A DNA stretch of 64,000 nucleotides, taken from assembly GCF_963676685.1 (NCBI RefSeq), contig NC_092345.1, positions 29,078,001-29,142,000 on the forward strand, given 5' to 3'. The position numbers were made by a program, and so were the translations under genes. This DNA comes from Mytilus edulis (Eukaryota). The notes beneath the pieces are model-generated. The model searched no databases and was not told where the DNA came from. It worked only from the letters and a program-made list of their open reading frames with translations. This document shows, piece after piece, positions 1 to 64,000 of this stretch (its first letter is position 1; the number at the start of each line of letters is the position of its first letter).

Positions 1-1094
1 CCCCTGCTTCAATATGTATCTGATTTAATCCACAAAAAAGAACGACAATAATGGTTGTGTGTATGTGTGTGTGTGTTCCAAGTTTTTGAGCAAACATATA
101 TGTGTAGTATACACATACTTTTAGTTGTTTTGCTAGTTATTTACTGAACATCTTTGCTGCGTTTACAATCTGTTTTGTATAATAAAAATATGCACTTCAA
201 AGGCAGAAATTTTGCACAAAAGAGGCGTCGTTCCAGATTCCCTACTTTGTTTTTTGAAAAAAACTTTAAATGTTGATGTTGTACCTGATCATGTCTATTA
301 GCAAATAAATGTCCTTATAGCTGGAAATGATCTTATGGTCTTGTGTCTTGTAAAGGTGTTAGATGACAGATACGTAATAATTATTTTTTCAGATTAAGTA
401 AATGGTCTTATTATAAATTTTCCTTAACCAATTCATTCTTTTACTGTTTGAAACATCAAATAGTCGATGGATTAATTCAATGGTGGATATAAAACTGTAG
501 CCTTAGTAGTATTGTGTGGCACGATAGTATTTACATTCCGAAATTTGGAATGCTCTTTTTTTGCTCTACTTCAGTCAATGTATTTGAAATGTGTGATTGG
601 ACAAAAAGTACAGTATAAACTGAACATACTTTCCCAAACTTGGGGATAAATCAGGTGTAGAAAAAATTGAAATAATTTTACATACAGGCAGAAACGATTT
701 TTTAAAATTTTTTGCAATTTTGTATTCACTGCATGATACACGACCTAAAGGCACTAGTGGTCTAAGGTTTCTTAAATTAGCAAAAGAAAAAAAAAGAATT
801 CTGGGCAGTGTTAGAAAGTGGTGAAAATTAAAAAAAAAGGCTATCATTATGCAAATAGGCCAGGCAATACTACAAGTACCGTGTGCCACCTATTACAGCT
901 GTGCTTTCTTAATCCATTGATCATGCGAAAAAGGTAGATAAAATATCACAAATACCTAGCTCCAACGATTATTCGAAACGGGAAGTCACTTTTCAAATGA
1001 CATAATCAAAAGCTAAACACATCAAACGAATGAAAAACACATACATGTACTAGTATATTATAAATAAGTCGTCTGTGCTCATACATATTTATTT

Positions 1095-1256
1095 TCTGCG
1101 CTTGCGTGGTTTATTATTCAGAATTAGGGTTAATTTCCGGTTCACGAATAATTCATTCTGAACATTGTACACGTGTCTTTCGAACAGATCGATTGTACAG
1201 TTTGAAATAAAAAAAAATAGATAGGGAAAAACATCGAATTTGTCGACTAAGTAAGT
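1095..1256 (+). promoter_or_regulatory. Putative promoter / non-coding first exon of B-box-SURF4 gene copy 1
   Basis: Block conserved with 26840-27011 and 27934-28105. It ends in a consensus donor GTAAGT at 1251. A matching acceptor (tttcttcag, 3731) lies 29 nt before the ATG. Confidence 0.55.
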
Positions 1257-2714
1257 AGCAAAAAACTTTCAATCTGATTTTCTTACCTATTTTTTAACTC
1301 GACTTCATTTAATTTAAATCGATTTATGACTATTAAACAGCGGTATACTACTATTGCCTTTATTTTTAACACTGTCTGCTCTTTTGCATAGATGTCGGTA
1401 TCTCTTATCAATATTTTTTCCTGTCCTTCAATTAATGTTTATTCATATTAAATGTAATTATTTCTCAATAAAGATCCCGCAGTCGTAAGTTTTTTTTTGT
1501 CATTCAGATAAAACAAATATAGTCCAAGTGAACTACCGTCACATTCTTAGGATTTTTACTTATTTTGATTGTAACACATTGATTTTTTACTATTCCTTTT
1601 CATCCTCTTCATTTGTAATTCTTATTTAATCGTTTTTTACCTGAGCAACTATTGATTGTATACAATGTATAGATGATATGTGTGATAGAAAGAAGTAGCC
1701 AGACGATACAATATTGTCAGATACTAAAAAGTATGATACCAGCATAAAATTAAAGGGAATCCCATATTTTTTAAAATGGTGTTTAGCGGGCTTATATGAA
1801 TAATTTAGCACATGATTTCAGCTATTATCATATACTTAGCGATAATAAGTTATAATTTTCACAGTATGATAACAGAATAAAATTACTTGCATTCCATATT
1901 TCCCGAAATGGCGGGCTATTGTTAAAAAATGATAACATTTTTCGACTATTATCAAATGCCTTTCCGTAACGATATCGCATAGCATTCCGTCGACACTCGA
2001 GAACTTAATGAAAATATGGTACGTTTAAAAAGTTGGATATACAACAATTATTTGGAAACAAGAACATATATGTAAAATACACACAAAAAAAGCATTTAAA
2101 AAAATTTCCAACATAATTTAGAAAGTAACTTTTGTGATGTTTTTTTTTTTATCGTCATTATAATTTTTTATCATACTATGGGGTTTCTCCTATGTTGAGG
2201 CATATGATTTGAAGATATCATATCGGGTAACATGTACTATATTTGGCGTCTGACGTCCGAAATTTTTTCATTTTTGAACTTCTACATAAAAACCATTTAA
2301 AAGGAAAACTGAATTCAACTGTTATTTAGCTCCATTTTTGAAGCATATGATAAAAAGATCATAACATGTCAATTTTCGTTTCAGATGAATTATCAGCCCA
2401 AGGTTCAATATCATCCAATGAGCTCTTTGGCTGATATTGAACCTTGGACTGATAATACATCTGATAAGAAAAATACCATGTAATAATCTGATATTATCAA
2501 ATACCTTTCAGTCACGTTATCGCATGGCATTACATTATAATTCGATTGGCGATTCCGTAAAATACACTTATAAATGGTATGTTTTCAGTGAAAAACGTAA
2601 CAAAGAAGGGCACAAAGCAATTATTAGAAAACAATGATATATATTGTGTAGAATGCAAAAAAAAAAAATAATAAACCACCCCAAAAATGATACAATAAAA
2701 TCATTTTTCATAAT

Positions 2715-3120
2715 GAAAATCACAAAACAATCTGAACGCCGAGGAAAATTCAAAAATGAAAGTCATTAACCTAACGGCAAATTCAAAAGCTCAAAAACAT
2801 CAAACGAATGGGTAACAACTACCATATTCCTGAATTAGCACAGGCATTTTCTTATTTAGGAAATGGTGGATTAAACCGGATTTTATAGGTAGCTAAACGT
2901 CTCAATTATATGACAGTCTCACAAAATTCCATTATATTGACCAGGATGGTGAACAAAACAAACAGGAATAATAGTTAAAAATGTCAACAATAGGGTTACA
3001 TCAGTCAACATATTGATATAATTTTAATCACTTTGAAAACAAACAAATATGTAACAAAGAAACTCAAGAGGCTAATTGACAAAGTACATTATAAAAAAAC
3101 TAAGAGACAAGAATAAAAAT
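2715..3120 (-). mobile_element. 3'-end fragment of a Penelope-like retroelement (family A)
   Basis: Same sequence as the terminus of the RT-bearing copy at 55746-57110. Further fragments at ~945-1040, 8905-9215, 22686-22800 and 22955-23080. Confidence 0.65.
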
Positions 3121-3760
3121 GACCATGGCACATTAACGTTTCCAGCATAATTTAAAAAGTGACTTTTACAAATGTTGACCTGTCCAATCACTGTTCATTA
3201 TGTTTAGTTGAATTTATGTTGTTTTTATCGTCAATATAAATATAAATTATGCTGTTGTTGTTCTCCTCTATTGATGACAAGAATCAAAGTGGATTAACTT
3301 TTTGATAATACATCTTGTATGAAAAAATGTCATGTAATAACCTGATATTATTCAGTAAGAACGAAATTAATGTTAAGTATAAAAGTGAAACAAGACGTAT
3401 AACTACTTAGCAGGTGAAAGATAAGATGAACTGAGGGAGCGGTCAAAGTGTTTATTTTGTCTATGGAGATAGTTGTCTTAATGAAATCAAGACACATGGT
3501 CTAGTTTTTAGAATAAACATGAAAAATAATTTTTTTTATTTATTTTTTTATTTGATATATTTGTTTCGTTTTTGACTACACGAATTCTGTTAGACCAGAC
3601 CTAATTTTAGAAACGTCGTTTAGGTGAGTTCAAAGTTCTAGGAATTATAAAATTGTAATGAAAATGTACACTAAAAATTTGCATAAACATTTACTCAATT
3701 GATTAATCATTTAATTTTATTCTTTCTTCAGAATAAAGAAGTATCCTCCACTAAAACAAT

Positions 3761-4672
3761 ATGTGTACTCCGTGTACGTTTCGAAATGAACAAGTGACGC
3801 CTATTAATTGGTGCATAGTTTGTAAAGACGGACTTTGCAAGCATTGCAGTAACTATCATAAATCGTCAAAATCTTTAAAGCGGCACGACCTTATTCCTTT
3901 TAAGGATCGTCGATCGCTACCTGAATTTGCACAATCTATTCAGGATACATGTTTTGAACACAAACGACAGTTTGAGTTTTTCTGCAGTGTACATCAGGAC
4001 TTTCATTGCATCAAATGCAATACTTTAGATCATATGACCTGTAATAGTGTTTTGCCACTCGAAGATGTTGTTAGAAATGCAAAGTCATCTGTAGCTTTTT
4101 GTCATATTGAAGACGGCTTGCATGTTCTGCTTTCAAAATTTGAAACAATTTTGAATAAATCAGAAGAGTCGATAACAAACAATGCAGCACATATAAACCA
4201 TATCAGAAATAATGTTAATCAAATTAAGAACAGGATAAACAAGACATTGGAAGAAGCAATTGGTGAATTTCTAAGCAAATTGGACAAGTCTAAGTCTGAT
4301 AGCAAAACAAAAGCACAGGAAAAAATAAGAGGTCTCAAGGAAAAACTCAATATCATTCTAGGCTTAAAGGCAAGCGTTGCACTTTTGAAAGAAAACGGAA
4401 CAGACTTACAAATTTACTTATGTCTTAAACACCTTGAGTCGAATTTAACAAAGGAAGACAATAATCTTAGTGCAGACATACATAATGGCCATTATGATTG
4501 TGAAGAATTAATGTTCCGTCCTTCAGAGGCCATGAATACATTTAAATTGGTTGGTAGTATTGGTGAAATCGAAGTCCAGCAGAAACCTTTGAAAGTCAAC
4601 TCAGGAGGCATGGGTCAGAGTGTAAAAGTGGTTCAAAGCCCAAAAGAATCAATGTCATACAAAACTGATCAG
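3761..4672 (+). CDS. TRIM-like B-box1/B-box2/coiled-coil coding exon (no RING), copy 1; unspliced ORF continues to 4699
   Basis: CxxC...CxxCxxxxCxxCxxxH...H (CTPC...CIVCKDGLCKHCSNYH...RH) and CxxH...CxxH...CxxC...H (CFEH...CSVH...CIKC...DH), followed by a long heptad-rich helix. In-frame TAA at 3734 upstream of the ATG. Phase-0 donor CAG|GTATTA at 4672/4673. Confidence 0.9.
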
Positions 4673-4964
4673 GTATTAGGAGTAATAGTGAAGAAATAAG
4701 TATAAAATTAGAAGACGTGATTTTGTTGTTAAAAGTAATAAATTATAACTACTTGAAGTTTCAGAGAACCAGTTAATACAAGATTCATTTGTAACATATA
4801 ATAAATCATAAATCAAGATTCAAAATATCAATCAGTGAACCACACCATCAATTTAGAGTCTATTATTTATAAAGACGTGTGAAAATCCCGAAAAAAAGGA
4901 ATATGAATAGACGTCAAAACGTCACCATGATGTTAAAGGTTGTTTAGGACCATATTAAATCTAA

Positions 4965-5235
4965 AAAAAAATGAGAATGGAAATTGGGAATGTGTCAAAG
5001 AGACATCCACCCGACCAAAGAGCAAACAACAGCCGATGTCAACCAATAGGTCTTCAATACAGCGAGAAACTCCCAAACCGGGAGGCGTACTTCAGCTGGC
5101 CTCTTAACAAAAATGTATCCTAGTTCAGTGATAATGGACGTCTTACTAAACTCCGAAATGTACACATGAAACTAAAATTTAAAATCATACAAGACTAACA
5201 AAGGCCAGAGGTTCCTGACACAAGACAGCCGCAAC
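4965..5235 (-). mobile_element. Dispersed repeat family B fragment (probable retroelement 3' end)
   Basis: gagaatggaaat(t)gggaatgtgtcaaagagaca... is shared with 23597-24305 and 59066-59985. Confidence 0.7.
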
Positions 5236-5389
5236 AACATTTTGCGGCTAAAACGACTTTTAGCCATGTATTCTACCACGGGGACAATAAACAGTAACTA
5301 CAAAAAGTTAAGACTAATATTCTTTGTTTCTGTCAATGCCCTGTTTATCAATTAAATGAAATACCAAATATTACATTATTTTTTTACAG

Positions 5390-5653
5390 GTTATACATAA
5401 ATACCGGCCATATTTAGCGGTTGTGGCTAGACTTTGTATAATCAGTGTTTTTCTGCACGACTGTATGGTAAGCTCCGGAATTCCATATCATAGATATTAT
5501 CGACGTTTTGAAGTATTAAGATTGGATCATGATCTAGTGGACATTTTCGTAAAACTGACGATTTCTGGACAAATGGTGGGATGCATTATGGTTCTTCTTC
5601 GACGAAAGATTAAAAGTGGATGTGGGATAATATTATTGATAAAAATATCTCAG
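5390..5653 (+). CDS. SURF4: SURF4/Erv29-like exon (N-terminal membrane part), copy 1
   Basis: tttttacag|VIHKYRPYLAVVARLCIISVFLHD...GQMVGCIMVLLRR...ISQ|gtaat, 264 nt, phase 0-0. Resembles SURF4 'YLPHVARLCLISTFLED...GQLxGCVLVLxR'. Confidence 0.85.
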
Positions 5654-7389
5654 GTAATAGATTTTTTTCTGTTCTCTTGTTTAAGTTTTAATTCATGCAG
5701 TTAAAATTAATATCATTTATGTAAACTTATCAGTAAAACAAGATCTTAAATTAAGTCAATTTACAAATTTGTCAACAACTGATGATAGGAGTTATGGTTT
5801 ACCCTTTAATTTCGATTTTTATCCATTGTTTCATTTCGATTTAACATTTTACAAAAAGAAACACAAACTGTAAACACCCACCAGAAATTATCAATAAGAT
5901 AAGATAAAGAAACATATCAGATTGCTGATATTGTCCATTTACCTTTATGTGAGTAATGGCCTTAAATGATGAATTTAAACCAGCTTTTCAATTTTTGTTA
6001 AAAGTATCAAACAAGATCAACACGTTGTCATTAGATTCCTTAAGCTGTCATTTGTCCATGTTGTCTACTTACATCGTCTATAAGAGACTTTCAACTTCTT
6101 TTCTTACTTTTTCTGTATGAATCATGTAATGTATCCAACTTTTAAGTTCCAGTACAACATTCATAAATGCTGAATATTTTAAGATAGATCAAAATTTACA
6201 CTACAGCCCATACTGCGGTCAATGTACATTTGGTATATAAAGTTGTACATTGACTGATAGTTATCGAACATCGGTATACTACTGTTGCCTTTATTTTTTT
6301 ATAATTGTGTAAAGTACTTTGCTTAATAAATGTGAATTATTTTCTGTGTTTGCTTTGACCAGTATTGCAAGTACATCAAGGAGCTAAAGTCTTGGTGTAC
6401 TCTTAGTTCAATTTTGCCTTATACGGAAGTTTTGATTAAATACCCTGAAAAGACCACTAACATACCATTCAAAAGCTTTATACCCAGCTCCATACAAAAA
6501 AAACAACCCCAACCATAATGTTTCATTTTATTAGATCTGTGTTTTAATTACTTGTGAAGTTCACAAAATGTCATTATTAATCACTCTGCAAAAATCCATG
6601 TAACCCTAACATCATGATGGTTTCTTTACCAAAACGTACAGCCAAAACTGAAGTAGAAAATGTGACATAGATGAAAAAATTATATTAGGTATAACCAAAC
6701 TTTGCATTTTGAAGATTAAAGTAACAATTTGGAATATCAAAAAGTAATTATTAAACATTGCATTCCAATAAGAAACATTTCAACACTAGTATCATAGATG
6801 AAGGGTATATAATCATGAACAATTACCTAGTAGTGTTTTAATGAAAGAAGCGTAATGAATTATGTAAGAATAAATGAATATCTTTATACGATCAGGTTTT
6901 CGAGTATAAACATATTTGAAAAATGCTTATTTACAACTTGATCTACAATTTAACATGAGAAACACAGCTAAAAAAATACTCTATGTCAAATGAAGGTAGT
7001 TTAGATTGTTCATATGATTTTACACACTATAAGAAGAAATATGTGCATAATGTGATATAAATGGGGATAATTTTATGCTTCTCATTGATATCATAACTCT
7101 GAAGTTTAGTTTTTATTGTTTCTTTCAATCTGAACACAAAACTGATGTTTTATCATATACACCATGCTTCCTCCCTAAGTAAACTTAGAGATCCTGGATA
7201 GCCGTCGTTAAACATAGAAATTTGTATAAAACTACTTTAACTGGTTCCAAAAAGATTCCATTGCATAAATATTTACAGGCAATGAGTTTTGTGATTATTG
7301 TACTGCCTTGAACAAGTACAGTGACAGAGTGCATATTTTCCTTTACGGTTAAATTCTGTAAAAAATTCGTAAGGGTTCCATGGAACCCA

Positions 7390-8062
7390 GTGTCTCGCCT
7401 TCTTTTGAAGTTTATCCCAGGCAAAAAGAAGGGAAAAAATCAATAAAACTATTCCTCTTGATACTATCTTTTGATTGTCCAAGTTTGGTAAAATTCCAGG
7501 ATAGTTTATGAATGTAATAAATGTTTTAAAAACTTCAACTGCAGACTGTATGTAATGTGTAACTGTAAGATAAACTAAGTCCATTTATAAGTAAAATACA
7601 GATACACAGGTAAAAAAATTTAAGAAAATTTCCTTCTAGATACTAGCTTTTGATCACAAACAAGCTTCTGTCCAAGTTTTGTACAAATCCCAAAAGAAAA
7701 AAAGTGTATAAGAAAGTTATAAATTTTTTTTAAACTTTAACCATAGAGTGAATGTGTTGTTTCCTGGCAGAAAATCTAAGTCCAGTTGAAAATAAAATAC
7801 GGAAAAGAATTTTAAATTTACTTCAGGATACTATATAATGATCATAAACAAGCTTCTGTCCAAGTATGGTAGAAATCATGTATAGTTTAAGAAAGTTATC
7901 AAAATTTCAATTTGTAACCACACAGTGAATATTTGTGGACGCCGGCGACGACAACGCCGACGCCGACGATGAGAACGCCGACGCCGACGATGACAACGCC
8001 GACGCCGACTGAATGTGAAATTGCTATATCTTGCTTTTTCGTCTAGAGTCGAAACTCGACAA
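7390..8062. mobile_element. Helentron-associated (HINE/DINE-like) non-autonomous element
   Basis: Three diverged ~190-bp core repeats (..tgtccaagtt.. at ~7476, 7669 and 7857), a (GCCGAC/GAC)n microsatellite at 7938-8010, and a short terminal hairpin gtcga..tcgac followed by an A-run. Confidence 0.55.
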
Positions 8063-9612
8063 AAATCTACCATGGACTTATTACTAATCTATATCTTGAA
8101 TACCTGATTTACCTTTAGAAATTGGAATCTTTCATATAACATACATAAAAGTACAAATGTAGCCCTATCTTTTGAGAAAATAAAAACTTAGGGTCATGCG
8201 GTATTTTTGGGCATTCACTACATGGTCTTGTTTACAAACACTGTAGATTCAAACTTTATTCCTTTACTGACCCAAATTTCTTTTCAATCCTGTAGTAAAA
8301 ACAATTAGTACATTCAGCATTCTTTTTTACAATTTGTTTTTACTCTAGTGTTGATCCATCTATCAAAAAATATTTATTACAAACATTATCTACCAATCAG
8401 AAGGGCACAGGACTTCAGTTTTATACAGCTGTCCCCCAATGTGCGGTCCCTGATGACGTTAATTGCTTTACTGAATTTACCAAAGTAGACTCCTTAAAAA
8501 CCAGTTTACTCCTAAAATTACTATTAATGGCTAATTGTTTTAAGTTTATATATTTTCTATTAATTCTAATATATTGATCGAATCAATTTTAATTGTGGTT
8601 TCCTAAAAATTATTCACTTGATCATAATATGATTTTTTTTAATTTGATATCACAGATTCAGCTTAGTCTATCTCTTATATATACATATCAAAATTGTATT
8701 GAATAAAGCCGTTTTCAAATGAAGTTTACAGTTTGTTATTATTTTATGCATTTTCTTAGGTTAAGTTGGATTAGTGCACGTACAAACATATTAACACCAC
8801 ATCATTATGTTTCCTTTACATGTACCTATTTTCTAGTCAGCAGCCTGTAATTCGGCGGTTTTTATCTTTCATATTTTCTTTGCGTTTAATGTTCTGTACA
8901 TAAAAAGTAAAATCACAAAAAAACTGAACTCCTAGGAAAATCCAAAAAGGAAAGTCCTTAATCAAATGGCAAAATAAAATGCTTAAACACAAATAACTAA
9001 TTGATAACAACTGTCATATTCTTGAATTGGTACAGGCATTTTCTTACGTAGAAAATTGTGGATTTTACCTGATTTTTAAAGCTAGCTAAACCTCTCTCTT
9101 GTATGACAGTCGCATCATGAACCATGAAATAAACAACTATGTGGGAACACCACAAACAGACACAATAGGTATAAATGTAAAAAATAAGGTTACAATAGTC
9201 AACATTGTGTTAAAATCCGTCGTTTAAATGTTCTACATTTTGTATTGCCAGGGCATTTTATAGCTCACTGTAGGTTATGGGTGTTGATCATTTTGAGGAC
9301 CGTACGATGACCTGTTGTTGTTGGTATTGGACATACCTGATATAGTGTATTCCTTAAATGTAGTTAGTGCACACTGATTTCGATCTATTTATACTATATT
9401 GAATTAACACACTTTTATAATGTAATTTAAATTGTATATATATGGCCATTCTTCTAAATTTCTGACAATTGTCGGTCTAAATCATTTCCATTATTAAACA
9501 TGTAAAAATATTATCTGTTTTCATCTAATTGTATCGGACCTAATGCATTTTTAATATTTGAAGTTTTTAGAAAAGATTGAATACCAAATCAAATATGATC
9601 CTTTTGTTTCAG

Positions 9613-9653
9613 ATATATCTACCGCCATTCCCGCCCCAGCAAACGCTTGCAAG
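9613..9653 (+). CDS. SURF4: 41-nt SURF4-like microexon (IYLPPFPPQQTLAR), copy 1
   Basis: cttttgtttcag|...AAG|gtgagg, phase 0 to 2. Same length and conserved acceptor flank as the paralogous exon at 33894-33934. Confidence 0.75.
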
Positions 9654-10074
9654 GTGAGGCTTCTACATTTCATAAAGTTTCTCAAATATTTGTGATAATG
9701 TACAACTATAGACTCTGCAATAAAACATTTCGTGTCTTGTTTGGACACTGTTGGTAGACTCTTTGAGAGGGAAACTTATTTCGTTATAAAAAAAAGTTAT
9801 TAAAAAAATCTTGTGTATAGTTGTATTTTTTAAAAGTTTAATCATTTGTTTGTTTCGAGAACCCACAATTACACACATATAAGATACACAATAAGAACTT
9901 TGATCATTTTTATATGATGAACCAAACATTGATTGCTAAAGATCGTATGACAAATTTCACCGACCCGAATATGTGTTTAATTTAAGGAGTTCGAAAGTCT
10001 ATGAAACATAGTTTAAAAAGACATATTTAACAAATACAGCTATTTTCGCAATTAAGTACACTAATTACCAAATG

Positions 10075-10320
10075 AAAGATTGATCGACTAATCGGTGTTA
10101 AACGGCACTTGTAACACTTTTTTGCTATTTCCTAGCGGTTAACAATATTTGTTGTAGGATGCTGGAATGTCTGGATTGTGAAACCGACCTTCGGTAGAAA
10201 AACAAAACAATCCTAGTCATCTCATGTAAGAGTCAAGCTGCGAGATACAGGAAACTCACAACCTAAATGCTAGTGATGCAGTAAATCGATTACTTAGATC
10301 ACCTGGTCAACGAGTCCCGT
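10075..10320 (-). mobile_element. Degenerate tRNA-derived SINE
   Basis: Colinear with the better-preserved copy at 60275-60540. Confidence 0.55.
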
Positions 10321-10872
10321 TGAAACCAAATGAACTCCTATGAGGCGATACATAACTTACACTTTACCTTTGATAACTATTTACACTTTACTTAAACTGC
10401 GCTCTCAATCAAAATACTCTTTTTTATGAACCTCATCAAAAGGAAATAATGACATATAACTTGTTTGCCTGGTTGACTTGAAATTTTATGAATTTTAGTA
10501 GAAAGAGTAATAAGCTTAGTTTTTCGCTAATTCTTTTGTTTTTAATGAGGTTGTTAGTTTTCTCAATTGAATTATTTCATATTTTTCATGTCGTACCCTT
10601 TTATAGCCGGTGATAATGTATAGTTCGTTTGCCTTTAATTGCTTCTATCCACTTCATTTGAACTTGAGGATAGATGTTTTATTTGCCATCATTTCATATC
10701 TCCTTGCGTTTGTAATTATTTACTTGTACATTTGTGCCTTTTATATGGAAGAGTATTTGTATATACGCTCAGAGAAGTTAAAAGTTTGCTTAATGTACAT
10801 AATGAATGGTTTAATGGATTACGATAGAAGAAACCTTTCATTACAATTTGTGCTTTATTCATTTATTTGTAG

Positions 10873-11463
10873 GATGATATATGTTATATTTGTTATTCTC
10901 GTGGGATTTTGTCTATATGTGTTACATTTTAGTGTTATGTCGTTGTTCTCCTCTTATATTTAATGCGTTTCCCTCGGTTTTAGTTTGTTATCCCGATTTT
11001 GTTTTTTGTCCATGGATTTATGAGTTTTGAACAGCGGTATACTACTGTTGCCTTTATTTCTATATGTGGAATAGTATTGATGGCATACGCAGATAGCAAA
11101 GAAGGAAAGAGTTTGTTTGCTAGCGCGTCATCAACTTTATCTGCGAAAAACTGGAAAACGAAAAGTTTAGGAAAGATTCTGCTACTTTTGATGTATCTTC
11201 CATTGTTTGTTGAACATGTAGACTCATCTAGTTGGATACGACTTACTTTTGGTCTATGTCTCATTGTGAGCAACACAGTTGGCTATAGGATCAATATTTC
11301 CGCTTCTCTTATGATAGTTTGGTTACTGTTTGGAAATTTACCCTTCGCCGGTCAGAGAAGTTACTTTCCGGAAGATGTGCAATACTGCTTATTTATCAAC
11401 ACATTAGTGATCATAGGAGGATTATTATTGATGCTAGCATATGGGTCTGAAAATACCGACTGA
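10873..11463 (+). pseudogene. SURF4: SURF4-like terminal exon, copy 1, interrupted by a ~179-bp repeat insertion
   Basis: Acceptor tttgtag at 10872, then G ATG, the insertion, then ISICGIVLMAYADSKEGKSLFAS...LGKILLLLMY...GYR...IIGGLLLMLAYG, which matches SURF4 'AESRSEGKSMFAG...GRVLLVLMF...IGFKT...VIGGLLLVVALG'. Confidence 0.8.
10877..11055 (+). mobile_element. Short interspersed repeat fragment inserted in the SURF4-like exon
   Basis: Absent from the paralogous exon (38861). Its 3' end aacagcggtatactactgttgcctttat recurs at ~1336 and ~6270, and inverted at ~31942. Confidence 0.8.
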
Positions 11464-11626
11464 AAAAAATAAAAATTGTTAACTGCTTTATAACTTTATT
11501 TCTAATTATTTATTTACAAAAAACCTGAACGCAAAGGGTGTATGAAATGACAAAAAAAAATCTTAAACTTTGCTTTATTGAGTTTTCAATAGTTTCCAAA
11601 ATTTTCACAATATTTTTACACCTCAA

Positions 11627-11982
11627 ATAAACTTATCATAGATACCAGTATTAAGTTTTATATTTACGCCAGACGCAAGTTTCGTCTAAAAAAAGACCCA
11701 TCAGTGATGCTTGAATCCCAAAAAAGTTAAAAAGGCCTAAAAGAAGGTACGAAGTTGAAGGGCATTGAGGACCAAAATCCCTAAAAGTTTTGCCAAATAC
11801 AGCTAAGGTAATCTATTCCTGAGGTGGAAAAGCCTTAGTAATTAAAAAAAAAACAAACGTTTTGTTAACAGTTTATTAATAAATATGACCATATCAATGA
11901 TAATTTATGTCAGCACAGTGCTGACTCCTAGACTGGCGATACCCTCGGGAAATTAAAACTCCATCAGCAGTAGCATCGACAC
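11627..11982 (-). mobile_element. ~350-nt retrozyme/Penelope-type repeat with a mutated hammerhead core at 11666-11710
   Basis: The minus strand reads gcatcaCTGATGGgtct...agacGAAActtgcGTCtggcgt. Homologous to 25742-25985 and 33690-33780. Confidence 0.65.
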
Positions 11983-14900
11983 AGTCAATTTCTAGATGCA
12001 AGTATATGAGGCAGGCTGAGCCGATCTGTCCCCTATATTTAAAGGTTGATGGGTCAGAATGATGACAAACAGACAAATATAAGTACACATGACACAACAT
12101 AGAAAACTAAAGACTAAGCAACACGAACCCCCACCAAAAACTGGGGGAGATCTCAGGTACTGCGGAAGGGTACGCAGATCCTGCTCCACTTTTAAATTAT
12201 TTTGTTTTAATTTACCGACAGTTTTTTTTTTATCAAGTGACCTATAGCTAAACCATTAGTACTATCAGTAGAACTTCTGCAATCGCTGAACCTAAGTGAA
12301 ACTGAACTTGATGAAAGTATATGTAAACACACGTGGAAGTTAGAAACGGTTAATTGATTTTGAAGTAAAAACACCAAATAATTTAACAACCTTTCTTATG
12401 GTTAATGTAAAGTTTAATCTACAATGAAAATGCATGAGAGATACAAACAAAAGACAACAATAAACATTGCTTAATTTTCTCGCTCATTTTTCACATTGTC
12501 CATCAATCTGTGTTGATTGTTTATCGAGGTATCAATCGGTAAAATTCGTCATCAAGACGAAAAAGTAAATCCTCAGCTTAATTTTCAACAACCTATATGG
12601 AATAGTTTTTGTCATTTATGCGTTTTGAATTCGTGATAAATGTTTTATAAGACTTACACAAAGGACTAAGTTTTGTGTATATGTTTGCGTTAGTTCAATA
12701 ACTTAATTAACCTTATAATTACAAAAAACTAGTTTCATATGACTTTAAATGTACACTAAGAAGGTCGTTTTTGTCGGGGTGATTGAAAGACCAGGTGATC
12801 ACAAATAAAATAATGTGTGGTACTTAATCAGGTAAGACATATAGGATGTATTTGTTCATTATATATAGTCCTTCAGATTTTGCTTAAAATCATGGAACCT
12901 TATTCAATTAATATTATTTCTATATACATATGATTTCTTGTAATCATATATCTTTTTAGATTCGACCATTTATACGAGAACTATTATTCATGTTTACAAT
13001 AAACGACCCTGGACGGACGAAAATAGAATAAACTCGAAGTAAACTGAAGTCTAGGTGAAACGATCTATACTCGTATGGATCAGATGACATAGCATGTTTG
13101 CGAAATTTGCATGTTTTCCCCCCATGTATTACATTATATTATTTGTTAGTGTAACAGTCACAGTCTCTTTCTTCGTTCAAAACTAGTATAGACTAAGTCC
13201 TTACCAATTGAGTTCTCTAAAAATTCCACAAAATCGTTATATAGGGATAGTTAAGAAAATTAGTGTTAGTTGAAACTCTAAAAAAGTTCAGGGCATATAA
13301 ACGTTGAAAATATGCCACACAACCCTATATTTTGACCTTTGAAAAAAATTGTAGTGAATATGAATTTTCAATTCTAGGATAAGATTTTTTTCAAAACTTC
13401 ATAGTAAAAGTGGTACAGTTTTAGCCGTAAAAAGAGTTCCTATGGGAAATTGCATTGTCAATATTTACAGAAATGCAACCTAAAAGAAATATCAAAATAT
13501 TAGAAATTAACAAATGCAGAAATTTTGTGACTGATACTTTTTTTCACAGATTACCAGTATAAATGATGCAGGAACCCTATAATTAGTCTTATAAAGAGAT
13601 TTTTTTTATTTATGATTCAATTTTATCGCACTAAAACGTATCTTATCAACTTAAGTATGAATTGTCCCAATATATATACTTTTTAGTACTTAGATCTTGT
13701 ATAACACTGAGATTATCTTCGTTTTTCTAGGGAATATGCACAGATGAAACGAGATATTCTCATTTCATGCGAAGGTTGAAAGTTCGGTATTGTTATTTCG
13801 GATATGTTGTGGATGAGATAAATTCTTCAAAAATAAAATTAAAGATTGGACCTCGTGCTTGTTTTTGAGTAAAAATGAGGTTCAACATTTAAAAATTCCG
13901 CAAATTTTCCTTCACCTTTTAGATTTTCTAAACTCCAATCGTGTCATAATATAAAAAAAACCAGGCCTACTGTAAAGAAAAAAAAAGGCCATTATGAAAG
14001 AAAAACCAGGGCCATTATGAATTATAATCCGGGCTATTACATAAATTTAAACAGTTTTTGAGGAAAAGAAGCATCATGAAATTGAAAGTTCCGTAGAATC
14101 GTGACCCAGTATCTTATTTTACCCAATTGTCATACTAATATTTACATTACGCATTTCATGATTTGTATCAATTTATCTAATATTGATTTTTAGAATTCAA
14201 AATGAAATCTTCTAGAGTATGCAATAAATTGCATTCTATTAAAATATATTTACGTGCACATGTTATTCCATCATATCACTTGCACTTGCACGGTAGGTAT
14301 AATGTCCGGCTAGGATCGTGGTTTTTCGAGTGATTTGGTCCATTTTTTTCCGCTTTTTCGAGTGATAAAACATGCGATAAGTTCAATTAGCGGATATTTC
14401 GTAATTATCATAGTTTTTAACATTACTACCCATCTTATATTGAATACTTTATATGTTTTTATTAACAAAGAAGCACAATTTCCTTGTTTTTCCTAAAAAA
14501 ACACAGTGTTTGTTATTGTCTGGGCTTTTTCGAGAGCAACTGTGAAATCGTCCGGGTTTTTAGACAAATGATCCGGGTTTTTCACAGAAAATTTGAATAA
14601 GAAAAAGGTATTCTAGATTTTAAAAATTGACTTTTTTCTAGTTTTTAACTGTAATTAAGTGAAGGACAATATCATATATTCCCAATAAGTCACCAAAAGC
14701 ATATCAAAATGAATCTTTTTTTCAATTTAATGCACATTTTCTGTTTGGAGAGCGTTATACATTTCCAACTACTTTCCAGTGTTCATTTAGAAATTACTTG
14801 ATCCTTAACAAAACGATGTCTAGAACATAATACAGGGAACTCATATTCATTTTAACTTCATTTCATGCTACTTTTGATTTTACAGTCAATAATATTTCTT

Positions 14901-16284
14901 GTGGTGAACTCCGGAGATTAATAAAAGAAACCTATTAATTAAAAAAGAAACATAAAAAAACACACACTTAACCCACCCCATTTGTATTGCCATTGAACAC
15001 AAAATTTGATAAATTTTCTGAAAAAATCAACAGTGAAATGTATAATTCATTAGCGTAAATATGATCCTTTAAGCAATGATAGACAAATACAAAATGTGTA
15101 TATTATATGCTATCACCAGCTAGATTGTCCAGTTCAGGAGCAACATTGTAATGTCTTGCAATTGATTAATATCCATATTTTCCATTTTTAGGCACTTTTC
15201 TTTTATTGAAAGGAAGTTATCATGTTGTTTAGTTGCTGTATTACATTTCACGCTTAATCAGACTCCTCCTCACAGTTGTAGCATTTAGTCATTTTCAGTT
15301 TCCATTTCTTAAACAATAAAATAAATAATACAAGATACAAGAAAATTGTTAATGAAATATCTAAGATGTATACTCTTTTAAAAACAAACATTTATCTCAT
15401 CTCATACAATATATGTATGTACGTCTCAATTCGAATTGTCTATGCTTATGTTCCGGACCATATGAGTATTATGACCATACGCGTATGGTCACGACTATAA
15501 TGCGTATACTCATATGGTCAAACTGTACGCGTATGGTCGGACCATATGATAGATATAGGAAGACGTGGTATGACTGTCAATGAGACAACTCTCCATCCAA
15601 ATAACACTTTATAAAAGTAAACCATTACAGATCAAGGAACGGCCTTCAATATGGGGCATTGGCTCACACCGAACAACAAGCTATAAAGGGTCCCCAAAAT
15701 AACTAGTTCCAAATCATACAAACGAGAAAACTAACCGCTCACATGTATTTCAGAGGAGAAGATTTTTAAATGTTAGCAAACAGGATAAACAAATTGTGTA
15801 AAATGTTCTTTAAAGGGCAATAACTCCTTAAGGGGTCAATTGACAATTTTGGTCATATTAACTTTTGTGTAGATCTTACTTTGCTGACCATTATTGCTGT
15901 TTACAGTTTATATCTATCTATAATGATATGAGCCAGTCCATGCGAAAAGGTACCAAAACGAAAGTTTTTCGAAATTCTAAAAAGTGTGCATAATTATTGG
16001 TAGTGGACTTGTGATTTATAAAACAAATTTACTTTTCCTCATATCCTAAAGCTGTGAGCTATACGCAACTGCAAGTGCTGACCCCCTTAGATTTATCAAG
16101 ATTTTTAATGGTTTATTTCATAAATTTCAATAATTTTCAATGTACAGTTTAAATTGCTTGATTTGTCAAATGATAATGTTATCTTCGGTAGCAGTGGGGA
16201 TAAGGCTCTCGCTTACGATGCTGATATCAATGCTAATAGAGGTTTCCCGATTTGCTACGGTACCAACCGTAGTACGAACTGGGA

Positions 16285-17845
16285 GCCGTCACATGGTTCT
16301 CAAACCTTGCCGAATGTTCTGACCTCCGGCGAACGGTGGCTCACTTACGACAGGGGATCAGACCCTCCAAGAAACTCACAAACATAAAGGACATACAGCG
16401 GTACCTGAATGTAACTTCGTTAGCTAACGATGGACTATTATTTAGTAAAAAGAAACCTTCTGTTTACACCTTGTCGTGAATTAATAATTGTACCGCGGCA
16501 AGTATTAGATGGATTAATTACTTCAATTCACATTAAATTAGACCATCCGTCGTGTCACCAGATGAAGTCTATATTACAATGATAGTTACTTTTACGCATT
16601 AGACATGGACAAGGCTATCGAATCTGTAACTAGTAGCTGTCATCTGTGTGCTTCATTGTTGAAGACCCCAAAGGTTCGCGAAGAGCAGAATTCAGCAGAT
16701 CCCCCTGTAACTATTGGTTCATCATTTGCCGCAGATGTCTTAAAACGAGAGCGTCAGTTAGTTTTTGTTTTACGAGAATGTGTAACTTCTTGGACCTTTA
16801 CCAAACTGTTAGATACTGAGCGCCATCACGATTTACGAGATGCAATTATTCAACTTCTTGCTGAAGTCCACCCTCTAGACGGCCTTTATGCTGTTATTAG
16901 GACCGACCCCGCATCTGGTTTTAAAACTTTAGTAAAAGACGAACTGTTAGCTAGACAACGAATCACTATAGAATTAGGCCGTCCCAAAAATGCAAATAAA
17001 AACCCCGTTGCTGAGAAAGCTATTCAGGAACTAGAAGATGAAATACTTCGTTCGAACCCGTCAACCCCAGTATAAACACCATTAACGCTTTCACTTGTCA
17101 CAGCTCGACTGAATACACGTATTCGAAACCGAGGATTATCTGCACGAGAAATGTGGACACAGAGAGATCAGTTTTCAAATAACCAAATACCGCTCACCGA
17201 TCAAAACTTAAGTATTGCTCAACACGAACAACGATTAAAGAATCATCCACACAGCGAGAAGACAAAGTGTCCATCAGGCAAATTACCCGTGTGTCCGTAT
17301 CTAGAAATTGGTGACATAGTATATCTACGATGTGACCTCAACAAAACTAAGTCACGCGATAGATACCTAGTGGTAGCTGTTGATACTCCATGGTGCAATA
17401 TTCGTAAATTCATTGGATCACAATTAAGACAAAATTCCTATCGTGTGAAATGTTCAGATTGCTACAAAGTTTACTATGAAGTTTCGCAACTTGAAAACCG
17501 TCAACACCTACTGTCGCATTCCGATGACGACAACGATGAAAGAGTGACCGACAGCTCCTCACCTACATCTGTGCCGGTAATTCCTAAAGCTATATCCGAC
17601 CTTCCAACATTGCCGTCAGTAATACCGCATCACATTACCCAAATTAGAAAATGTTGAACATCCTCTTAGTACAAACAGTCCGGCATGAATTTAAGTAACG
17701 ATAACTTTGAAATGGACTTACCAGAGAAAAACATATATTGACTCTCAAGAAAATGAACAAAATTTCTGATCATCCGATTCAATTAGTCGACCGGATCGCC
17801 AGCGCTCACTTCCAAAGAAATTCAATGACTATGTTATGTACTGAA
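16285..17845 (+). pseudogene. Ty3/Gypsy pol 3' part (integrase), frameshifted
   Basis: SDLRRTVAHLRQG...; HHCC zinc finger (HIKLDHPS...CHLC); D,D(35)E core (AADVL...IRTDPA...NPVAEKAIQELE); GPY/F-like region (IGDIVYL...RDRYLV). Includes ORFs 16605-17075 and 17151-17657. Confidence 0.85.
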
Positions 17846-18000
17846 TGAGTGTAATGGAGAGATTCTCAAATGTATATAGAACAGTTCAAATTTATTTTTG
17901 TTTAATTATTGTAGTTAAGGAGCAGAATAATCCCCAACACCAGAGGGCAGTCTACCCTGTGAAGGTGTTTGTAATTGTGTAAAAATAAAGAGAAAAAAAG

Positions 18001-18185
18001 TGATAACGCCAGGTAGTTTCATATTCCGGAAACGGTTTTCCGATGTGTGTTTGACATTTAACATTAACGCTCTCTCTTCCTGTTTAACGATTATATAACT
18101 TGGCATGTTTTACTATGTTAGTCAATAAATAGACAATATCTCAAGTCGTACATTTGTGTAGTGATTTTCCTTATTGGCGTTGTCA
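18001..18185 (+). repeat. 3' LTR of the Gypsy element
   Basis: Preceded by a purine tract aaagagaaaaaaag. Termini TGATAACGCC...GGCGTTGTCA form an inverted repeat. TATA-like motif at ~18092 and AATAAA at 18124. Confidence 0.8.
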
Positions 18186-18697
18186 AATCTTGGGACCACC
18201 ATTTTAAAGAGGATTATGTGCATGATCACATTATGAATGATTTAATCAGCTTGTAAATGAAAGAAACTACCGTAAAATAACAAACAGATGTATCTACAAA
18301 AAAGTAATTGCAGTGTTTTATTTCTTTAAAGATAGTTCTTATTAATGAAGTATTTGAAAGTATATTTACAAATGCACAAATCTTCTGTTCAGATATAATT
18401 ACCTAGCTTTACAAATTTTAGGCATGGTGATTGCTACTTCCTCCGTTTGTTTTTATCTAGGTTTACCGCAAAGAAACGATAAGTCTAGAAAAATTCCGAA
18501 AATATATAACTCGTGTGTTTGCATATTTGGACACGCCCTCACATTACAATCATTCGAGCCGATTGGATCCAGACTCTACATATGCACTTATAGGGAGCGT
18601 CTGGATAATCGAGACTACAACAGCACTAACAGTTGCTTCACGTACCATGGCCAACCGTACCTGATACGTAGCAAATCGGGAAACCTCTATTAAACCG

Positions 18698-18942
18698 GGC
18701 AACGGTTCGAATCCCGTGCAACGAATTAAGGTTAATTTATATAAATTATTAAATAACTTAAGGCAACGGTTTGAATCCCGTGCAACGAATTAAGGTTAAT
18801 TTATATAAATTATTAAATAACTTAAGGCAACGGTTCGAATCCCGTGCAACGAATTAATGTTAATTTATATAAATTATTAAATAACTTAAGGCAACGGTTC
18901 GAATACCGTGCAACGAAGGTTAATTTATATAATATAACTTAA
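18698..18942 (+). repeat. 64-bp tandem repeat (~3.7 copies), each unit with a Pol III B-box-like motif
   Basis: Units start at 18698, 18762, 18826 and 18890. Each contains GGTTCGAATCCC or a one-base variant; the first three also contain the palindrome AATTTATATAAATT. Confidence 0.9.
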
Positions 18943-20728
18943 GTTAACTTAACTTAACTTTTAAATTTCAATTTCTAAAACAAAAGATGACATTATTTTT
19001 GTATTTTCATTCATGATTAAATGTTGTCTTACTTTCTTTAAACCTGTAGAACTGATGAAATTTATTGACCTTTTGTCTCTATAGTGTCGTAAATCTTTAA
19101 GTTTCTGGTCAGTATAGCATTAGTCCGGGGAACAAATGATTTAACACTTGCTCAAATACAAAAAAAACCCAGATATTTTAACGTCTTTTTCTGTTTTAAT
19201 TGACAAATTCGGGATAGAATTGGCAATTTTATGAATGTTTACATTAATGTAAGTTTTTTTTCGAACAAAAGTGTTTTTTCAAAAATATTATAACAAACTT
19301 TGATAACGTGTCCTGTAAAGTTTATCAAAAAGACTGTTTGTACCTTTTCGCATGGACTGGCTCATATATAATCTATTATAATATTCAAGATAATAACAAA
19401 AAAACTGCAAAATTTCCTTAAAACTACAAATTTAGTGGCAGCAACCCAACAATGGGTTGTTTGATTTGTCTGAAAATTTTAGAGTTGATAGATCTTGACC
19501 AATTAAACAATTGTACTCCAAACGAGAAACACGTATAAATTACATAAACAAACGACAACTACTGTACATCAGATGAGTATTTACTCATTTAGTTATTAAC
19601 GAACCGGACCATATGAGTATTGGGACCATATAGGTATACATTAGAAACGATTCAATAATACAATAAACTTATCTATAACAATGGCGGTTACATGAAATGT
19701 ATTAATTTTATAGTTCAAAGGCTACCCAAATTAGCACAAGTTACAAGTTGAGACCCATTGTCTTTCAATTAATTCTCTTAATATGGGTGTATCTGTTTTC
19801 TGTCCGTCTCTAGTATCAATTATTAGACTCTTTATCATATCGACTATTTTGTCAGTTAGTAAAACAGTTGAACTCTGACTTGTTTAACAGTTCATTAAGA
19901 CATTTTTGGAAGTTATCTTCCAAGTCGACATTTTGCTGTTCAGTAATAGTTATCCCATGAGGTCCAAATACTTATATGGTCCGGAACACTCACATAAGAT
20001 TGTTGACATCACGGATATATACTGTACATGCAATTTACAAGATGTTAGAAAAAGAATATATACAAATGAACGATACTTGTTTATAAAATGCAAGTGTTGA
20101 TACACCATGTGTCTTGAAAGTACTTAATTTTAGCTTTTATTTTATAGTTCTTAAACGTAAACACATACTATTTTTAGCTATAAGAAATGTGTATAATCAC
20201 TCGATAAAAAAAGGACACACGTACTCGAAAAAGTCCGGACTGCTCTCGAAAAAACCCGGACATGAAAAACTGAATTTAGTCTCAAAATGTCGTTTTCAGT
20301 ACAAAATAATAGTTTTTGTAAAGTGTCTGTATATCTAAGGATTTATAGATTCCATGTATACCTTTCTGTCGATATTTGCATTGGTATGTGTAAGAAAATG
20401 GCTCTATTCTGTATTTTGGAATAAAAGCATTTTAAGTCTGAATTTAACTTTTACGAAAAGCAATGTCAGAATGATACTATCTTTATATCTCAAATATTAG
20501 CATATCATGTATAACCTTGTATAGCAAACTCAAGCTTCTATATATATATCACGTTTTGTTAGAAAAGAAGTCTGTTTGTTTACGTAAAGTTTTGATCATA
20601 TTCACTCGATAAAAAGTGGTCACATTTGATAAAGCCCGATCAAATCACTCGAAAACAACGATCCTAGCCGGACACTATCCCTACCGTGACTTGACAGTGT
20701 CGTTTTTATATTGCATTTAGTATACAAT

Positions 20729-21175
20729 TAGAATGAAATTCAAAACAGTGTGGCTGTGGCCATTGATTGACACATTAAATTCATCCATTGACTGGGACAA
20801 TTTACATGAACGTTTGTCTGTAACGACCACTGTTCACGAAGTACCTACGATAGTCATTTAAACTGTGGGGTCACCAAAGGTTTCTTAACGCCTTTAATTA
20901 TAAAATATTTCAAAAAATAAATCAGGAATAACCTTTATGTTTTGATTTATATAATTGATATAAATCAAAACATCGTGTTATTTCTGATTAGTTTTTCGAA
21001 TTACTTTATTAAGGTGTTGAGAACCTTTGGTGACCCCATAGTTTAAGTGTCTTTAAAAAGTACATAGTGAGCAGTGGTCGTGACATACAAACGTTCACCT
21101 AAATTGTCCCAGTCAATGGATGAATTTAATGTGTCAATCAATGGCCACAGCCACACTGTTTTGAATTTCATTCTA
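20729..21175. mobile_element. Foldback MITE with ~200-bp inverted repeats
   Basis: TAGAATGAAATTCAAAACAGTGTGGCTGTGGCC... is mirrored at the other end. Confidence 0.85.
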
Positions 21176-23596
21176 TACATTATACAATTTGTCCACAAAA
21201 AAAATGTAGGTTTGGAAAGATATTACTATGTATACATACTGTATGTTTTTGTATGGCAAGTAGTGAAATTATAATACAGTATCATAATCTGAATCTATTA
21301 CACATTGACGGTTCAATCAATAAAAGTATCAAGAAATTGGTGTTTTCAAATTAACTCTGTTATTTCATTTTTGTTCTCGGTTAGATGTAATAACCTCGGC
21401 GTTCCCTCGTACAATTACACGCACCTTGGACATAAACCAATGGTCATTATCAAACACCCATTAATTGATACTAAAGTGTTCATAGCTAATTTAGCGTAAT
21501 TGGTTCTTTATCGGGAAAGAGTGTATGCAATTATGTTTGAATGTACTGTATGTGTTATCAACCACTTAAACTTGTTTGACGGCCTCTCTGTCAGATTTAT
21601 TTGTATGTTTAATTGAATTTTGAATCCAGCTTTATTGTCTGTCTGCAATGTATTTTAACCTAAATTTCGCTGCTGGATCCCAATTATTAGGAACGTGTAT
21701 ATGAAGTTGTTACTATACAACTACAATTTAAAGGGTCAATTGTATTTATCAAAGTACTATTGCTAATGAGACAACTTTCCAACAGGTACCAAATGATGGA
21801 CAAGTGAACAACGATAGGTCACCGTACGTCACCCAACACTGGGCATATCCCATACTCAAATCTATAAAAGACATCGACATGACAAATGTAAAGCTATTCA
21901 AACGTGAATTTAACCAGCAGCCTAGAACATAAACGAAAAAAACATATCATATACAGGAACAAACGAAAACTACTGATGCATGTTTGCAATGTATGTTTAC
22001 ACAGTTTTGTCTGCTTGATCTGGATTACTGTCACGTTAACGATTAATGTCTGGTTGGGTTGCTTACATTTTTTGTCAATATAATGCAACTTTAAACAACT
22101 GAAATACAAGTGGACGGTATTTCTTAATATAAAACCAGGTCCGACCATCTATTTTCTTTAAAAACATGCCTGTACCATGTCATGTCTGTTTGCTAGCTCC
22201 CCCTTTTGAATATACCTTAAAGTTCGGTATTTTTGTGTGACCTTTTTTTTCTTTTTTTATCTCATAAAATTGAAATAATGTTTTGCCTTTTATATGGAAA
22301 CAACTGACTGATTTGATTGAATGTTTTACGGAGACATTCGGTACATATTTTACGGATCTTATGCGTCACAGATGAAATATTTTCACAGACACACTTATTA
22401 CTGCCTTTTTCGTTATGTATAACAATTTTATAAATTCTTATTTGAAACTTTATTATTATAAGGTCATTTGATTTTACTTATCTGTTGGAGTACAAACAGT
22501 TAACAATCTCTTTCGTTATGCAATAGTCTCATTAATAAGAATTCTACAAAATGCTACAAAACTTTCTATTATAGATAAAGTGAATTAATAAATACAACTT
22601 TGTTTATAACAAAAATGACCGACGTAAATACAAATATCTTGTTTCAAAATGTCTCAACTCATTGAAACCATATGATATGTAAAAAAGTAAAATACAAAAG
22701 CTGAGCTCCGAGGAAAATTCTTAACGGAAAGTCCCTAGACAAAACCAAAAGTTCAAACACATCTTACAAATAGATAACAACTGTCATATTCCTGACTTAT
22801 CATCCGATACGTTAATTGTGACATTTGACTGAGTGAAATCACGTGATTCATGAATAGCAGGATATGTTTACCCAGTCAGCTCCTTTCGAAGTGCATGCAA
22901 AAAAACAACATTCATTTATGAATCATCATGATTGATTTTTTAATGTACAAAAAAGTTAAAATCACAAAAATACTGAACCCGAAGAAAAATCAAAACGAAA
23001 AGTCCCTTATCAAATGGCAAAATCAAAGCTCAAACACATCAAACGAATGGATAACAGCTGTCACATTCCTGACTTGGAATCATGTATTTCTTACGTTTTT
23101 TTAAAATATGTGAGCTTGACCGAATCTAGGTCATATTACTAAGTTTCATGGGACAACAAACTTATTTTTTTTGCATAAAGTTTTCTATCTCCAAATTTAA
23201 GAATTATTTGGATATCACTCTGATAAATGGAACCAGTAATTGAGATTTATTTATTATAGAAAGCATCAAAATACATCTTTGTATATGTTAGCTATATTTT
23301 CACAGGAAATGTGGAGTAAGGAAAATTTGCATGCCGTATCCATGGTAACCAAAACATTTCAATGAATCAAAAAAAAAAAAAGTTATGTTTTTCAACATAT
23401 ATTAGGAGGTCCTTCAAATTTATGTTGAAATTCAAAAAATATGCAACCATGCATTTCCAGCTAATTTTGGTCATTACTGATAATTGCTTAAAAGGACGTG
23501 TGTTTAAACAAAGTGCATTCCTAATGGAACGAACTATATATCGCATGTTTGTTTATCTAAAGAAAAATGAAAGAAACTGGTATAATTACTAACTTC

Positions 23597-24305
23597 AATA
23601 AAATTAAGAATGGAAATGGGGAATGTGTCAAAGAGACAACAACCCGACCATAGAAGAACAGACAACAGCAGAAGGTCACCAACAGGTCTTTAATGCAGCG
23701 AAAAATTCCCGCACCCGGAGGCGTCCTTCAGATGGCCCCTAAACAATATATTTACTAGTTCAGTGATAATGAACCCCATACTAAACTCCAAATTGTACAC
23801 AAGAAACTAAAATTAAAAATAATACAAGACTAACAAAGGCCAGAGGCTCCTGACTTGGGACAGGCGCAAAAATGCGGCGGGGTTAAACATTTTTATGAGA
23901 TCTCAAACCTCCCCCTATACCTCTAGCCAATGCAGAAAAGTAAACACATAACAATGCGCACATTAAAATTCAGTTCAAGAGAAGTCCGAGTTTGATGTCA
24001 GAAGGTGTAACCAAAGAAAATAATCAAATTGATTGATTGATTGTTGGTTGCTTTACGCCACATTAGCAATAAACAAAATGACAATAATACATAAATAACA
24101 ACAGACTACTAGCAGTTAACTGACATGCCAGCTCCAGACTTCAATTAAACTGATTGAAAGATTATGTATTCATCATATGAATATCAGGTACAATCCTTCC
24201 CGTTAGGGATTTAATATCATACCATCATAACATATATGAAAAGAACATAACCCGTGTCATGTCAACAACTGTTTTTTAAATGAATTTATTTAGTTCCGAT
24301 GCAAA
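23597..24305 (-). mobile_element. Repeat family B copy
   Basis: Highly similar to 59066-59715. Confidence 0.8.
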
Positions 24306-25158
24306 GTTCATCTATAAAAGGTTGTTACTATGTGATCACAACTGAAACTAAGGATACCACCACTACACTTAATTCTGCCTTACATGTAAACTAACATCTA
24401 TAAATTTGCAAAGGGGATCGGATGAGAACTAAACTATACGACATTTTCCCCATTTTCAAAACTCAGATTGCGCCGTCATATGTAGTAATACAATTGTTGA
24501 TACCATATTCAAAATTGAAGTTTGTAAATACAGCTGTTTCACCAACCATGCCTCTTTTTTTGGGAGTGATATAATACTCATTCCAAGAAATTCTGTCTTG
24601 TGGGTTCTATATTACCTCTATGTTCATCTCATAGAGACATAACTTTGGAATGTTACAAGTATGGTTACACATATTGAAACTTAGAAAGACCCAAACGCAA
24701 TTGCAGTGGTAGTCCAGAATTGTATTACAAGTTAAACTATTTGATGTTTGGGGCAAACACATATTGACCTTTGAAAAAAGTTGTAGTGCATATGAATTCT
24801 CAATTCTAGGATATGATTTTTAACTAAACTTCATAGAAAAAGTGTCACAGTTTTAGTCGTTAAAGGAGTTCCTACGGGACATTGCTTTGCATTAATTACC
24901 GGGAGTAAAAACTTCAGAACTCGAAAAGATATGCCGGTATTGCTTTTAATCTGTTGTGTAAATCCAAGTCAGCAGATAGGACACGGGGAGTTTCACAAAT
25001 CAGCTGGAATATTTGACCCTTCAAGAGGACATTTAGTGTCCTATTTTTTGGTAGTTTTATGAGATCTGTTTGATTTCTCTTTGAAACAGTATTTGTTTGT
25101 ATCGGCGCTATCGTTTTTTTTTTTAAATTCACACACAAAAATTGATATACGCTTCTTA

Positions 25159-25609
25159 GGCCACAGACCACAATTAATTCCTCTATCAGTTCTTTATAAC
25201 CTTTTGCATCATTAAAAAAATTGCACCATGCACTTTTGTCTAATTTTTTGTGTGTGTAATGTATAGTCCTAGTCCAAATATATATCCAAAATTCAGAAAG
25301 ATTGTAACAATCACTTTCACAAATTTAGCCAATACACATCCATACCCCTATTGACAAATCAAGAGATGTTCCGAAAACTGTAAATATTACCTTTTTGCAC
25401 TTGGCCTAATCACTCATTCCAAATCAACAAAAGTTAAAATACAACATCCAAAAATTTATTTCACCTCTCTTCTTTCATTTCCACCAAAAAAAATCTAAGA
25501 AATGAGTGAGGAAGGGAAAGAAAAAAAATTAAGGAAAACTACACTCTAATTAAAAAGAACTATATTCGTGGACAACGAAAAGCGGGGTCATTAATTGTGG
25601 TCTGGGGCC
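25159..25609. mobile_element. MITE (GGCC termini, PIF/Harbinger-like)
   Basis: Inverted termini GGCC(A/C)CAGACCACAATTAAT; no clean TSD. Confidence 0.5.
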
Positions 25610-25741
25610 AGCATATCTATTTACTTATTTACTTTAGTTTTTTTCACACACTGTTTGATACGTTATTTCATCTTTTTACCCAGTACGAATATTTGTGACA
25701 TCACAGAATTTTCTTTTCGGCCAAATAAATGTAGATGCATA

Positions 25742-25985
25742 TAGTTATCAAAGGTACCAGGATTATATTTAATATGCCAGACGCGCTTTTCGTCTACACA
25801 AGACTCATCAGTGATGCTCAGATAAAAAAAAGTTATAAGCCAAACCAGTACAGAGTTGAAGAGCATTGAGGACCCAAAATTTCAAAAAGTTCGGCCAAAA
25901 CGGCTAAGGTAATCTATGCCTGGAATAAGAAAATCCTTAGTTTTTCGAAAAATTCAAAGTCTTGTACACAGGAAGTTTATATATA
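25742..25985 (-). mobile_element. Retrozyme/Penelope-type repeat with a hammerhead motif at 25774-25817
   Basis: The minus strand reads gcatcaCTGATGAgtcttgtgtagacGAAAagcgcGTCtggcat. Confidence 0.7.
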
Positions 25986-26184
25986 AAAAAAAATCCATGA
26001 GAACAACTCGATATGAACAGGCGTTTTGGCTAACAAGACATAGTAATGTTTAAAATATAAAAAAAACCCAGAAAAATACAACTTTTAAACTTATGGACTG
26101 AAGAAAAAAATAGTCAAAACGAAATAGTAATACAAAAGCCTTTGCTTTTTCTAACCTAAGCAAATAAATCAGGACGGCATTATA

Positions 26185-26186
<2 letters not shown>

Positions 26187-26226
<40 letters not shown>
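26187..26226. repeat. (GT)n microsatellite marking the start of the duplicated gene unit
   Basis: (gt)n tract. A homologous degenerate tract sits at ~57-76, and downstream similarity continues (142-260 vs 26322-26420). Confidence 0.85.
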
Positions 26227-26231
<5 letters not shown>

Positions 26232-26806
26232 CTTGTTGTGATAAGCAAATATAAGGATGTAGTTTTTAAACATTATTCATTATTGGGTGTTTAGGTTTTT
26301 TGGTATTAACATGAATAGATTTCTGAACATCTTGCAATTTGTATAGTAAAAATATAAACTTTAATAGCAGAACATCTTGAACATAGAGGCGTTGCTCTCG
26401 CATCCTTAATTTGGTTTTAAACAAAGTATTAAATGTTCGTGTTTACCTTATCATGCATTATAATAAAAGTCAGTATGTAAGTGCACCAGCGACATTAATT
26501 ATCGAATATTTAGAGATGTTCTGACAGACTAGTGTCTTGCAAACATCTACAATAACAGGTGCGATTTGAAAGATTTGTAATACGTTTTTTTAGTTATCGA
26601 ATTTTTTGGATTTAGTAAATGGTCTCATCGTACATTTTTCTTCGATCATTGTTTTGCAAGACACTAACTAAATAACACTTCCAACTATTCCTAGTGTTCC
26701 ATTTTCTCAAACTTATTTTTGCGACATGCAAAACGTCGATAGAGTAATGAAGTGTTGAAAACAAAACTGTTGCCTTAATCAAATCACGGGTGAACTTTCT
26801 TAATCC

Positions 26807-28987
26807 ATCGATATTTATAAGACGTCTGTGTTAAAAAGTGAATCTGCGCTTGCGTCGTTTATTATCTAGAATTGTGGAAAATTTTCGGTTCATGTATAAC
26901 TCATTTTAAACATTGTGTATATATATATTTCGAACAGAACTGTTGTACAGGCTTTTTTCTCTTTTTTTTATATAAAAAGGAGAATACATCAAATTTGTCG
27001 ATTAGGTAAGTAACAAAAAACATTCGATGCTATATTTGCTGTCTAACTTTTTAACACAGGCTAATCGTTGTCAAAGACATCAATTTGTTCTATCCATGAA
27101 CTGTCATGACTATTAGTAAATGTAAGTTTTTTTTAGTGAATGACTTCTGATCTGAATAAAGACTTTTAGTCGGTAGTTTTCGTTAACCAGAAGTCAAACT
27201 AAGCTACAGATACATTCTCAAGTGTTTTGTTTATTTTCATTTAAACAAATTGACCTCTTATTATTTCTTTTCACCCACTTCATTTGTAATTCTTATCTTA
27301 TCGTTGTACTACTAGTCGATTACAATGTCAAGGTGAAATGTGTTAAATATGAACGAAGGCTATAAAATAACATTTCTAGAGGAACGAACGTTGTTAACCA
27401 TTTAAATGAAACAACGCGTATATCGGCTACTTTCAAGAATGCATGAAACATGTGAAATGAGGAGGCGGACAAAGCGAGTCTGCAAACATGTTAAATCCTC
27501 TCACATTATGTACTGGGTTATTCCTTATAGGAACCTGCTGTCGTTTATTACTGTATCATATTTGTTTTTCCTATACTAGTATTTTATTATTACATTGATA
27601 AGTCCTACAGTTTTCCCGTAAGAATTGTAGTAATTTTGTTATTTTAGGGAGCTTTTTTTTTTTTTTATCTCACTTTGCTAATTGTTGGAGGCCGCAAGGT
27701 GTCCGTTAAATGCTAAACTAAGTCAATTGATCTCTGAATCGCAATGGAGGATTATCTCATTGGAAATCATACAACATCTTTTTACTTTTATAAATAAGGT
27801 GAAAAATAAGCCTTTAAAATTTCTTTTTTATTTGATATATTTCTTTTGCTATTTAGAATACATATTCAGTTTAAACAAGGCTAAAATTTGAAAAGTTTTT
27901 ATCGATATTTATAAGACGTCTGTGTTAAAAAGTGAATCTGCGCTTGCGTCGTTTATTATCTAGAATTGTGGAAAATTTTCGGTTCATGTATAACTCATTT
28001 TAAACATTGTGTATATATATATTTCGAACAGAACTGTTGTACAGGCTTTTTTTTTTTTTTTTTATATAAAAAGGAGAATACATCAAATTTGTCGATTAGG
28101 TAAGTAACAAAAAACATTCGATGCTATATTTGCTGTCTAACTTTTTAACACAGGCTAATCGTTGTCAAAGACATCAATTTGTTCTATCCATGAACTGTCA
28201 TGACTATTAGTAAATGTAAGTTTTTTTTTAGTGAATGACTTCTGATCTGAATAAAGACTTTTAGTCGGTAGTTTTCGTTAACCAGAAGTCAAACTAAGCT
28301 ACAGATACATTCTCAAGTGTTTTGTTTATTTTCATTTAAACAAATTGACCTCTTATTATTTCTTTTCACCCACTTCATTTGTAATTCTTATCTAATCGTT
28401 GTACTACTAGTCGATTACAATGTCAAGGTGAAATGTGTTAAATATGAACGAAGGCTATAAAATAACATTTCTAGAGGAACGAACGTTGTTAACCATTTAA
28501 ATGAAACAACGCGTATATCGGCTACTTTCAAGAATGCATGAAACATGTGAAATGAGGAGGCGGACAAAGCGAGTCTGCAAACATGTTAAATCCTCTCACA
28601 TTATGTACTGGGTTATTCTTTATAGAAACCTGCTGTCGTTTATTACTGTATCATATTTGTTTTTCCTATGCTAGTATTTTATTATTACATTGATAAGTCC
28701 TATAGTTTTCCCGTAAGAATTGTAGTAATTTTGTTATTTTAGGGAGCCTTTTTTTTTTATCTTACTTTGCTAATTGTTGGAGGCCGCAAGGTGTCCGTTA
28801 AATGCTTACATAAGTCAATTGATCTCTGAATCGTAATGGAGGGTTATCTCATTGGAAATCATACAACATCTTTTACTTTTATAAATAAGGTTAAAAATAA
28901 GCCTTTAAACTTTCTTTTTTATTTGATATATTTCTTTTGCTATTTAGAATACATATTCAGTTTAAACAAGGCTAAAATTTGAAAAGT
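26807..28987 (+). repeat. Near-identical ~1.09-kb tandem duplication containing the putative first exon of gene copy 2
   Basis: Units 26807-27896 and 27901-28987, each with a donor AG|GTAAGT (27006, 28100). Confidence 0.95.
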
Positions 28988-29207
28988 ATATGAAATTAAT
29001 TCAGTCTCCCGTAAATCATTAAGTCGTGTCAATTAAGCCTAATAACCAACAACCATGATGATTATTTCTGCAGATATCATGTACAATTAATTAAAAAAAT
29101 CTTTAGAAATTCCCGAAATATATTATGTTGATTTAAAATGTATTCACGTTTACTGTAATCAATTCTATTCTTATTTAGAACAAAAAAGTATCAACCATCA
29201 AAACAGT

Positions 29208-30119
29208 ATGTGTACTCCGTGTAAGTTCAGAAATGAATCAATGCCACCTATCAATTGGTGTATAGATTGTGAAGAAGGACTCTGTAGGTACTGCTGTACC
29301 CATCATCAATCCTCAAAAGCTTTAAAGCGGCACGACCTTATTCCTTTTAGGGATCGTCGATCGCTACCTGAATTTGCGCAATCTATTCAGGATACATGTT
29401 TTGAACACAAACGACAGTTTGAGTTTTTCTGCTGTGTACATCAGGACTTTCACTGCATCAAATGCAATACTTTGGATCATAAGACATGTGATAGTGTTTT
29501 ACCACTGGAAGATGTTGTTCGAAACGCAAAGTCATCTGTAGCTTTTTGCCGTATTGAAGAAGGCTTGAATGTTCTACTTTCAAAATTAGAAACGATAACG
29601 AATAAATCAGAAGAGTCGATAATGAACAATGCAGCACACATAAACGATATAAGAAATAATGTTAATCAAATTAAGAACAGGATATACAAGACATTGGAAG
29701 AAGATATTGGAGAATTTCTTAGCAAATTGGACAAGTTAAAGTCTGATAGCAAATCAAAAGCACACAAAACAATAAGAGGTCTTAAGGAAAAACTCAATGT
29801 TATTCTAGACTTGAAGGTAAATGTTGCACTTTTGAAAGAAAACGGAACAGACTTACAAATTTATTTATGTCTAAAACACCTTGAATCGAATATAACAAAG
29901 GAAGAAAATGATCTAAGTGCAGACATAAATGATGGCCATTATGATAGTGAAGAATTAATTTTTCGTCCATCAGAGGCAATGAACACATTGAAATTGGTTG
30001 GTAGTATTGGTGAACTGGAAGTCCGGCATAAACCTTTAAAAGTCAACTCAGGAGGCATGGGTCAAAGTGTAAAAGTGGTCCAAAGCCCAAAAGAATCAAT
30101 GTCATACAAAACTGATCAG
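29208..30119 (+). CDS. TRIM-like B-box1/B-box2/coiled-coil coding exon (no RING), copy 2; unspliced ORF continues to 30146
   Basis: Colinear, same-length paralogue of 3761-4699 with all zinc ligands kept. Acceptor ttatttag at 29178, donor CAG|GTATTA at 30119/30120. Confidence 0.9.
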
Positions 30120-30475
30120 GTATTAGAAGTTATGTTGAGGACGTAAGCATAGCATAAGAAGACATGGTTTAATTGTTAAAAATGTTAAGGACAAAATTGC
30201 ATTCAATAAGAAACGGACAAAACGTTATAATCACAATAAAATATAACAACTTGAAGTTTCAGAGAGCTAGTGTATACGAGATTAATTTGTTACAAATAAT
30301 AAATTATAAATCAAGATTCCTAACTAGAGTATCGACCAGTAAACATACCATCAATTTATAATCTTAAAATTTATAAATACGTGTGAAATTCCCGAAAAAA
30401 TGAAATATGAATAGACCTTTAACGCCGCCATGTTGTTAAAGATTGTTTAGGGCCGTAATTTATTAAACCTATATC

Positions 30476-31473
30476 CAGGGTTTCCGCTGGTGGTCGCCAT
30501 TTTCGCAATTTGCGAAAAAATAATAATTGTGGCGATAAAAATTCGTCATTTGCGAAAGAATTTGGCGAAAGAAATATATATAACGATTTATTTTCCTCCA
30601 TCTTGTTTATTTACTTTTTTCAAGTTTCTCGGACTTTATCAGACAATACTCGGAATTCACCTTGACCTCATTAAGATTTGAACAGAAAATCAATAATCAG
30701 CTGATTGCATTTTATAACTATCGACAACAAAGGACTAATTAATAAAGGTGTTGATTGAATTGTTTGACAAAATGATATGGTTAAATGGCTTCCGCTAAAT
30801 GTCACATACAGAATTTATTTACCACTTTGCGACGCACGTGTTTGAAGCAAACTTTTGACGTCTCCTCTCCTTTTAAAGATAATTTAGAAAAGAAAGCTGT
30901 TGTGACGAAAAATGTTCAAAAGCAAGAAAAATCTCCGAATTTAAACTTTAATTATCCTTTGACTTAAATATAGTTTATTGATTAGGGAGACTACTTTAAA
31001 GTCGTTTGAGTGACACACGTGTTTCAAGCATAGTACGTCTCAACTTATTGATTTACGATGATCAAGAAAAGAAAACTTTCGTTATGAAGAAATGTATCCA
31101 AAAGTTTGGGAACAACCCCTCGAAGGAGAGTAACCCTTCAATATAATGACTACACATGAAATGAGGGATCAATTTCATGTGATGAAAGCTTTTGTTTTGT
31201 TGTAAAAACCACTTCTTAGTTTCTTAGTACAAAAGAGCACATCAGTATTTTTCTTTTAAAGAAACTTTCCCTACGAACTATATAACTCGAATAATTCAAG
31301 CCCTTTCCGTGTCCGATTTTCTCCCACACGAGGGGGTGGGTAGAAAAAAAAGATAAATTTTAAACGAAAAATATATTTATGTTATTTGGCGAAAAAAATA
31401 ATAAAGTGGCGAAAAATATATTGTTTTGGCGAAAGAGGTGGCGAAAAAGGTAATTGACCAAGGGGAAACCTTG
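30476..31473. mobile_element. Non-autonomous hAT-like element in an intron of copy 2
   Basis: TIR CAGGGTTTCC...GGAAACCTTG, perfect 8-bp TSD CCTATATC, subterminal TGGCGAAA repeats. Confidence 0.85.
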
Positions 31474-31617
31474 CCTATATCACACTTTCAAATCGTGTAT
31501 TACCCCAAAGGAAGCATATATACAGTAACTGCAAAAGTTAATACTAATTTTCTTTGTTTGTGTCAATGCCCTGTCAAATTACAAGAGATTACATATAATA
31601 CATTAATATTTTTACAG

Positions 31618-31881
31618 GTTATACACAAATACCTGCCATATTTAGCGGTTGTGGCCAGACTTTGTTTAATCAGTGTTTTTCTGCTTGATTGTATGGTAAG
31701 CTTAGATATACCATATCGTGAATATCTTCGACGTTTTGATCAATTAAGATTGGATCATCATCTGGTGGAAATTTTCGTAAAACTTACTTGTTTTGGACAG
31801 ATCGTGGGATGCCTTATAGTTCTTCTTCGACGAAAGATCAAAACTGGATGTGGGATTATATTATTTATTAAAATGTCTCAG
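31618..31881 (+). CDS. SURF4: SURF4/Erv29-like exon, copy 2
   Basis: tttttacag|VIHKYLPYLAVVARLCLISVFLLD...GQIVGCLIVLLRR...MSQ|gtatat, 264 nt, phase 0-0. Confidence 0.85.
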
Positions 31882-32241
31882 GTATATGATCTTTTAATAT
31901 TCGTTTGTTTAAGTGTCTTTGCAACTGGTGCAGTAAATTATGGCAACAGTAGTATACCGCTGTTTAAAAGTCATAAATCTATTGAGGGAAAAACAATCCG
32001 GGTTGCAAACAAAAACCGAGTTACAAAACCAACTTTAAGAGGAAAACAACGAAACAACAGAAATACTGAAGTGCAACAACAAAAAACGACAATGCAACAC
32101 ACACACAGAAACAAACTATAAGATAACAAGTAATAAAATTGATACTGTTAGTGTAAACTGATCAGCAAAACTAGATCTTCAATTAGGTTGATTTACATAG
32201 TTGTCAGACAAATTGGGATAGGAGTTATGGTTTACCCTTAA

Positions 32242-32767
32242 GGTAGCACAATACAAAGATTTGTTCACTCCCAATCAGACAACTTTAAACTGATGTAATT
32301 CATTTCATCCTTCTTTAAATTTCATAAATGAGGTACCAAAAGAAAGAAGATAGATTAATCTTTTAAATTGTGATAATTTCATTATGACATAATTATTACA
32401 TAATTAATTATTATGTAATTAGTTGCTATATTGTGATGTCCACACTTGAATGAATTTAGCTTCTTTGTTCTTTATAGCATCCCCAAATATTTTATAGATT
32501 CTTGTACAACACAGCTTGACCTCCAAAACTGTGTCTCAGATTTCCAAAAACATCAATAGAACAAATTTTATACCACATTTAATTGAACTAATTACATATC
32601 AATTAATTATGTAATAATTATGTCATCATGAAATTATCACAATTTGAAAGATAAATCATTCTTCTATCTTTTAGTACCTCATTTATAAAATTTAAAGAAG
32701 GATAAGTGGAATTACATCAGTTTAAAGATGTCTGATTGGGGATGAAAAATCTTTGTATTGTGCTACC
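32242..32767. mobile_element. Kolobok-like foldback MITE
   Basis: TTAA|GGTAGCACAATACAAAGATTT...GTGCTACC|TTAA. An empty TTAA site is visible in the paralogous intron at ~5806. Confidence 0.9.
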
Positions 32768-33696
32768 TTAAATAGCGATTTTTATTCATTGTTGCATTTT
32801 GATTAAAATAATAATACTTCAAATTTGACAACGGTATAGTATTTACAACATAGGCTGCGTGTTTAAACATGCCAAATAAATAGCAGCTTGATTTGGCACA
32901 GCCGCTGTTGTTATTACTCTACCGTTGTCAAATTTGAAATATTATATCAGCTTAGATCGGTTAGTGCTGTTTATTGGGAATGTATTTCTACGCACTCGTT
33001 GTTGTAACGTCTTGGTTATCGTCATCTTTGAGGTTTAGGAGTTGTGCCAGTTCATATCGCACATTACTTTTTTTAATTAAAACATTAATTTGCAGGCTCC
33101 GTTGTAATTAGCTATATAACCTACGTAATTTTTTTAATTGCTCTGTGTTCGGTTTTAACTATTTTATTGCATACATTTCAAGATTTGATCATAATAGATT
33201 GATAGGATTCATTTTATATAATAATCATACTGAAGAAGGATATCTGTTATCCGAAATATTAAACATTTGTTCATGATTTTTTTGTATATTTAGGGAAAAC
33301 AATAAGGCTGAAAATGCACCAATTATTATATTTAATATACATATTCACATTTTGTCTATTAAAACATCAAATTGTTCAAAAATATTCTCCATAGAAAACT
33401 ATGAAGGTAAGGACTTAGTTCGTTTCTAATATTATAAAATTTCCACTTCATCAAAGTATTGTTAAAGGAGTTTCTTGTCTATTTAGGTTTAATAGTTTTA
33501 AGTATATATATATATTACCTTCTATAAAACTCTAATATATTGATCGACAAATTGTTAATGGTCATTAACCAATAAACATTTACTTGAACATAATATGTTT
33601 AATTTTTTATAATTTGAAATAAATGATGCGACAGATATAGCTATGATGCTTTTCAAATTCGTACATTATTTGGTATTTAAAAAAAAAATTATTCGA

Positions 33697-33741
33697 GCGT
33701 CACTGATGAGTTTTTTTGTAGACGAAACGCGCGTCTGGCGT
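33697..33741 (+). ncRNA. Minimal type I hammerhead ribozyme motif
   Basis: gcgtca-CTGATGA-gttt(ttttgt)agac-GAAA-c(gcgc)g-TC-tggcgt. The core is intact, stems I and II pair, and loop III is palindromic. Confidence 0.75.
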
Positions 33742-33893
33742 AAATATAAAATTTCAATTCAGGTATTTATGATGAATTTATTGTACATACTTATACACAT
33801 TAAAATTGTTTTGTATCAAGCCGTTTTCAAGTAAATTTAAAATGGTGTAGAAAAGATTGAATACCAAATCAAACATTGTCCTTTTTCTTTCAG

Positions 33894-33934
33894 ATATATG
33901 TACTGCTGGACTTACCCAGCGTAACAATTGTCAG
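33894..33934 (+). CDS. SURF4: 41-nt SURF4-like microexon (IYVLLDLPSVTIVR), copy 2
   Basis: ctttttctttcag|...CAG|gtgagt, phase 0 to 2. Confidence 0.8.
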
Positions 33935-35319
33935 GTGAGTCATCATAATTTCATGAATTCCATAAGATACTAGTGATTATGTGTTCAACAACGGAGTCGA
34001 CAATTAATTCATATCGTCTCCTGTTGTGATATTTTAAGTAAATTATAAAGCATGTTTACCTGACAATATCGGGATATTGGTATTCAGTCAAATCCTAACC
34101 GGAAATTGTGATAATATTAAAATTCCAACATGAATATTAATGTAAATAATGTCAAAATATTAAGGCTTTAAATAAATACTTATTTGGGTAAAATGATGCA
34201 AGCATACGCATTGTATTGTGCCTTATACTGTTAGAGGTTTATTATGTTTAACAGCCATATTATAGCTATGTGTAAACACGTTAATTTATATGAGTTATGA
34301 AAAACAAATCGTATTTCCAAGTAGGTTAAAGAAAATTTCAAATATATGTATTTCACTGTGGGTTGGCATTCATTAGCTTTAACTATCCTATAGATTTACA
34401 ACTGTTGGTTATATTGATTATTTAGAATCGTCATTGAAGGTCGAGCACAAATTCTGTGTTAATTAATTCTTTTGATGTGTAATTTGTATGTAAGAGTAAC
34501 ATTTCTGTGTACTATGTTCAATGCTCAAAAATCAATGTGTTGATTGGTTACCTTGAACAGGGTCATAATTTCATATTTGCGTATAGTTATTCTGAATTTT
34601 CTATCGTTACAAAATATATAAATGTACTAGATCTTAGTATTTTTTATTGATTTATTAAAATCATTGATGTATACCTATAATTTCCTTTATTTGTTTTGAA
34701 ATATATGAAATTAATATATACCAACAACAAGAATTATTTTATTATCTTATAAATATTATTTTGTTACATATTACAAAACCGTCATGGGTGTGCAAGATCG
34801 TGTTCAACTACCCTCATCATCTTTAGTTTTTTAGTGTGATGATACAACTTACTCTTAAATCAAAGATAGTGCATCTTCTTCCAACTAATAGTGGTCATTA
34901 TATCTTCTAATATTATTAGATATCATAAATTTTTATGACAATATATAAACATTCTTATTGTTAGGATCAGAGGTAAACAGAAAAATAATCGATAGTTTCT
35001 ATTGCAAAATAATTTACCAAAAAGGTATTTAAAGAAAAAATAATGTTTCTTGTGTATATCTTTTAAGTTAAAACAATTGTTTTTTTTTTTCGAAAACTAC
35101 TTTACCACACATACAAGATAAATGATCAAAAGTATGATTGTCATTATATGAAAAGTCAAAAATGGCTTGTTTAAGACAGTAGAACAACTCTCCCCGCCCT
35201 GAAATAGTGTTTAATGAGTCCAGAAGTGGATGGAACCTAGGTAAAGAAGACAATGTTGATATAACTTAACAAATAATACAGAGGTTTTCGTAATTAAGTA
35301 AACTAAAAACCAAATGATA

Positions 35320-35590
35320 GATTGATTGATTAATTGATGTTGAACGTCATTTTCATCACTACTGTTCTATCATGCTATGGTCAGTGTTGTTTTTGTGGGG
35401 AAAGCTGACACGCCCGGAGAGAACCACTGACATTCGGTTGAAAAATAACAATTCGAGCTAAGAGTCTAGCTGCCACGTGCGAGATTAGAACTGACAATTT
35501 CAGTGTTGACATGCTAGTGAAACAGTAGTTCAACTACTTGTTTTCTCTTTTTGACTAACTACTTAGACCACTCAGCCATAGAGACCCATA
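35320..35590 (-). mobile_element. Degenerate tRNA-derived SINE
   Basis: Colinear with 60275-60540. Confidence 0.6.
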
Positions 35591-37629
35591 ACAACCAAAA
35601 TGAGATTAGTAGTTATAAGGCAGTACATAAATGACTTCTCATTTTCTTTTGGATGACTGAAATACCGCGTTATGATTTTGAGGTAGTGACAAAATCTCCC
35701 AAAACATTTTTCGGACTAGTCCCTTTGTCATCATTAGTCACTTATCTCATGGAAATAAAAGAAAATGTTGGTACAGCCTCGATGTACACATAAAAAGCTG
35801 TAGCATTATACATCTTAACAAAAATAGTTCGACCTTTACTTTAAGAGATAAAGTGTGCAAAATAATAAATTAAATGCAATAAAACGTCAATGGTTCAAAT
35901 GAAGACAGAACAACAATAACTACCAGCTTGTAAATACTTATGATGTCATGATACCGAAACAGTGGGAAAATCTTGCCACTCGTGAATAAAAGAAAAATAT
36001 CTTTTCTATCTATAAATTGACAAAACTTTCCGAGACCATAGTTATACCCTTCTTTTTGTAGAATAATTGTTTTTATATGTCAATTTACCTAACATGCTCA
36101 TACATTGTCAATTTTCATTTCCGATGGAGCAAGAAAATCGCTTTCTGTATTTGGCTTTTCATTTGTTTAAAATATTAAAAAGATGTATGTATATGCAACA
36201 CATTCAGTTGTTTACTAACATCAGTTATCAACATAATAATAGGCATGAAACATTTTCCAAACATTTACCTATTCCCCAGTACTACATTTTAGAGAACATG
36301 AATTTACTTATATTAAAAGAAAAGTTTAGCATATCAATACATGTGAATAAGGTAATAAAAAAGCTACATCTGGCAAGGTCATTGTGTGTGTAGATTATTA
36401 AAATAATAAAACAATGTAGCACTATAATAGAACGGAACACTACATGTAGGCCTTACTTCATATAACTGCAAAAGAGAATAGAAAAACAAGTAAAGGTTAA
36501 TTAACTTCTTTACTATTAAACTATTCTGTGTGTTGTTCTCTTTCCTCCATGATCAATTAATCATCATGCCACTGTTACCTATAGGTTCTATGGATAATCA
36601 GATTTGTCATCTTCGGTTATGGGTATTCCGTTTGGGTTAGTTTGGGAGGAAAAAAATGCGTCCGGCTATTGTGTCCGTCATTGGACGGACATTTAGGTAG
36701 CAATACACAGTAAGAAGTTTAGTTTCGCATTTTAGCCATTGTGAATTTTTAAATATGAACGTGTTTGTACAATATAAATATTTTTTAGACAGTTCAAAAT
36801 ATTATAGCCTTCCAAGTGGGTTTATGTGAACATTGAAATTGTTTTTAGCATGTTTTACTGGCAATTTGTCTGTTTGACAGTCCGCATTTCCACATCCGTA
36901 CCGCCGATAGATCCAGAAATTATTGTATTCTTTTTCAACAAAGATTTAACACTCGATCTTTTCAATTCCATTTTATGGAAAAACGAGCGGAATATCATAA
37001 TATTTGTTTTTTGACCTCTTGAATGATAAATATGTATGGTTTCAGGAAAGAGATCACACAAATGAATTGAAATTCTCCTTATGATTAAATTTGAGACTTT
37101 TAAGGCATTTTTATCCAGAATATTTCGTGTATATTAAACGCAGACTGTTGCCATGGTTCCACCAAAAACAGTTTTTTTTACAGTTATTACTATTGGAAAT
37201 CTAATCAATGACAGATTCTTTTTTTTCAGAAAAATACACATGCATGACACAAATGTAAAGTCGTACTTGTTAGAAAGAAAGGAAAAGAGGGTGGCTAAAA
37301 ATTATAAGTTTTTTTCGTTACTGTGTACCGCTACCTTGTTAAGTAATATCTATACTCTTGAACGAGAAGAACTCATTTTGTGTTGCTTCTCTTTATTCCA
37401 CATTCCACAATCTATATTATTAAACGAGAAGATCTCATTTTATATTTCGCTTCTCTTTCTCACACAATAAATTTATAATCATGCTTCTATGACCTATATA
37501 GGTACCATGGATAGTCAGATTTGTAATCACCGCTTATGATCATTCCGTTTTGATAATTTTGGGAGGAGAGCAAAAATAAAGACGTCCTGATATTGTTACC
37601 GTCATCGGACGGACGTAAAAGTCATATAT

Positions 37630-38094
37630 AGGTGTAATACCACCATTGATTTCCCCTATTAGTCTTTGTTAAATTTTCACTTTTCAAAAAAATATGTAGA
37701 ATGTATGTTTGTTTCAAATAAAGAAATACTAGGCATGAGTAAAGTTTCATCCTGTCCAGTACTATAGAAAAACATTCATATAACATTGGATTGCATATAA
37801 AAAGTAACCATCACTGGAAGTTAACCAATCAACTTTCTCTCCTTATTTTATCTGTGTACAAGGTTTAGCCACCATGTAACCTCAAGATTACAAAATATTC
37901 TATAGAAATCCCAAATAAAAAAATAATGGTGCTTTGAAATACCCAAGACATATGTTTATGACACAGAAATCTTTTACTGTAATAAAATGTAGGATTAATT
38001 ACCTACAACTGTCAAATTCAAGGGAATATTTTTTTTCGACCTACTTTCGTATACAACCGGATGTGACGTACCATGATTTGGTGGTATTACACCT
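37630..38094. mobile_element. MITE (Kolobok-like termini)
   Basis: TIR AGGTGTAATACCACCA...TGGTGGTATTACACCT. Confidence 0.65.
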
Positions 38095-38860
38095 TTAGTT
38101 CATATCAAGCAATTTTCTAGATTGTGACATTCATAATTTCTATGTTACAAAATAATTTCTCAAAAAGTTGTTGTATATGCATGGCACATTATGCATCGTT
38201 AAACAAACTATATATCACGACACTGTACGAACAATGTTTGACGTGTTAAGATTTTGCTTCCATTTTAATTTGAAATGCACCTTAAATTATTTTCCAAATA
38301 TGTGATCAATTTCCCTTATAACATAAATATAACCTCATCACATATTTAAGGGGAGGGTGAACGCTAACAAACATATTAAAACCCGCCAGATTATTTATGA
38401 GCCTGTCCCAAGTAAGGAGCCTGTAGTTCAGTGTAGTTTCATGAAAGGTTTAGTTATTAATTAGACTGTTATATAAAAAAGAAGATGTGGTATGATTGCC
38501 AATGTGCAAACTCTTCTTAAGGGAGCAAATAACAACTACATGTCACCGTACGTCCTTTTCTCTTTTGAATCTTTTTTATTTTCATGCCGAATTTTTTTTA
38601 TAGCCGTCCATAATATTTTTTTGTAGGCCTATAATTGCTTATATTGACTTCATTTCAAGTTGTGGATAGATGTGTCAGTTGCTATCACATCAAATCTTCT
38701 TATGTTTAGATATATTTGTAAAATTGTGTCTTTTACGCGGAAGAGTATTTGCGTATATTATGTATATGTTTAAAGAAGTTAAAAGTTTGCTAAATGTACA
38801 TGGTTTAATAGATTATAAGAAATCTGTTATTATACCTGTGTTTTATTTATTTTTTTGCAG

Positions 38861-39291
38861 GATAATTTCTGTATTTGGAATAGTATTGATGGCATATGCA
38901 GATAACACAGGAGGGAAGAGTCTGTTTGCTAGTACTTCATCGACTTTATCAGCGGAAAACAGGAAAAAGAAATGTTTAGGAAATATTCTGTTACTTTTGA
39001 TGTATGTTCCACTGTTGTTTGAGATTGTAGACTCATCTAGTTGGATACGACTATCATTTGGTCTATGTCTCATTCTGAGCATTACTATTGGCTATAGGAT
39101 CAATATTTCTATTGATAGCTTGGTTACTGTTAGGCAATTTGCCCTTTGCTTGTCAGAGACATTACTATTACAACAGGTGGTACGAACATCTGAACTATTT
39201 TATTTTTATCAACACAATAGTGATCACAGGAGGATTGTTATTAATGCTAGCATATGGTTCTGAAAACATCGACTTAAAAAAGAAAACATAG
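38861..39291 (+). pseudogene. SURF4: SURF4-like terminal exon, copy 2, with an 8-nt frameshifting deletion at ~39110
   Basis: ttttttgcag|G IISVFGIVLMAYADNTGGKSLFAS...GYRINIS. The SURF4 frame resumes in ORF 39088-39291 (LIAWLLLGNL...GGLLLMLAYGSENIDLKKKT*), ending in a KKxx-type motif. Confidence 0.8.
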
Positions 39292-40545
39292 ATAAAATTT
39301 AAATAATTTTGCAAAGCTTTGTGTTTATTCTTTAATTTTAAAATATAATAATTTGGTGCGTCTGAAATGAATTTCAGGATTTGACTTTATCACGAAAGTT
39401 TTATAAACATCAAAAGACCGAGAGACAAGGGTACATAGCATGACTAAAAGGGACCGTAAAAGAACAGCCAAAACTCTATGGTCATTACTTTATAGAGTTA
39501 AAACGTCAGTTCTTGAAAGCTTTTAATTCAAAAAAATATGTTTATGTATTTCTATTTGTATCCATGTTATTAGTTAAGCCTTTTTTCAACTGATTTTTAT
39601 AGTTCTTTTTGATGTTGTTCTGCTACACCAGTGTCCCAGGTTAGGAGGAGGTTTGGGAGTCCGCTAACAATAAGACGGTTAGTTTTCTCGTTTGAATTGT
39701 TTATCGTTTGTCATTTCGGGGCCTTTTATAGCTTACTTTGCGGTACGGTGACCTATAGTTGTTTATTTCTGTATCATTTGGTTTCTTGTGGAGAGTTGTC
39801 TCATTGGCAATCCTACCCCATATTCTCTTTATATGTTATAGGTAAAAACGTCAAAAATATGAATACAGCTGTCAACATTGTTTAACCATAGTAATCGCTT
39901 TTAAAACAAATAAATATGTAACAAAGAAACAAATAAAGGCGTACAAAAAAAAAGCACACCAGCAAATATGACAGACACGTATACATACCAAATTTTACAA
40001 TAGTACAGTAACACAATGACGGGATGTGTAAGTACAGAGCCACGTCATATGTATCAAAGAAACACAAAAAACATATAGACATAGCAACTAATCGATATCA
40101 ATATCAATCACTTTGACAGTTTCCAAAGAAGATAGAATATTTTCTTTCATTTGAATACTTTACGTACAGTTTTTCTTCCCGACGGTAATACACTGCAATT
40201 CATCAGGATTTGCCTGCATTTTGTTTTCTTTGAACAAAGCAATAAGCACTCGATACTCAGACTTCGGCGTGGATATACGTAAATTAAATTGTACCTGAAA
40301 TGATTAAGGACAAGGTATCATCATCAGCATAATTATATAAGAAACAATGTTTCATAAATTAAAATAAACATCCTGTAGAAAAACATTAAATAACAGTGGA
40401 CCATAAATTGATTTGAGGGTAACCATCTGGTTGTAAACCCAACTACTCAGAACACCATTGACTTTGATTTGATTTCTTCTATAAGAAAAATATGAGCTGA
40501 GGAGAATACTGAATATGTAGATATCCAATAAGCTTGTAATTTGTC

Positions 40546-41078
40546 CACAGGTGCTTGAGGACAGGATCCTGTATGAGCCCCGTATAGTTCCTCCCCCTTA
40601 TTATCATAAATCTCAGATTTTTCTATATATATCACTTATTTGTACCATATATATACTAATATACCATATTTATACTCTAAATATGCATGTTTACTATAAA
40701 TGTGAATCTCGACTATAGAGCGAAGCGAAAGGTTGCCAACTTCGTTTCAAGAAATTGGGGCTATGGTCGGGAAAAAATGTTTTAAAATCTAACAAAATGT
40801 CACTTACCGGTCTAATCAACGAGTACTTGCTGTTCCCATATAATTATCCTTATCGAATATCAATATCCAGACATAATATATAACTGTTTAAACACTTTTA
40901 ATTAATTTATTCGCTGGCGGTGTTGCAGTTTTTTTGTCCATTCAACTTCGATCAACGGAAGTTACAAAACAACGACATCTGTGTGGTCTTCAGCTCAAGA
41001 AGGATAACTCCACCTGAAAACGCGGGAAATTAGATGAGTTCCGAGAAACAATATACTGATCGAAAAGGTAAGAGAATT
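40546..41078 (+). repeat. Left terminal inverted repeat (~533 bp)
   Basis: Reverse complement of 47604-48033 plus 49070-49177, with only scattered mismatches. Confidence 0.95.
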
Positions 41079-41142
41079 TCGCATATGTAAAAAATCTATA
41101 GTTATACAGAAAACGTAAACATTGTAAAATAAATCTAAAATT

Positions 41143-44100
41143 ATGTTAGACGAGGATCAAAAGATAGCTTTTGAGTTAGCAAATGGGCACAACCTTATTA
41201 TAAGTGGTCAGGCAGGAACAGGTAAATCCTTTCTTCTCAAATATATAGTAAAGGACCAGCGTGAAAAACAGAAGAATGTCGCTATTGTATGTTCAACGGG
41301 TATAGCATCCACTCTTTACAAAGAGTTGGGAGCCAAAACATTGCACAAATGGGCCGGGATAGAGAATGGGAGGCATCTTAATGAGGAAATTATACACCTT
41401 GTTCAATCAGATGAGCGTTTTATGTCTGTTAAACATAATATCCAAACAACAGATCTCCTTATTATTGATGAAGTGTCAATGCATGGTTAGTGCTAAAACA
41501 TTTAACAAAGTTGAGGTTCTATGCAGAAAAGTTAGAGATAATAATAAATACTTTGGAGGGATACAAGTAATTTTGTCGGATGACTTTTATCAATTACCCC
41601 CAGTTCCAAATAAAATTATTGGAGATTCTGGTAGCCACTGTTTTAAACTGCCATGGTTTGATGATTACTTCCCACACAAAGTACAATTAAATATAATTCA
41701 CAGGCAAAGTGAAACTGCATTGATTCAGTGTATTAATGCGCTTTAAAAGGGAGAAGTTTCCAATGAAAATGTAGCTTTTTTGAATTCCTGAGATCGTCCA
41801 TTGCCAAATGAGGACACAGCTGTTCATCTTTATGCTAGGAACTATGATGTGGATATATTTAATTATAATAAACTACAACAGTTGCAAGGGGACCTTAAAA
41901 CTTATAAATCTACTGATGTAGGATCTGATTTTTATTTGCGAAAGTATTTGGCACCAAAGAATTTGGGTCTAAAGGTTGGTTGTCATGTTATGTTTTGAGA
42001 AATTTAAGTGATACATTAGTAAATGGATTGTGTGGTACGGTCACTCAACTAAACTCAGATTCAGTTGATGTGAAATTTATTATTAGCAATAAGTTATCCA
42101 CAGTTACACTGAAACCTGTCGTGTTTACTACATATGATCCTGCAGATAAGGAATATCTTGCAAAAAGGACTCAAATACCGCTTAAGTTAGCTTATGCTAT
42201 AACTATTCATAAGGCGCAAGGCATGAGTTTAAAAAGGGTCGTTGTCAATTGCGAATACTGTTTCCAACCAGGACAAATAGGCGTGGCAGTAGGTAGGGCA
42301 GAACAAGTTGAGGGTCTGCGAGTTTGCAACTTTAAAAAATCAATGTGCCGAAAGCACCCTTCCCATGATTCAGATTTTTATAACAATTTTACATTAGGAA
42401 TTTTGAAGGATGATCTTTCATGCTGTAGACATGTTATAGAGAATAATGGAGAAAAAAAATGATGACTCTGATTCTGATGATGAAGATGATAATGATGACG
42501 ATGATGATAGTAATGATAATACATGTACATATGCCATTGATGATAATTTTAACTCTGATTCTGATTTCTCTGATAGTGAAATTGAAAAACTAGAAGTTCT
42601 TGATAGTTTCATTGAAACTAATGTTTTGACTAAAGATCAATCATCATCACAAGCTATTGATTCTGTTTTCAATGAATATGTTGGGTCACAATTAGAAAAT
42701 GATATGAAATCTTTCAAAATGACAATTTTAGAAAAAAAATTCTATTTTTGATGAGTGGTACCAATCACAGATATCAGTTATTGAAGATATTGGACTGATA
42801 AGTCTTCCGGAAGGAGAAAAAACTATACAGCTAAACAACAACACGATTTTTTTAATGAAATTTCATAAACATTTCAATTCAGAGGAGTATGTTAATAGTG
42901 TCAAGTCTACTATAAGTATGTATTCCAAAGATGAGGGTACATCTGCAATATATTATCAGTTTATGACAGCTGTTTTATTTTACTTGGAAAGGAGATTTTT
43001 TGAAGATTTACCTTCTCATTTAAATTTACAGGAGCCAGAATCAATTAAAAACATTCCCACATCTGATGAGTTGTCTTCCCCTGCAAGAGGAAAAATTAGA
43101 TATATTAGTGGCTATGTCCTAGCTAAATTAAAACATTCTTTGTTTGTTGTAGGATCAGAATCAAAATTAGCAAAGCTTCAAGATCAAATGAACATATTAT
43201 CTTCTCTTTGTTCCTCCTATGATGTCTTATTGAATTCTAGCATTGATCCAGAAAGTTTAGAAGAGACTAAAAGAAAACAGAATGAGCGTGAATGTTTAAC
43301 CAACATTACTGATGTAACTTTTGATTTCTTTAGTAAACTTGAAACTTTGTGTAGACAAAAACTTTCTCATATAAATCTTGTTGAGCATGGAAAAAATTTA
43401 TTCAGCTATGTCACAGATGAAATTTTGAATGACAAATGTTTATTTGATTTATGGGTTCAAACACTTACTAGTAATTACAACATCCAGTGTACATCCTCAG
43501 ACAATATTCATAATATTATTCACTCCATAACCCTTTCAAGTGAAAATTATATAGACATTTACAATTCAGCTGTGCATCTGTTTTTGAAGGTTTCTTTCAG
43601 TCAATTCAGAAGGGATTATTTAACTTTTCTCAAAAAAGAGAAAGGAAAGGCGCTTCGTAAGAAAGTATCAGAGAAATCAAAGAAGGTGGTGAAATCTTTT
43701 AATATATAGATATAGGAAGATGTGGTGTGAGTGCCAATGAGACAACTCTCCATACAAATAACAATTTAAAAAGTAAAACATTATAGGTTAAAGTACGGCC
43801 TTCAACACGGAGCCTTGGCTCACACCGAACAACAACCTATAAAGGGCCCCAAAATTACTAGTGTAAAACCATTCAAACGGGAAAACCAACGGTCTAATCT
43901 ATATAAACAAAACACGTATATATTACATAAACAAACGACAACTACTGTACATCAGATTCCTGACTTAGGACAGGTGCAAACATTTGCAGCGGGATTAAAC
44001 GTTTTAATGGATCCAAACCTTATCCCTTTTTCTGAAACAATAGCATAACATCACAACAAAGAAAAACATACGATAAAATATCAATTGGCAGACTTAACTC

Positions 44101-44779
44101 AATCAAAAATATGCAATTTTTGATTGAAGACAAGTCAAAGGACAAAGAAAGTTCACATTTGCGACTGAAATCAGAACTTATGCAGAATGAAAAGTTTCTT
44201 TCAGAAAATTCTTTCACTAAGAAAGAATTGCTTATGTTATGTCTTATGTACAATGTAAAAATTTCCACTCAAAAGCGAAAGGAAGAAATAAGTTCTGAAT
44301 TGGGTAAAGCAATATTAAAAAGTGATTGCATACCATATCCGGATAAAAGTGATGTTTCTGGAACAGGTGCTAAGCCAATTTCTAACATTATAGTTTCAGC
44401 AGCTCCTCAAACAATGGACTCAGAAGTTCCAGGCCCTAGTAATGTACATGTAGCCTCTACATCAACTGGTTCCTTGGCTTCAGAACTCTAACCTACAATT
44501 CAAAATAAAGATAAAATACAATCAAATAAAAGGAAAACTTCAAGGAGAGGTAAAGGAAAGGGGAAAGGGAAGAGTAGAAAGAAAAATATTCCTATATCTG
44601 ATGAATCTGATGACAAATGTACTGTGTGTAATAAGCCAGATATTGGAGATGAGGATTGGATATGTTGTGATGCTTGTACTTTATGGTACCACAGGGATTG
44701 TGCAAACTTACAAGATGATGAAATTTGGACTAGTCTTAGTGTAGAAGGTGCTGCCTTCACCTGTCCACTGTGCCAATAA
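41143..44779 (+). pseudogene. Transposon-encoded Pif1-family (SF1B) DNA helicase fused to an acidic tract, a helical domain, a SAP-like motif and a C-terminal PHD finger
   Basis: GQAGTGKS (I), STGIAS (Ia), TLHKWAG, LIIDEVSM (II), FGGIQVILSDDFYQLPPV (III), HRQ (IV), LKVGCHVM.LRNL...VNG, QIPLKLAYAITIHKAQGMSL (V), PGQIGVAVGR (VI). D/E tract at 42460-42600. PHD CTVC...WICCDAC..WYH..C...CPLC at 44618-44773. Broken by several frameshifts, stops and one insertion. Confidence 0.9.
43706..44107 (-). mobile_element. Repeat family C insertion disrupting the Pif1-PHD ORF
   Basis: Flanked by an AATAT duplication; removing it restores KSFN-MQFL in frame. Confidence 0.85.
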
Positions 44780-45127
44780 AGTATATTCCCAGGTAATTTG
44801 TTGCTTTTATGTAGATTTATATTTATCAACCCCCCCCCCCCCCAAAAAAAAAAAAGGGAAATGGGTGATTTTTATTTCATCTTAGATATTATTATGTATA
44901 ATTGCTAACGAGACTACTTTTTATCTCTGTTCTGCATAACTTTTTTTTTAAATAATTCTTTTAACACATTAGAACATTTTTTTCAGTTTTCAGTTTCAGT
45001 GTTATATTATATATACATTGTATAACAATGTATAACATCTAATGTGGTTTAACATTGAGTTGTGGGGTATATGCAAATGACAGCAACCTAACAAAAATAA
45101 GAGCAAAAGCCATCTGCATGGCAAGGT

Positions 45128-47529
45128 TCATTCTTCAAAATTAAACCATGATTGTACCTTTTTATTTGCCTTAACTGCTTGGTTCAATTGTGCTCCCTCT
45201 CCACCTCCTGCATTAGATTTGCGAGATATTGATGTCTGTCCAAGAATAACTGAATTAACTGAATGACAGTAACCTAGATATGCTGGATTAGTATTAGCCC
45301 CATTATGAAGTGTTCTCTGTTGGAAAAATATGTTCTCTATGACATCACTATTAACACGACTTGAAATTATTGATGCATTTGAACACTTGAGTTTATATAT
45401 ACACATTTCTTCAAATCCCGTAATAGAAGAAATTATATCTTCCCTAGTCTGATGTGATATAAGATGTTTTTCCTTATTTTTTATTTCAATGTTGTCTTTA
45501 ATCATTTTTTCCCACTCAATAAACCACTGTAAAACATCATTGTTTTGTTTAATCCTCTCATCGCTTATATCTGTTACAGGACGCGAGTCTTTGAAGTTTT
45601 GGATGAGCACGCTTGTTTGCTGTAGCAATTCTATGGTTTCATCAACATTTGTTCCAGCATCACCTAAGCTTGACTTGTAAAGTTTCATCAAATGTAACAT
45701 TTCATTATTTAAAACGTCCTCTGCTAAATGATTCCTCATTTTATTTTCTGATGTTAAGAACATGTGTTCTTGTGTCAGTTTATGATGAACTGGGAATGGG
45801 TTCGTTGAAATGTCCCATAGATAAGCCTGTTTAAAGTGAGTCCATTCTATAAAATTGTTCTTAAACTTTAACCTCCGTTTACTAAAAGCACCATCTCCTC
45901 TTTTAGAAATGTTATTCCTTATTTTCTTAATAATATGGCAAATGTCCTTGATAAAAAAAAAAAATTTTTGGCTGTCCTTGGGAGAAAAAATGTTTTAAAA
46001 AGAGCATGTGATTGCATTTACACTGTTAAAGTTTGGTAACAAAATTTTGAAAAGGTCTCTATTGCTTTGTGCCCCATCAGTACTGATATATTGAATTGTA
46101 AATCCAAATGCAGATAACATATTAACTGATTTCCATACAAGTAAGTAAAGTTCATGTCCTGATGCAGTATGAGAAGGAAAATGTGCAAATGGAAAACGGA
46201 AACCTGTAAATTCTAAGAAAACTAATTGAAGAACATGTGTAGCAAGAGTTCTTTCTTTTTTATTACTCTTTATTTGCTCAAATATAATTGACTCTGGTGA
46301 ACATTCAGTGAAACCAATCAGCTCTATATTGTGTTTACGCTTGCGAAATTGCAAATCTTGTTGAATAGACATTTCATCTATAATAAGTCCACCTTGATAT
46401 CCCTCAGGGGGTATACCTTTCATTGTTGCTTCATTTCCCATCCAATCTAACATATCACTATTAATGCCTGCCTCTTGATAAACAGAGTTTTTATAACGTC
46501 GAAGCAAGTTTTGGGATGGTAATATTATAAAATTGCTAATTCTCAATTCACTATAGCCCCTTGGACTCCTGCAGTACAAAGTTAAACACAACCGTATAAT
46601 TTCCTTGTTCCACCTCCGGCCATTTGGGTTCCTTTCTAATGCCATTTTTTGACTAAGTAGAAATGTCTGCATTTTCATAGAACAATCAGGGGAAATTTTT
46701 GTCAAAATGTCACTCAAATCATTATGATCAGTCTCACTTCATTATCATGTGTATTGTTGTCATTTAAGTTTATATCATTATTATTTTTTCATCTATGTCA
46801 CACTTTTGTTCTCTTGTTTGAATTTTTGTTTTCAATTTTTTACAGTTACCACAACACAAGGAGACAGCATTAGAGTTTTTGAATGGTAAAACCTTACAAC
46901 ACGTCTTGGCACGGAACCTTATTTGTTCAGAGTTCTCGTCACCTACAAGACACACTTGCTCTTCAAAATGAGGTAAATCTTGCTCAACACTGTTAACGCC
47001 ACTACAGTATCTAAGTTGTTTTATCAATTTAAATAGAGATTCAACTGAATTTATTGTCATTGAAAACTTTTCCTGAAGTCCTATCTTTTCAAGTCCAATT
47101 TCCCATCACTAGGAGAGAAATACCACCATCTGATTCTAATTGAATTTCAATCATTATTTTACTACCGTTTATAATTTCTCCTGTAAAATGTCCTATTTTC
47201 ATTGATGTTTGTGTTTTTGATATTACAAAATAGTCTTCAGGGAGAAGAGTTTGAATGTCAATAAATAATATACTAGGCTGACTGATTGCGTCCTGTTTCC
47301 ATGACAAACCATAGTATCTTTGGGTAGATTTACACCAGTTTTCCTTTGAGCGACCTGATTTTATTTTTACATTGTTGAAAACTTTTTTAATAACATTACC
47401 CACAGCAGAATTTGTTACTTCAAATTCACATTTTTTCTTAATTTCAATGAGATCAACAAATTCAGATTCGTTGCATGGTTGTAAATTTTCTACAACCCAA
47501 GTGAAAATGGGTGTTTTGTTCGTTGCCAT
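45128..47529 (-). pseudogene. P-element/THAP9-family transposase with an N-terminal RFX-like winged helix, frameshifted
   Basis: GRRWNKEIIRLCLTLYCRSPRGYSELR...LPS (P HTH region), IIDEMSI (D1), ISTDGAQSNR (D2), DICHIIKKIRNN (~45910-45947), KMRNHLAEDVL (insertion domain), NSDVIENIFFQQR...NTNP (E). Pieces are ORFs 47089-47529, 46770-47060, 45995-46717 and 45128-45763. Confidence 0.9.
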
Positions 47530-48033
47530 CTCTATTTACTATTTTTTTCCACAGTTTAAGATTTTTTTCACAGTTAAAAATTTCCGCCAAATAAACAATT
47601 TGTAATTCTCTTACCTTTTCGTTCAGTATATTGTTTCTCGGAACTCATCTAATTTCCCGCGTTTTCAGGTGGAGTTATCCTTCTTGAGCTGAAGACCACA
47701 CAGATGTCGTTGTTTTGTAACTTCCGTTGATCGAAGTTGAATGGACAAAAAAACCGCAACACCGCCAGCGAAAAAAATTAATTAAAAGTGTTTAAACAGT
47801 TATATATTATGTCTGGATATTGATATTCGATAAGGATAATTATATGGGAACAGCAAGTACTCGTTGATTAGACCGGTAAGTGACATTTTATTAGATTTTA
47901 AAACATTTTTTCCCGACCATAGCCCCAATTTCTTGAAACGAAGTTGGCAACCTTTCGCTTCGCTCTATAGTCGAGATTCACGTTGATAGTAAACATGCAT
48001 ATTTAGAGTATAAATATGGTATATTAGTATATA

Positions 48034-49069
48034 TGTAGGACTCAAATCTATGGCGGGTTCCAAATCTATGGCAGATTCCTAATCTATGGCAAATGTGACG
48101 TTACAAACGCCAAACAACTCAAATCTATAGCAGATTTTTGTTTACTCCAAATCTATGGCAGATCTTGGGGAAAAAGTACCGTATAACGTCACAATTAAAT
48201 ATTACGCCATATTGCACATTCGCCGCCGCTAACGATGGCGGAACCCATACATTTGAACACCATTCAAGATGAAGATATTTCTCTGACGACCATTTGCGGG
48301 TGGTTTAAAGGAAGATGTAACCTATAATCCCGAAGATGGACCAAATGTGATGTACTGGCCGAATCCCGCAATGAATTATGGCGCCGCTATTTTCAGTACC
48401 GCATATTTTAGAAAAAAGGATATTTTGAACCCTTAATTGCTTGCTGGCTTCGTGTTGAAGGCCGTACCTTGACTTATACTGGTTTACTTTTAGAAATTGT
48501 AACTTGGATGGAGAGTTGTCTCATTGGCAATCTTACCACAACTTCCTATATCTAGTTAGATGAAGTTTACAGTCTACGGCTGGAAAAGTTTATAAAATGA
48601 TATATAAAATTACCGGATACAAATTTGATTTAAATCGTCATCAAATAAAAATGATGTATTAATGATATCGCTGAAATAAATATTATTTATCTTTATTTGT
48701 TAATTTGTTATTTTTTTTTTTATAAAAAGCGGCCTTCTTGTTTGTTAAAGGTCTTTGAAGGTATACAAATTTATCATTTATGATTTTTTTTTTCGGTTGA
48801 CCATTATGGAATGTATATTTCACAAATGTTTATAGGTATGCTCCCGTTGTCGTATTTTTCCACTTGCTTAAGACAAGTCATTTGTCGAAAATGTACTGCA
48901 TTGTTTTCCATTTGCACAAAACTTGCCATATATTTGTAAACAACATAAATCCGCCATAGATTAGTAAATTACAAAACTTGCCATAGATTTGGGATGACAT
49001 GACGTCACATTTACCATAGATTAGGAATCTGCCATAGATTTGGAACCCACCATAGATTTGAGTCCTACA
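48034..49069. mobile_element. Non-autonomous TGT...ACA element (Ginger-like) inserted in the right TIR of the P element
   Basis: TIR TGTAGGACTCAAATCTATGG with repeated AATCTATGGC motifs. Relative to the intact left TIR, the site has gained 4 bp (TATA). Confidence 0.85.
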
Positions 49070-49684
49070 TATATATGGTACAAATAAGTGATATATATCG
49101 AAAAATCTGAGATTTATGATAATAAGGGGGAGGGACTATATGGGGCTCATACAGGATCCTGTCCTCAAGCACCTGTGAATTTGTCCAGAAAAATAGCGTG
49201 ATCTTATCATTCAAATGCCTTTTAAACGTCAACAGAGACAGCTGCAATAAAAATGGTTTGATCTAGAACCTTACGTCACACTACTAGTCAACTAAACAAT
49301 GCAGTTAAACATCCGTGCATAAAAAAATAATCAAAATAGTCATACGACGGTATATCAAAAACCTGTTCATACACTTTAAATAAATCGACAAAACAGTAAC
49401 ATAGTGATAATAAGATTTAACAAATTGTTGCGGTGGTACTTGAGCTTTTTGAGTATACCAGAGAAACATCTATATTAACAGACAGTTTTATAAACCTTGT
49501 CAGCTGAAGTTTATCACAGATTTACTCTCGCCAATAAATTTTGCTGGTATGCCATCTGTACCCATTGCCATTTTGATGATGATCTTATTCGCATTTTTTG
49601 TCAATTTATGAGACGTCAATGAATCAGATGTCTCATTTACTTAAATATTTTCTTTATTCATCCCTTTATCCTTGGTTGCTATAA

Positions 49685-50345
49685 AAGAGGGTAAAAGATA
49701 CCAGAGGAACAGTCAACTCATAGATCGAAATTAAACTGACAACGCCATGGCTGAAAAATAAAAAGACAAACAGGCAAATAATAGTACAAAAGACATAACA
49801 TAGAAAACCAATGACTAAGCAACAAGAACCCCGCCAAAAACTGGGGGTGATCTCAGGTGCTCCAGAGGGATAAGCAGATCCTGCTCCACATGTGGTACCC
49901 TTCATGTTTTTCATGTTTTTTTAAACACGGTACATAGTCCAAGTCCGAAGGTCACATTCGAGGGGAAAAGGAAAGTGGATTGTAGTTACGACACAAGGAA
50001 CATATCTGATATCATCTGTGAAACGGTTATTCCATAACGGTCAACCAACTTGAAATGGCGTCCGTAATTTTACGAAGGGATGATTTCAACTTCACCATCA
50101 GCTTTCTTGTTAGCAGTAACCCTCTATCAAGGAAATCATGATAGGAAATACAAGCCGGGGAATATCGTATCAATTGGGAGATATATTAACCATATGCGGG
50201 CGTTGCTGCAATGTTGCTACACAGAAATGGAAAGATCACAATTGGGAAGCTAGAATCATCTCTTTTGTCGTAAAGTTTTGTTTTCAACCGATCCTTATTA
50301 TCAATTTTTAGATGTAAGTCAAGATATGAGGCAAACTTTTTTAGT
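49685..50345 (-). mobile_element. 5'-truncated Penelope-like retroelement (RT C-terminus plus 3' UTR)
   Basis: ASYLDLHL...KTKLYDKRDD.SFPIV.FPFLCSNI...PAYG.YISQLIRY. Terminal fragments of the family are also at ~12065-12190 and ~58960-59030. Confidence 0.85.
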
Positions 50346-52569
50346 TCGTTCTTATGTTGTACCGTTACACCACTGTCCAAGGTTAGGGGAGGGTTGGGAT
50401 TAACCTCGACACATTCTGTATGTATGTGCCTGTCCTGAATCAGGAGCTGTTTCTGTTTTATATATAAGACGCTTCAACTGTACAGTTGTTGCTAGGGTGC
50501 TCTTTTTGAGGTCCGCGTTTCTTGTATAAACCTTGGGTAGCTTCTTCGTTAAAGATGTCTTTTTGCCAGCTTGACAACAACAAAAACATTTAAACATTCA
50601 CCAAACTTATTCGGGCACCGAGCCGAACGTGCAAGGGCTGTAAACCTAGTGAAGGTCGTTAAACACTTCTAGCAGTAGTTAAATTTGTCATTTATACCGA
50701 AGACCACAGACAGTGAACATCGGCAAGGTTGGATAGTTATTAGTTTTAAGAAAAAAAGGGTTAGTCAAACAAAGCAAAGTGTTTGAAACCTGCTGAAAGT
50801 ATATAGAACGGCTAAGAAAGTTGGTTCGGTACAGATTGTCCAAACAGGCCTGGTGCAAAGGTTTTGCGTGACACATCTCTCAATATTGCAGTAAGTGTTT
50901 GCTGATATACTATGCTACCCTGTTGTTCCGATAGTTATAGACTTTTTTTTCAATAACGTTTCATGCGAAAGTTTACATAATTTGTTTCCTATATTCGTTT
51001 TCTAATAGGTTCCATACGTTTAGGTTTCACTCTATAGTTACAAACGTTTGGTTTAAACAAGTATCAGACTAAAGGGTTTTAAACAGTTTTAATTGTTGTT
51101 GTTGTTATTGGTTTTGGTAGGCGACTTACTTATGTAGTAATTGCGCCTTAAATTCATATAACATAAGTATTATGTATATATACTTTCAGTCCTTAATTTA
51201 TTTTTACTATTACGTTTTGGCGAGTTATTATATCAAACTTTGGCGAACATGGTTGACTGAATTACTCAGAAATATATATATATGTTGAGAGACAAAAAAA
51301 AAAAAAACCAACACCACATAACAGAAGATGCAAGAAAAAAAAAAGCAAATGATATATATAGTCCCTAATGAAATGCATTATTTATTGATAGGTATCATAA
51401 AATTGTTTAGAAATGTTATCTGATTATTCACCTTTGTGTCGTCTGTGATATACTTATACATTGTATATTTAGAAACATGTAACAAGACATGTGGTAGTTA
51501 AATGCAACCAATGTTAGGACGTCTCCCTCAATTGATGTAGCAAATAAAGAATCCTTAAAGTAAGGATTGGTTGTAGTTATTCCTTTTCCATAACGGCAAG
51601 TTGCGTCAATTTATTCCAAATAAATTTCCAAAGACATACTGGTATTTAGTGATTCCTCATTCCCTGACGAGAAAAAACACTTCCGTCATTGAACGAGGAA
51701 TCACCCCTACCTACACCCTTAATCGCCTATTTAGATCTATATATATATATATACATTATGTACACATGCAGCCATGTATCACCATCATTGATGGCGATCC
51801 GATGGATACATCTGTTGTAGAGTTGTCACTGACTCAGATGTACTTATATATATATATATAATATATAAATGGAGCAAAAATAGAAAAATATGAAAAAAAT
51901 GTATACCAGTATATTATTAAAACAATGACATTGTTTGATTTTGTTGTAAGTACAGAGAATGTCAGCGAAACAGAAGTGCTGGGATGTGCATATATATAAT
52001 TATACAATAATCTGTGTGTGTTTGTCCAACTGACATCCTCTAGTACAAATTTTAGATTTTATCATTTTATTGTTATAGAAAAGGATTTAACTCTTGTTAC
52101 TATTCTAATAATGTATGAGCGTAGTGATTGTGTTTGTGTTTGTTTATTTTTCTTATTTTCTATCAATATGAATATGACTATAGTTTTTTGGAAAAAAAAA
52201 TTTGTTTCCAGTTTTTGGAGAAAAAAATAATTTGTTTTTGATTCTGAGAAAAAAAAATGTTTGTTTTACCCTCAGCTGCCACTACATGTAATGCTAAAAT
52301 TGAAAGAAAAAAATTGTTTTCGACTTGTCGCAAAAAAAATTGATTGTTTTTCGCCACAGGCAAAAAAAAATTTGTCCAGAAAAAAAACACCATAGCCCCC
52401 CCCCCCGAAAACCAAATGGTTGCTGCCTTAGTACTGGTGTTTGAAAGGTGAATGATTTACTAATGTATAACCCAGGTAGAAAAAGTCTGTTTGAATACGC
52501 TCAATGGACTGACACAAAGGTGAAGTGTGCATTGCACTTGTGACTTGCTTGTGATTATTATATATATAT

Positions 52570-54200
52570 ATATATATATATGTAAAAAGGAAATTATTTC
52601 ATATTCGGGTGAGTTTTTCATTTATCTTTAATCTTGCTGGTTGTATACTGACTTTATGAAATAATTTATCTTAGGGACCGGACCGTCTGAGAAATAATTC
52701 ATATACACTAGTTCCAAATACATAATAGTTTGTTTTATAATCTCTAAACTAAAGCTAAATGACACTTATACATGTAGTTGAGAGTCTTCCTATTTTCTTA
52801 TAAGTATATTAGTTTCCCGTAGATAGTTATGCACGGGACTAAAGGTGTGTGTGTAACCGGATAGCAGGTGTTTCAATGAGAGATCTACGACTCCATTATT
52901 TTTAAGCGTATCAAACATCTGTTTACGTTGCGCATCATATTTTGAGCAGACTAATAGAAAGTGTACAACATCGTCTGTGACTTTGCAGTTTTCACAAATT
53001 TCACTCGGGCTTTTACCTATTTTGTGAAGATATTTATTGACATTAATAGAGCCAGATCTTAATCTGTAAATTATTCGTTCATTTTCTCTATTCATTTGTG
53101 GAATAGTAATCTTAAATGATACATTATTTTGGAAGGAGTGTAGTAATCTTCCCTTTGGGTTATCTGACCACTGTTTTTGCCAAATTTGTTTTAAAATGTT
53201 TTTTGTTAAACATTTGATGTCTTCTTTATAAAGGGGCATATGACAATCTATTGTATCTTTATTAAGAGCCACTTTGGCAGTCTGGTCTGCAATTTCGTTT
53301 CCTAAAATTCCGACGTGGCTTGGGATCCACTCAAATATTACGTTACTACCTAGTTTGACTAACTGGTTGTATAAAAATATAATGTCGTACAATAAATAAT
53401 TTTTTACCTTAAATAAATTACTCTTTAAGGCTTGGAGAGCTGATAAAGAGTCGACAAACACAATTTTAAATTCTTCTAACCATATAGGAGACAGAAACAT
53501 TGCCATAAGCTCACATGTGAAAATTGACATATTCTTAGGCAGTTTGAAACCTTTTTTTATTCCCATTTCAGGTATTGCAAATGCACATGAGGTTTTATTA
53601 GAATTTGGATCTTTAGATCCGTCCGTATATATTTTTAAAAACTGGCAGTACTGCGTATCAATCATGAAGTTACTTTCACTTCGAATTTAGTGTGGATTGT
53701 CCTTTTTCGAGATGAGATTTGAGAGTTGTGTACATACACGGGGTTTAGTCAAATGCCAAGGGGGTGTTGGGACTTGTTTGTATTTATATATTTGGTTAAT
53801 ATCTACATCATGTTGATTAATCATATCTTTTGAAACAATAAAATATGGTTTTTTATTCTGTTTTATTTCCCTGGAGTAGCAAAGAAATGTTGCCTTTTTT
53901 GCCAAACTTTCCTTAGTTGGATGGTTGTCTTCATGACTAGATATATTTAAAAACGATTTTGTAATAAGGCACTGCCTACGTTCTTCGTAGGGTGGGTCAC
54001 CCATTTCTACTTGCAGTCCACTTGTGGCTACATTTTTATATGCACCGGTACAAATTCGAAGTGCTTGACTTTGCACCCGGTCCAGTATTTTCTTTACGGA
54101 ATGTGAGGCGGAATTATATACTTCACATCCGTAGTCTATTTTAGATCTTATAAGTGCAGTATATATGTTTCTAAGAGAATGGCTGTTTGCTCCCCACTTT
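52570..54200 (-). mobile_element. 5'-truncated I-group LINE: RT thumb, RNase H, zinc knuckle
   Basis: IRSKIDYGCEVY...QSQALRICTGA; IYTDGSK...CELMA...FVDSLSAL...WIPSHVGILGNEIADQTAK; CENC...VHFLLVC (ORFs 53687-54076 and 52790-53665). Confidence 0.9.
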
Positions 54201-54715
54201 TTAATTCAGTTTTAATTCATCAGGTTCGGGTTGGGTTGATGGGTGTCGAAATTCAATTGATGTAGTATTTTTTTTTATCTTTAATAGTATATCGTAAACT
54301 GTTTGACTAAAAAATGTTGCATTGCTCTTCAAATATCAGGAACTGGTACGAAACCGAGGATAACATGTCTAAACGCCCAGTTATACGTTCCATTTATATT
54401 TTAAGATTTTTTATTTTCATCAAGATGAGTTTTAGCAGGATGTATTACTTCTGCTTCGTTATTGTCATTATCAGCATATTATAGTTTACTGCTCATAATA
54501 CTGATATTTAAGTGAAATATTGAGAACATACCACCTGTATAACCACAATAAAGTTCTTCATCATTATTTCACTAAGCATAACTATCAATAATAATATCAC
54601 AATTGTTGACATTGGATTCTATAGAGCTAGATCTTTTTTTATAACCAATAACGTTTATAACAATATAAATGACTGTCTGCTTGTCAGAATACGTTTGTAC
54701 ATAATAATAAGTTAA

Positions 54716-55288
54716 GGTTCGTCATAACTTTTTGACTAATATGGCCGTATTTACATCACAAATTTAAATCTGAGTACAAAAAAAACTATACAACTGCAAA
54801 ATTTTTAGGGCTTGCAGGAACTAGATAATTGAATTTTTTAATGCATTTTATGTTTCAGAAAGCTATAAACTTTTTTCGGATTTTGCTATTCATTTTGATT
54901 TCATTCCGGCAGAAGGTGCCAAAATAAACTAAGTTTGGAAAGAGTTTTGAGAATTTCCCCTCATATAATACATGTTGGGAGTAATATTGATTCAAATGCA
55001 AAATAGATGGAAAATAGACATCTGCAAACAATAGATTTAAACTGTTTAACTGATTGGACCGTATCAAATTCGTGTGTTTGTTTATTTTGCTATCTTCTGC
55101 TTACTAGAAAAAGGTGCACACCAAAATCCAGGTAAGTCTTTAATTTTCTGAACTTAGACTATATATAGCTATTATATGACTAGTTCCTGCTATGCCTTAA
55201 GACTTTCCAAGATATATCAGTTTGTCTGTACTCAAAGAAGATTTTGTGGTGTAAACACGGCCATATTTTCAATTCTTTATGATGAACC
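54716..55288. mobile_element. Old Kolobok-like MITE
   Basis: TTAA|GGTTC(G/A)TCATAA...TTATGATGAACC|TTAA with ~110-bp imperfect inverted arms. Confidence 0.65.
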
Positions 55289-55745
55289 TTAAGATTGTAG
55301 TAGGTTTGACCTTCTCATGACGATCAACCCGTTTGAATAACTTCCGCGTAAAGGATACTTACATTGAATGACATACACAACAGTGAGAAAAGCGAGACCT
55401 GTACACAATTCACTATGTAACTCAATGGACCGTGCCAAATGAAATTCAACTGTTTGTTTGACAGTTTTCTTTAGATGGAAAACATTGCACAACAAAATGC
55501 AGGTAAGCAGTTTACTTTGTGAAAAAACAAAATGCTTATAACATGTATAACTTTAATATATGTTCCACTTTTTCTTTGACTACTCCGACTCTGTGTAAAT
55601 TTTGAGGTGTAGATAAGACAGGAACCTCAATATATTCTTTGCAATTGTGTTTTTTAACTCTTTATGAATGTTATGTCGAAACACTATTTCTTAATAAGTA
55701 TACAAAACTGACAATTTCTGCATTGCCCATTAGAGAAAATAGAAG

Positions 55746-57110
55746 AAAGTAAAATCACAAAAATACTGAACTTAGAGGAAGATCAATTGGGAAAGTCCAT
55801 AATCACATGGCAAAATCAAATAACAAAACGCATCAAAAACGAATGGACAAAAACTGTCATATTCCTGACTTGGTACAGGCATTTTCAAATGTAGAAAATG
55901 GTGGATTAAACCTGGTTCTATAGCGCTAACCCTCTCACTTTAATGACAGTCTCATCAATTTCCGATATTTTTACATTGATGCGTAAAATAAACAGACACA
56001 ATAAATATAATAGTCAAAATATGGGTACATCAGTCATCATCGTTTAACAATTTTAAAAGGAACAATTTAACAGAACACAAAAACATCTACTATCTACGAA
56101 CACATTTATTGAGTGTCTGACGTCAGAAAATTTTATACGTCACATAAATTTGTCGTTCAATGTGCGTACAAACAATATTAAAATTTTCATGGGAATGTTA
56201 GCATATAGGGTTAAAAAATCAAAAGTATGTAAGAATAAATTGAAATAAAAATAAAAATGTAAAGAAGAAATAGACCGAGATTTAAACTACTCCAAAAGTT
56301 ATATATAGAATTTATAAGAATCCAAAAATAGTTAATACCACTACGCGATTGAATGATTTTGACGTTTGTGGTTCAACGTATATTGTAATTCATAATAGAA
56401 ATATATCATAATGACATATAATAGAACAATATCATACTGACGGGATCTTTTAAAGTACAGAGTCACGTTATAAGAACAAAAGAAACACAAAAAGACGCAT
56501 ATACAAAATGCACCAGCAAAAATGATAGATAATACAAACACATTGACGGGATGTATAAGTACCGAGCCACGTCAAATGGATATCACAGAAAGCAATCCAA
56601 ATAGTAAAAGTTATACTAATGATAGAACAAAGATAAATGAAAGAACAATATAACACGTTATTAAGATGATAAACAACGTCAGTACGCAGAATCTATACAT
56701 CAAGACCATCATGTATTATTTATGAAGTTGATACGGAATATTTATCAACAAGGTCTTGGTACCTTTCGATGAACTTTTTTTTAGAAAAAGGACGAGACGT
56801 TCTTTAATATACCCTTGGTTCATAAACTTTCTACTCAGACACTAGTGACGTTTTACAAAGTCTGAGTAGAAGCTGCAAGCTCTTGGATATCGAATAAGTT
56901 GGGAAATGTATATCCCATATGCAGGTGAAGTTGGTATATAGCAACTAAGGTGGGGGAAATTTATATTTTCAAAATTAAAATCGTCTCGTTTGTCATAGAT
57001 TCTGGTACTGAAATGACTGTGTATGTCAAATTCGAGATATCAGTCTAAAAATTAGGCGGAGGAGGCCGTGTCTGTTGTTTCTTTAATTTCTAGTTCTAGT
57101 TCTAGTTTCT
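55746..57110 (-). mobile_element. 5'-truncated Penelope-like retroelement (family A), RT C-terminus plus long 3' UTR
   Basis: The minus strand reads ELEIKETTDTASSA...TRIYDKRDDFNF..INFPHL..IPTSPAYGIYISQLIRY.RAC with internal stops. No endonuclease is visible after the RT. Confidence 0.85.
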
Positions 57111-57274
57111 AAACTATCTTGTGTATTTCTTTCTCGTCGATTTAAAAGATTTGAACATCAATTTACTACGATTGTGTAAGCGCGATGGTGAATAGGGTAT
57201 GCTACTACTGAAATTGAAAAATTGCGTCAGTAGTATCATTCTTGTCAAGACCACTGGAAAAAATGAGCTGAAAG

Positions 57275-58297
57275 TACTACAGGCAAAATTTGCTCACATG
57301 AATTTCACATGAAAAATTTCACGTGAGATTCACCTCAATCGAGCTTATACATGAAACTCACGTGCAAATGTTCATGTGAATTTCACGTGAATTGAGATTC
57401 ACATGAATCTGATGTAAATTTTTTCACATGAATTTCACGTGAAATTTACAACAAAATTTGATATTTAAAGAAGTAGGTCCGGTAAGGACCGATTTTGGCC
57501 TCAAATTTCAAGTTCATCTAACGAAAGATTTTGAACACTTTTTAAACACTTAAGTGTCTATTTTAATTGATTCAATAAGTTTTTGGGAAAGATTTTAACT
57601 GATTTAGTCAATAAAAACGCTCCAATTCAAGCTTAGATATGAAAAATCCATCAAATATGCCAAAAAACGTCACTTTTCAGTTGGTTTTTTTTTCAAAAAT
57701 GAAAGTGGCCGCATCCGTGTTCATCCTCAACCTTTATGTATGTTATGTATTATCACCAAATACAACTTAAATTTCAATATTATGAATGAACACGAATGCG
57801 GCCACTTTCATTTAAGACGGAAACCGTCTAAAATTTAACTAAAATGCTAAAATTGTGAAGATTTCAGTAATTTAGCATGACTTAATGATGCTAGTGCCCG
57901 ATATATGTACATTGTATTGTCAAAACAGCCCATATTTATGTAGCAGAAACATTCTACTTTCCAGTAAATATCTAAAAGATTACATTTTCACAATTTTGTA
58001 AAACTGCTATATTTTGGGGTCAAAAAGGTGTCTTACTGAACCTACTCCTTTGAAAATTTAGATGTTATTTGAAATGCTCTATTTTGAAAATTCATGTGAA
58101 TTTCACATGAAAAATATTTACGCGATTTTCATATGAAATTCACATGAGTTTCAAATGATATTCACGTGAAACTCACAAAAACTGATTGCACGTGAGTTTC
58201 ACGTATAAGCTCATTTGAGGTGAAATTCGTGTTCACGTGAGATTCACATGAATTTAAATTCACGTGAAATTCATGTGAGTGAAATTTGCCTGTGTAG
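57275..58297. mobile_element. MITE rich in CACGTG/CACATG subterminal repeats
   Basis: Inverted ends ctac(ac)aggcaaa(a)ttt..ctcacatgaatttcac and many TTCAC(G/A)TGAA units. Confidence 0.7.
57469..58049. mobile_element. Kolobok-like MITE nested in the E-box-rich MITE
   Basis: TTAA|AG(A/G)AGTAGGT.C.GTAAG...CTTAC.G.ACCTACTCCT|TTGA, with internal inverted repeats. Confidence 0.7.
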
Positions 58298-59065
58298 CTG
58301 ATAAGTGTTATTGAGTGACAGGACATCATCTACAAATCAGAAATTGAGATTATAGAACTTAGAAAGATGCTTTATCTTTTTTTTTTTTTTTATCTCTATC
58401 AGCTTTTGTCTGAATTTTGCATAATATGAAAATGAAAATAAAACTTCAAGCAGGAAGAGAAACCCAGTTGATAACCTAAAGAAATTGTTACGTTTGTTGG
58501 GCATATTTTTTCGACATTATTGGCATGTTAGGTTTTGAAACTGAATTTATCAGCAAGCAAGCACGCCAAATTTACCACTGTTATTTGTTTTTTAGTCGTG
58601 TTAATATATTTACAATAACGACTTTTTATGTTTATGATTGCAACTATGGAGTCGGTAATCCTATAATATAAGACATTGAAATGTGCAATTCAATTTCAGA
58701 CTTTGATATATTAAGAATGTGTAAATATAAATTCATTCAAAACCAAATGCCGTAAATTGAACCAAGTGTGAGTTTTGACAAATAATATTTTGGATAATGA
58801 ATCAAAGAGAGATCCTGCAGTGTTGGAAAAGTATAAAAACAATTAAGGAACTTTCATCAAAACTGCTGTGAAACTTATTTTTGTATTCTTTAAACTAATA
58901 AACTAATAAAATTCGTATTGTGACAGAGTAAATTTATATTTGTTTTTAGAAATCTGCCTACCCGTCCGGAGCACCTGAGATCACTCCCGGTGTTTGGTGG
59001 GTAACGTGTTGCTCAACCGTTAGTTTTAAATGATTGTTTTGTATTAAATTATATACTGATGTTTA

Positions 59066-59985
59066 AAATTGAAAATGGAAATGGGGAATGTGCCAAAGAG
59101 ACAACAACCAGACCATAGAAAAAAACAACAGCAGAAGGTCACCAACAGGTCTTCAATGTAGCGAGAAATTCCCGCACCCGGAGGCGTCCTTCAAATGGCC
59201 CCTAAACAAATATATACTAGTTCAGTGATAATGAACGCCATACTCATTTCCAAATTGTACACAAGAAACTAAAATTAAAATAATACAAGACTAACAAAGG
59301 CCAGAGGCTCCTGACTTGGGACAGGCGCAAAAATGCGGCGGGGTTAAACATGTTTGTGAGATCTCAACCCGCCCCCTATACCTCTAGCCAATGTAGAGTA
59401 TTAAACGCATAACAATACGCACATTAAAATTCAGTTCAAGAGAAGTCCGAGTCTGATGTCAGAAGATGTAACCAAAGAAAATAAACAAAATGACAATAAT
59501 ACATAAATAACAACAGACTACTAGCAGTTAACTGACATGCCAGCTCCAGACTTCAATTAAACTGACTGAAAGATTATGATTTCATCATATGAACATCAGG
59601 CACAATCCTTCCCGTTAGGGTTTTAGTATCATACCATCATAAAATACATGAGAAGAACATAACCCGTGTCATGCCAACAACTGGTTTTTGAATAAATGTG
59701 TTTAGTTCCGATGCAAAGACCCTATAAGTGAATCAATATTAACGCCAAAATATGCAATCTTTAATGACCTGACAACAGTATCGTAACTATATCCCTTCTT
59801 AATAAGTCTATTCAAAGGTTTTGTTAGTTTTTGAGGTGAATACTGACACCTTTGTGCTTTATAAAGAATATTTCCATAAAAAATTGGATGTGAAATACCT
59901 GAACGTATAAGAAGTCTGCATGTTGAGCTATATTTACGAATGATGTCCTTATACCGATGATAAAATTTAGTAAATGTTTTGACAG
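59066..59985 (-). mobile_element. Repeat family B copy (longest in window)
   Basis: Highly similar to 23597-24305. A short inverted fragment is at ~61080-61205. Confidence 0.8.
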
Positions 59986-60274
59986 TTTGCGATATCTTAC
60001 GGATTGGTTTTTTTTTGCCTGAGCATTGTCAGTTTGTTGTCGACTAATGCGTTTGAATGGTATTGATGACCACACTGAAATAATTAACTGTATATCTCAA
60101 ACAAACCAAAAAATACTGTAAAATGTAGAAATTTGCATTCGTGTGTGAAATACCAACTTTTTTTTTATATTTGTTTTCAATTAAAGATTGTTTGTAAAAA
60201 TAGTTTGTCAAAATCGCAGTGCGAGCTAAAGGAATTTATTATTAACAATACCAAATGTTCGACATTTTAAAATG

Positions 60275-60540
60275 ATTGATTTGATTGATATGATTTTTTG
60301 TGTTTTAACGCCACTTTTAAGCACCGCATTTAGGCTATTTCGTGGCGGCCAGTTCATATTGGTGGAGGAAGTCGGAGTACCCAGAGATAACCACCGACCT
60401 TCGATTGGAAAACTGACAATCCTAGTCAATTAAGATTGGAGTCGAGTGCAACCGCATAAGTGGGGTTCGAACTCACAACCTCAGTGTTGACTTGCTAATG
60501 ATTACAGTAGTAACCACTAAGACCACTCGGCCACCGAGGA
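60275..60540 (-). mobile_element. tRNA-derived SINE with a V-domain-like core
   Basis: The minus strand has an A-box TGGCCGAGTGG, a B-box GAGTTCGAACC, a core GGTCGGTGGTT.TCTCTGGGTACTCCG.CTTCCTCCACC and an (ATCA)n-like tail. Confidence 0.8.
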
Positions 60541-62053
60541 CCGTTATATATTTAAAAAATGATCTAGGAAGCTTGAAATCAAAAAGAAACACCTACAACT
60601 TCGACAGTTTGGCTATGTTGAAATACCAAAATTTGTATATTTGTATGCAATTATAGAAAGTTTGTAAAAATAATTTGTTAAAATTGCAGTTGGATGTTCG
60701 ATATTATATTCAAATTAAAATATTTATTGCCGTATACATTTTTAACATTAAGTTTGTGACATTAAAATGATGTAGGCAAGTGGAACTAAAAAAAAGAGAC
60801 CCGTACAACAGTTTAACTTTGTGGAAAGATTCAAAGGCTATCTTGAAAATAATCAGTGAGGTAATATGAATACAAGGAATGCTTGCCCCACCTTTTTGTT
60901 AAAATATTTAACCAGTAGATAAAGGTCGTTCAACAGCGTTAAACCAGGTCATATGGTCCATATTGTATGATTATACCTATAATCTACTTTTAAAATAAAC
61001 AAAAAAAGATATTTAGTAAGCGGGACGTCAATTTTCGCTTAACTAGTATTATACATTACAGTTGAGGGGCAAAATGAAGCCAACATTCGGGTGCAGAATA
61101 TTGTTGCCGTGTTGAAAAGACCATTGGTGGCCTTATGCTGTTTTCTGCACTTTGTTCGGGTTGTTTTCTCTTTCGTACATTCACGGTTTCAATTCTCAAT
61201 TTTATTCTTATCAAATCATAGTTTAAAATAGACAAAGACTTTGCGTATAGACCTTTCTATTTTTAAATGGGAACATTCTCGCATGTTCCTTCCTGGAGTT
61301 AGATGCAACATTTCAGTAACACAAGCTCTAAAGTTGATTCAATGTTGACTTGCGTTCTACTTTAGGTACAATCTGTCAGCCTATCAAGGCTAAATATTTC
61401 TCAATCATCAAGATCATGTTATCATTGCTATATTGTTATTTAGATTTTACAATTAATAAATTAATAGTGTTGAATTCCATCTGACTGAGTACCTTATTTT
61501 TGTTATTCTTTTCTTTATTGTACAGTTATCGTGTATATCAAGTAAAATTTTGTGAAAATCATAGAATTAACATCACAAAAGTAGGTATTAGATATTTTTG
61601 TTAAACATTAACAGTGTCAGCCTTTAACAAAAGTAACATATTTTTTTTCAGTTTAATAATTGCAGATTCAATCAGTAACTAATAATCTCATTTTACTAAA
61701 AAAAAATAATACAATTTTAAATATAACAAAAACTAAAACAAAACTCTTTAAACAAAAAGTGTTTCTCGTCATCATTTTGTAAGTGCATCGATTGTATGCT
61801 TGACCTTGGCAGATACATCAAACAATTCAATTTACTTTAAAGCTATAAATCAAAATAGTACGGAAGCACATGTATTTGTTTTGGTAAAACTATAACAGGT
61901 ATTGTATGTATCGTATGAGTTTGGCTCGTGTTTCTCGTGCTTGCTGTTTGATATAAACTTAATGTTATTTATAATGTTATTATTCGAAGTTATGCCTAGC
62001 TTACACTGAGTATGATACTCCGTACTAAGTCTACTACATTTCCTGTATTTACC

Positions 62054-64000
62054 ATGACAGACGACCGTTCGGAAAACGAATACGAATTACTACTACATGA
62101 GTCTACAACTCCTTTAGTTATTGATAGCGGAGCTGCATTTCCTAGTTTGCCTGTACCACTTCCGTCGACAGCAACACAGCAATAAGCGCCACAGAAACAA
62201 ATAAGTTACAACAGCTTTCAACTGTTTACGTCGTACTTCGATTCCAAAATATCTTCACTGAAGAACGATTTAGTTTTGGGCAACTAAGCTGAAAAAGGAA
62301 GCGTCTGTGAAACTAAAGAGTGAAGGTAAACAAATTCAATTTACTTTTAATTCCGAAGTCCTTGATGATGACCTACATACGCTGCAAAAACGTTTTTTGT
62401 AGCAAATTTTGGCTTCTATAAATTTAGTTTCTGGACTTATCTTAAAGTTGAAAAAAGAAATAAACTCATCAGAATAGCTGATAAATCTCCTGCTGGTTGG
62501 ACGACAGTTCGTGAGTACGAGAGTGACGTAATCAATTTCAGATGACGAGAAAAGACTCCGACAAGCTGAAAGCATAGCTCTCAAAACCATCAAGGAGAAT
62601 AAAAGTGGTACAAAACTTACGCTAAGCCTTCAGCTTCTGGTTCCAGACCGCCTACTTATACTGCAGATATGCTTCATCAACAGTACAACCAACCGCCCTT
62701 TCGGAAGAACTTTCGCGAAAAGCAACTTCCTTTGACATGTGTTATGAATGGCACAAATTTGGACACTGAATGACAAACTGTCCCAATAGAAGCAGCAAGC
62801 CATTAACACCAAAGAACCAGTAACATAAGATTAAAGATAAGTATCTTAATTTAGTTGGTGAATATTTGTTGCATGGGCACATGAATATATTTTTCGAACA
62901 TGTTAAGTATTTTGATAAAGTTGATTTTTCAGAATTCGCCAAAGGCGTCAAAAGTAGTTTATCTAAAAATGTAGCTTTTGGGTAGCACATTGGAGCAAGC
63001 TTTATAATTAATACTATAAAATCAAATTATATGATTCCTTTTGTGAGTTTATCACCTCCTATGAAATTCCGCAATAATGAATATGATGTTGATAATACTG
63101 ATTTTGTAAACAAAGCTGTTATCGACCTTTCGGAAAATGGATGCATGCGCGAAGTACCATTCCAGCCTTTTGTTGTAAATCTGTTAAGTGTTGCCATTCA
63201 AAAGTTTGGGGAAAAGACATTGATATAAGATATATCTGAATTGAATCGATACGTTTTGAAAAATAAAATAAAATTCAAAGATTGGAAAGTTGCTCAACAT
63301 TTTTTTAAGAAAGAAATATACCTTATTAAATTTGATTAGGATAGTTTCATTTTGACATCTACAAAGAGCAACATTCATATTTAGGGTTCTCTTGGAACAA
63401 AAAGTTTCATAGTTTTTCAGTTTAAGATTTGTTTTCAGTTCAGCGCCTAACATTTTAACAAAATGTTTCCGACTTATGGTTAAATACTGGCGTGAAAATG
63501 GTCTAGATATAGTGCTTTATCTAGATGATGGTTGATGTATGTCAGAGGGGTATTTATAATATCAAAATATATCCTATAAAGCCCTCAATGAAATTAGCTG
63601 GATTTTGGATAAATGAACAAAAATCTATTTTTGATACAGTTCAACGCTTTGAATGGCTCGGATGAATATGGGATTCTGTAAGCTTCAGTTAATCAGTATC
63701 TTAACGTAGATTGAATGATGTAAAAGAATCGCTTGACAAATAAAAGTGTTCGTCACTTAGCATAGTTCACAGGTAAAAATTATTTCTTTGTCTCCAGTTA
63801 TGGGAAATGTCATAAGTCTAAGACAAGGCATTTATATTTTGCAATTGAGAACAGAAAATATTGGGATAGTAATTTAGATATTGCTTACACTAATCATGTG
63901 ATTGTCATTTAGATATTGCTTAGACTGATAGTGTATTAGCAGTGTTCAGATTTTGGTCAGACAGTTTGACAAATAAAATAATGTGTTTCCTGGATAAAAA
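62054..64000 (+). pseudogene. Decayed DIRS/Ngaro-type (tyrosine-recombinase) retrotransposon: gag-like and RT remnants, running off the window
   Basis: IRIADKSPAGWTTVREYES...SDDEKRLRQAE (62468-62575). RT pieces PFVVNLLSV, LNRYV.K.KIKF.DW, SSAPNILTK, VKYWRENGLDIVLYLDDG (YLDD at 63518-63529). Many stops and frameshifts. Confidence 0.75.

Follow-up and report, generated by a model that had tools for sequence, protein, structure and literature searches.

A spliced B-box/coiled-coil::SURF4 chimeric gene in Mytilus edulis and its likely origin from neighbouring genes

A 64,000-nucleotide stretch of Mytilus edulis DNA (NC_092345.1, positions 29,078,001 to 29,142,000; hereafter the window, whose numbering is used below) raises the question of whether a TRIM-like B-box/coiled-coil frame and the SURF4-like exons behind it form a single gene and, if so, what its product may do. 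A sequence-only reading had proposed a fusion in two copies, and its exon layout turned out to be correct. In copy 1, the B-box/coiled-coil ORF spans 3761-4699, and the proposed phase-0 GT donor after ...YKTDQ at 4672 is confirmed. The first coding exon (3732..4672, ATG 3761, present in contigs of three runs) is followed by the fusion intron (4673..5389, GT-AG, phase 0), in which 8 leftover codons remain and a high-copy repeat occupies ~4967-5237. The equivalents of SURF4 exons 2 (5390..5653, 264 nt, phase 0, Pfam SURF4 E 3.2e-10) and 3 (9613..9653, 41 nt vs. 44 in SURF4, phase 0-2) come next. The last exon, equivalent to SURF4 exon 4, is split into an acceptor with 4 nt (10873..10876), aligning with the copy 2 acceptor at 38861, and a remainder (11056..11463, E 1.4e-10; X1 record 7 reaches 11551). 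A candidate non-coding first exon lies at 1100..1250 (start approximate) with a GTAAGT donor after 1250, and a first-exon donor of this type is conserved upstream of both copies. All these exons, like those of copy 2, are on the + strand.

Copy 2 has the same layout. Its first coding exon (29179..30119, coding from the ATG at 29208) encodes B-box/B-box/coiled coil and is 85% identical to that of copy 1; it is followed by exons at 31618..31881 (Pfam SURF4 E 2.6e-10), 33894..33934 (41 nt, AG/GT bounds, open frame) and 38861..39291. The joined model is identical to XP_071153425.1. The upstream region (26800..28980, limits approximate) carries a ~1.09-kb tandem duplication with candidate first-exon donors at 27005 and 28099. 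As had been noticed from the letters, the copies share all of the last 30 residues up to the donor (dN 0) and differ in 5 of the 8 residues beyond it.

The join was looked for in contigs from four runs; the supporting three come from three studies, their RNA status is an automated guess, and no run with matching sequence is recorded as RNA in the run listing. The junction 4672^5390, the check that had been suggested, was seen in contigs of three of the four runs (X1, X2, X18) at 99% identity, and one contig covers all four coding exons. Contig depth in the bin 4521-4800 amounts to 149 bases, therefore no contig continues into the fusion intron. In the three runs, the B-box exon comes before the exon 2 pieces listed at the junction. 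For exon 9613-9653, depth arithmetic implies 46 aligned letters in each of three runs, and the acceptor 10873 agrees with a 49-letter spacer in X2 record 17. One contig has 24 extra 5' letters ahead of 3729. Contig depth on the chimera is low (6-12), and the 6% of the raw-read RNA run X23 that was scanned gave almost no reads on the exons. The B-box/coiled-coil::SURF4 fusion is real and spliced.

The continuous frame of 540-550 aa claimed for this gene is broken in both window copies and holds only for an allele of copy 1 that the contigs indicate. In the assembly, a repeat insertion (10877..11055, ~179 bp, high-copy, ends uncertain by ~4 nt, no strand assigned) lies 4 nt into the last exon of copy 1, so that with the junction 9653^10873 the frame ends at 435 aa (near 10961). 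This insert is without counterpart in copy 2 and has three further copies in the window. Read depth over it reaches thousands, and the gene contigs end at 11056/11057, indicating an allele without the insert that has a 542-aa open frame. A cryptic in-frame acceptor at 11025 within the insert, which would give 551 aa, is unsupported, since the gene contigs start at 11056 instead. In copy 2, the last exon has lost 8 nt near 39107, which shifts the frame to a stop at 39263, while the original frame terminates with a KKxx tail at 39291. X18 record 14 is copy-2-like and ungapped across the site of this deletion, and X1 record 2 resembles copy 2 over the first coding exon. The contigs indicate that alleles without the window lesions exist for both copies. 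Copy 1 has no KKxx tail: the stop TGA (11461-11463) falls directly 5' of the ancestral KKxx codons, leaving the C-terminus ...ENTD.

The N-terminal half of copy 1 consists of B-box 1 (aa 2-42), B-box 2 (64-94) and a coiled coil (~111-212), followed by a hairpin and a linker. The two B-boxes correspond to two Cys/His clusters. A profile search was anticipated to return both zf-B_box and SURF4; SURF4 is above its cut-off, but the B-boxes of the two copies score 12.6 and 17.4 bits, below the cut-off of 24.1. The Pfam B-box does exceed the cut-off in the paralogue P0006 and in two of the three SURF4-neighbour genes described below. The B-boxes are modelled at pLDDT >90, Foldseek gives weak matches to the B-box/coiled coil of TRIM28 and TRIM5 (E 2e-3 to 1e-2), and the protein atlas returned B-box clusters only (best score 0.75). 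No Pfam RING was found, nor any RING-like pattern in the 13.7 kb upstream, and an in-frame stop lies 3 codons 5' of the ATG. The coiled coil is modelled as a 100-residue helix. For residues 1-290 a homodimer is predicted with a score of 0.65 vs. 0.00 for the best control (pLDDT 78), in line with the proposed self-assembly, though the score counts as likeness only because similar TRIM dimers have already been solved. The score mark used is passed by 21/30 solved pairs and 0/23 single chains from microbes, and by 17/29 and 0/30 from eukaryotes. The runs share at least 87% of contacts, with residue 120 pairing with 199-206. The coiled coil is thus predicted to form an antiparallel dimer as in TRIM proteins.

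The second half belongs to SURF4. The phase-0 exon 5390-5653 matches the SURF4 profile (PF02077, positions 14-101, E 3e-10), and the last exon matches positions 118-255. Single-exon scores are 40.5 and 41.7 bits, and P0016 scores 64.9, against a curated cut-off of 27. Three intron positions are common to the chimera and the intact SURF4 gene 20 Mb away, with exon sizes of 264/41/phase 2 vs. 264/44/phase 2. The SURF4 part is 36% identical (85/234) to the mussel's own SURF4 and keeps 43 of 110 invariant residues; SURF4 orthologues among bivalves are 85-87% identical. In the SURF4 tree the chimera forms a very long branch that joins Mytilus SURF4 at support 35/63. The helix pattern is compatible with the eight-helix SURF4, but the membrane part reaches a pLDDT of 30-76 only, and the model was built on a copy frameshifted after ~492. 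Strongly hydrophobic windows number four in copy 1, six in copy 2 and nine in SURF4. Foldseek on the membrane part found nothing (top hits were to a Toxoplasma ring protein at TM 0.13), and a sequence search found no solved structure related to SURF4.

Residue functions of SURF4 are available from human mutagenesis (PMC11557686, Table S1), in which the lumenal ER-ESCAPE pocket and lumenal helix comprise residues 39-40, 49-59, 108-116 and 232-238 (PMC11557686). Copy 1 keeps 3/25 lumenal invariants vs. 37/73 elsewhere (p 0.0008); judging from the alignment, the cargo pocket on the lumenal side has been lost. In one paralogue line, D, F and Y of the HDFLKY pocket may survive if the local alignment is drawn differently. 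The phenylalanine of the GKSLF loop (COPII) is kept in all seven aligned chimeric rows, with the residues after KSLFA changed; the Phe-loop mutant for SEC24A replaced six residues (PMC11557686). KKxx occurs in the original frame of copy 2 and in four of the six database C-termini checked (P0001, P0002, P0144 and P0298; absent from P0003 and P0216). The DE motif and the terminal W, both SEC24C motifs, are absent from all chimeric C-termini.

Where the two halves met is suggested by the surroundings of the intact SURF4 gene. The closest B-box paralogues are three genes 40-90 kb from it on the same strand (E 1e-60 to 1e-54; next best 1e-34, 130 matches). They form the sister clade of the chimera (support 100/99) in a B-box tree that covers the top 25 loci only, with two dropped, and carries a long-branch warning. 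The fusion point coincides with the first strand of their NHL-like propeller, in agreement with the earlier suggestion that the C-terminal domain of a TRIM-like gene was swapped. The mussel's own SURF4 has its first intron after ...ADQ, as had been proposed for vertebrates, and 14 nt around its donor and the fusion donor are identical. Compared with the SURF4 intron, the B-box parents give the 8 leftover codons a slightly better score, and other paralogues have DE, not DQ, at the donor. We lean towards a new fusion donor rather than SURF4's own intron 1 donor. At the DNA level, resemblance to the parent region is confined to patches of 20-30 nt. We infer a neighbour-to-neighbour swap in which the propeller of a TRIM-like gene was probably replaced by the SURF4 part.

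The reading we prefer, in which we place moderate confidence, is that intact alleles of the spliced chimera encode an ER-Golgi-anchored B-box dimer that clusters membrane partners and not the usual SURF4 cargo. A DNA-level duplication, at the place where the three B-box-propeller genes follow shortly downstream of SURF4, would have set the 5' half of a B-box gene ahead of SURF4 exon 2, and a phase-0 donor at the propeller start would have removed the propeller together with SURF4 exon 1. The fused unit lies 20 Mb from its presumed parents today and would have been duplicated again. SURF4 termini are cytosolic (PMC9929512); since this includes the N-terminus, the B-box and coiled-coil part is expected on the cytosolic side. 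The antiparallel coiled-coil dimer may pair two membrane bundles, leaving the B-boxes free for higher-order contacts. The retained COPII phenylalanine and the KKxx of most paralogues suggest ER-Golgi cycling, copy 1, which has no KKxx, would be expected to shift towards the Golgi, and any ubiquitination would need a partner because there is no RING.

Other explanations have to be weighed. It is highly improbable that there is no chimera but two separate neighbours, a 312-aa B-box gene and a SURF4-like gene, misjoined or linked by occasional read-through. The database proteins P0004, P0005, P0018 and P0020 do stop 8 residues past the donor, but these ends equal the unspliced genomic frame; the contigs, none of which enters the intron in three runs while exon 2 pieces follow the B-box exon, largely refute this explanation, and the junction recurs in other species. 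Database models carrying the species labels M. edulis, M. coruscus and M. californianus contain the join. This persistence in three species also speaks against a decaying or marginal family, formerly constrained, now often null and of no needed present function, which we regard as unlikely. A third copy in the genome (G000:C344) is broken, so that all three copies found are damaged; the M. californianus model breaks off at 193 aa, the M. edulis model P0012 departs from the frame in the last exon, contig depth is low and copy 1 has lost KKxx. However, the contigs indicate lesion-free alleles for both copies, mussels commonly have hemizygous and dispensable genes (PMC7653742), and dN/dS between the copies is 0.28 in exon 1 (p 1.6e-8) and 0.55 in the SURF4 part (p 0.011), values that point to purifying selection on both.

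A TRIMCyp-like trans-membrane sensor, in which remodelled loops in the secretory lumen capture a foreign or misfolded ligand and the clustering, relayed to the cytosolic B-boxes, triggers defence or ER-phagy, seems to us an outside chance. It would explain why paralogues differ most in lumenal segments (for example, 12/33 vs. 99/122 identical elsewhere; p < 0.002 in 6/6 comparisons) and why exon 3, the most diverged segment between the copies, has about 13 replacement changes across 13 codons. Besides, the swap substitutes exactly a recognition propeller, and copy turnover resembles that of mussel defence families (PMC7653742). On the other hand, dN/dS of exon 3 (~1.2 on 13 codons) is indistinguishable from neutral (p 1), relaxed constraint also diverges loops, the loop alignment is uncertain, the chimera is without RING and the ligand is putative. 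The proposed link to STING rests on human data only (PMC7782846). A broader version, in which SURF4 was turned into a diversifying lumen-facing receptor wired across the membrane to a cytosolic B-box lattice so as to read what the secretory pathway contains, with an origin from two neighbouring genes, birth-and-death turnover and null alleles in populations, we likewise hold to be doubtful. Slightly less probable still is a re-specified receptor for a mussel-specific lumenal cargo, with the coiled coil multiplying coat-binding avidity. The GKSLF phenylalanine, the KKxx tails and the possible D, F and Y of one paralogue line favour it, but most residues of the pocket are missing, as are DE and the hydrophobic residue at the C-terminus, and a shared new cargo would require conserved loops, whereas the loops vary among paralogues. 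Between the roles "sensor" and "anchor" that had been offered together, the anchor of our preferred reading is better supported.

SURF4 is a slow-evolving housekeeping receptor, and its copy in the chimera is transcribed and fast-diverging. The literature searched gave no account of such a copy joined to a TRIM-like scaffold, consistent with the earlier impression that the architecture is undescribed; automatic database models already hold it, unnamed and partly wrong. A metagenome scan gave 99 pattern matches, none confirmed. Gene birth, probably by neighbour fusion, can be read at this locus with unusual clarity, because the two parent genes, the border between the domains and the introns that were kept can all be seen. 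For SURF4, the chimera amounts to a natural experiment, with membrane and cytosolic residues kept and the human-mapped cargo pocket apparently dropped.

The chimera resembles SURF4/Erv29 in PF02077, three intron positions, predicted helical layout, GKSLF and, in most paralogues, KKxx. It differs in having 304 B-box/coiled-coil residues in place of exon 1 and in the loss of the lumenal pocket, of DE and of the hydrophobic residue at the C-terminus. Its N-terminal 300 residues are collinear with molluscan RING-less B-box/B-box/coiled-coil/NHL-like propeller genes (RefSeq auto-name "TRIM25-like"). The three SURF4-neighbour propeller genes are 33-36% identical to it and share an acceptor just 5' of the ATG, whereas the chimera has a multi-pass membrane domain on three further exons. 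Such an anchor is an addition to the TRIM-like C-terminal repertoire, where membrane anchors are known from TRIM13 and TRIM59. In these class C-XI proteins a C-terminal membrane anchor holds B-box and coiled coil at the ER (PMC7479839). The likeness is one of architecture, and the chimera falls outside class C-XI, whose pattern is RING, B-box, coiled coil and C-terminal TM anchor: TRIM13 and TRIM59 have a RING, E3 activity and a simple TM region, while the chimera has no RING and is anchored by a whole SURF4-derived bundle that carries trafficking signals. In TRIMCyp, a retrotransposed soluble domain stands behind B-box and coiled coil, and the RING is retained. In both TRIMCyp and the chimera, a housekeeping gene has supplied the new C-terminal domain behind a B-box/coiled-coil scaffold, but in the chimera the new domain is polytopic, the parents appear to have been neighbours and all introns are kept, which suggests a DNA-level event.

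The window spans G000:C2:29078001-29142000 in a 1.37-Gb genome and carries two tandem gene copies, each with four coding exons. The first coding exons of copy 1 (3732-4672, ATG at 3761) and copy 2 (29179-30119, ATG at 29208) encode a pair of Cys/His clusters together with a long helix. They are followed in copy 1 by exons at 5390-5653 (SURF4-like), 9613-9653 and 10873-11463 (SURF4-like), and in copy 2 by exons at 31618-31881, 33894-33934 and 38861-39291. The sequence-only reading, a B-box/SURF4 fusion, predicted matches to both profiles. The SURF4 match was recovered above the Pfam cut-off in copy 1 (exon 2, profile positions 14-101; last exon, 118-255); the zf-B_box match was not, the first exons of the two copies scoring 12.6 and 17.4 bits vs. 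a cut-off of 24.1. Two 'uncharacterized' Mytilus edulis proteins, XP_071153424.1 (406 aa) and XP_071153425.1 (539 aa), are identical to joins of the window exons. The 30 codons preceding the donor (4583-4672; 30030-30119) encode identical protein in both copies, though this part is modelled as a disordered linker; the identity may reflect constraint, gene conversion or chance. A ~1.09-kb near-identical tandem duplication at 26800-28980 comprises the putative promoter and first exon of copy 2.

Broken integrase-like ORFs lie between the two copies in the window (16566-17654, plus strand); they have no Pfam match, but a database model absorbing them is named 'Integrase catalytic domain'. At 41128-44779 (plus strand) a PIF1-like helicase with a frameshift precedes unknown ORFs and then a PHD finger, probably a transposon remnant. 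On the minus strand are a P-element/THAP9-like transposase remnant with TNP-like RNase H and GTP-binding domains (45128-46738) and a retroelement remnant with RNase H (52790-54205).

Four sequencing runs were aligned over positions 3401-11800, with three studies and two organism codes among X1, X2 and X18. These three runs contain contigs that connect the B-box exon with the SURF4 exon at ~99% identity, with a breakpoint, 4669|5387, equivalent to the proposed junction 4672^5390 (both sides end in CAG). In bin 4521-4800 the depth corresponds to 148-149 bases of these contigs; none of them therefore reads on into the intron. The proposed junctions 5653^9613 and 9653^10873 fit the contigs as well. 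One contig alignment (X2 record 17) leaves the window sequence at 5649 and resumes at 11056, and the 49 letters in the gap are the number predicted by exon 3 plus four last-exon bases. In each run the depth of bin 9561-9840 equals 46 bases of the last-exon contig, i.e., exon 3 (41) plus 5 shared flanking letters. The RNA status of the contig runs is a guess, X18 having no recorded kind; that the introns are skipped precisely at GT-AG bounds, and that the unique non-exon bins 3401-3680 and 9281-9560 have no depth, argues for an origin in spliced RNA. The existence of a chimeric transcript is nearly certain.

A single continuous frame of ~540-550 aa had been proposed for copy 1. In the window this frame, followed through the junctions of that reading, is cut short at 435 aa by a high-copy repeat of ~179 bp that sits four bases inside the last exon. 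The gene contigs of X1, X2 and X18 all start at 11056-11057 and hence come from an allele without the insert; this allele encodes 542 aa with no internal stop. The M. edulis database model P0012 likewise joins exon 3 directly to the point after the insert. Copy 2, thought to share the continuous structure, lacks 8 nt near 39107, which shifts the frame and removes the last ~50 residues. Set against copy 1, X18 record 14 shows 40 differences in 284 letters and is ungapped, and genomic copy 2 shows exactly 40 plus the 8-nt gap; a deletion-free copy 2 allele therefore exists. The KKxx tail is missing from copy 1, whose stop falls immediately before the ancestral KKxx codons. X1 record 7 spans this stop, and only one difference, not listed, occurs in its 496 letters; the transcript therefore likely has the stop as well. 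The chimera's SURF4 exons 2-4 exist in a third copy, which is broken and lies near the start of a 29-kb unplaced contig (L009, G000:C344:2645-6771); it is closest to the C-terminal copy in the M. coruscus record P0001 and to the M. californianus model, and the first 20 kb of the contig contain no B-box exon.

The join recurs in automatic models of M. coruscus, CAC5370551.1 (without exon 2) and CAC5418446.1 (two copies merged), and of M. californianus, XP_052092465.1 (193 aa, beginning in the tail of the B-box exon), which are predictions and not independent proof of splicing. All named chimeric matches are from Mytilus (3 of 1602 candidates in one search, 7 of 751 in another), as are the named chimeric matches among 10 clusters looked up, in searches of limited sensitivity that include the best 150 of 1812 matches listed, with 46 scanned with Pfam.

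No RING was found: the ATG has an in-frame stop ahead of it, and 13.7 kb of upstream sequence show nothing that resembles a RING. In the copy 2 model the B-boxes and coiled coil are confident (pLDDT mostly above 85), residues 289-306 form a disordered linker, and the helical SURF4 part has low confidence. For residues 1-290 the prediction is an antiparallel homodimer (0.65 vs. 0.00 for the best control; agreement 87% or more; pLDDT 78). The method's mark was attained by 21/30 pairs and 0/23 single chains in microbes and by 17/29 pairs and 0/30 single chains in eukaryotes. Since TRIM dimers are already solved, the prediction shows likeness to them, not binding. According to PMC9929512, both termini of SURF4 are cytosolic and eight helices are predicted, and the B-box scaffold would therefore face the cytosol. 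With 4 hydrophobic windows vs. 9 in SURF4, copy 1 is the less hydrophobic of the two, and a complete bundle of eight helices is accordingly less probable.

The most likely reading, at about even odds, is that the chimera is an ER-Golgi-anchored, dimeric, RING-less B-box scaffold, with the SURF4 bundle as anchor and trafficking handle. Contig depth is low (6-12), and the raw-read run X23 (6% read) gives almost no signal over the exons. A reading with no chimera at all is highly improbable. Decay of the family, on which both the broken window frames and the intact alleles bear, is unlikely. Between copies 1 and 2, the first exon has a dN/dS of 0.28 (p 1.6e-8) and the SURF4 part one of 0.55 (p 0.011). 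Taken singly, exon 2 gives 0.59 (p 0.16), and the 13 codons of exon 3 give about 1.2.

Two further readings concern the lumenal face. In human SURF4, according to PMC11557686, mutagenesis places cargo binding at lumenal residues 39-40, 49-59, 108-116 and 232-238, and SEC24A is bound through a Phe-loop, SEC24C through the tail. Copy 1 keeps 43 of the 110 columns invariant among 22 canonical SURF4 proteins: 3/25 lumenal vs. 37/73 membrane and cytosolic (p 0.0008), 2/10 in the tail and 1/2 in exon 1. The paralogues diverge most in the lumenal loops, where alignment is uncertain. That the chimera is a lumenal sensor is just as doubtful as decay, and a re-specified cargo receptor somewhat more so. 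STING retrieval by SURF4 depends on the SURF4 lysine tail in mouse and human cells, as stated in PMC7782846, and copy 1 differs from that SURF4 in having no lysine tail.

Both halves can be traced within the genome. An intact SURF4 of 270 aa (G000:C2:9224868-9232096, minus strand, same contig), 269/270 identical to the M. californianus protein, has coding exons of 51, 264 and 44 nt and a last exon in phase 2; intron 1 comes directly after ...ADQ, as the sequence-only reading gives it for vertebrate SURF4. The chimera has exons of 912, 264 and 41 nt, then phase 2. Since all three SURF4 introns are kept, the SURF4 half was copied at the DNA level and did not arise by retroposition. The SURF4 half joins Mytilus SURF4 weakly (35/63), on a very long branch. 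An exon-like ORF, possibly TADA1, lies head to head with intact SURF4 (L005 and L008, G000:C2:9238631-9242404), its end repeated many times in a tandem array.

Among 130 scored genome matches, the best for the B-box half after the two copies are three genes at C2:9.13-9.19 Mb (E 9e-61 to 1e-54; next 2e-34), which share the strand of SURF4 and lie 40-90 kb downstream of it; a fourth, degenerate gene sits among them. They are sister to the chimeras with support of 100/99 in a tree that carries a long-branch warning and has 27 rows (the top 25 loci, less 2 with no parsed ORF, plus 4 database proteins). These genes are single open frames of 572-586 codons, and the orthologue model (mean pLDDT 88.8) shows two B-boxes, a coiled coil, a linker and, from residue 314, a propeller, whose best matches include the NHL domains of Brat (TM 0.73 by target) and TRIM2/3/71 (by profile). 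The chimera's B-box exon is collinear with them as far as the donor, which lies where the first strand of the propeller begins. The SURF4/B-box neighbourhood would have been duplicated in such a way that the 5' half of a B-box gene came to stand ahead of SURF4 exon 2; the donor may be new, which is slightly favoured, or may be SURF4's own. The ENA proteins P0141/P0288, which have a B-box and a propeller, share 42% identity with the B-box half of the chimera and are closer to it than the SURF4 neighbours in G000 are; they may represent the orthologue of the donor gene in a related animal.

A B-box::SURF4 fusion was not found in the openly accessible literature searched on SURF4, B-box, bivalves and gene fusion. 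TRIMCyp is a C-terminal domain swap on a TRIM scaffold; the chimera resembles it in having such a swap on a TRIM-like scaffold, but is not a member. It also lacks two features that define SURF4. With TRIM13/59, membrane-anchored according to PMC7479839, it would share membrane anchoring but not membership.

Follow-up and report, generated by a model that had tools for sequence, protein, structure and literature searches.

Does a P-superfamily transposon in the mussel Mytilus edulis carry its own Pif1 helicase gene as an integral part, or has a helicase gene merely been captured by, or inserted into, one decayed copy? To address this question, we analysed a window of 64,000 nucleotides (NC_092345.1, positions 29,078,001 to 29,142,000, assembly GCF_963676685.1), in which the region 40546-49177 had been predicted to be such an element. 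The region is an 8,632-bp element with CACAGGTGCTTGAGG at both ends, flanked by an exact 8-bp target-site duplication (TSD), AATTTGTC, at 40538-40545 and 49178-49185. The left terminal inverted repeat (TIR; 533 bp, 40546-41078, plus strand) pairs at 96-97% with 47604-48041 (inner part of the right TIR) plus 49069-49177 (outer part with the terminus), both on the minus strand. Elsewhere in the genome, nine or ten independent 1.11-kb TIR-TIR derivatives of the same TIR each have a perfect, different 8-bp TSD; two of the ten have reverse-complement TSDs and may be one locus assembled twice. The ends and the TSD length are therefore not due to chance.

Within the TIRs lie two genes arranged tail to tail, starting 64 bp (41143) and 74 bp (47529) inside the TIR inner ends, in agreement with the original prediction. 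ORF pieces on the plus strand (41143-42462) matched PIF1 (PF05970, E 2.6e-16 and 1.6e-9), whereas a piece on the minus strand (45995-46717) matched TNP-like_RNaseH_N (PF21787, E 8e-14). Three points of the original prediction needed correction. The right TIR is not continuous but is split by a later insertion of an unrelated 1,027-bp non-autonomous TIR element (48042-49068) that has its own 74-nt inverted ends and is not part of the family. Both genes are pseudogenes in this copy. The ~1,075-aa helicase protein is a reconstruction, but it matches intact relatives of 1,031-1,118 aa.

Employing tblastn, we aligned aa 1-1083 of an intact 1,084-aa relative across 41146-44773 in shifting frames. 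The helicase pseudogene (41143-44776, plus strand) is read in at least five frame segments (at least four frame changes), has a premature stop at 44489-44491 and carries an inserted repeat of ~450 bp at about 43659-44107, which corresponds to the gap between the segments ending and resuming at aa 847 and aa 862; related copies of this repeat lie at 39670-39825 and 48446-48571. Along the pseudogene we recognized the Pif1 helicase core (41143-42432, with a Walker A motif reading GQAGTGKS), an acidic linker, a helical domain with the predicted fold of the P-transposase C-terminal domain (CTD-like, 43059-43685), a SAP-like helix-extended-helix motif (44108-44329) and a C-terminal PHD finger (44609-44773, approximate start). 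Similarly, aa 4-782 of an intact 796-aa relative were tiled along the transposase pseudogene (45128-47529, minus strand), which has at least two frame changes and an in-frame stop.

To determine whether the two genes belong together, we looked for the same pair at other loci. The M. edulis genome holds at least 8 divergent families with this pair, and nearly every transposase locus with 34% identity or more to the piece in the window has the Pif1 C-terminal module 3-6 kb away. One family has ten near-identical copies on four chromosomes. The one copy of these in which a TSD was confirmed (L032:869-9035, 8,167 bp) has 606-bp TIRs that are 100% identical, the 8-bp TSD GAAAAACG, and intact ORFs of 1,084 and 796 aa that start 37 and 39 nt from the TIRs; no separate termini or TSD surround the Pif1 segment. 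Among metagenome contigs with at least 2.5 kb downstream of the transposase, 26 of 28 carry a convergent Pif1. A 12,020-bp element in one metagenome contig (L056) has CACAGGTGCTAG ends and the TSD TCGGTAAT. The design is not uniform, however. A subset of contigs (L052, L057, L058, L064 and L066) shows a short Pif1 with no detectable CTD-like part within the sequence available, L056 and L049 have three genes, and in L039-L041 the genes are head-to-head with introns.

The two genes have also evolved together. Nine of 16 tree splits are shared between the two gene trees, whereas permuted labels gave a mean of 0.26 and a maximum of 4 in 10,000 trials (patristic r = 0.86, Mantel p = 1e-4). dN/dS was 0.19 (helicase), 0.51 (C-terminal part) and 0.21 (transposase) in the comparison of L036 with L038, and 0.11, 0.20 and 0.09 in that of L044 with L050. 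Between families, pS is saturated at 0.7-0.8 while pN is 0.25-0.35, yet ORFs of more than 1,000 aa stay open. Both genes are under purifying selection, as strong on the helicase as on the transposase. These results established, with little doubt, that the element is a decayed member of an integral two-gene P lineage, with long TIRs (0.5-0.6 kb, beginning CACAGGTRCT in several families), 8-bp target duplications and two genes that usually face each other, each starting about 40-75 bp inside a TIR. We found no published description of this design in a literature search that did not extend to Repbase and Dfam.

We further examined the identity of the two proteins. The only sequence hit of the transposase family profile in the PDB was the Drosophila P transposase (6p5a, E 1.5e-9), with collinear DEM, GBD (D..H..K..RN) and NxDxxExxF blocks, the DEM and NxDxxExxF blocks aligning to D230 and E531. 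Pfam detected TNP-like RNaseH_N in 20 of 20 relatives and the GTP-binding insertion (PF21788, best E 6.9e-7) in 6 of 20. No THAP domain was detected in the 20 relatives at E 0.05 or better, although conserved cysteines (C173, C211, C227 and C230) suggest some zinc-binding module. In intact relatives of the second protein, Pfam detected PIF1 (PF05970, E 6e-24 to 6e-36), Pif1_2B (PF21530) and PHD, and the motifs GQAGTGKT, IIDEISM and FGGIQVIL.GDFYQLPPV are conserved. The helicase is closest to yeast Pif1 (1.4e-61) and human PIF1 (5e-49). The protein starts at helicase motif I and has no Rep/HUH domain. The PHD finger has the C4HC3 zinc-binding pattern and fold, and its profile is closest to H3K4me3 readers (Alfin-like, DIDO1, TAF3, BPTF and Pygo).

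The transposase ends about 58 residues after the catalytic glutamate, and all 43 homologues end within 29 residues of the profile end. The transposase therefore lacks the alpha-helical C-terminal domain of the Drosophila enzyme. The helical domain on the helicase protein has that domain of the Drosophila P transposase as its best structural match, but the fold match has no sequence support. The CTD-like domain is carried by 157 proteins, none of which is a transposase, and it always lies on the Pif1 strand. That it is a real relative of the transposase CTD, supplied in trans, is possible but somewhat less likely than not.

Copies of the family may be transcribed. Contigs of one RNA library and of three runs that are only presumed to be RNA cover both gene bodies and show GT..AG joints that are absent from the 10 DNA copies, although contigs cannot show strand or expression level.

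Taken together, the account we favour, and consider likely as a whole, is that the element belongs to this two-gene P lineage, whose transposase most likely excises and integrates it as P elements do. The accessory protein may be drawn to the transposon ends or the transpososome through its CTD-like and SAP-like parts, and to chromatin through its PHD finger. Its 5'-3' helicase would then promote long-tract repair synthesis across the ~8-kb gap left at the donor site and restore the element from the sister chromatid, so that each jump adds a copy. The near-identical TIRs probably supply both promoters. This role in donor-site restoration, which along with opening of target DNA had been proposed in the original prediction, is inferred. 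It is plausible and fits the finding that Drosophila PIF1 promotes long repair synthesis after P{wa} excision when POL32 is absent (bioRxiv 10.1101/554550); in the same study, however, loss of PIF1 alone had little effect on gap repair, and that gap repair is the main role of the helicase remains tentative.

An alternative that we hold about as tentatively is that the helicase protein works inside the transposition reaction itself, as a subunit of the transpososome that supplies the missing C-terminal DNA-binding domain in trans and uses ATP-driven unwinding to separate the staggered cut ends (17-nt overhangs in Drosophila P), to handle the looped single strand or to open target DNA. The absence of a CTD from 43 of 43 transposase homologues and the CTD-like fold on the helicase protein are consistent with this. 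In L056 and L049, moreover, the CTD-SAP-PHD module is a separate ORF head-to-head with the transposase, which ties it to the transposase and not to the helicase, and in the Drosophila complex the CTD contacts transposon single-stranded DNA and target DNA (PMC7776569). On the other hand, besides the lack of sequence support for the fold match, it is established that canonical P transposase needs no helicase in vitro; nor does this reading exclude a gap-repair role as well. In its boldest form, the lineage would have a split transposase, with the C-terminal DNA-binding domain moved onto a second protein and fused to a Pif1 helicase, a SAP-like motif and a PHD finger. The helicase protein would then be an obligate subunit of the transpososome, physically coupling strand transfer to a repair or replication helicase and to a chromatin reader. 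The evidence leaves this possible, though not probable.

It is unlikely that the accessory protein mainly serves targeting or defence against host silencing, with the PHD and SAP parts steering insertions to H3K4me3-marked promoters or origins, or the helicase clearing R-loops or G4 structures in the long TIRs, and with no need of the helicase for copy gain. The resemblance of the PHD finger to H3K4me3 readers and the preference of Drosophila P elements for promoters and replication origins (Spradling et al. 2011, as cited in PMC7776569) would fit. However, the PHD and SAP motifs were not detected in the intron-bearing ERZ-type contigs, which still keep the helicase and the CTD-like domain; the conserved core is therefore helicase plus CTD-like domain, not the chromatin reader. 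The helicase core is of the cellular Pif1 type, so it was probably captured from a host at some point, and the copy in the window could not by itself exclude nesting; but a passenger gene with no role in transposition is very unlikely and is contradicted by the recurrent pairing, the congruent trees, the purifying selection and the position of the ORF next to the TIR. A Helitron-like rolling-circle element, or a chimera with one, is likewise contradicted and can practically be dismissed: although Helitrons also carry a Pif1-family helicase, this element lacks a Rep/HUH domain and has TIRs and 8-bp TSDs.

P elements are the textbook case of a cut-and-paste transposon that gains copies through homology-directed repair of the donor gap, and until now that repair has been credited entirely to host factors. 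A lineage that encodes and maintains its own Pif1, the helicase that drives D-loop migration in break-induced replication, is a natural experiment on how much donor-gap repair limits transposon fitness. If the CTD relocation is real, it gives a concrete model of how accessory proteins are wired into a transpososome. Many "PIF1" genes annotated in bivalve genomes, and reported as enriched in hemizygous or non-syntenic regions (PMC9646362; bioRxiv 10.1101/2020.09.15.298695), are probably genes of these transposons, as judged from membership of the same protein family rather than from genomic context; recognizing them would improve gene catalogues and presence/absence analyses. The near-identical, apparently transcribed copies in M. 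edulis suggest an element active in a mollusc, which could be developed for use in molluscs.

Compared to the Drosophila P element and human THAP9, with which it shares the 8-bp TSD and TIRs, the element has two genes instead of one, TIRs of 533-606 bp instead of 31 bp, no detected THAP domain, and a transposase without the C-terminal domain, a domain of that predicted fold being on the second protein together with a Pif1 helicase and a PHD finger. Galileo, 1360 and Foldback-like P-superfamily elements also combine a P-type transposase with very long TIRs (PMC3573991), but Galileo encodes only a transposase, and no helicase gene is described for it. AcademH and KolobokH are likewise DDE transposons that have taken on a helicase as an accessory function, but they belong to other transposase superfamilies (Academ and Kolobok), differ in TSD length and carry an SF2 RecQ-type helicase (PMC9587614, PMC10045372), whereas here the transposase is of the P type and the helicase is an SF1 Pif1; the present lineage adds a third, independent case of helicase acquisition by DDE transposons. 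Helitrons and Helentrons (RepHel) carry a Pif1-family helicase fused to an HUH Rep nuclease, lack TIRs and TSDs and move by rolling circle, and their helicase is only distantly similar (5e-15 for Helraiser, against 1e-61 for yeast Pif1). The closest helicase core is that of cellular PIF1 (yeast Pif1/Rrm3, human and Drosophila PIF1), which shares all motifs and the 2B domain and has a known role in break-induced replication and in long gap repair after P excision (bioRxiv 10.1101/554550); the helicase described here is encoded inside a mobile element, lacks the cellular N-terminal region and has a ~640-aa C-terminal extension (CTD-like, SAP-like, PHD).

To confirm the ends of the element, we examined the inverted repeats that bound the region 40546-49177. 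The left arm (40546-41078) pairs at 96-97% with 47604-48041 and 49069-49177; both ends read CACAGGTGCTTGAGG, and the eight bases outside each end are AATTTGTC. The right arm is interrupted by a 1,027-bp non-autonomous TIR element (48042-49068), whose own 74-nt inverted ends are built of CAAATCTATGG-type repeats and which is flanked by duplicated AT-repeat sequence; its TSD looks like about 6 bp. On the plus strand, ORF pieces from 41143 hit PIF1 (PF05970, E 2.6e-16), whereas on the minus strand the piece 45995-46717 hits the P-type RNase H N-terminal domain (PF21787, E 8e-14). The first ATGs lie 64 and 74 bp inside the TIRs. These results confirmed the observation in the original prediction, namely a P-superfamily transposon carrying its own gene for a Pif1 helicase with a PHD finger, and its structural interpretation is supported, whereas the mechanism remains inferred.

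This copy is dead. In tblastn against an intact relative, the helicase protein was tiled over 41146-44773 in at least five frame segments, with a ~450-bp repeat inserted at about 43659-44107 and a stop at 44489-44491. The transposase was tiled over 47535-45203 with at least two frame changes and an in-frame stop, and the TIR arms differ by about 3%. The repeat at 43659-44107, which interrupts the helicase pseudogene, is one of several copies of a short interspersed repeat; another (48446-48571) lies inside the nested element and a third (39670-39825) just outside the transposon (inverted pairs at 76-87%). In addition, repeated fragments 70-86% identical to the helicase C-terminal region of the window, all with stops, were found on a single chromosome, C11 (e.g. 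6834698, 7460062, 8536936, 8752252, 23527204 and 26535367).

In the 1.37-Gb genome (G000, in which the window is C2:29078001-29142000), the TIR recurs many times, mostly as 1.11-kb TIR-TIR derivatives. Ten of these derivatives have the same CACAGGTGCTTGAGG ends and perfect 8-bp TSDs that differ from one another, although two have reverse-complement TSDs and may be one locus assembled twice. The ends are therefore real transposon ends.

To test whether the two genes belong together, we searched the genome with the transposase piece and with the non-helicase part of the second protein. The hits come in neighbouring pairs 3-6 kb apart, and this holds over a range of 34-75% identity for the transposase and 26-53% for the partner. 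More distant P-type transposase loci of this genome (for example C8:80887042, C10:60592001 and C465:32279) showed no Pif1 neighbour, although these loci were not themselves examined. One family has ten near-identical copies on four chromosomes. The copy at L032:869-9035 (L032 being the retrieved locus of this intact family) is 8,167 bp long, with 606-bp TIRs that are 100% identical, ends reading CACAGGTACTTGAGG, TSD GAAAAACG, and uninterrupted ORFs of 1,084 aa for the helicase and 796 aa for the transposase. The ORFs start 37 and 39 nt inside the TIRs, and the two genes end tail to tail 1.2 kb apart. Other families have intact pairs of 1,108/766 aa, 1,118/490 aa and 1,031/789 aa. Six of the ten near-identical 8.16-kb copies lie on one chromosome (C6:81.4-89.7 Mb), five of them within 0.6 Mb, and two of those are in a tandem-like arrangement (locus L031); this could be local hopping, as in Drosophila P, or segmental duplication, or an assembly effect. 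A 403-bp mini-derivative at C1:37946830-37947232 is made of two 200-bp TIR tips of the intact family, head to head.

Outside this genome, a scan of metagenome contigs with the transposase alignment returned 80 loci. Of the 28 with at least 2.5 kb downstream of the transposase, 26 carry a Pif1 gene on the opposite strand, and one further locus has it head-to-head upstream. Many of these contigs come from related samples, so they are not 26 independent observations, but at least ten different data sets are represented. One contig (L056) holds a 12,020-bp element (629-12648) with CACAGGTGCTAG ends and the 8-bp TSD TCGGTAAT. A protein encoded by the intact relative is 100% identical to an NCBI entry named 'PIF1 [Mytilus edulis]', and the accessory protein also occurs in Mytilus coruscus, M. 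galloprovincialis, Pinctada imbricata, Ruditapes philippinarum, Saccostrea cucullata, Pecten maximus, Argopecten irradians, Tegillarca granosa and the hemichordate Ptychodera flava. The transposase occurs in Tegillarca granosa, Pinctada imbricata and the gastropod Littorina saxatilis. The C-terminal module alone finds 805 clusters at 50% identity in a library of 1.8 billion proteins. More distant relatives, at three loci of this genome (L039, L040 and L041; C2:81.09 Mb, C5:82.81 Mb and C9:68.51 Mb) and at L055, have transposase and Pif1 head-to-head and a Pif1 gene broken into exon-like pieces; these may be either mobile elements or domesticated pairs.

For 19 elements with both genes, we built query-anchored alignments of the helicase core and the transposase core and made a tree of each. 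The trees share 9 of 16 splits, whereas with permuted labels the mean was 0.26 and the maximum 4 in 10,000 trials; patristic distances correlate at r = 0.86 (Mantel p = 1e-4). Relatedness inflates such statistics. Even so, the shared clades span the whole tree, which argues against repeated independent capture. Based on Nei-Gojobori analysis, the dN/dS estimates for the locus pair L036 and L038 (dS about 0.1) were 0.19 for the helicase core, 0.51 for the C-terminal part and 0.21 for the transposase, and those for the pair L044 and L050 were 0.11, 0.20 and 0.09, respectively. Between families, synonymous sites are saturated (pS 0.7-0.8) while pN is 0.25-0.35; ORFs of more than 1,000 aa nevertheless remain open.

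All 20 aligned relatives of the transposase match PF21787, and 6 match the GTP-binding insertion domain (GBD). The alignment profile finds a single PDB sequence, the Drosophila P transposase 6P5A (E 1.5e-9), with three collinear blocks aligned, including DEM at D230, the GBD block, and NxDxxExxF at E531. No THAP domain is detected. The protein stops about 58 residues after the catalytic glutamate, whereas the Drosophila enzyme continues for 220 residues, through a linker and an all-helical C-terminal domain (CTD). The accessory protein begins directly at helicase motif I and has intact Walker A (GQAGTGKT), Walker B (IIDEISM), the Pif1 signature motif and the 2B domain. Its core is far closer to yeast Pif1 (1.4e-61) and human PIF1 (5e-49) than to the Helitron helicase Helraiser (5e-15), and there is no Rep domain.

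An AlphaFold model of residues 450-1084 of the accessory protein (32-sequence alignment, mean pLDDT 76.7) showed a confident helical region, a disordered linker and a PHD finger. An exhaustive alignment to 48,161 PDB representatives gave chain B of 6P5A as the top hit; that chain is residues 617-734 of the Drosophila P transposase, in other words its CTD. Foldseek against the PDB found only PHD fingers for the large model and nothing for the domain-only model; hhalign of the helicase C-terminal profile against the transposase profile showed no similarity (probability 0.6%); Pfam at E up to 1 on 32 C-terminal regions found no P-transposase C-terminal family; a profile search of the PDB with alignment A4 gave Pif1 tails and PHD fingers among its best hits; and the ESM Atlas gave no usable hit. 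Prediction of a complex between transposase residues 330-796 and the CTD-like/SAP domain gave no verdict (score 0.00), which counts neither for nor against binding.

Employing an HMM of the CTD-like domain, we found it in nearly all elements and always on the Pif1 strand, including the intron-bearing ERZ-type contigs, which lack a detectable SAP motif or PHD finger. Of the proteins that carry the CTD-like domain, none is a transposase, and no transposase extends more than 29 residues past the profile end. In L056 and a second metagenome element, L049, the helical-CTD-like-SAP-PHD module is a separate 661-aa ORF placed head-to-head with the transposase, and the Pif1 helicase core is a third gene downstream. 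In the Drosophila complex, the CTD contacts the looped-out transposon single strand and the target DNA (PMC7776569).

To look for expression, we compared L032:1400-7399 (6,000 letters) with contigs of four runs, of which one is on record as metatranscriptomic RNA and three are RNA only by guess. Contigs cover both gene bodies without internal joints. Contig depth is about 10-300 over the gene bodies but reaches the thousands in the tail-to-tail spacer (L032:5400-5800), which contains a very high-copy repeat. All four runs show a joint 1590|5945 with GT..AG ends, and one loose end in one run continues from a GT donor at 6119|6120 to an AG acceptor at 8400|8401. Contigs cannot prove transcription, strand or level. 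All ten genomic copies are unspliced at these places, and the joints are therefore best read as splicing of a plus-strand read-through RNA that skips the helicase body and the antisense transposase body. Such an RNA joins the first 26 codons of the helicase (the donor is the Walker A codon pair GGT AAG) to a 175-nt exon just past the transposase stop codon and overlapping its last codons (antisense), and then to the right TIR. The joined reading frame stops after 32 codons. The RNA may be a regulatory isoform or a source of antisense transposase RNA.

How the two proteins act is inferred, without functional measurement. A nested insertion as the origin of Pif1 and a Helitron reading were both considered and rejected. 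The transposase would cut and paste as P elements do, and the accessory protein would be brought to the ends by its CTD-like and SAP-like parts and to chromatin by the PHD finger. The helicase may either drive long-tract repair synthesis across the ~8-kb donor gap, or act within the transpososome on the staggered ends or the target DNA. The gap-repair reading rests on the known biology of P elements and on the finding that Drosophila PIF1 promotes repair synthesis of 2.5 kb or more after P{wa} excision when POL32 is missing (bioRxiv 10.1101/554550), but in that study the pif1 single mutant had little effect.

Full-text searches of the literature found no description of a P-type element with a Pif1 gene, although entries may exist in Repbase or Dfam. 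Two papers list PIF1-like helicase genes or domains among those found in non-syntenic or hemizygous regions of bivalve genomes, without linking them to P elements (PMC9646362; bioRxiv 10.1101/2020.09.15.298695). By transposase homology and TSD, the lineage belongs to the P superfamily. It departs from the Drosophila architecture in four ways: no detectable THAP domain, no CTD on the transposase, long TIRs as in Galileo (PMC3573991), and a second gene. It works like AcademH and KolobokH in having recruited a helicase, whereas those lineages use RecQ-type helicases and other transposases (PMC9587614, PMC10045372).
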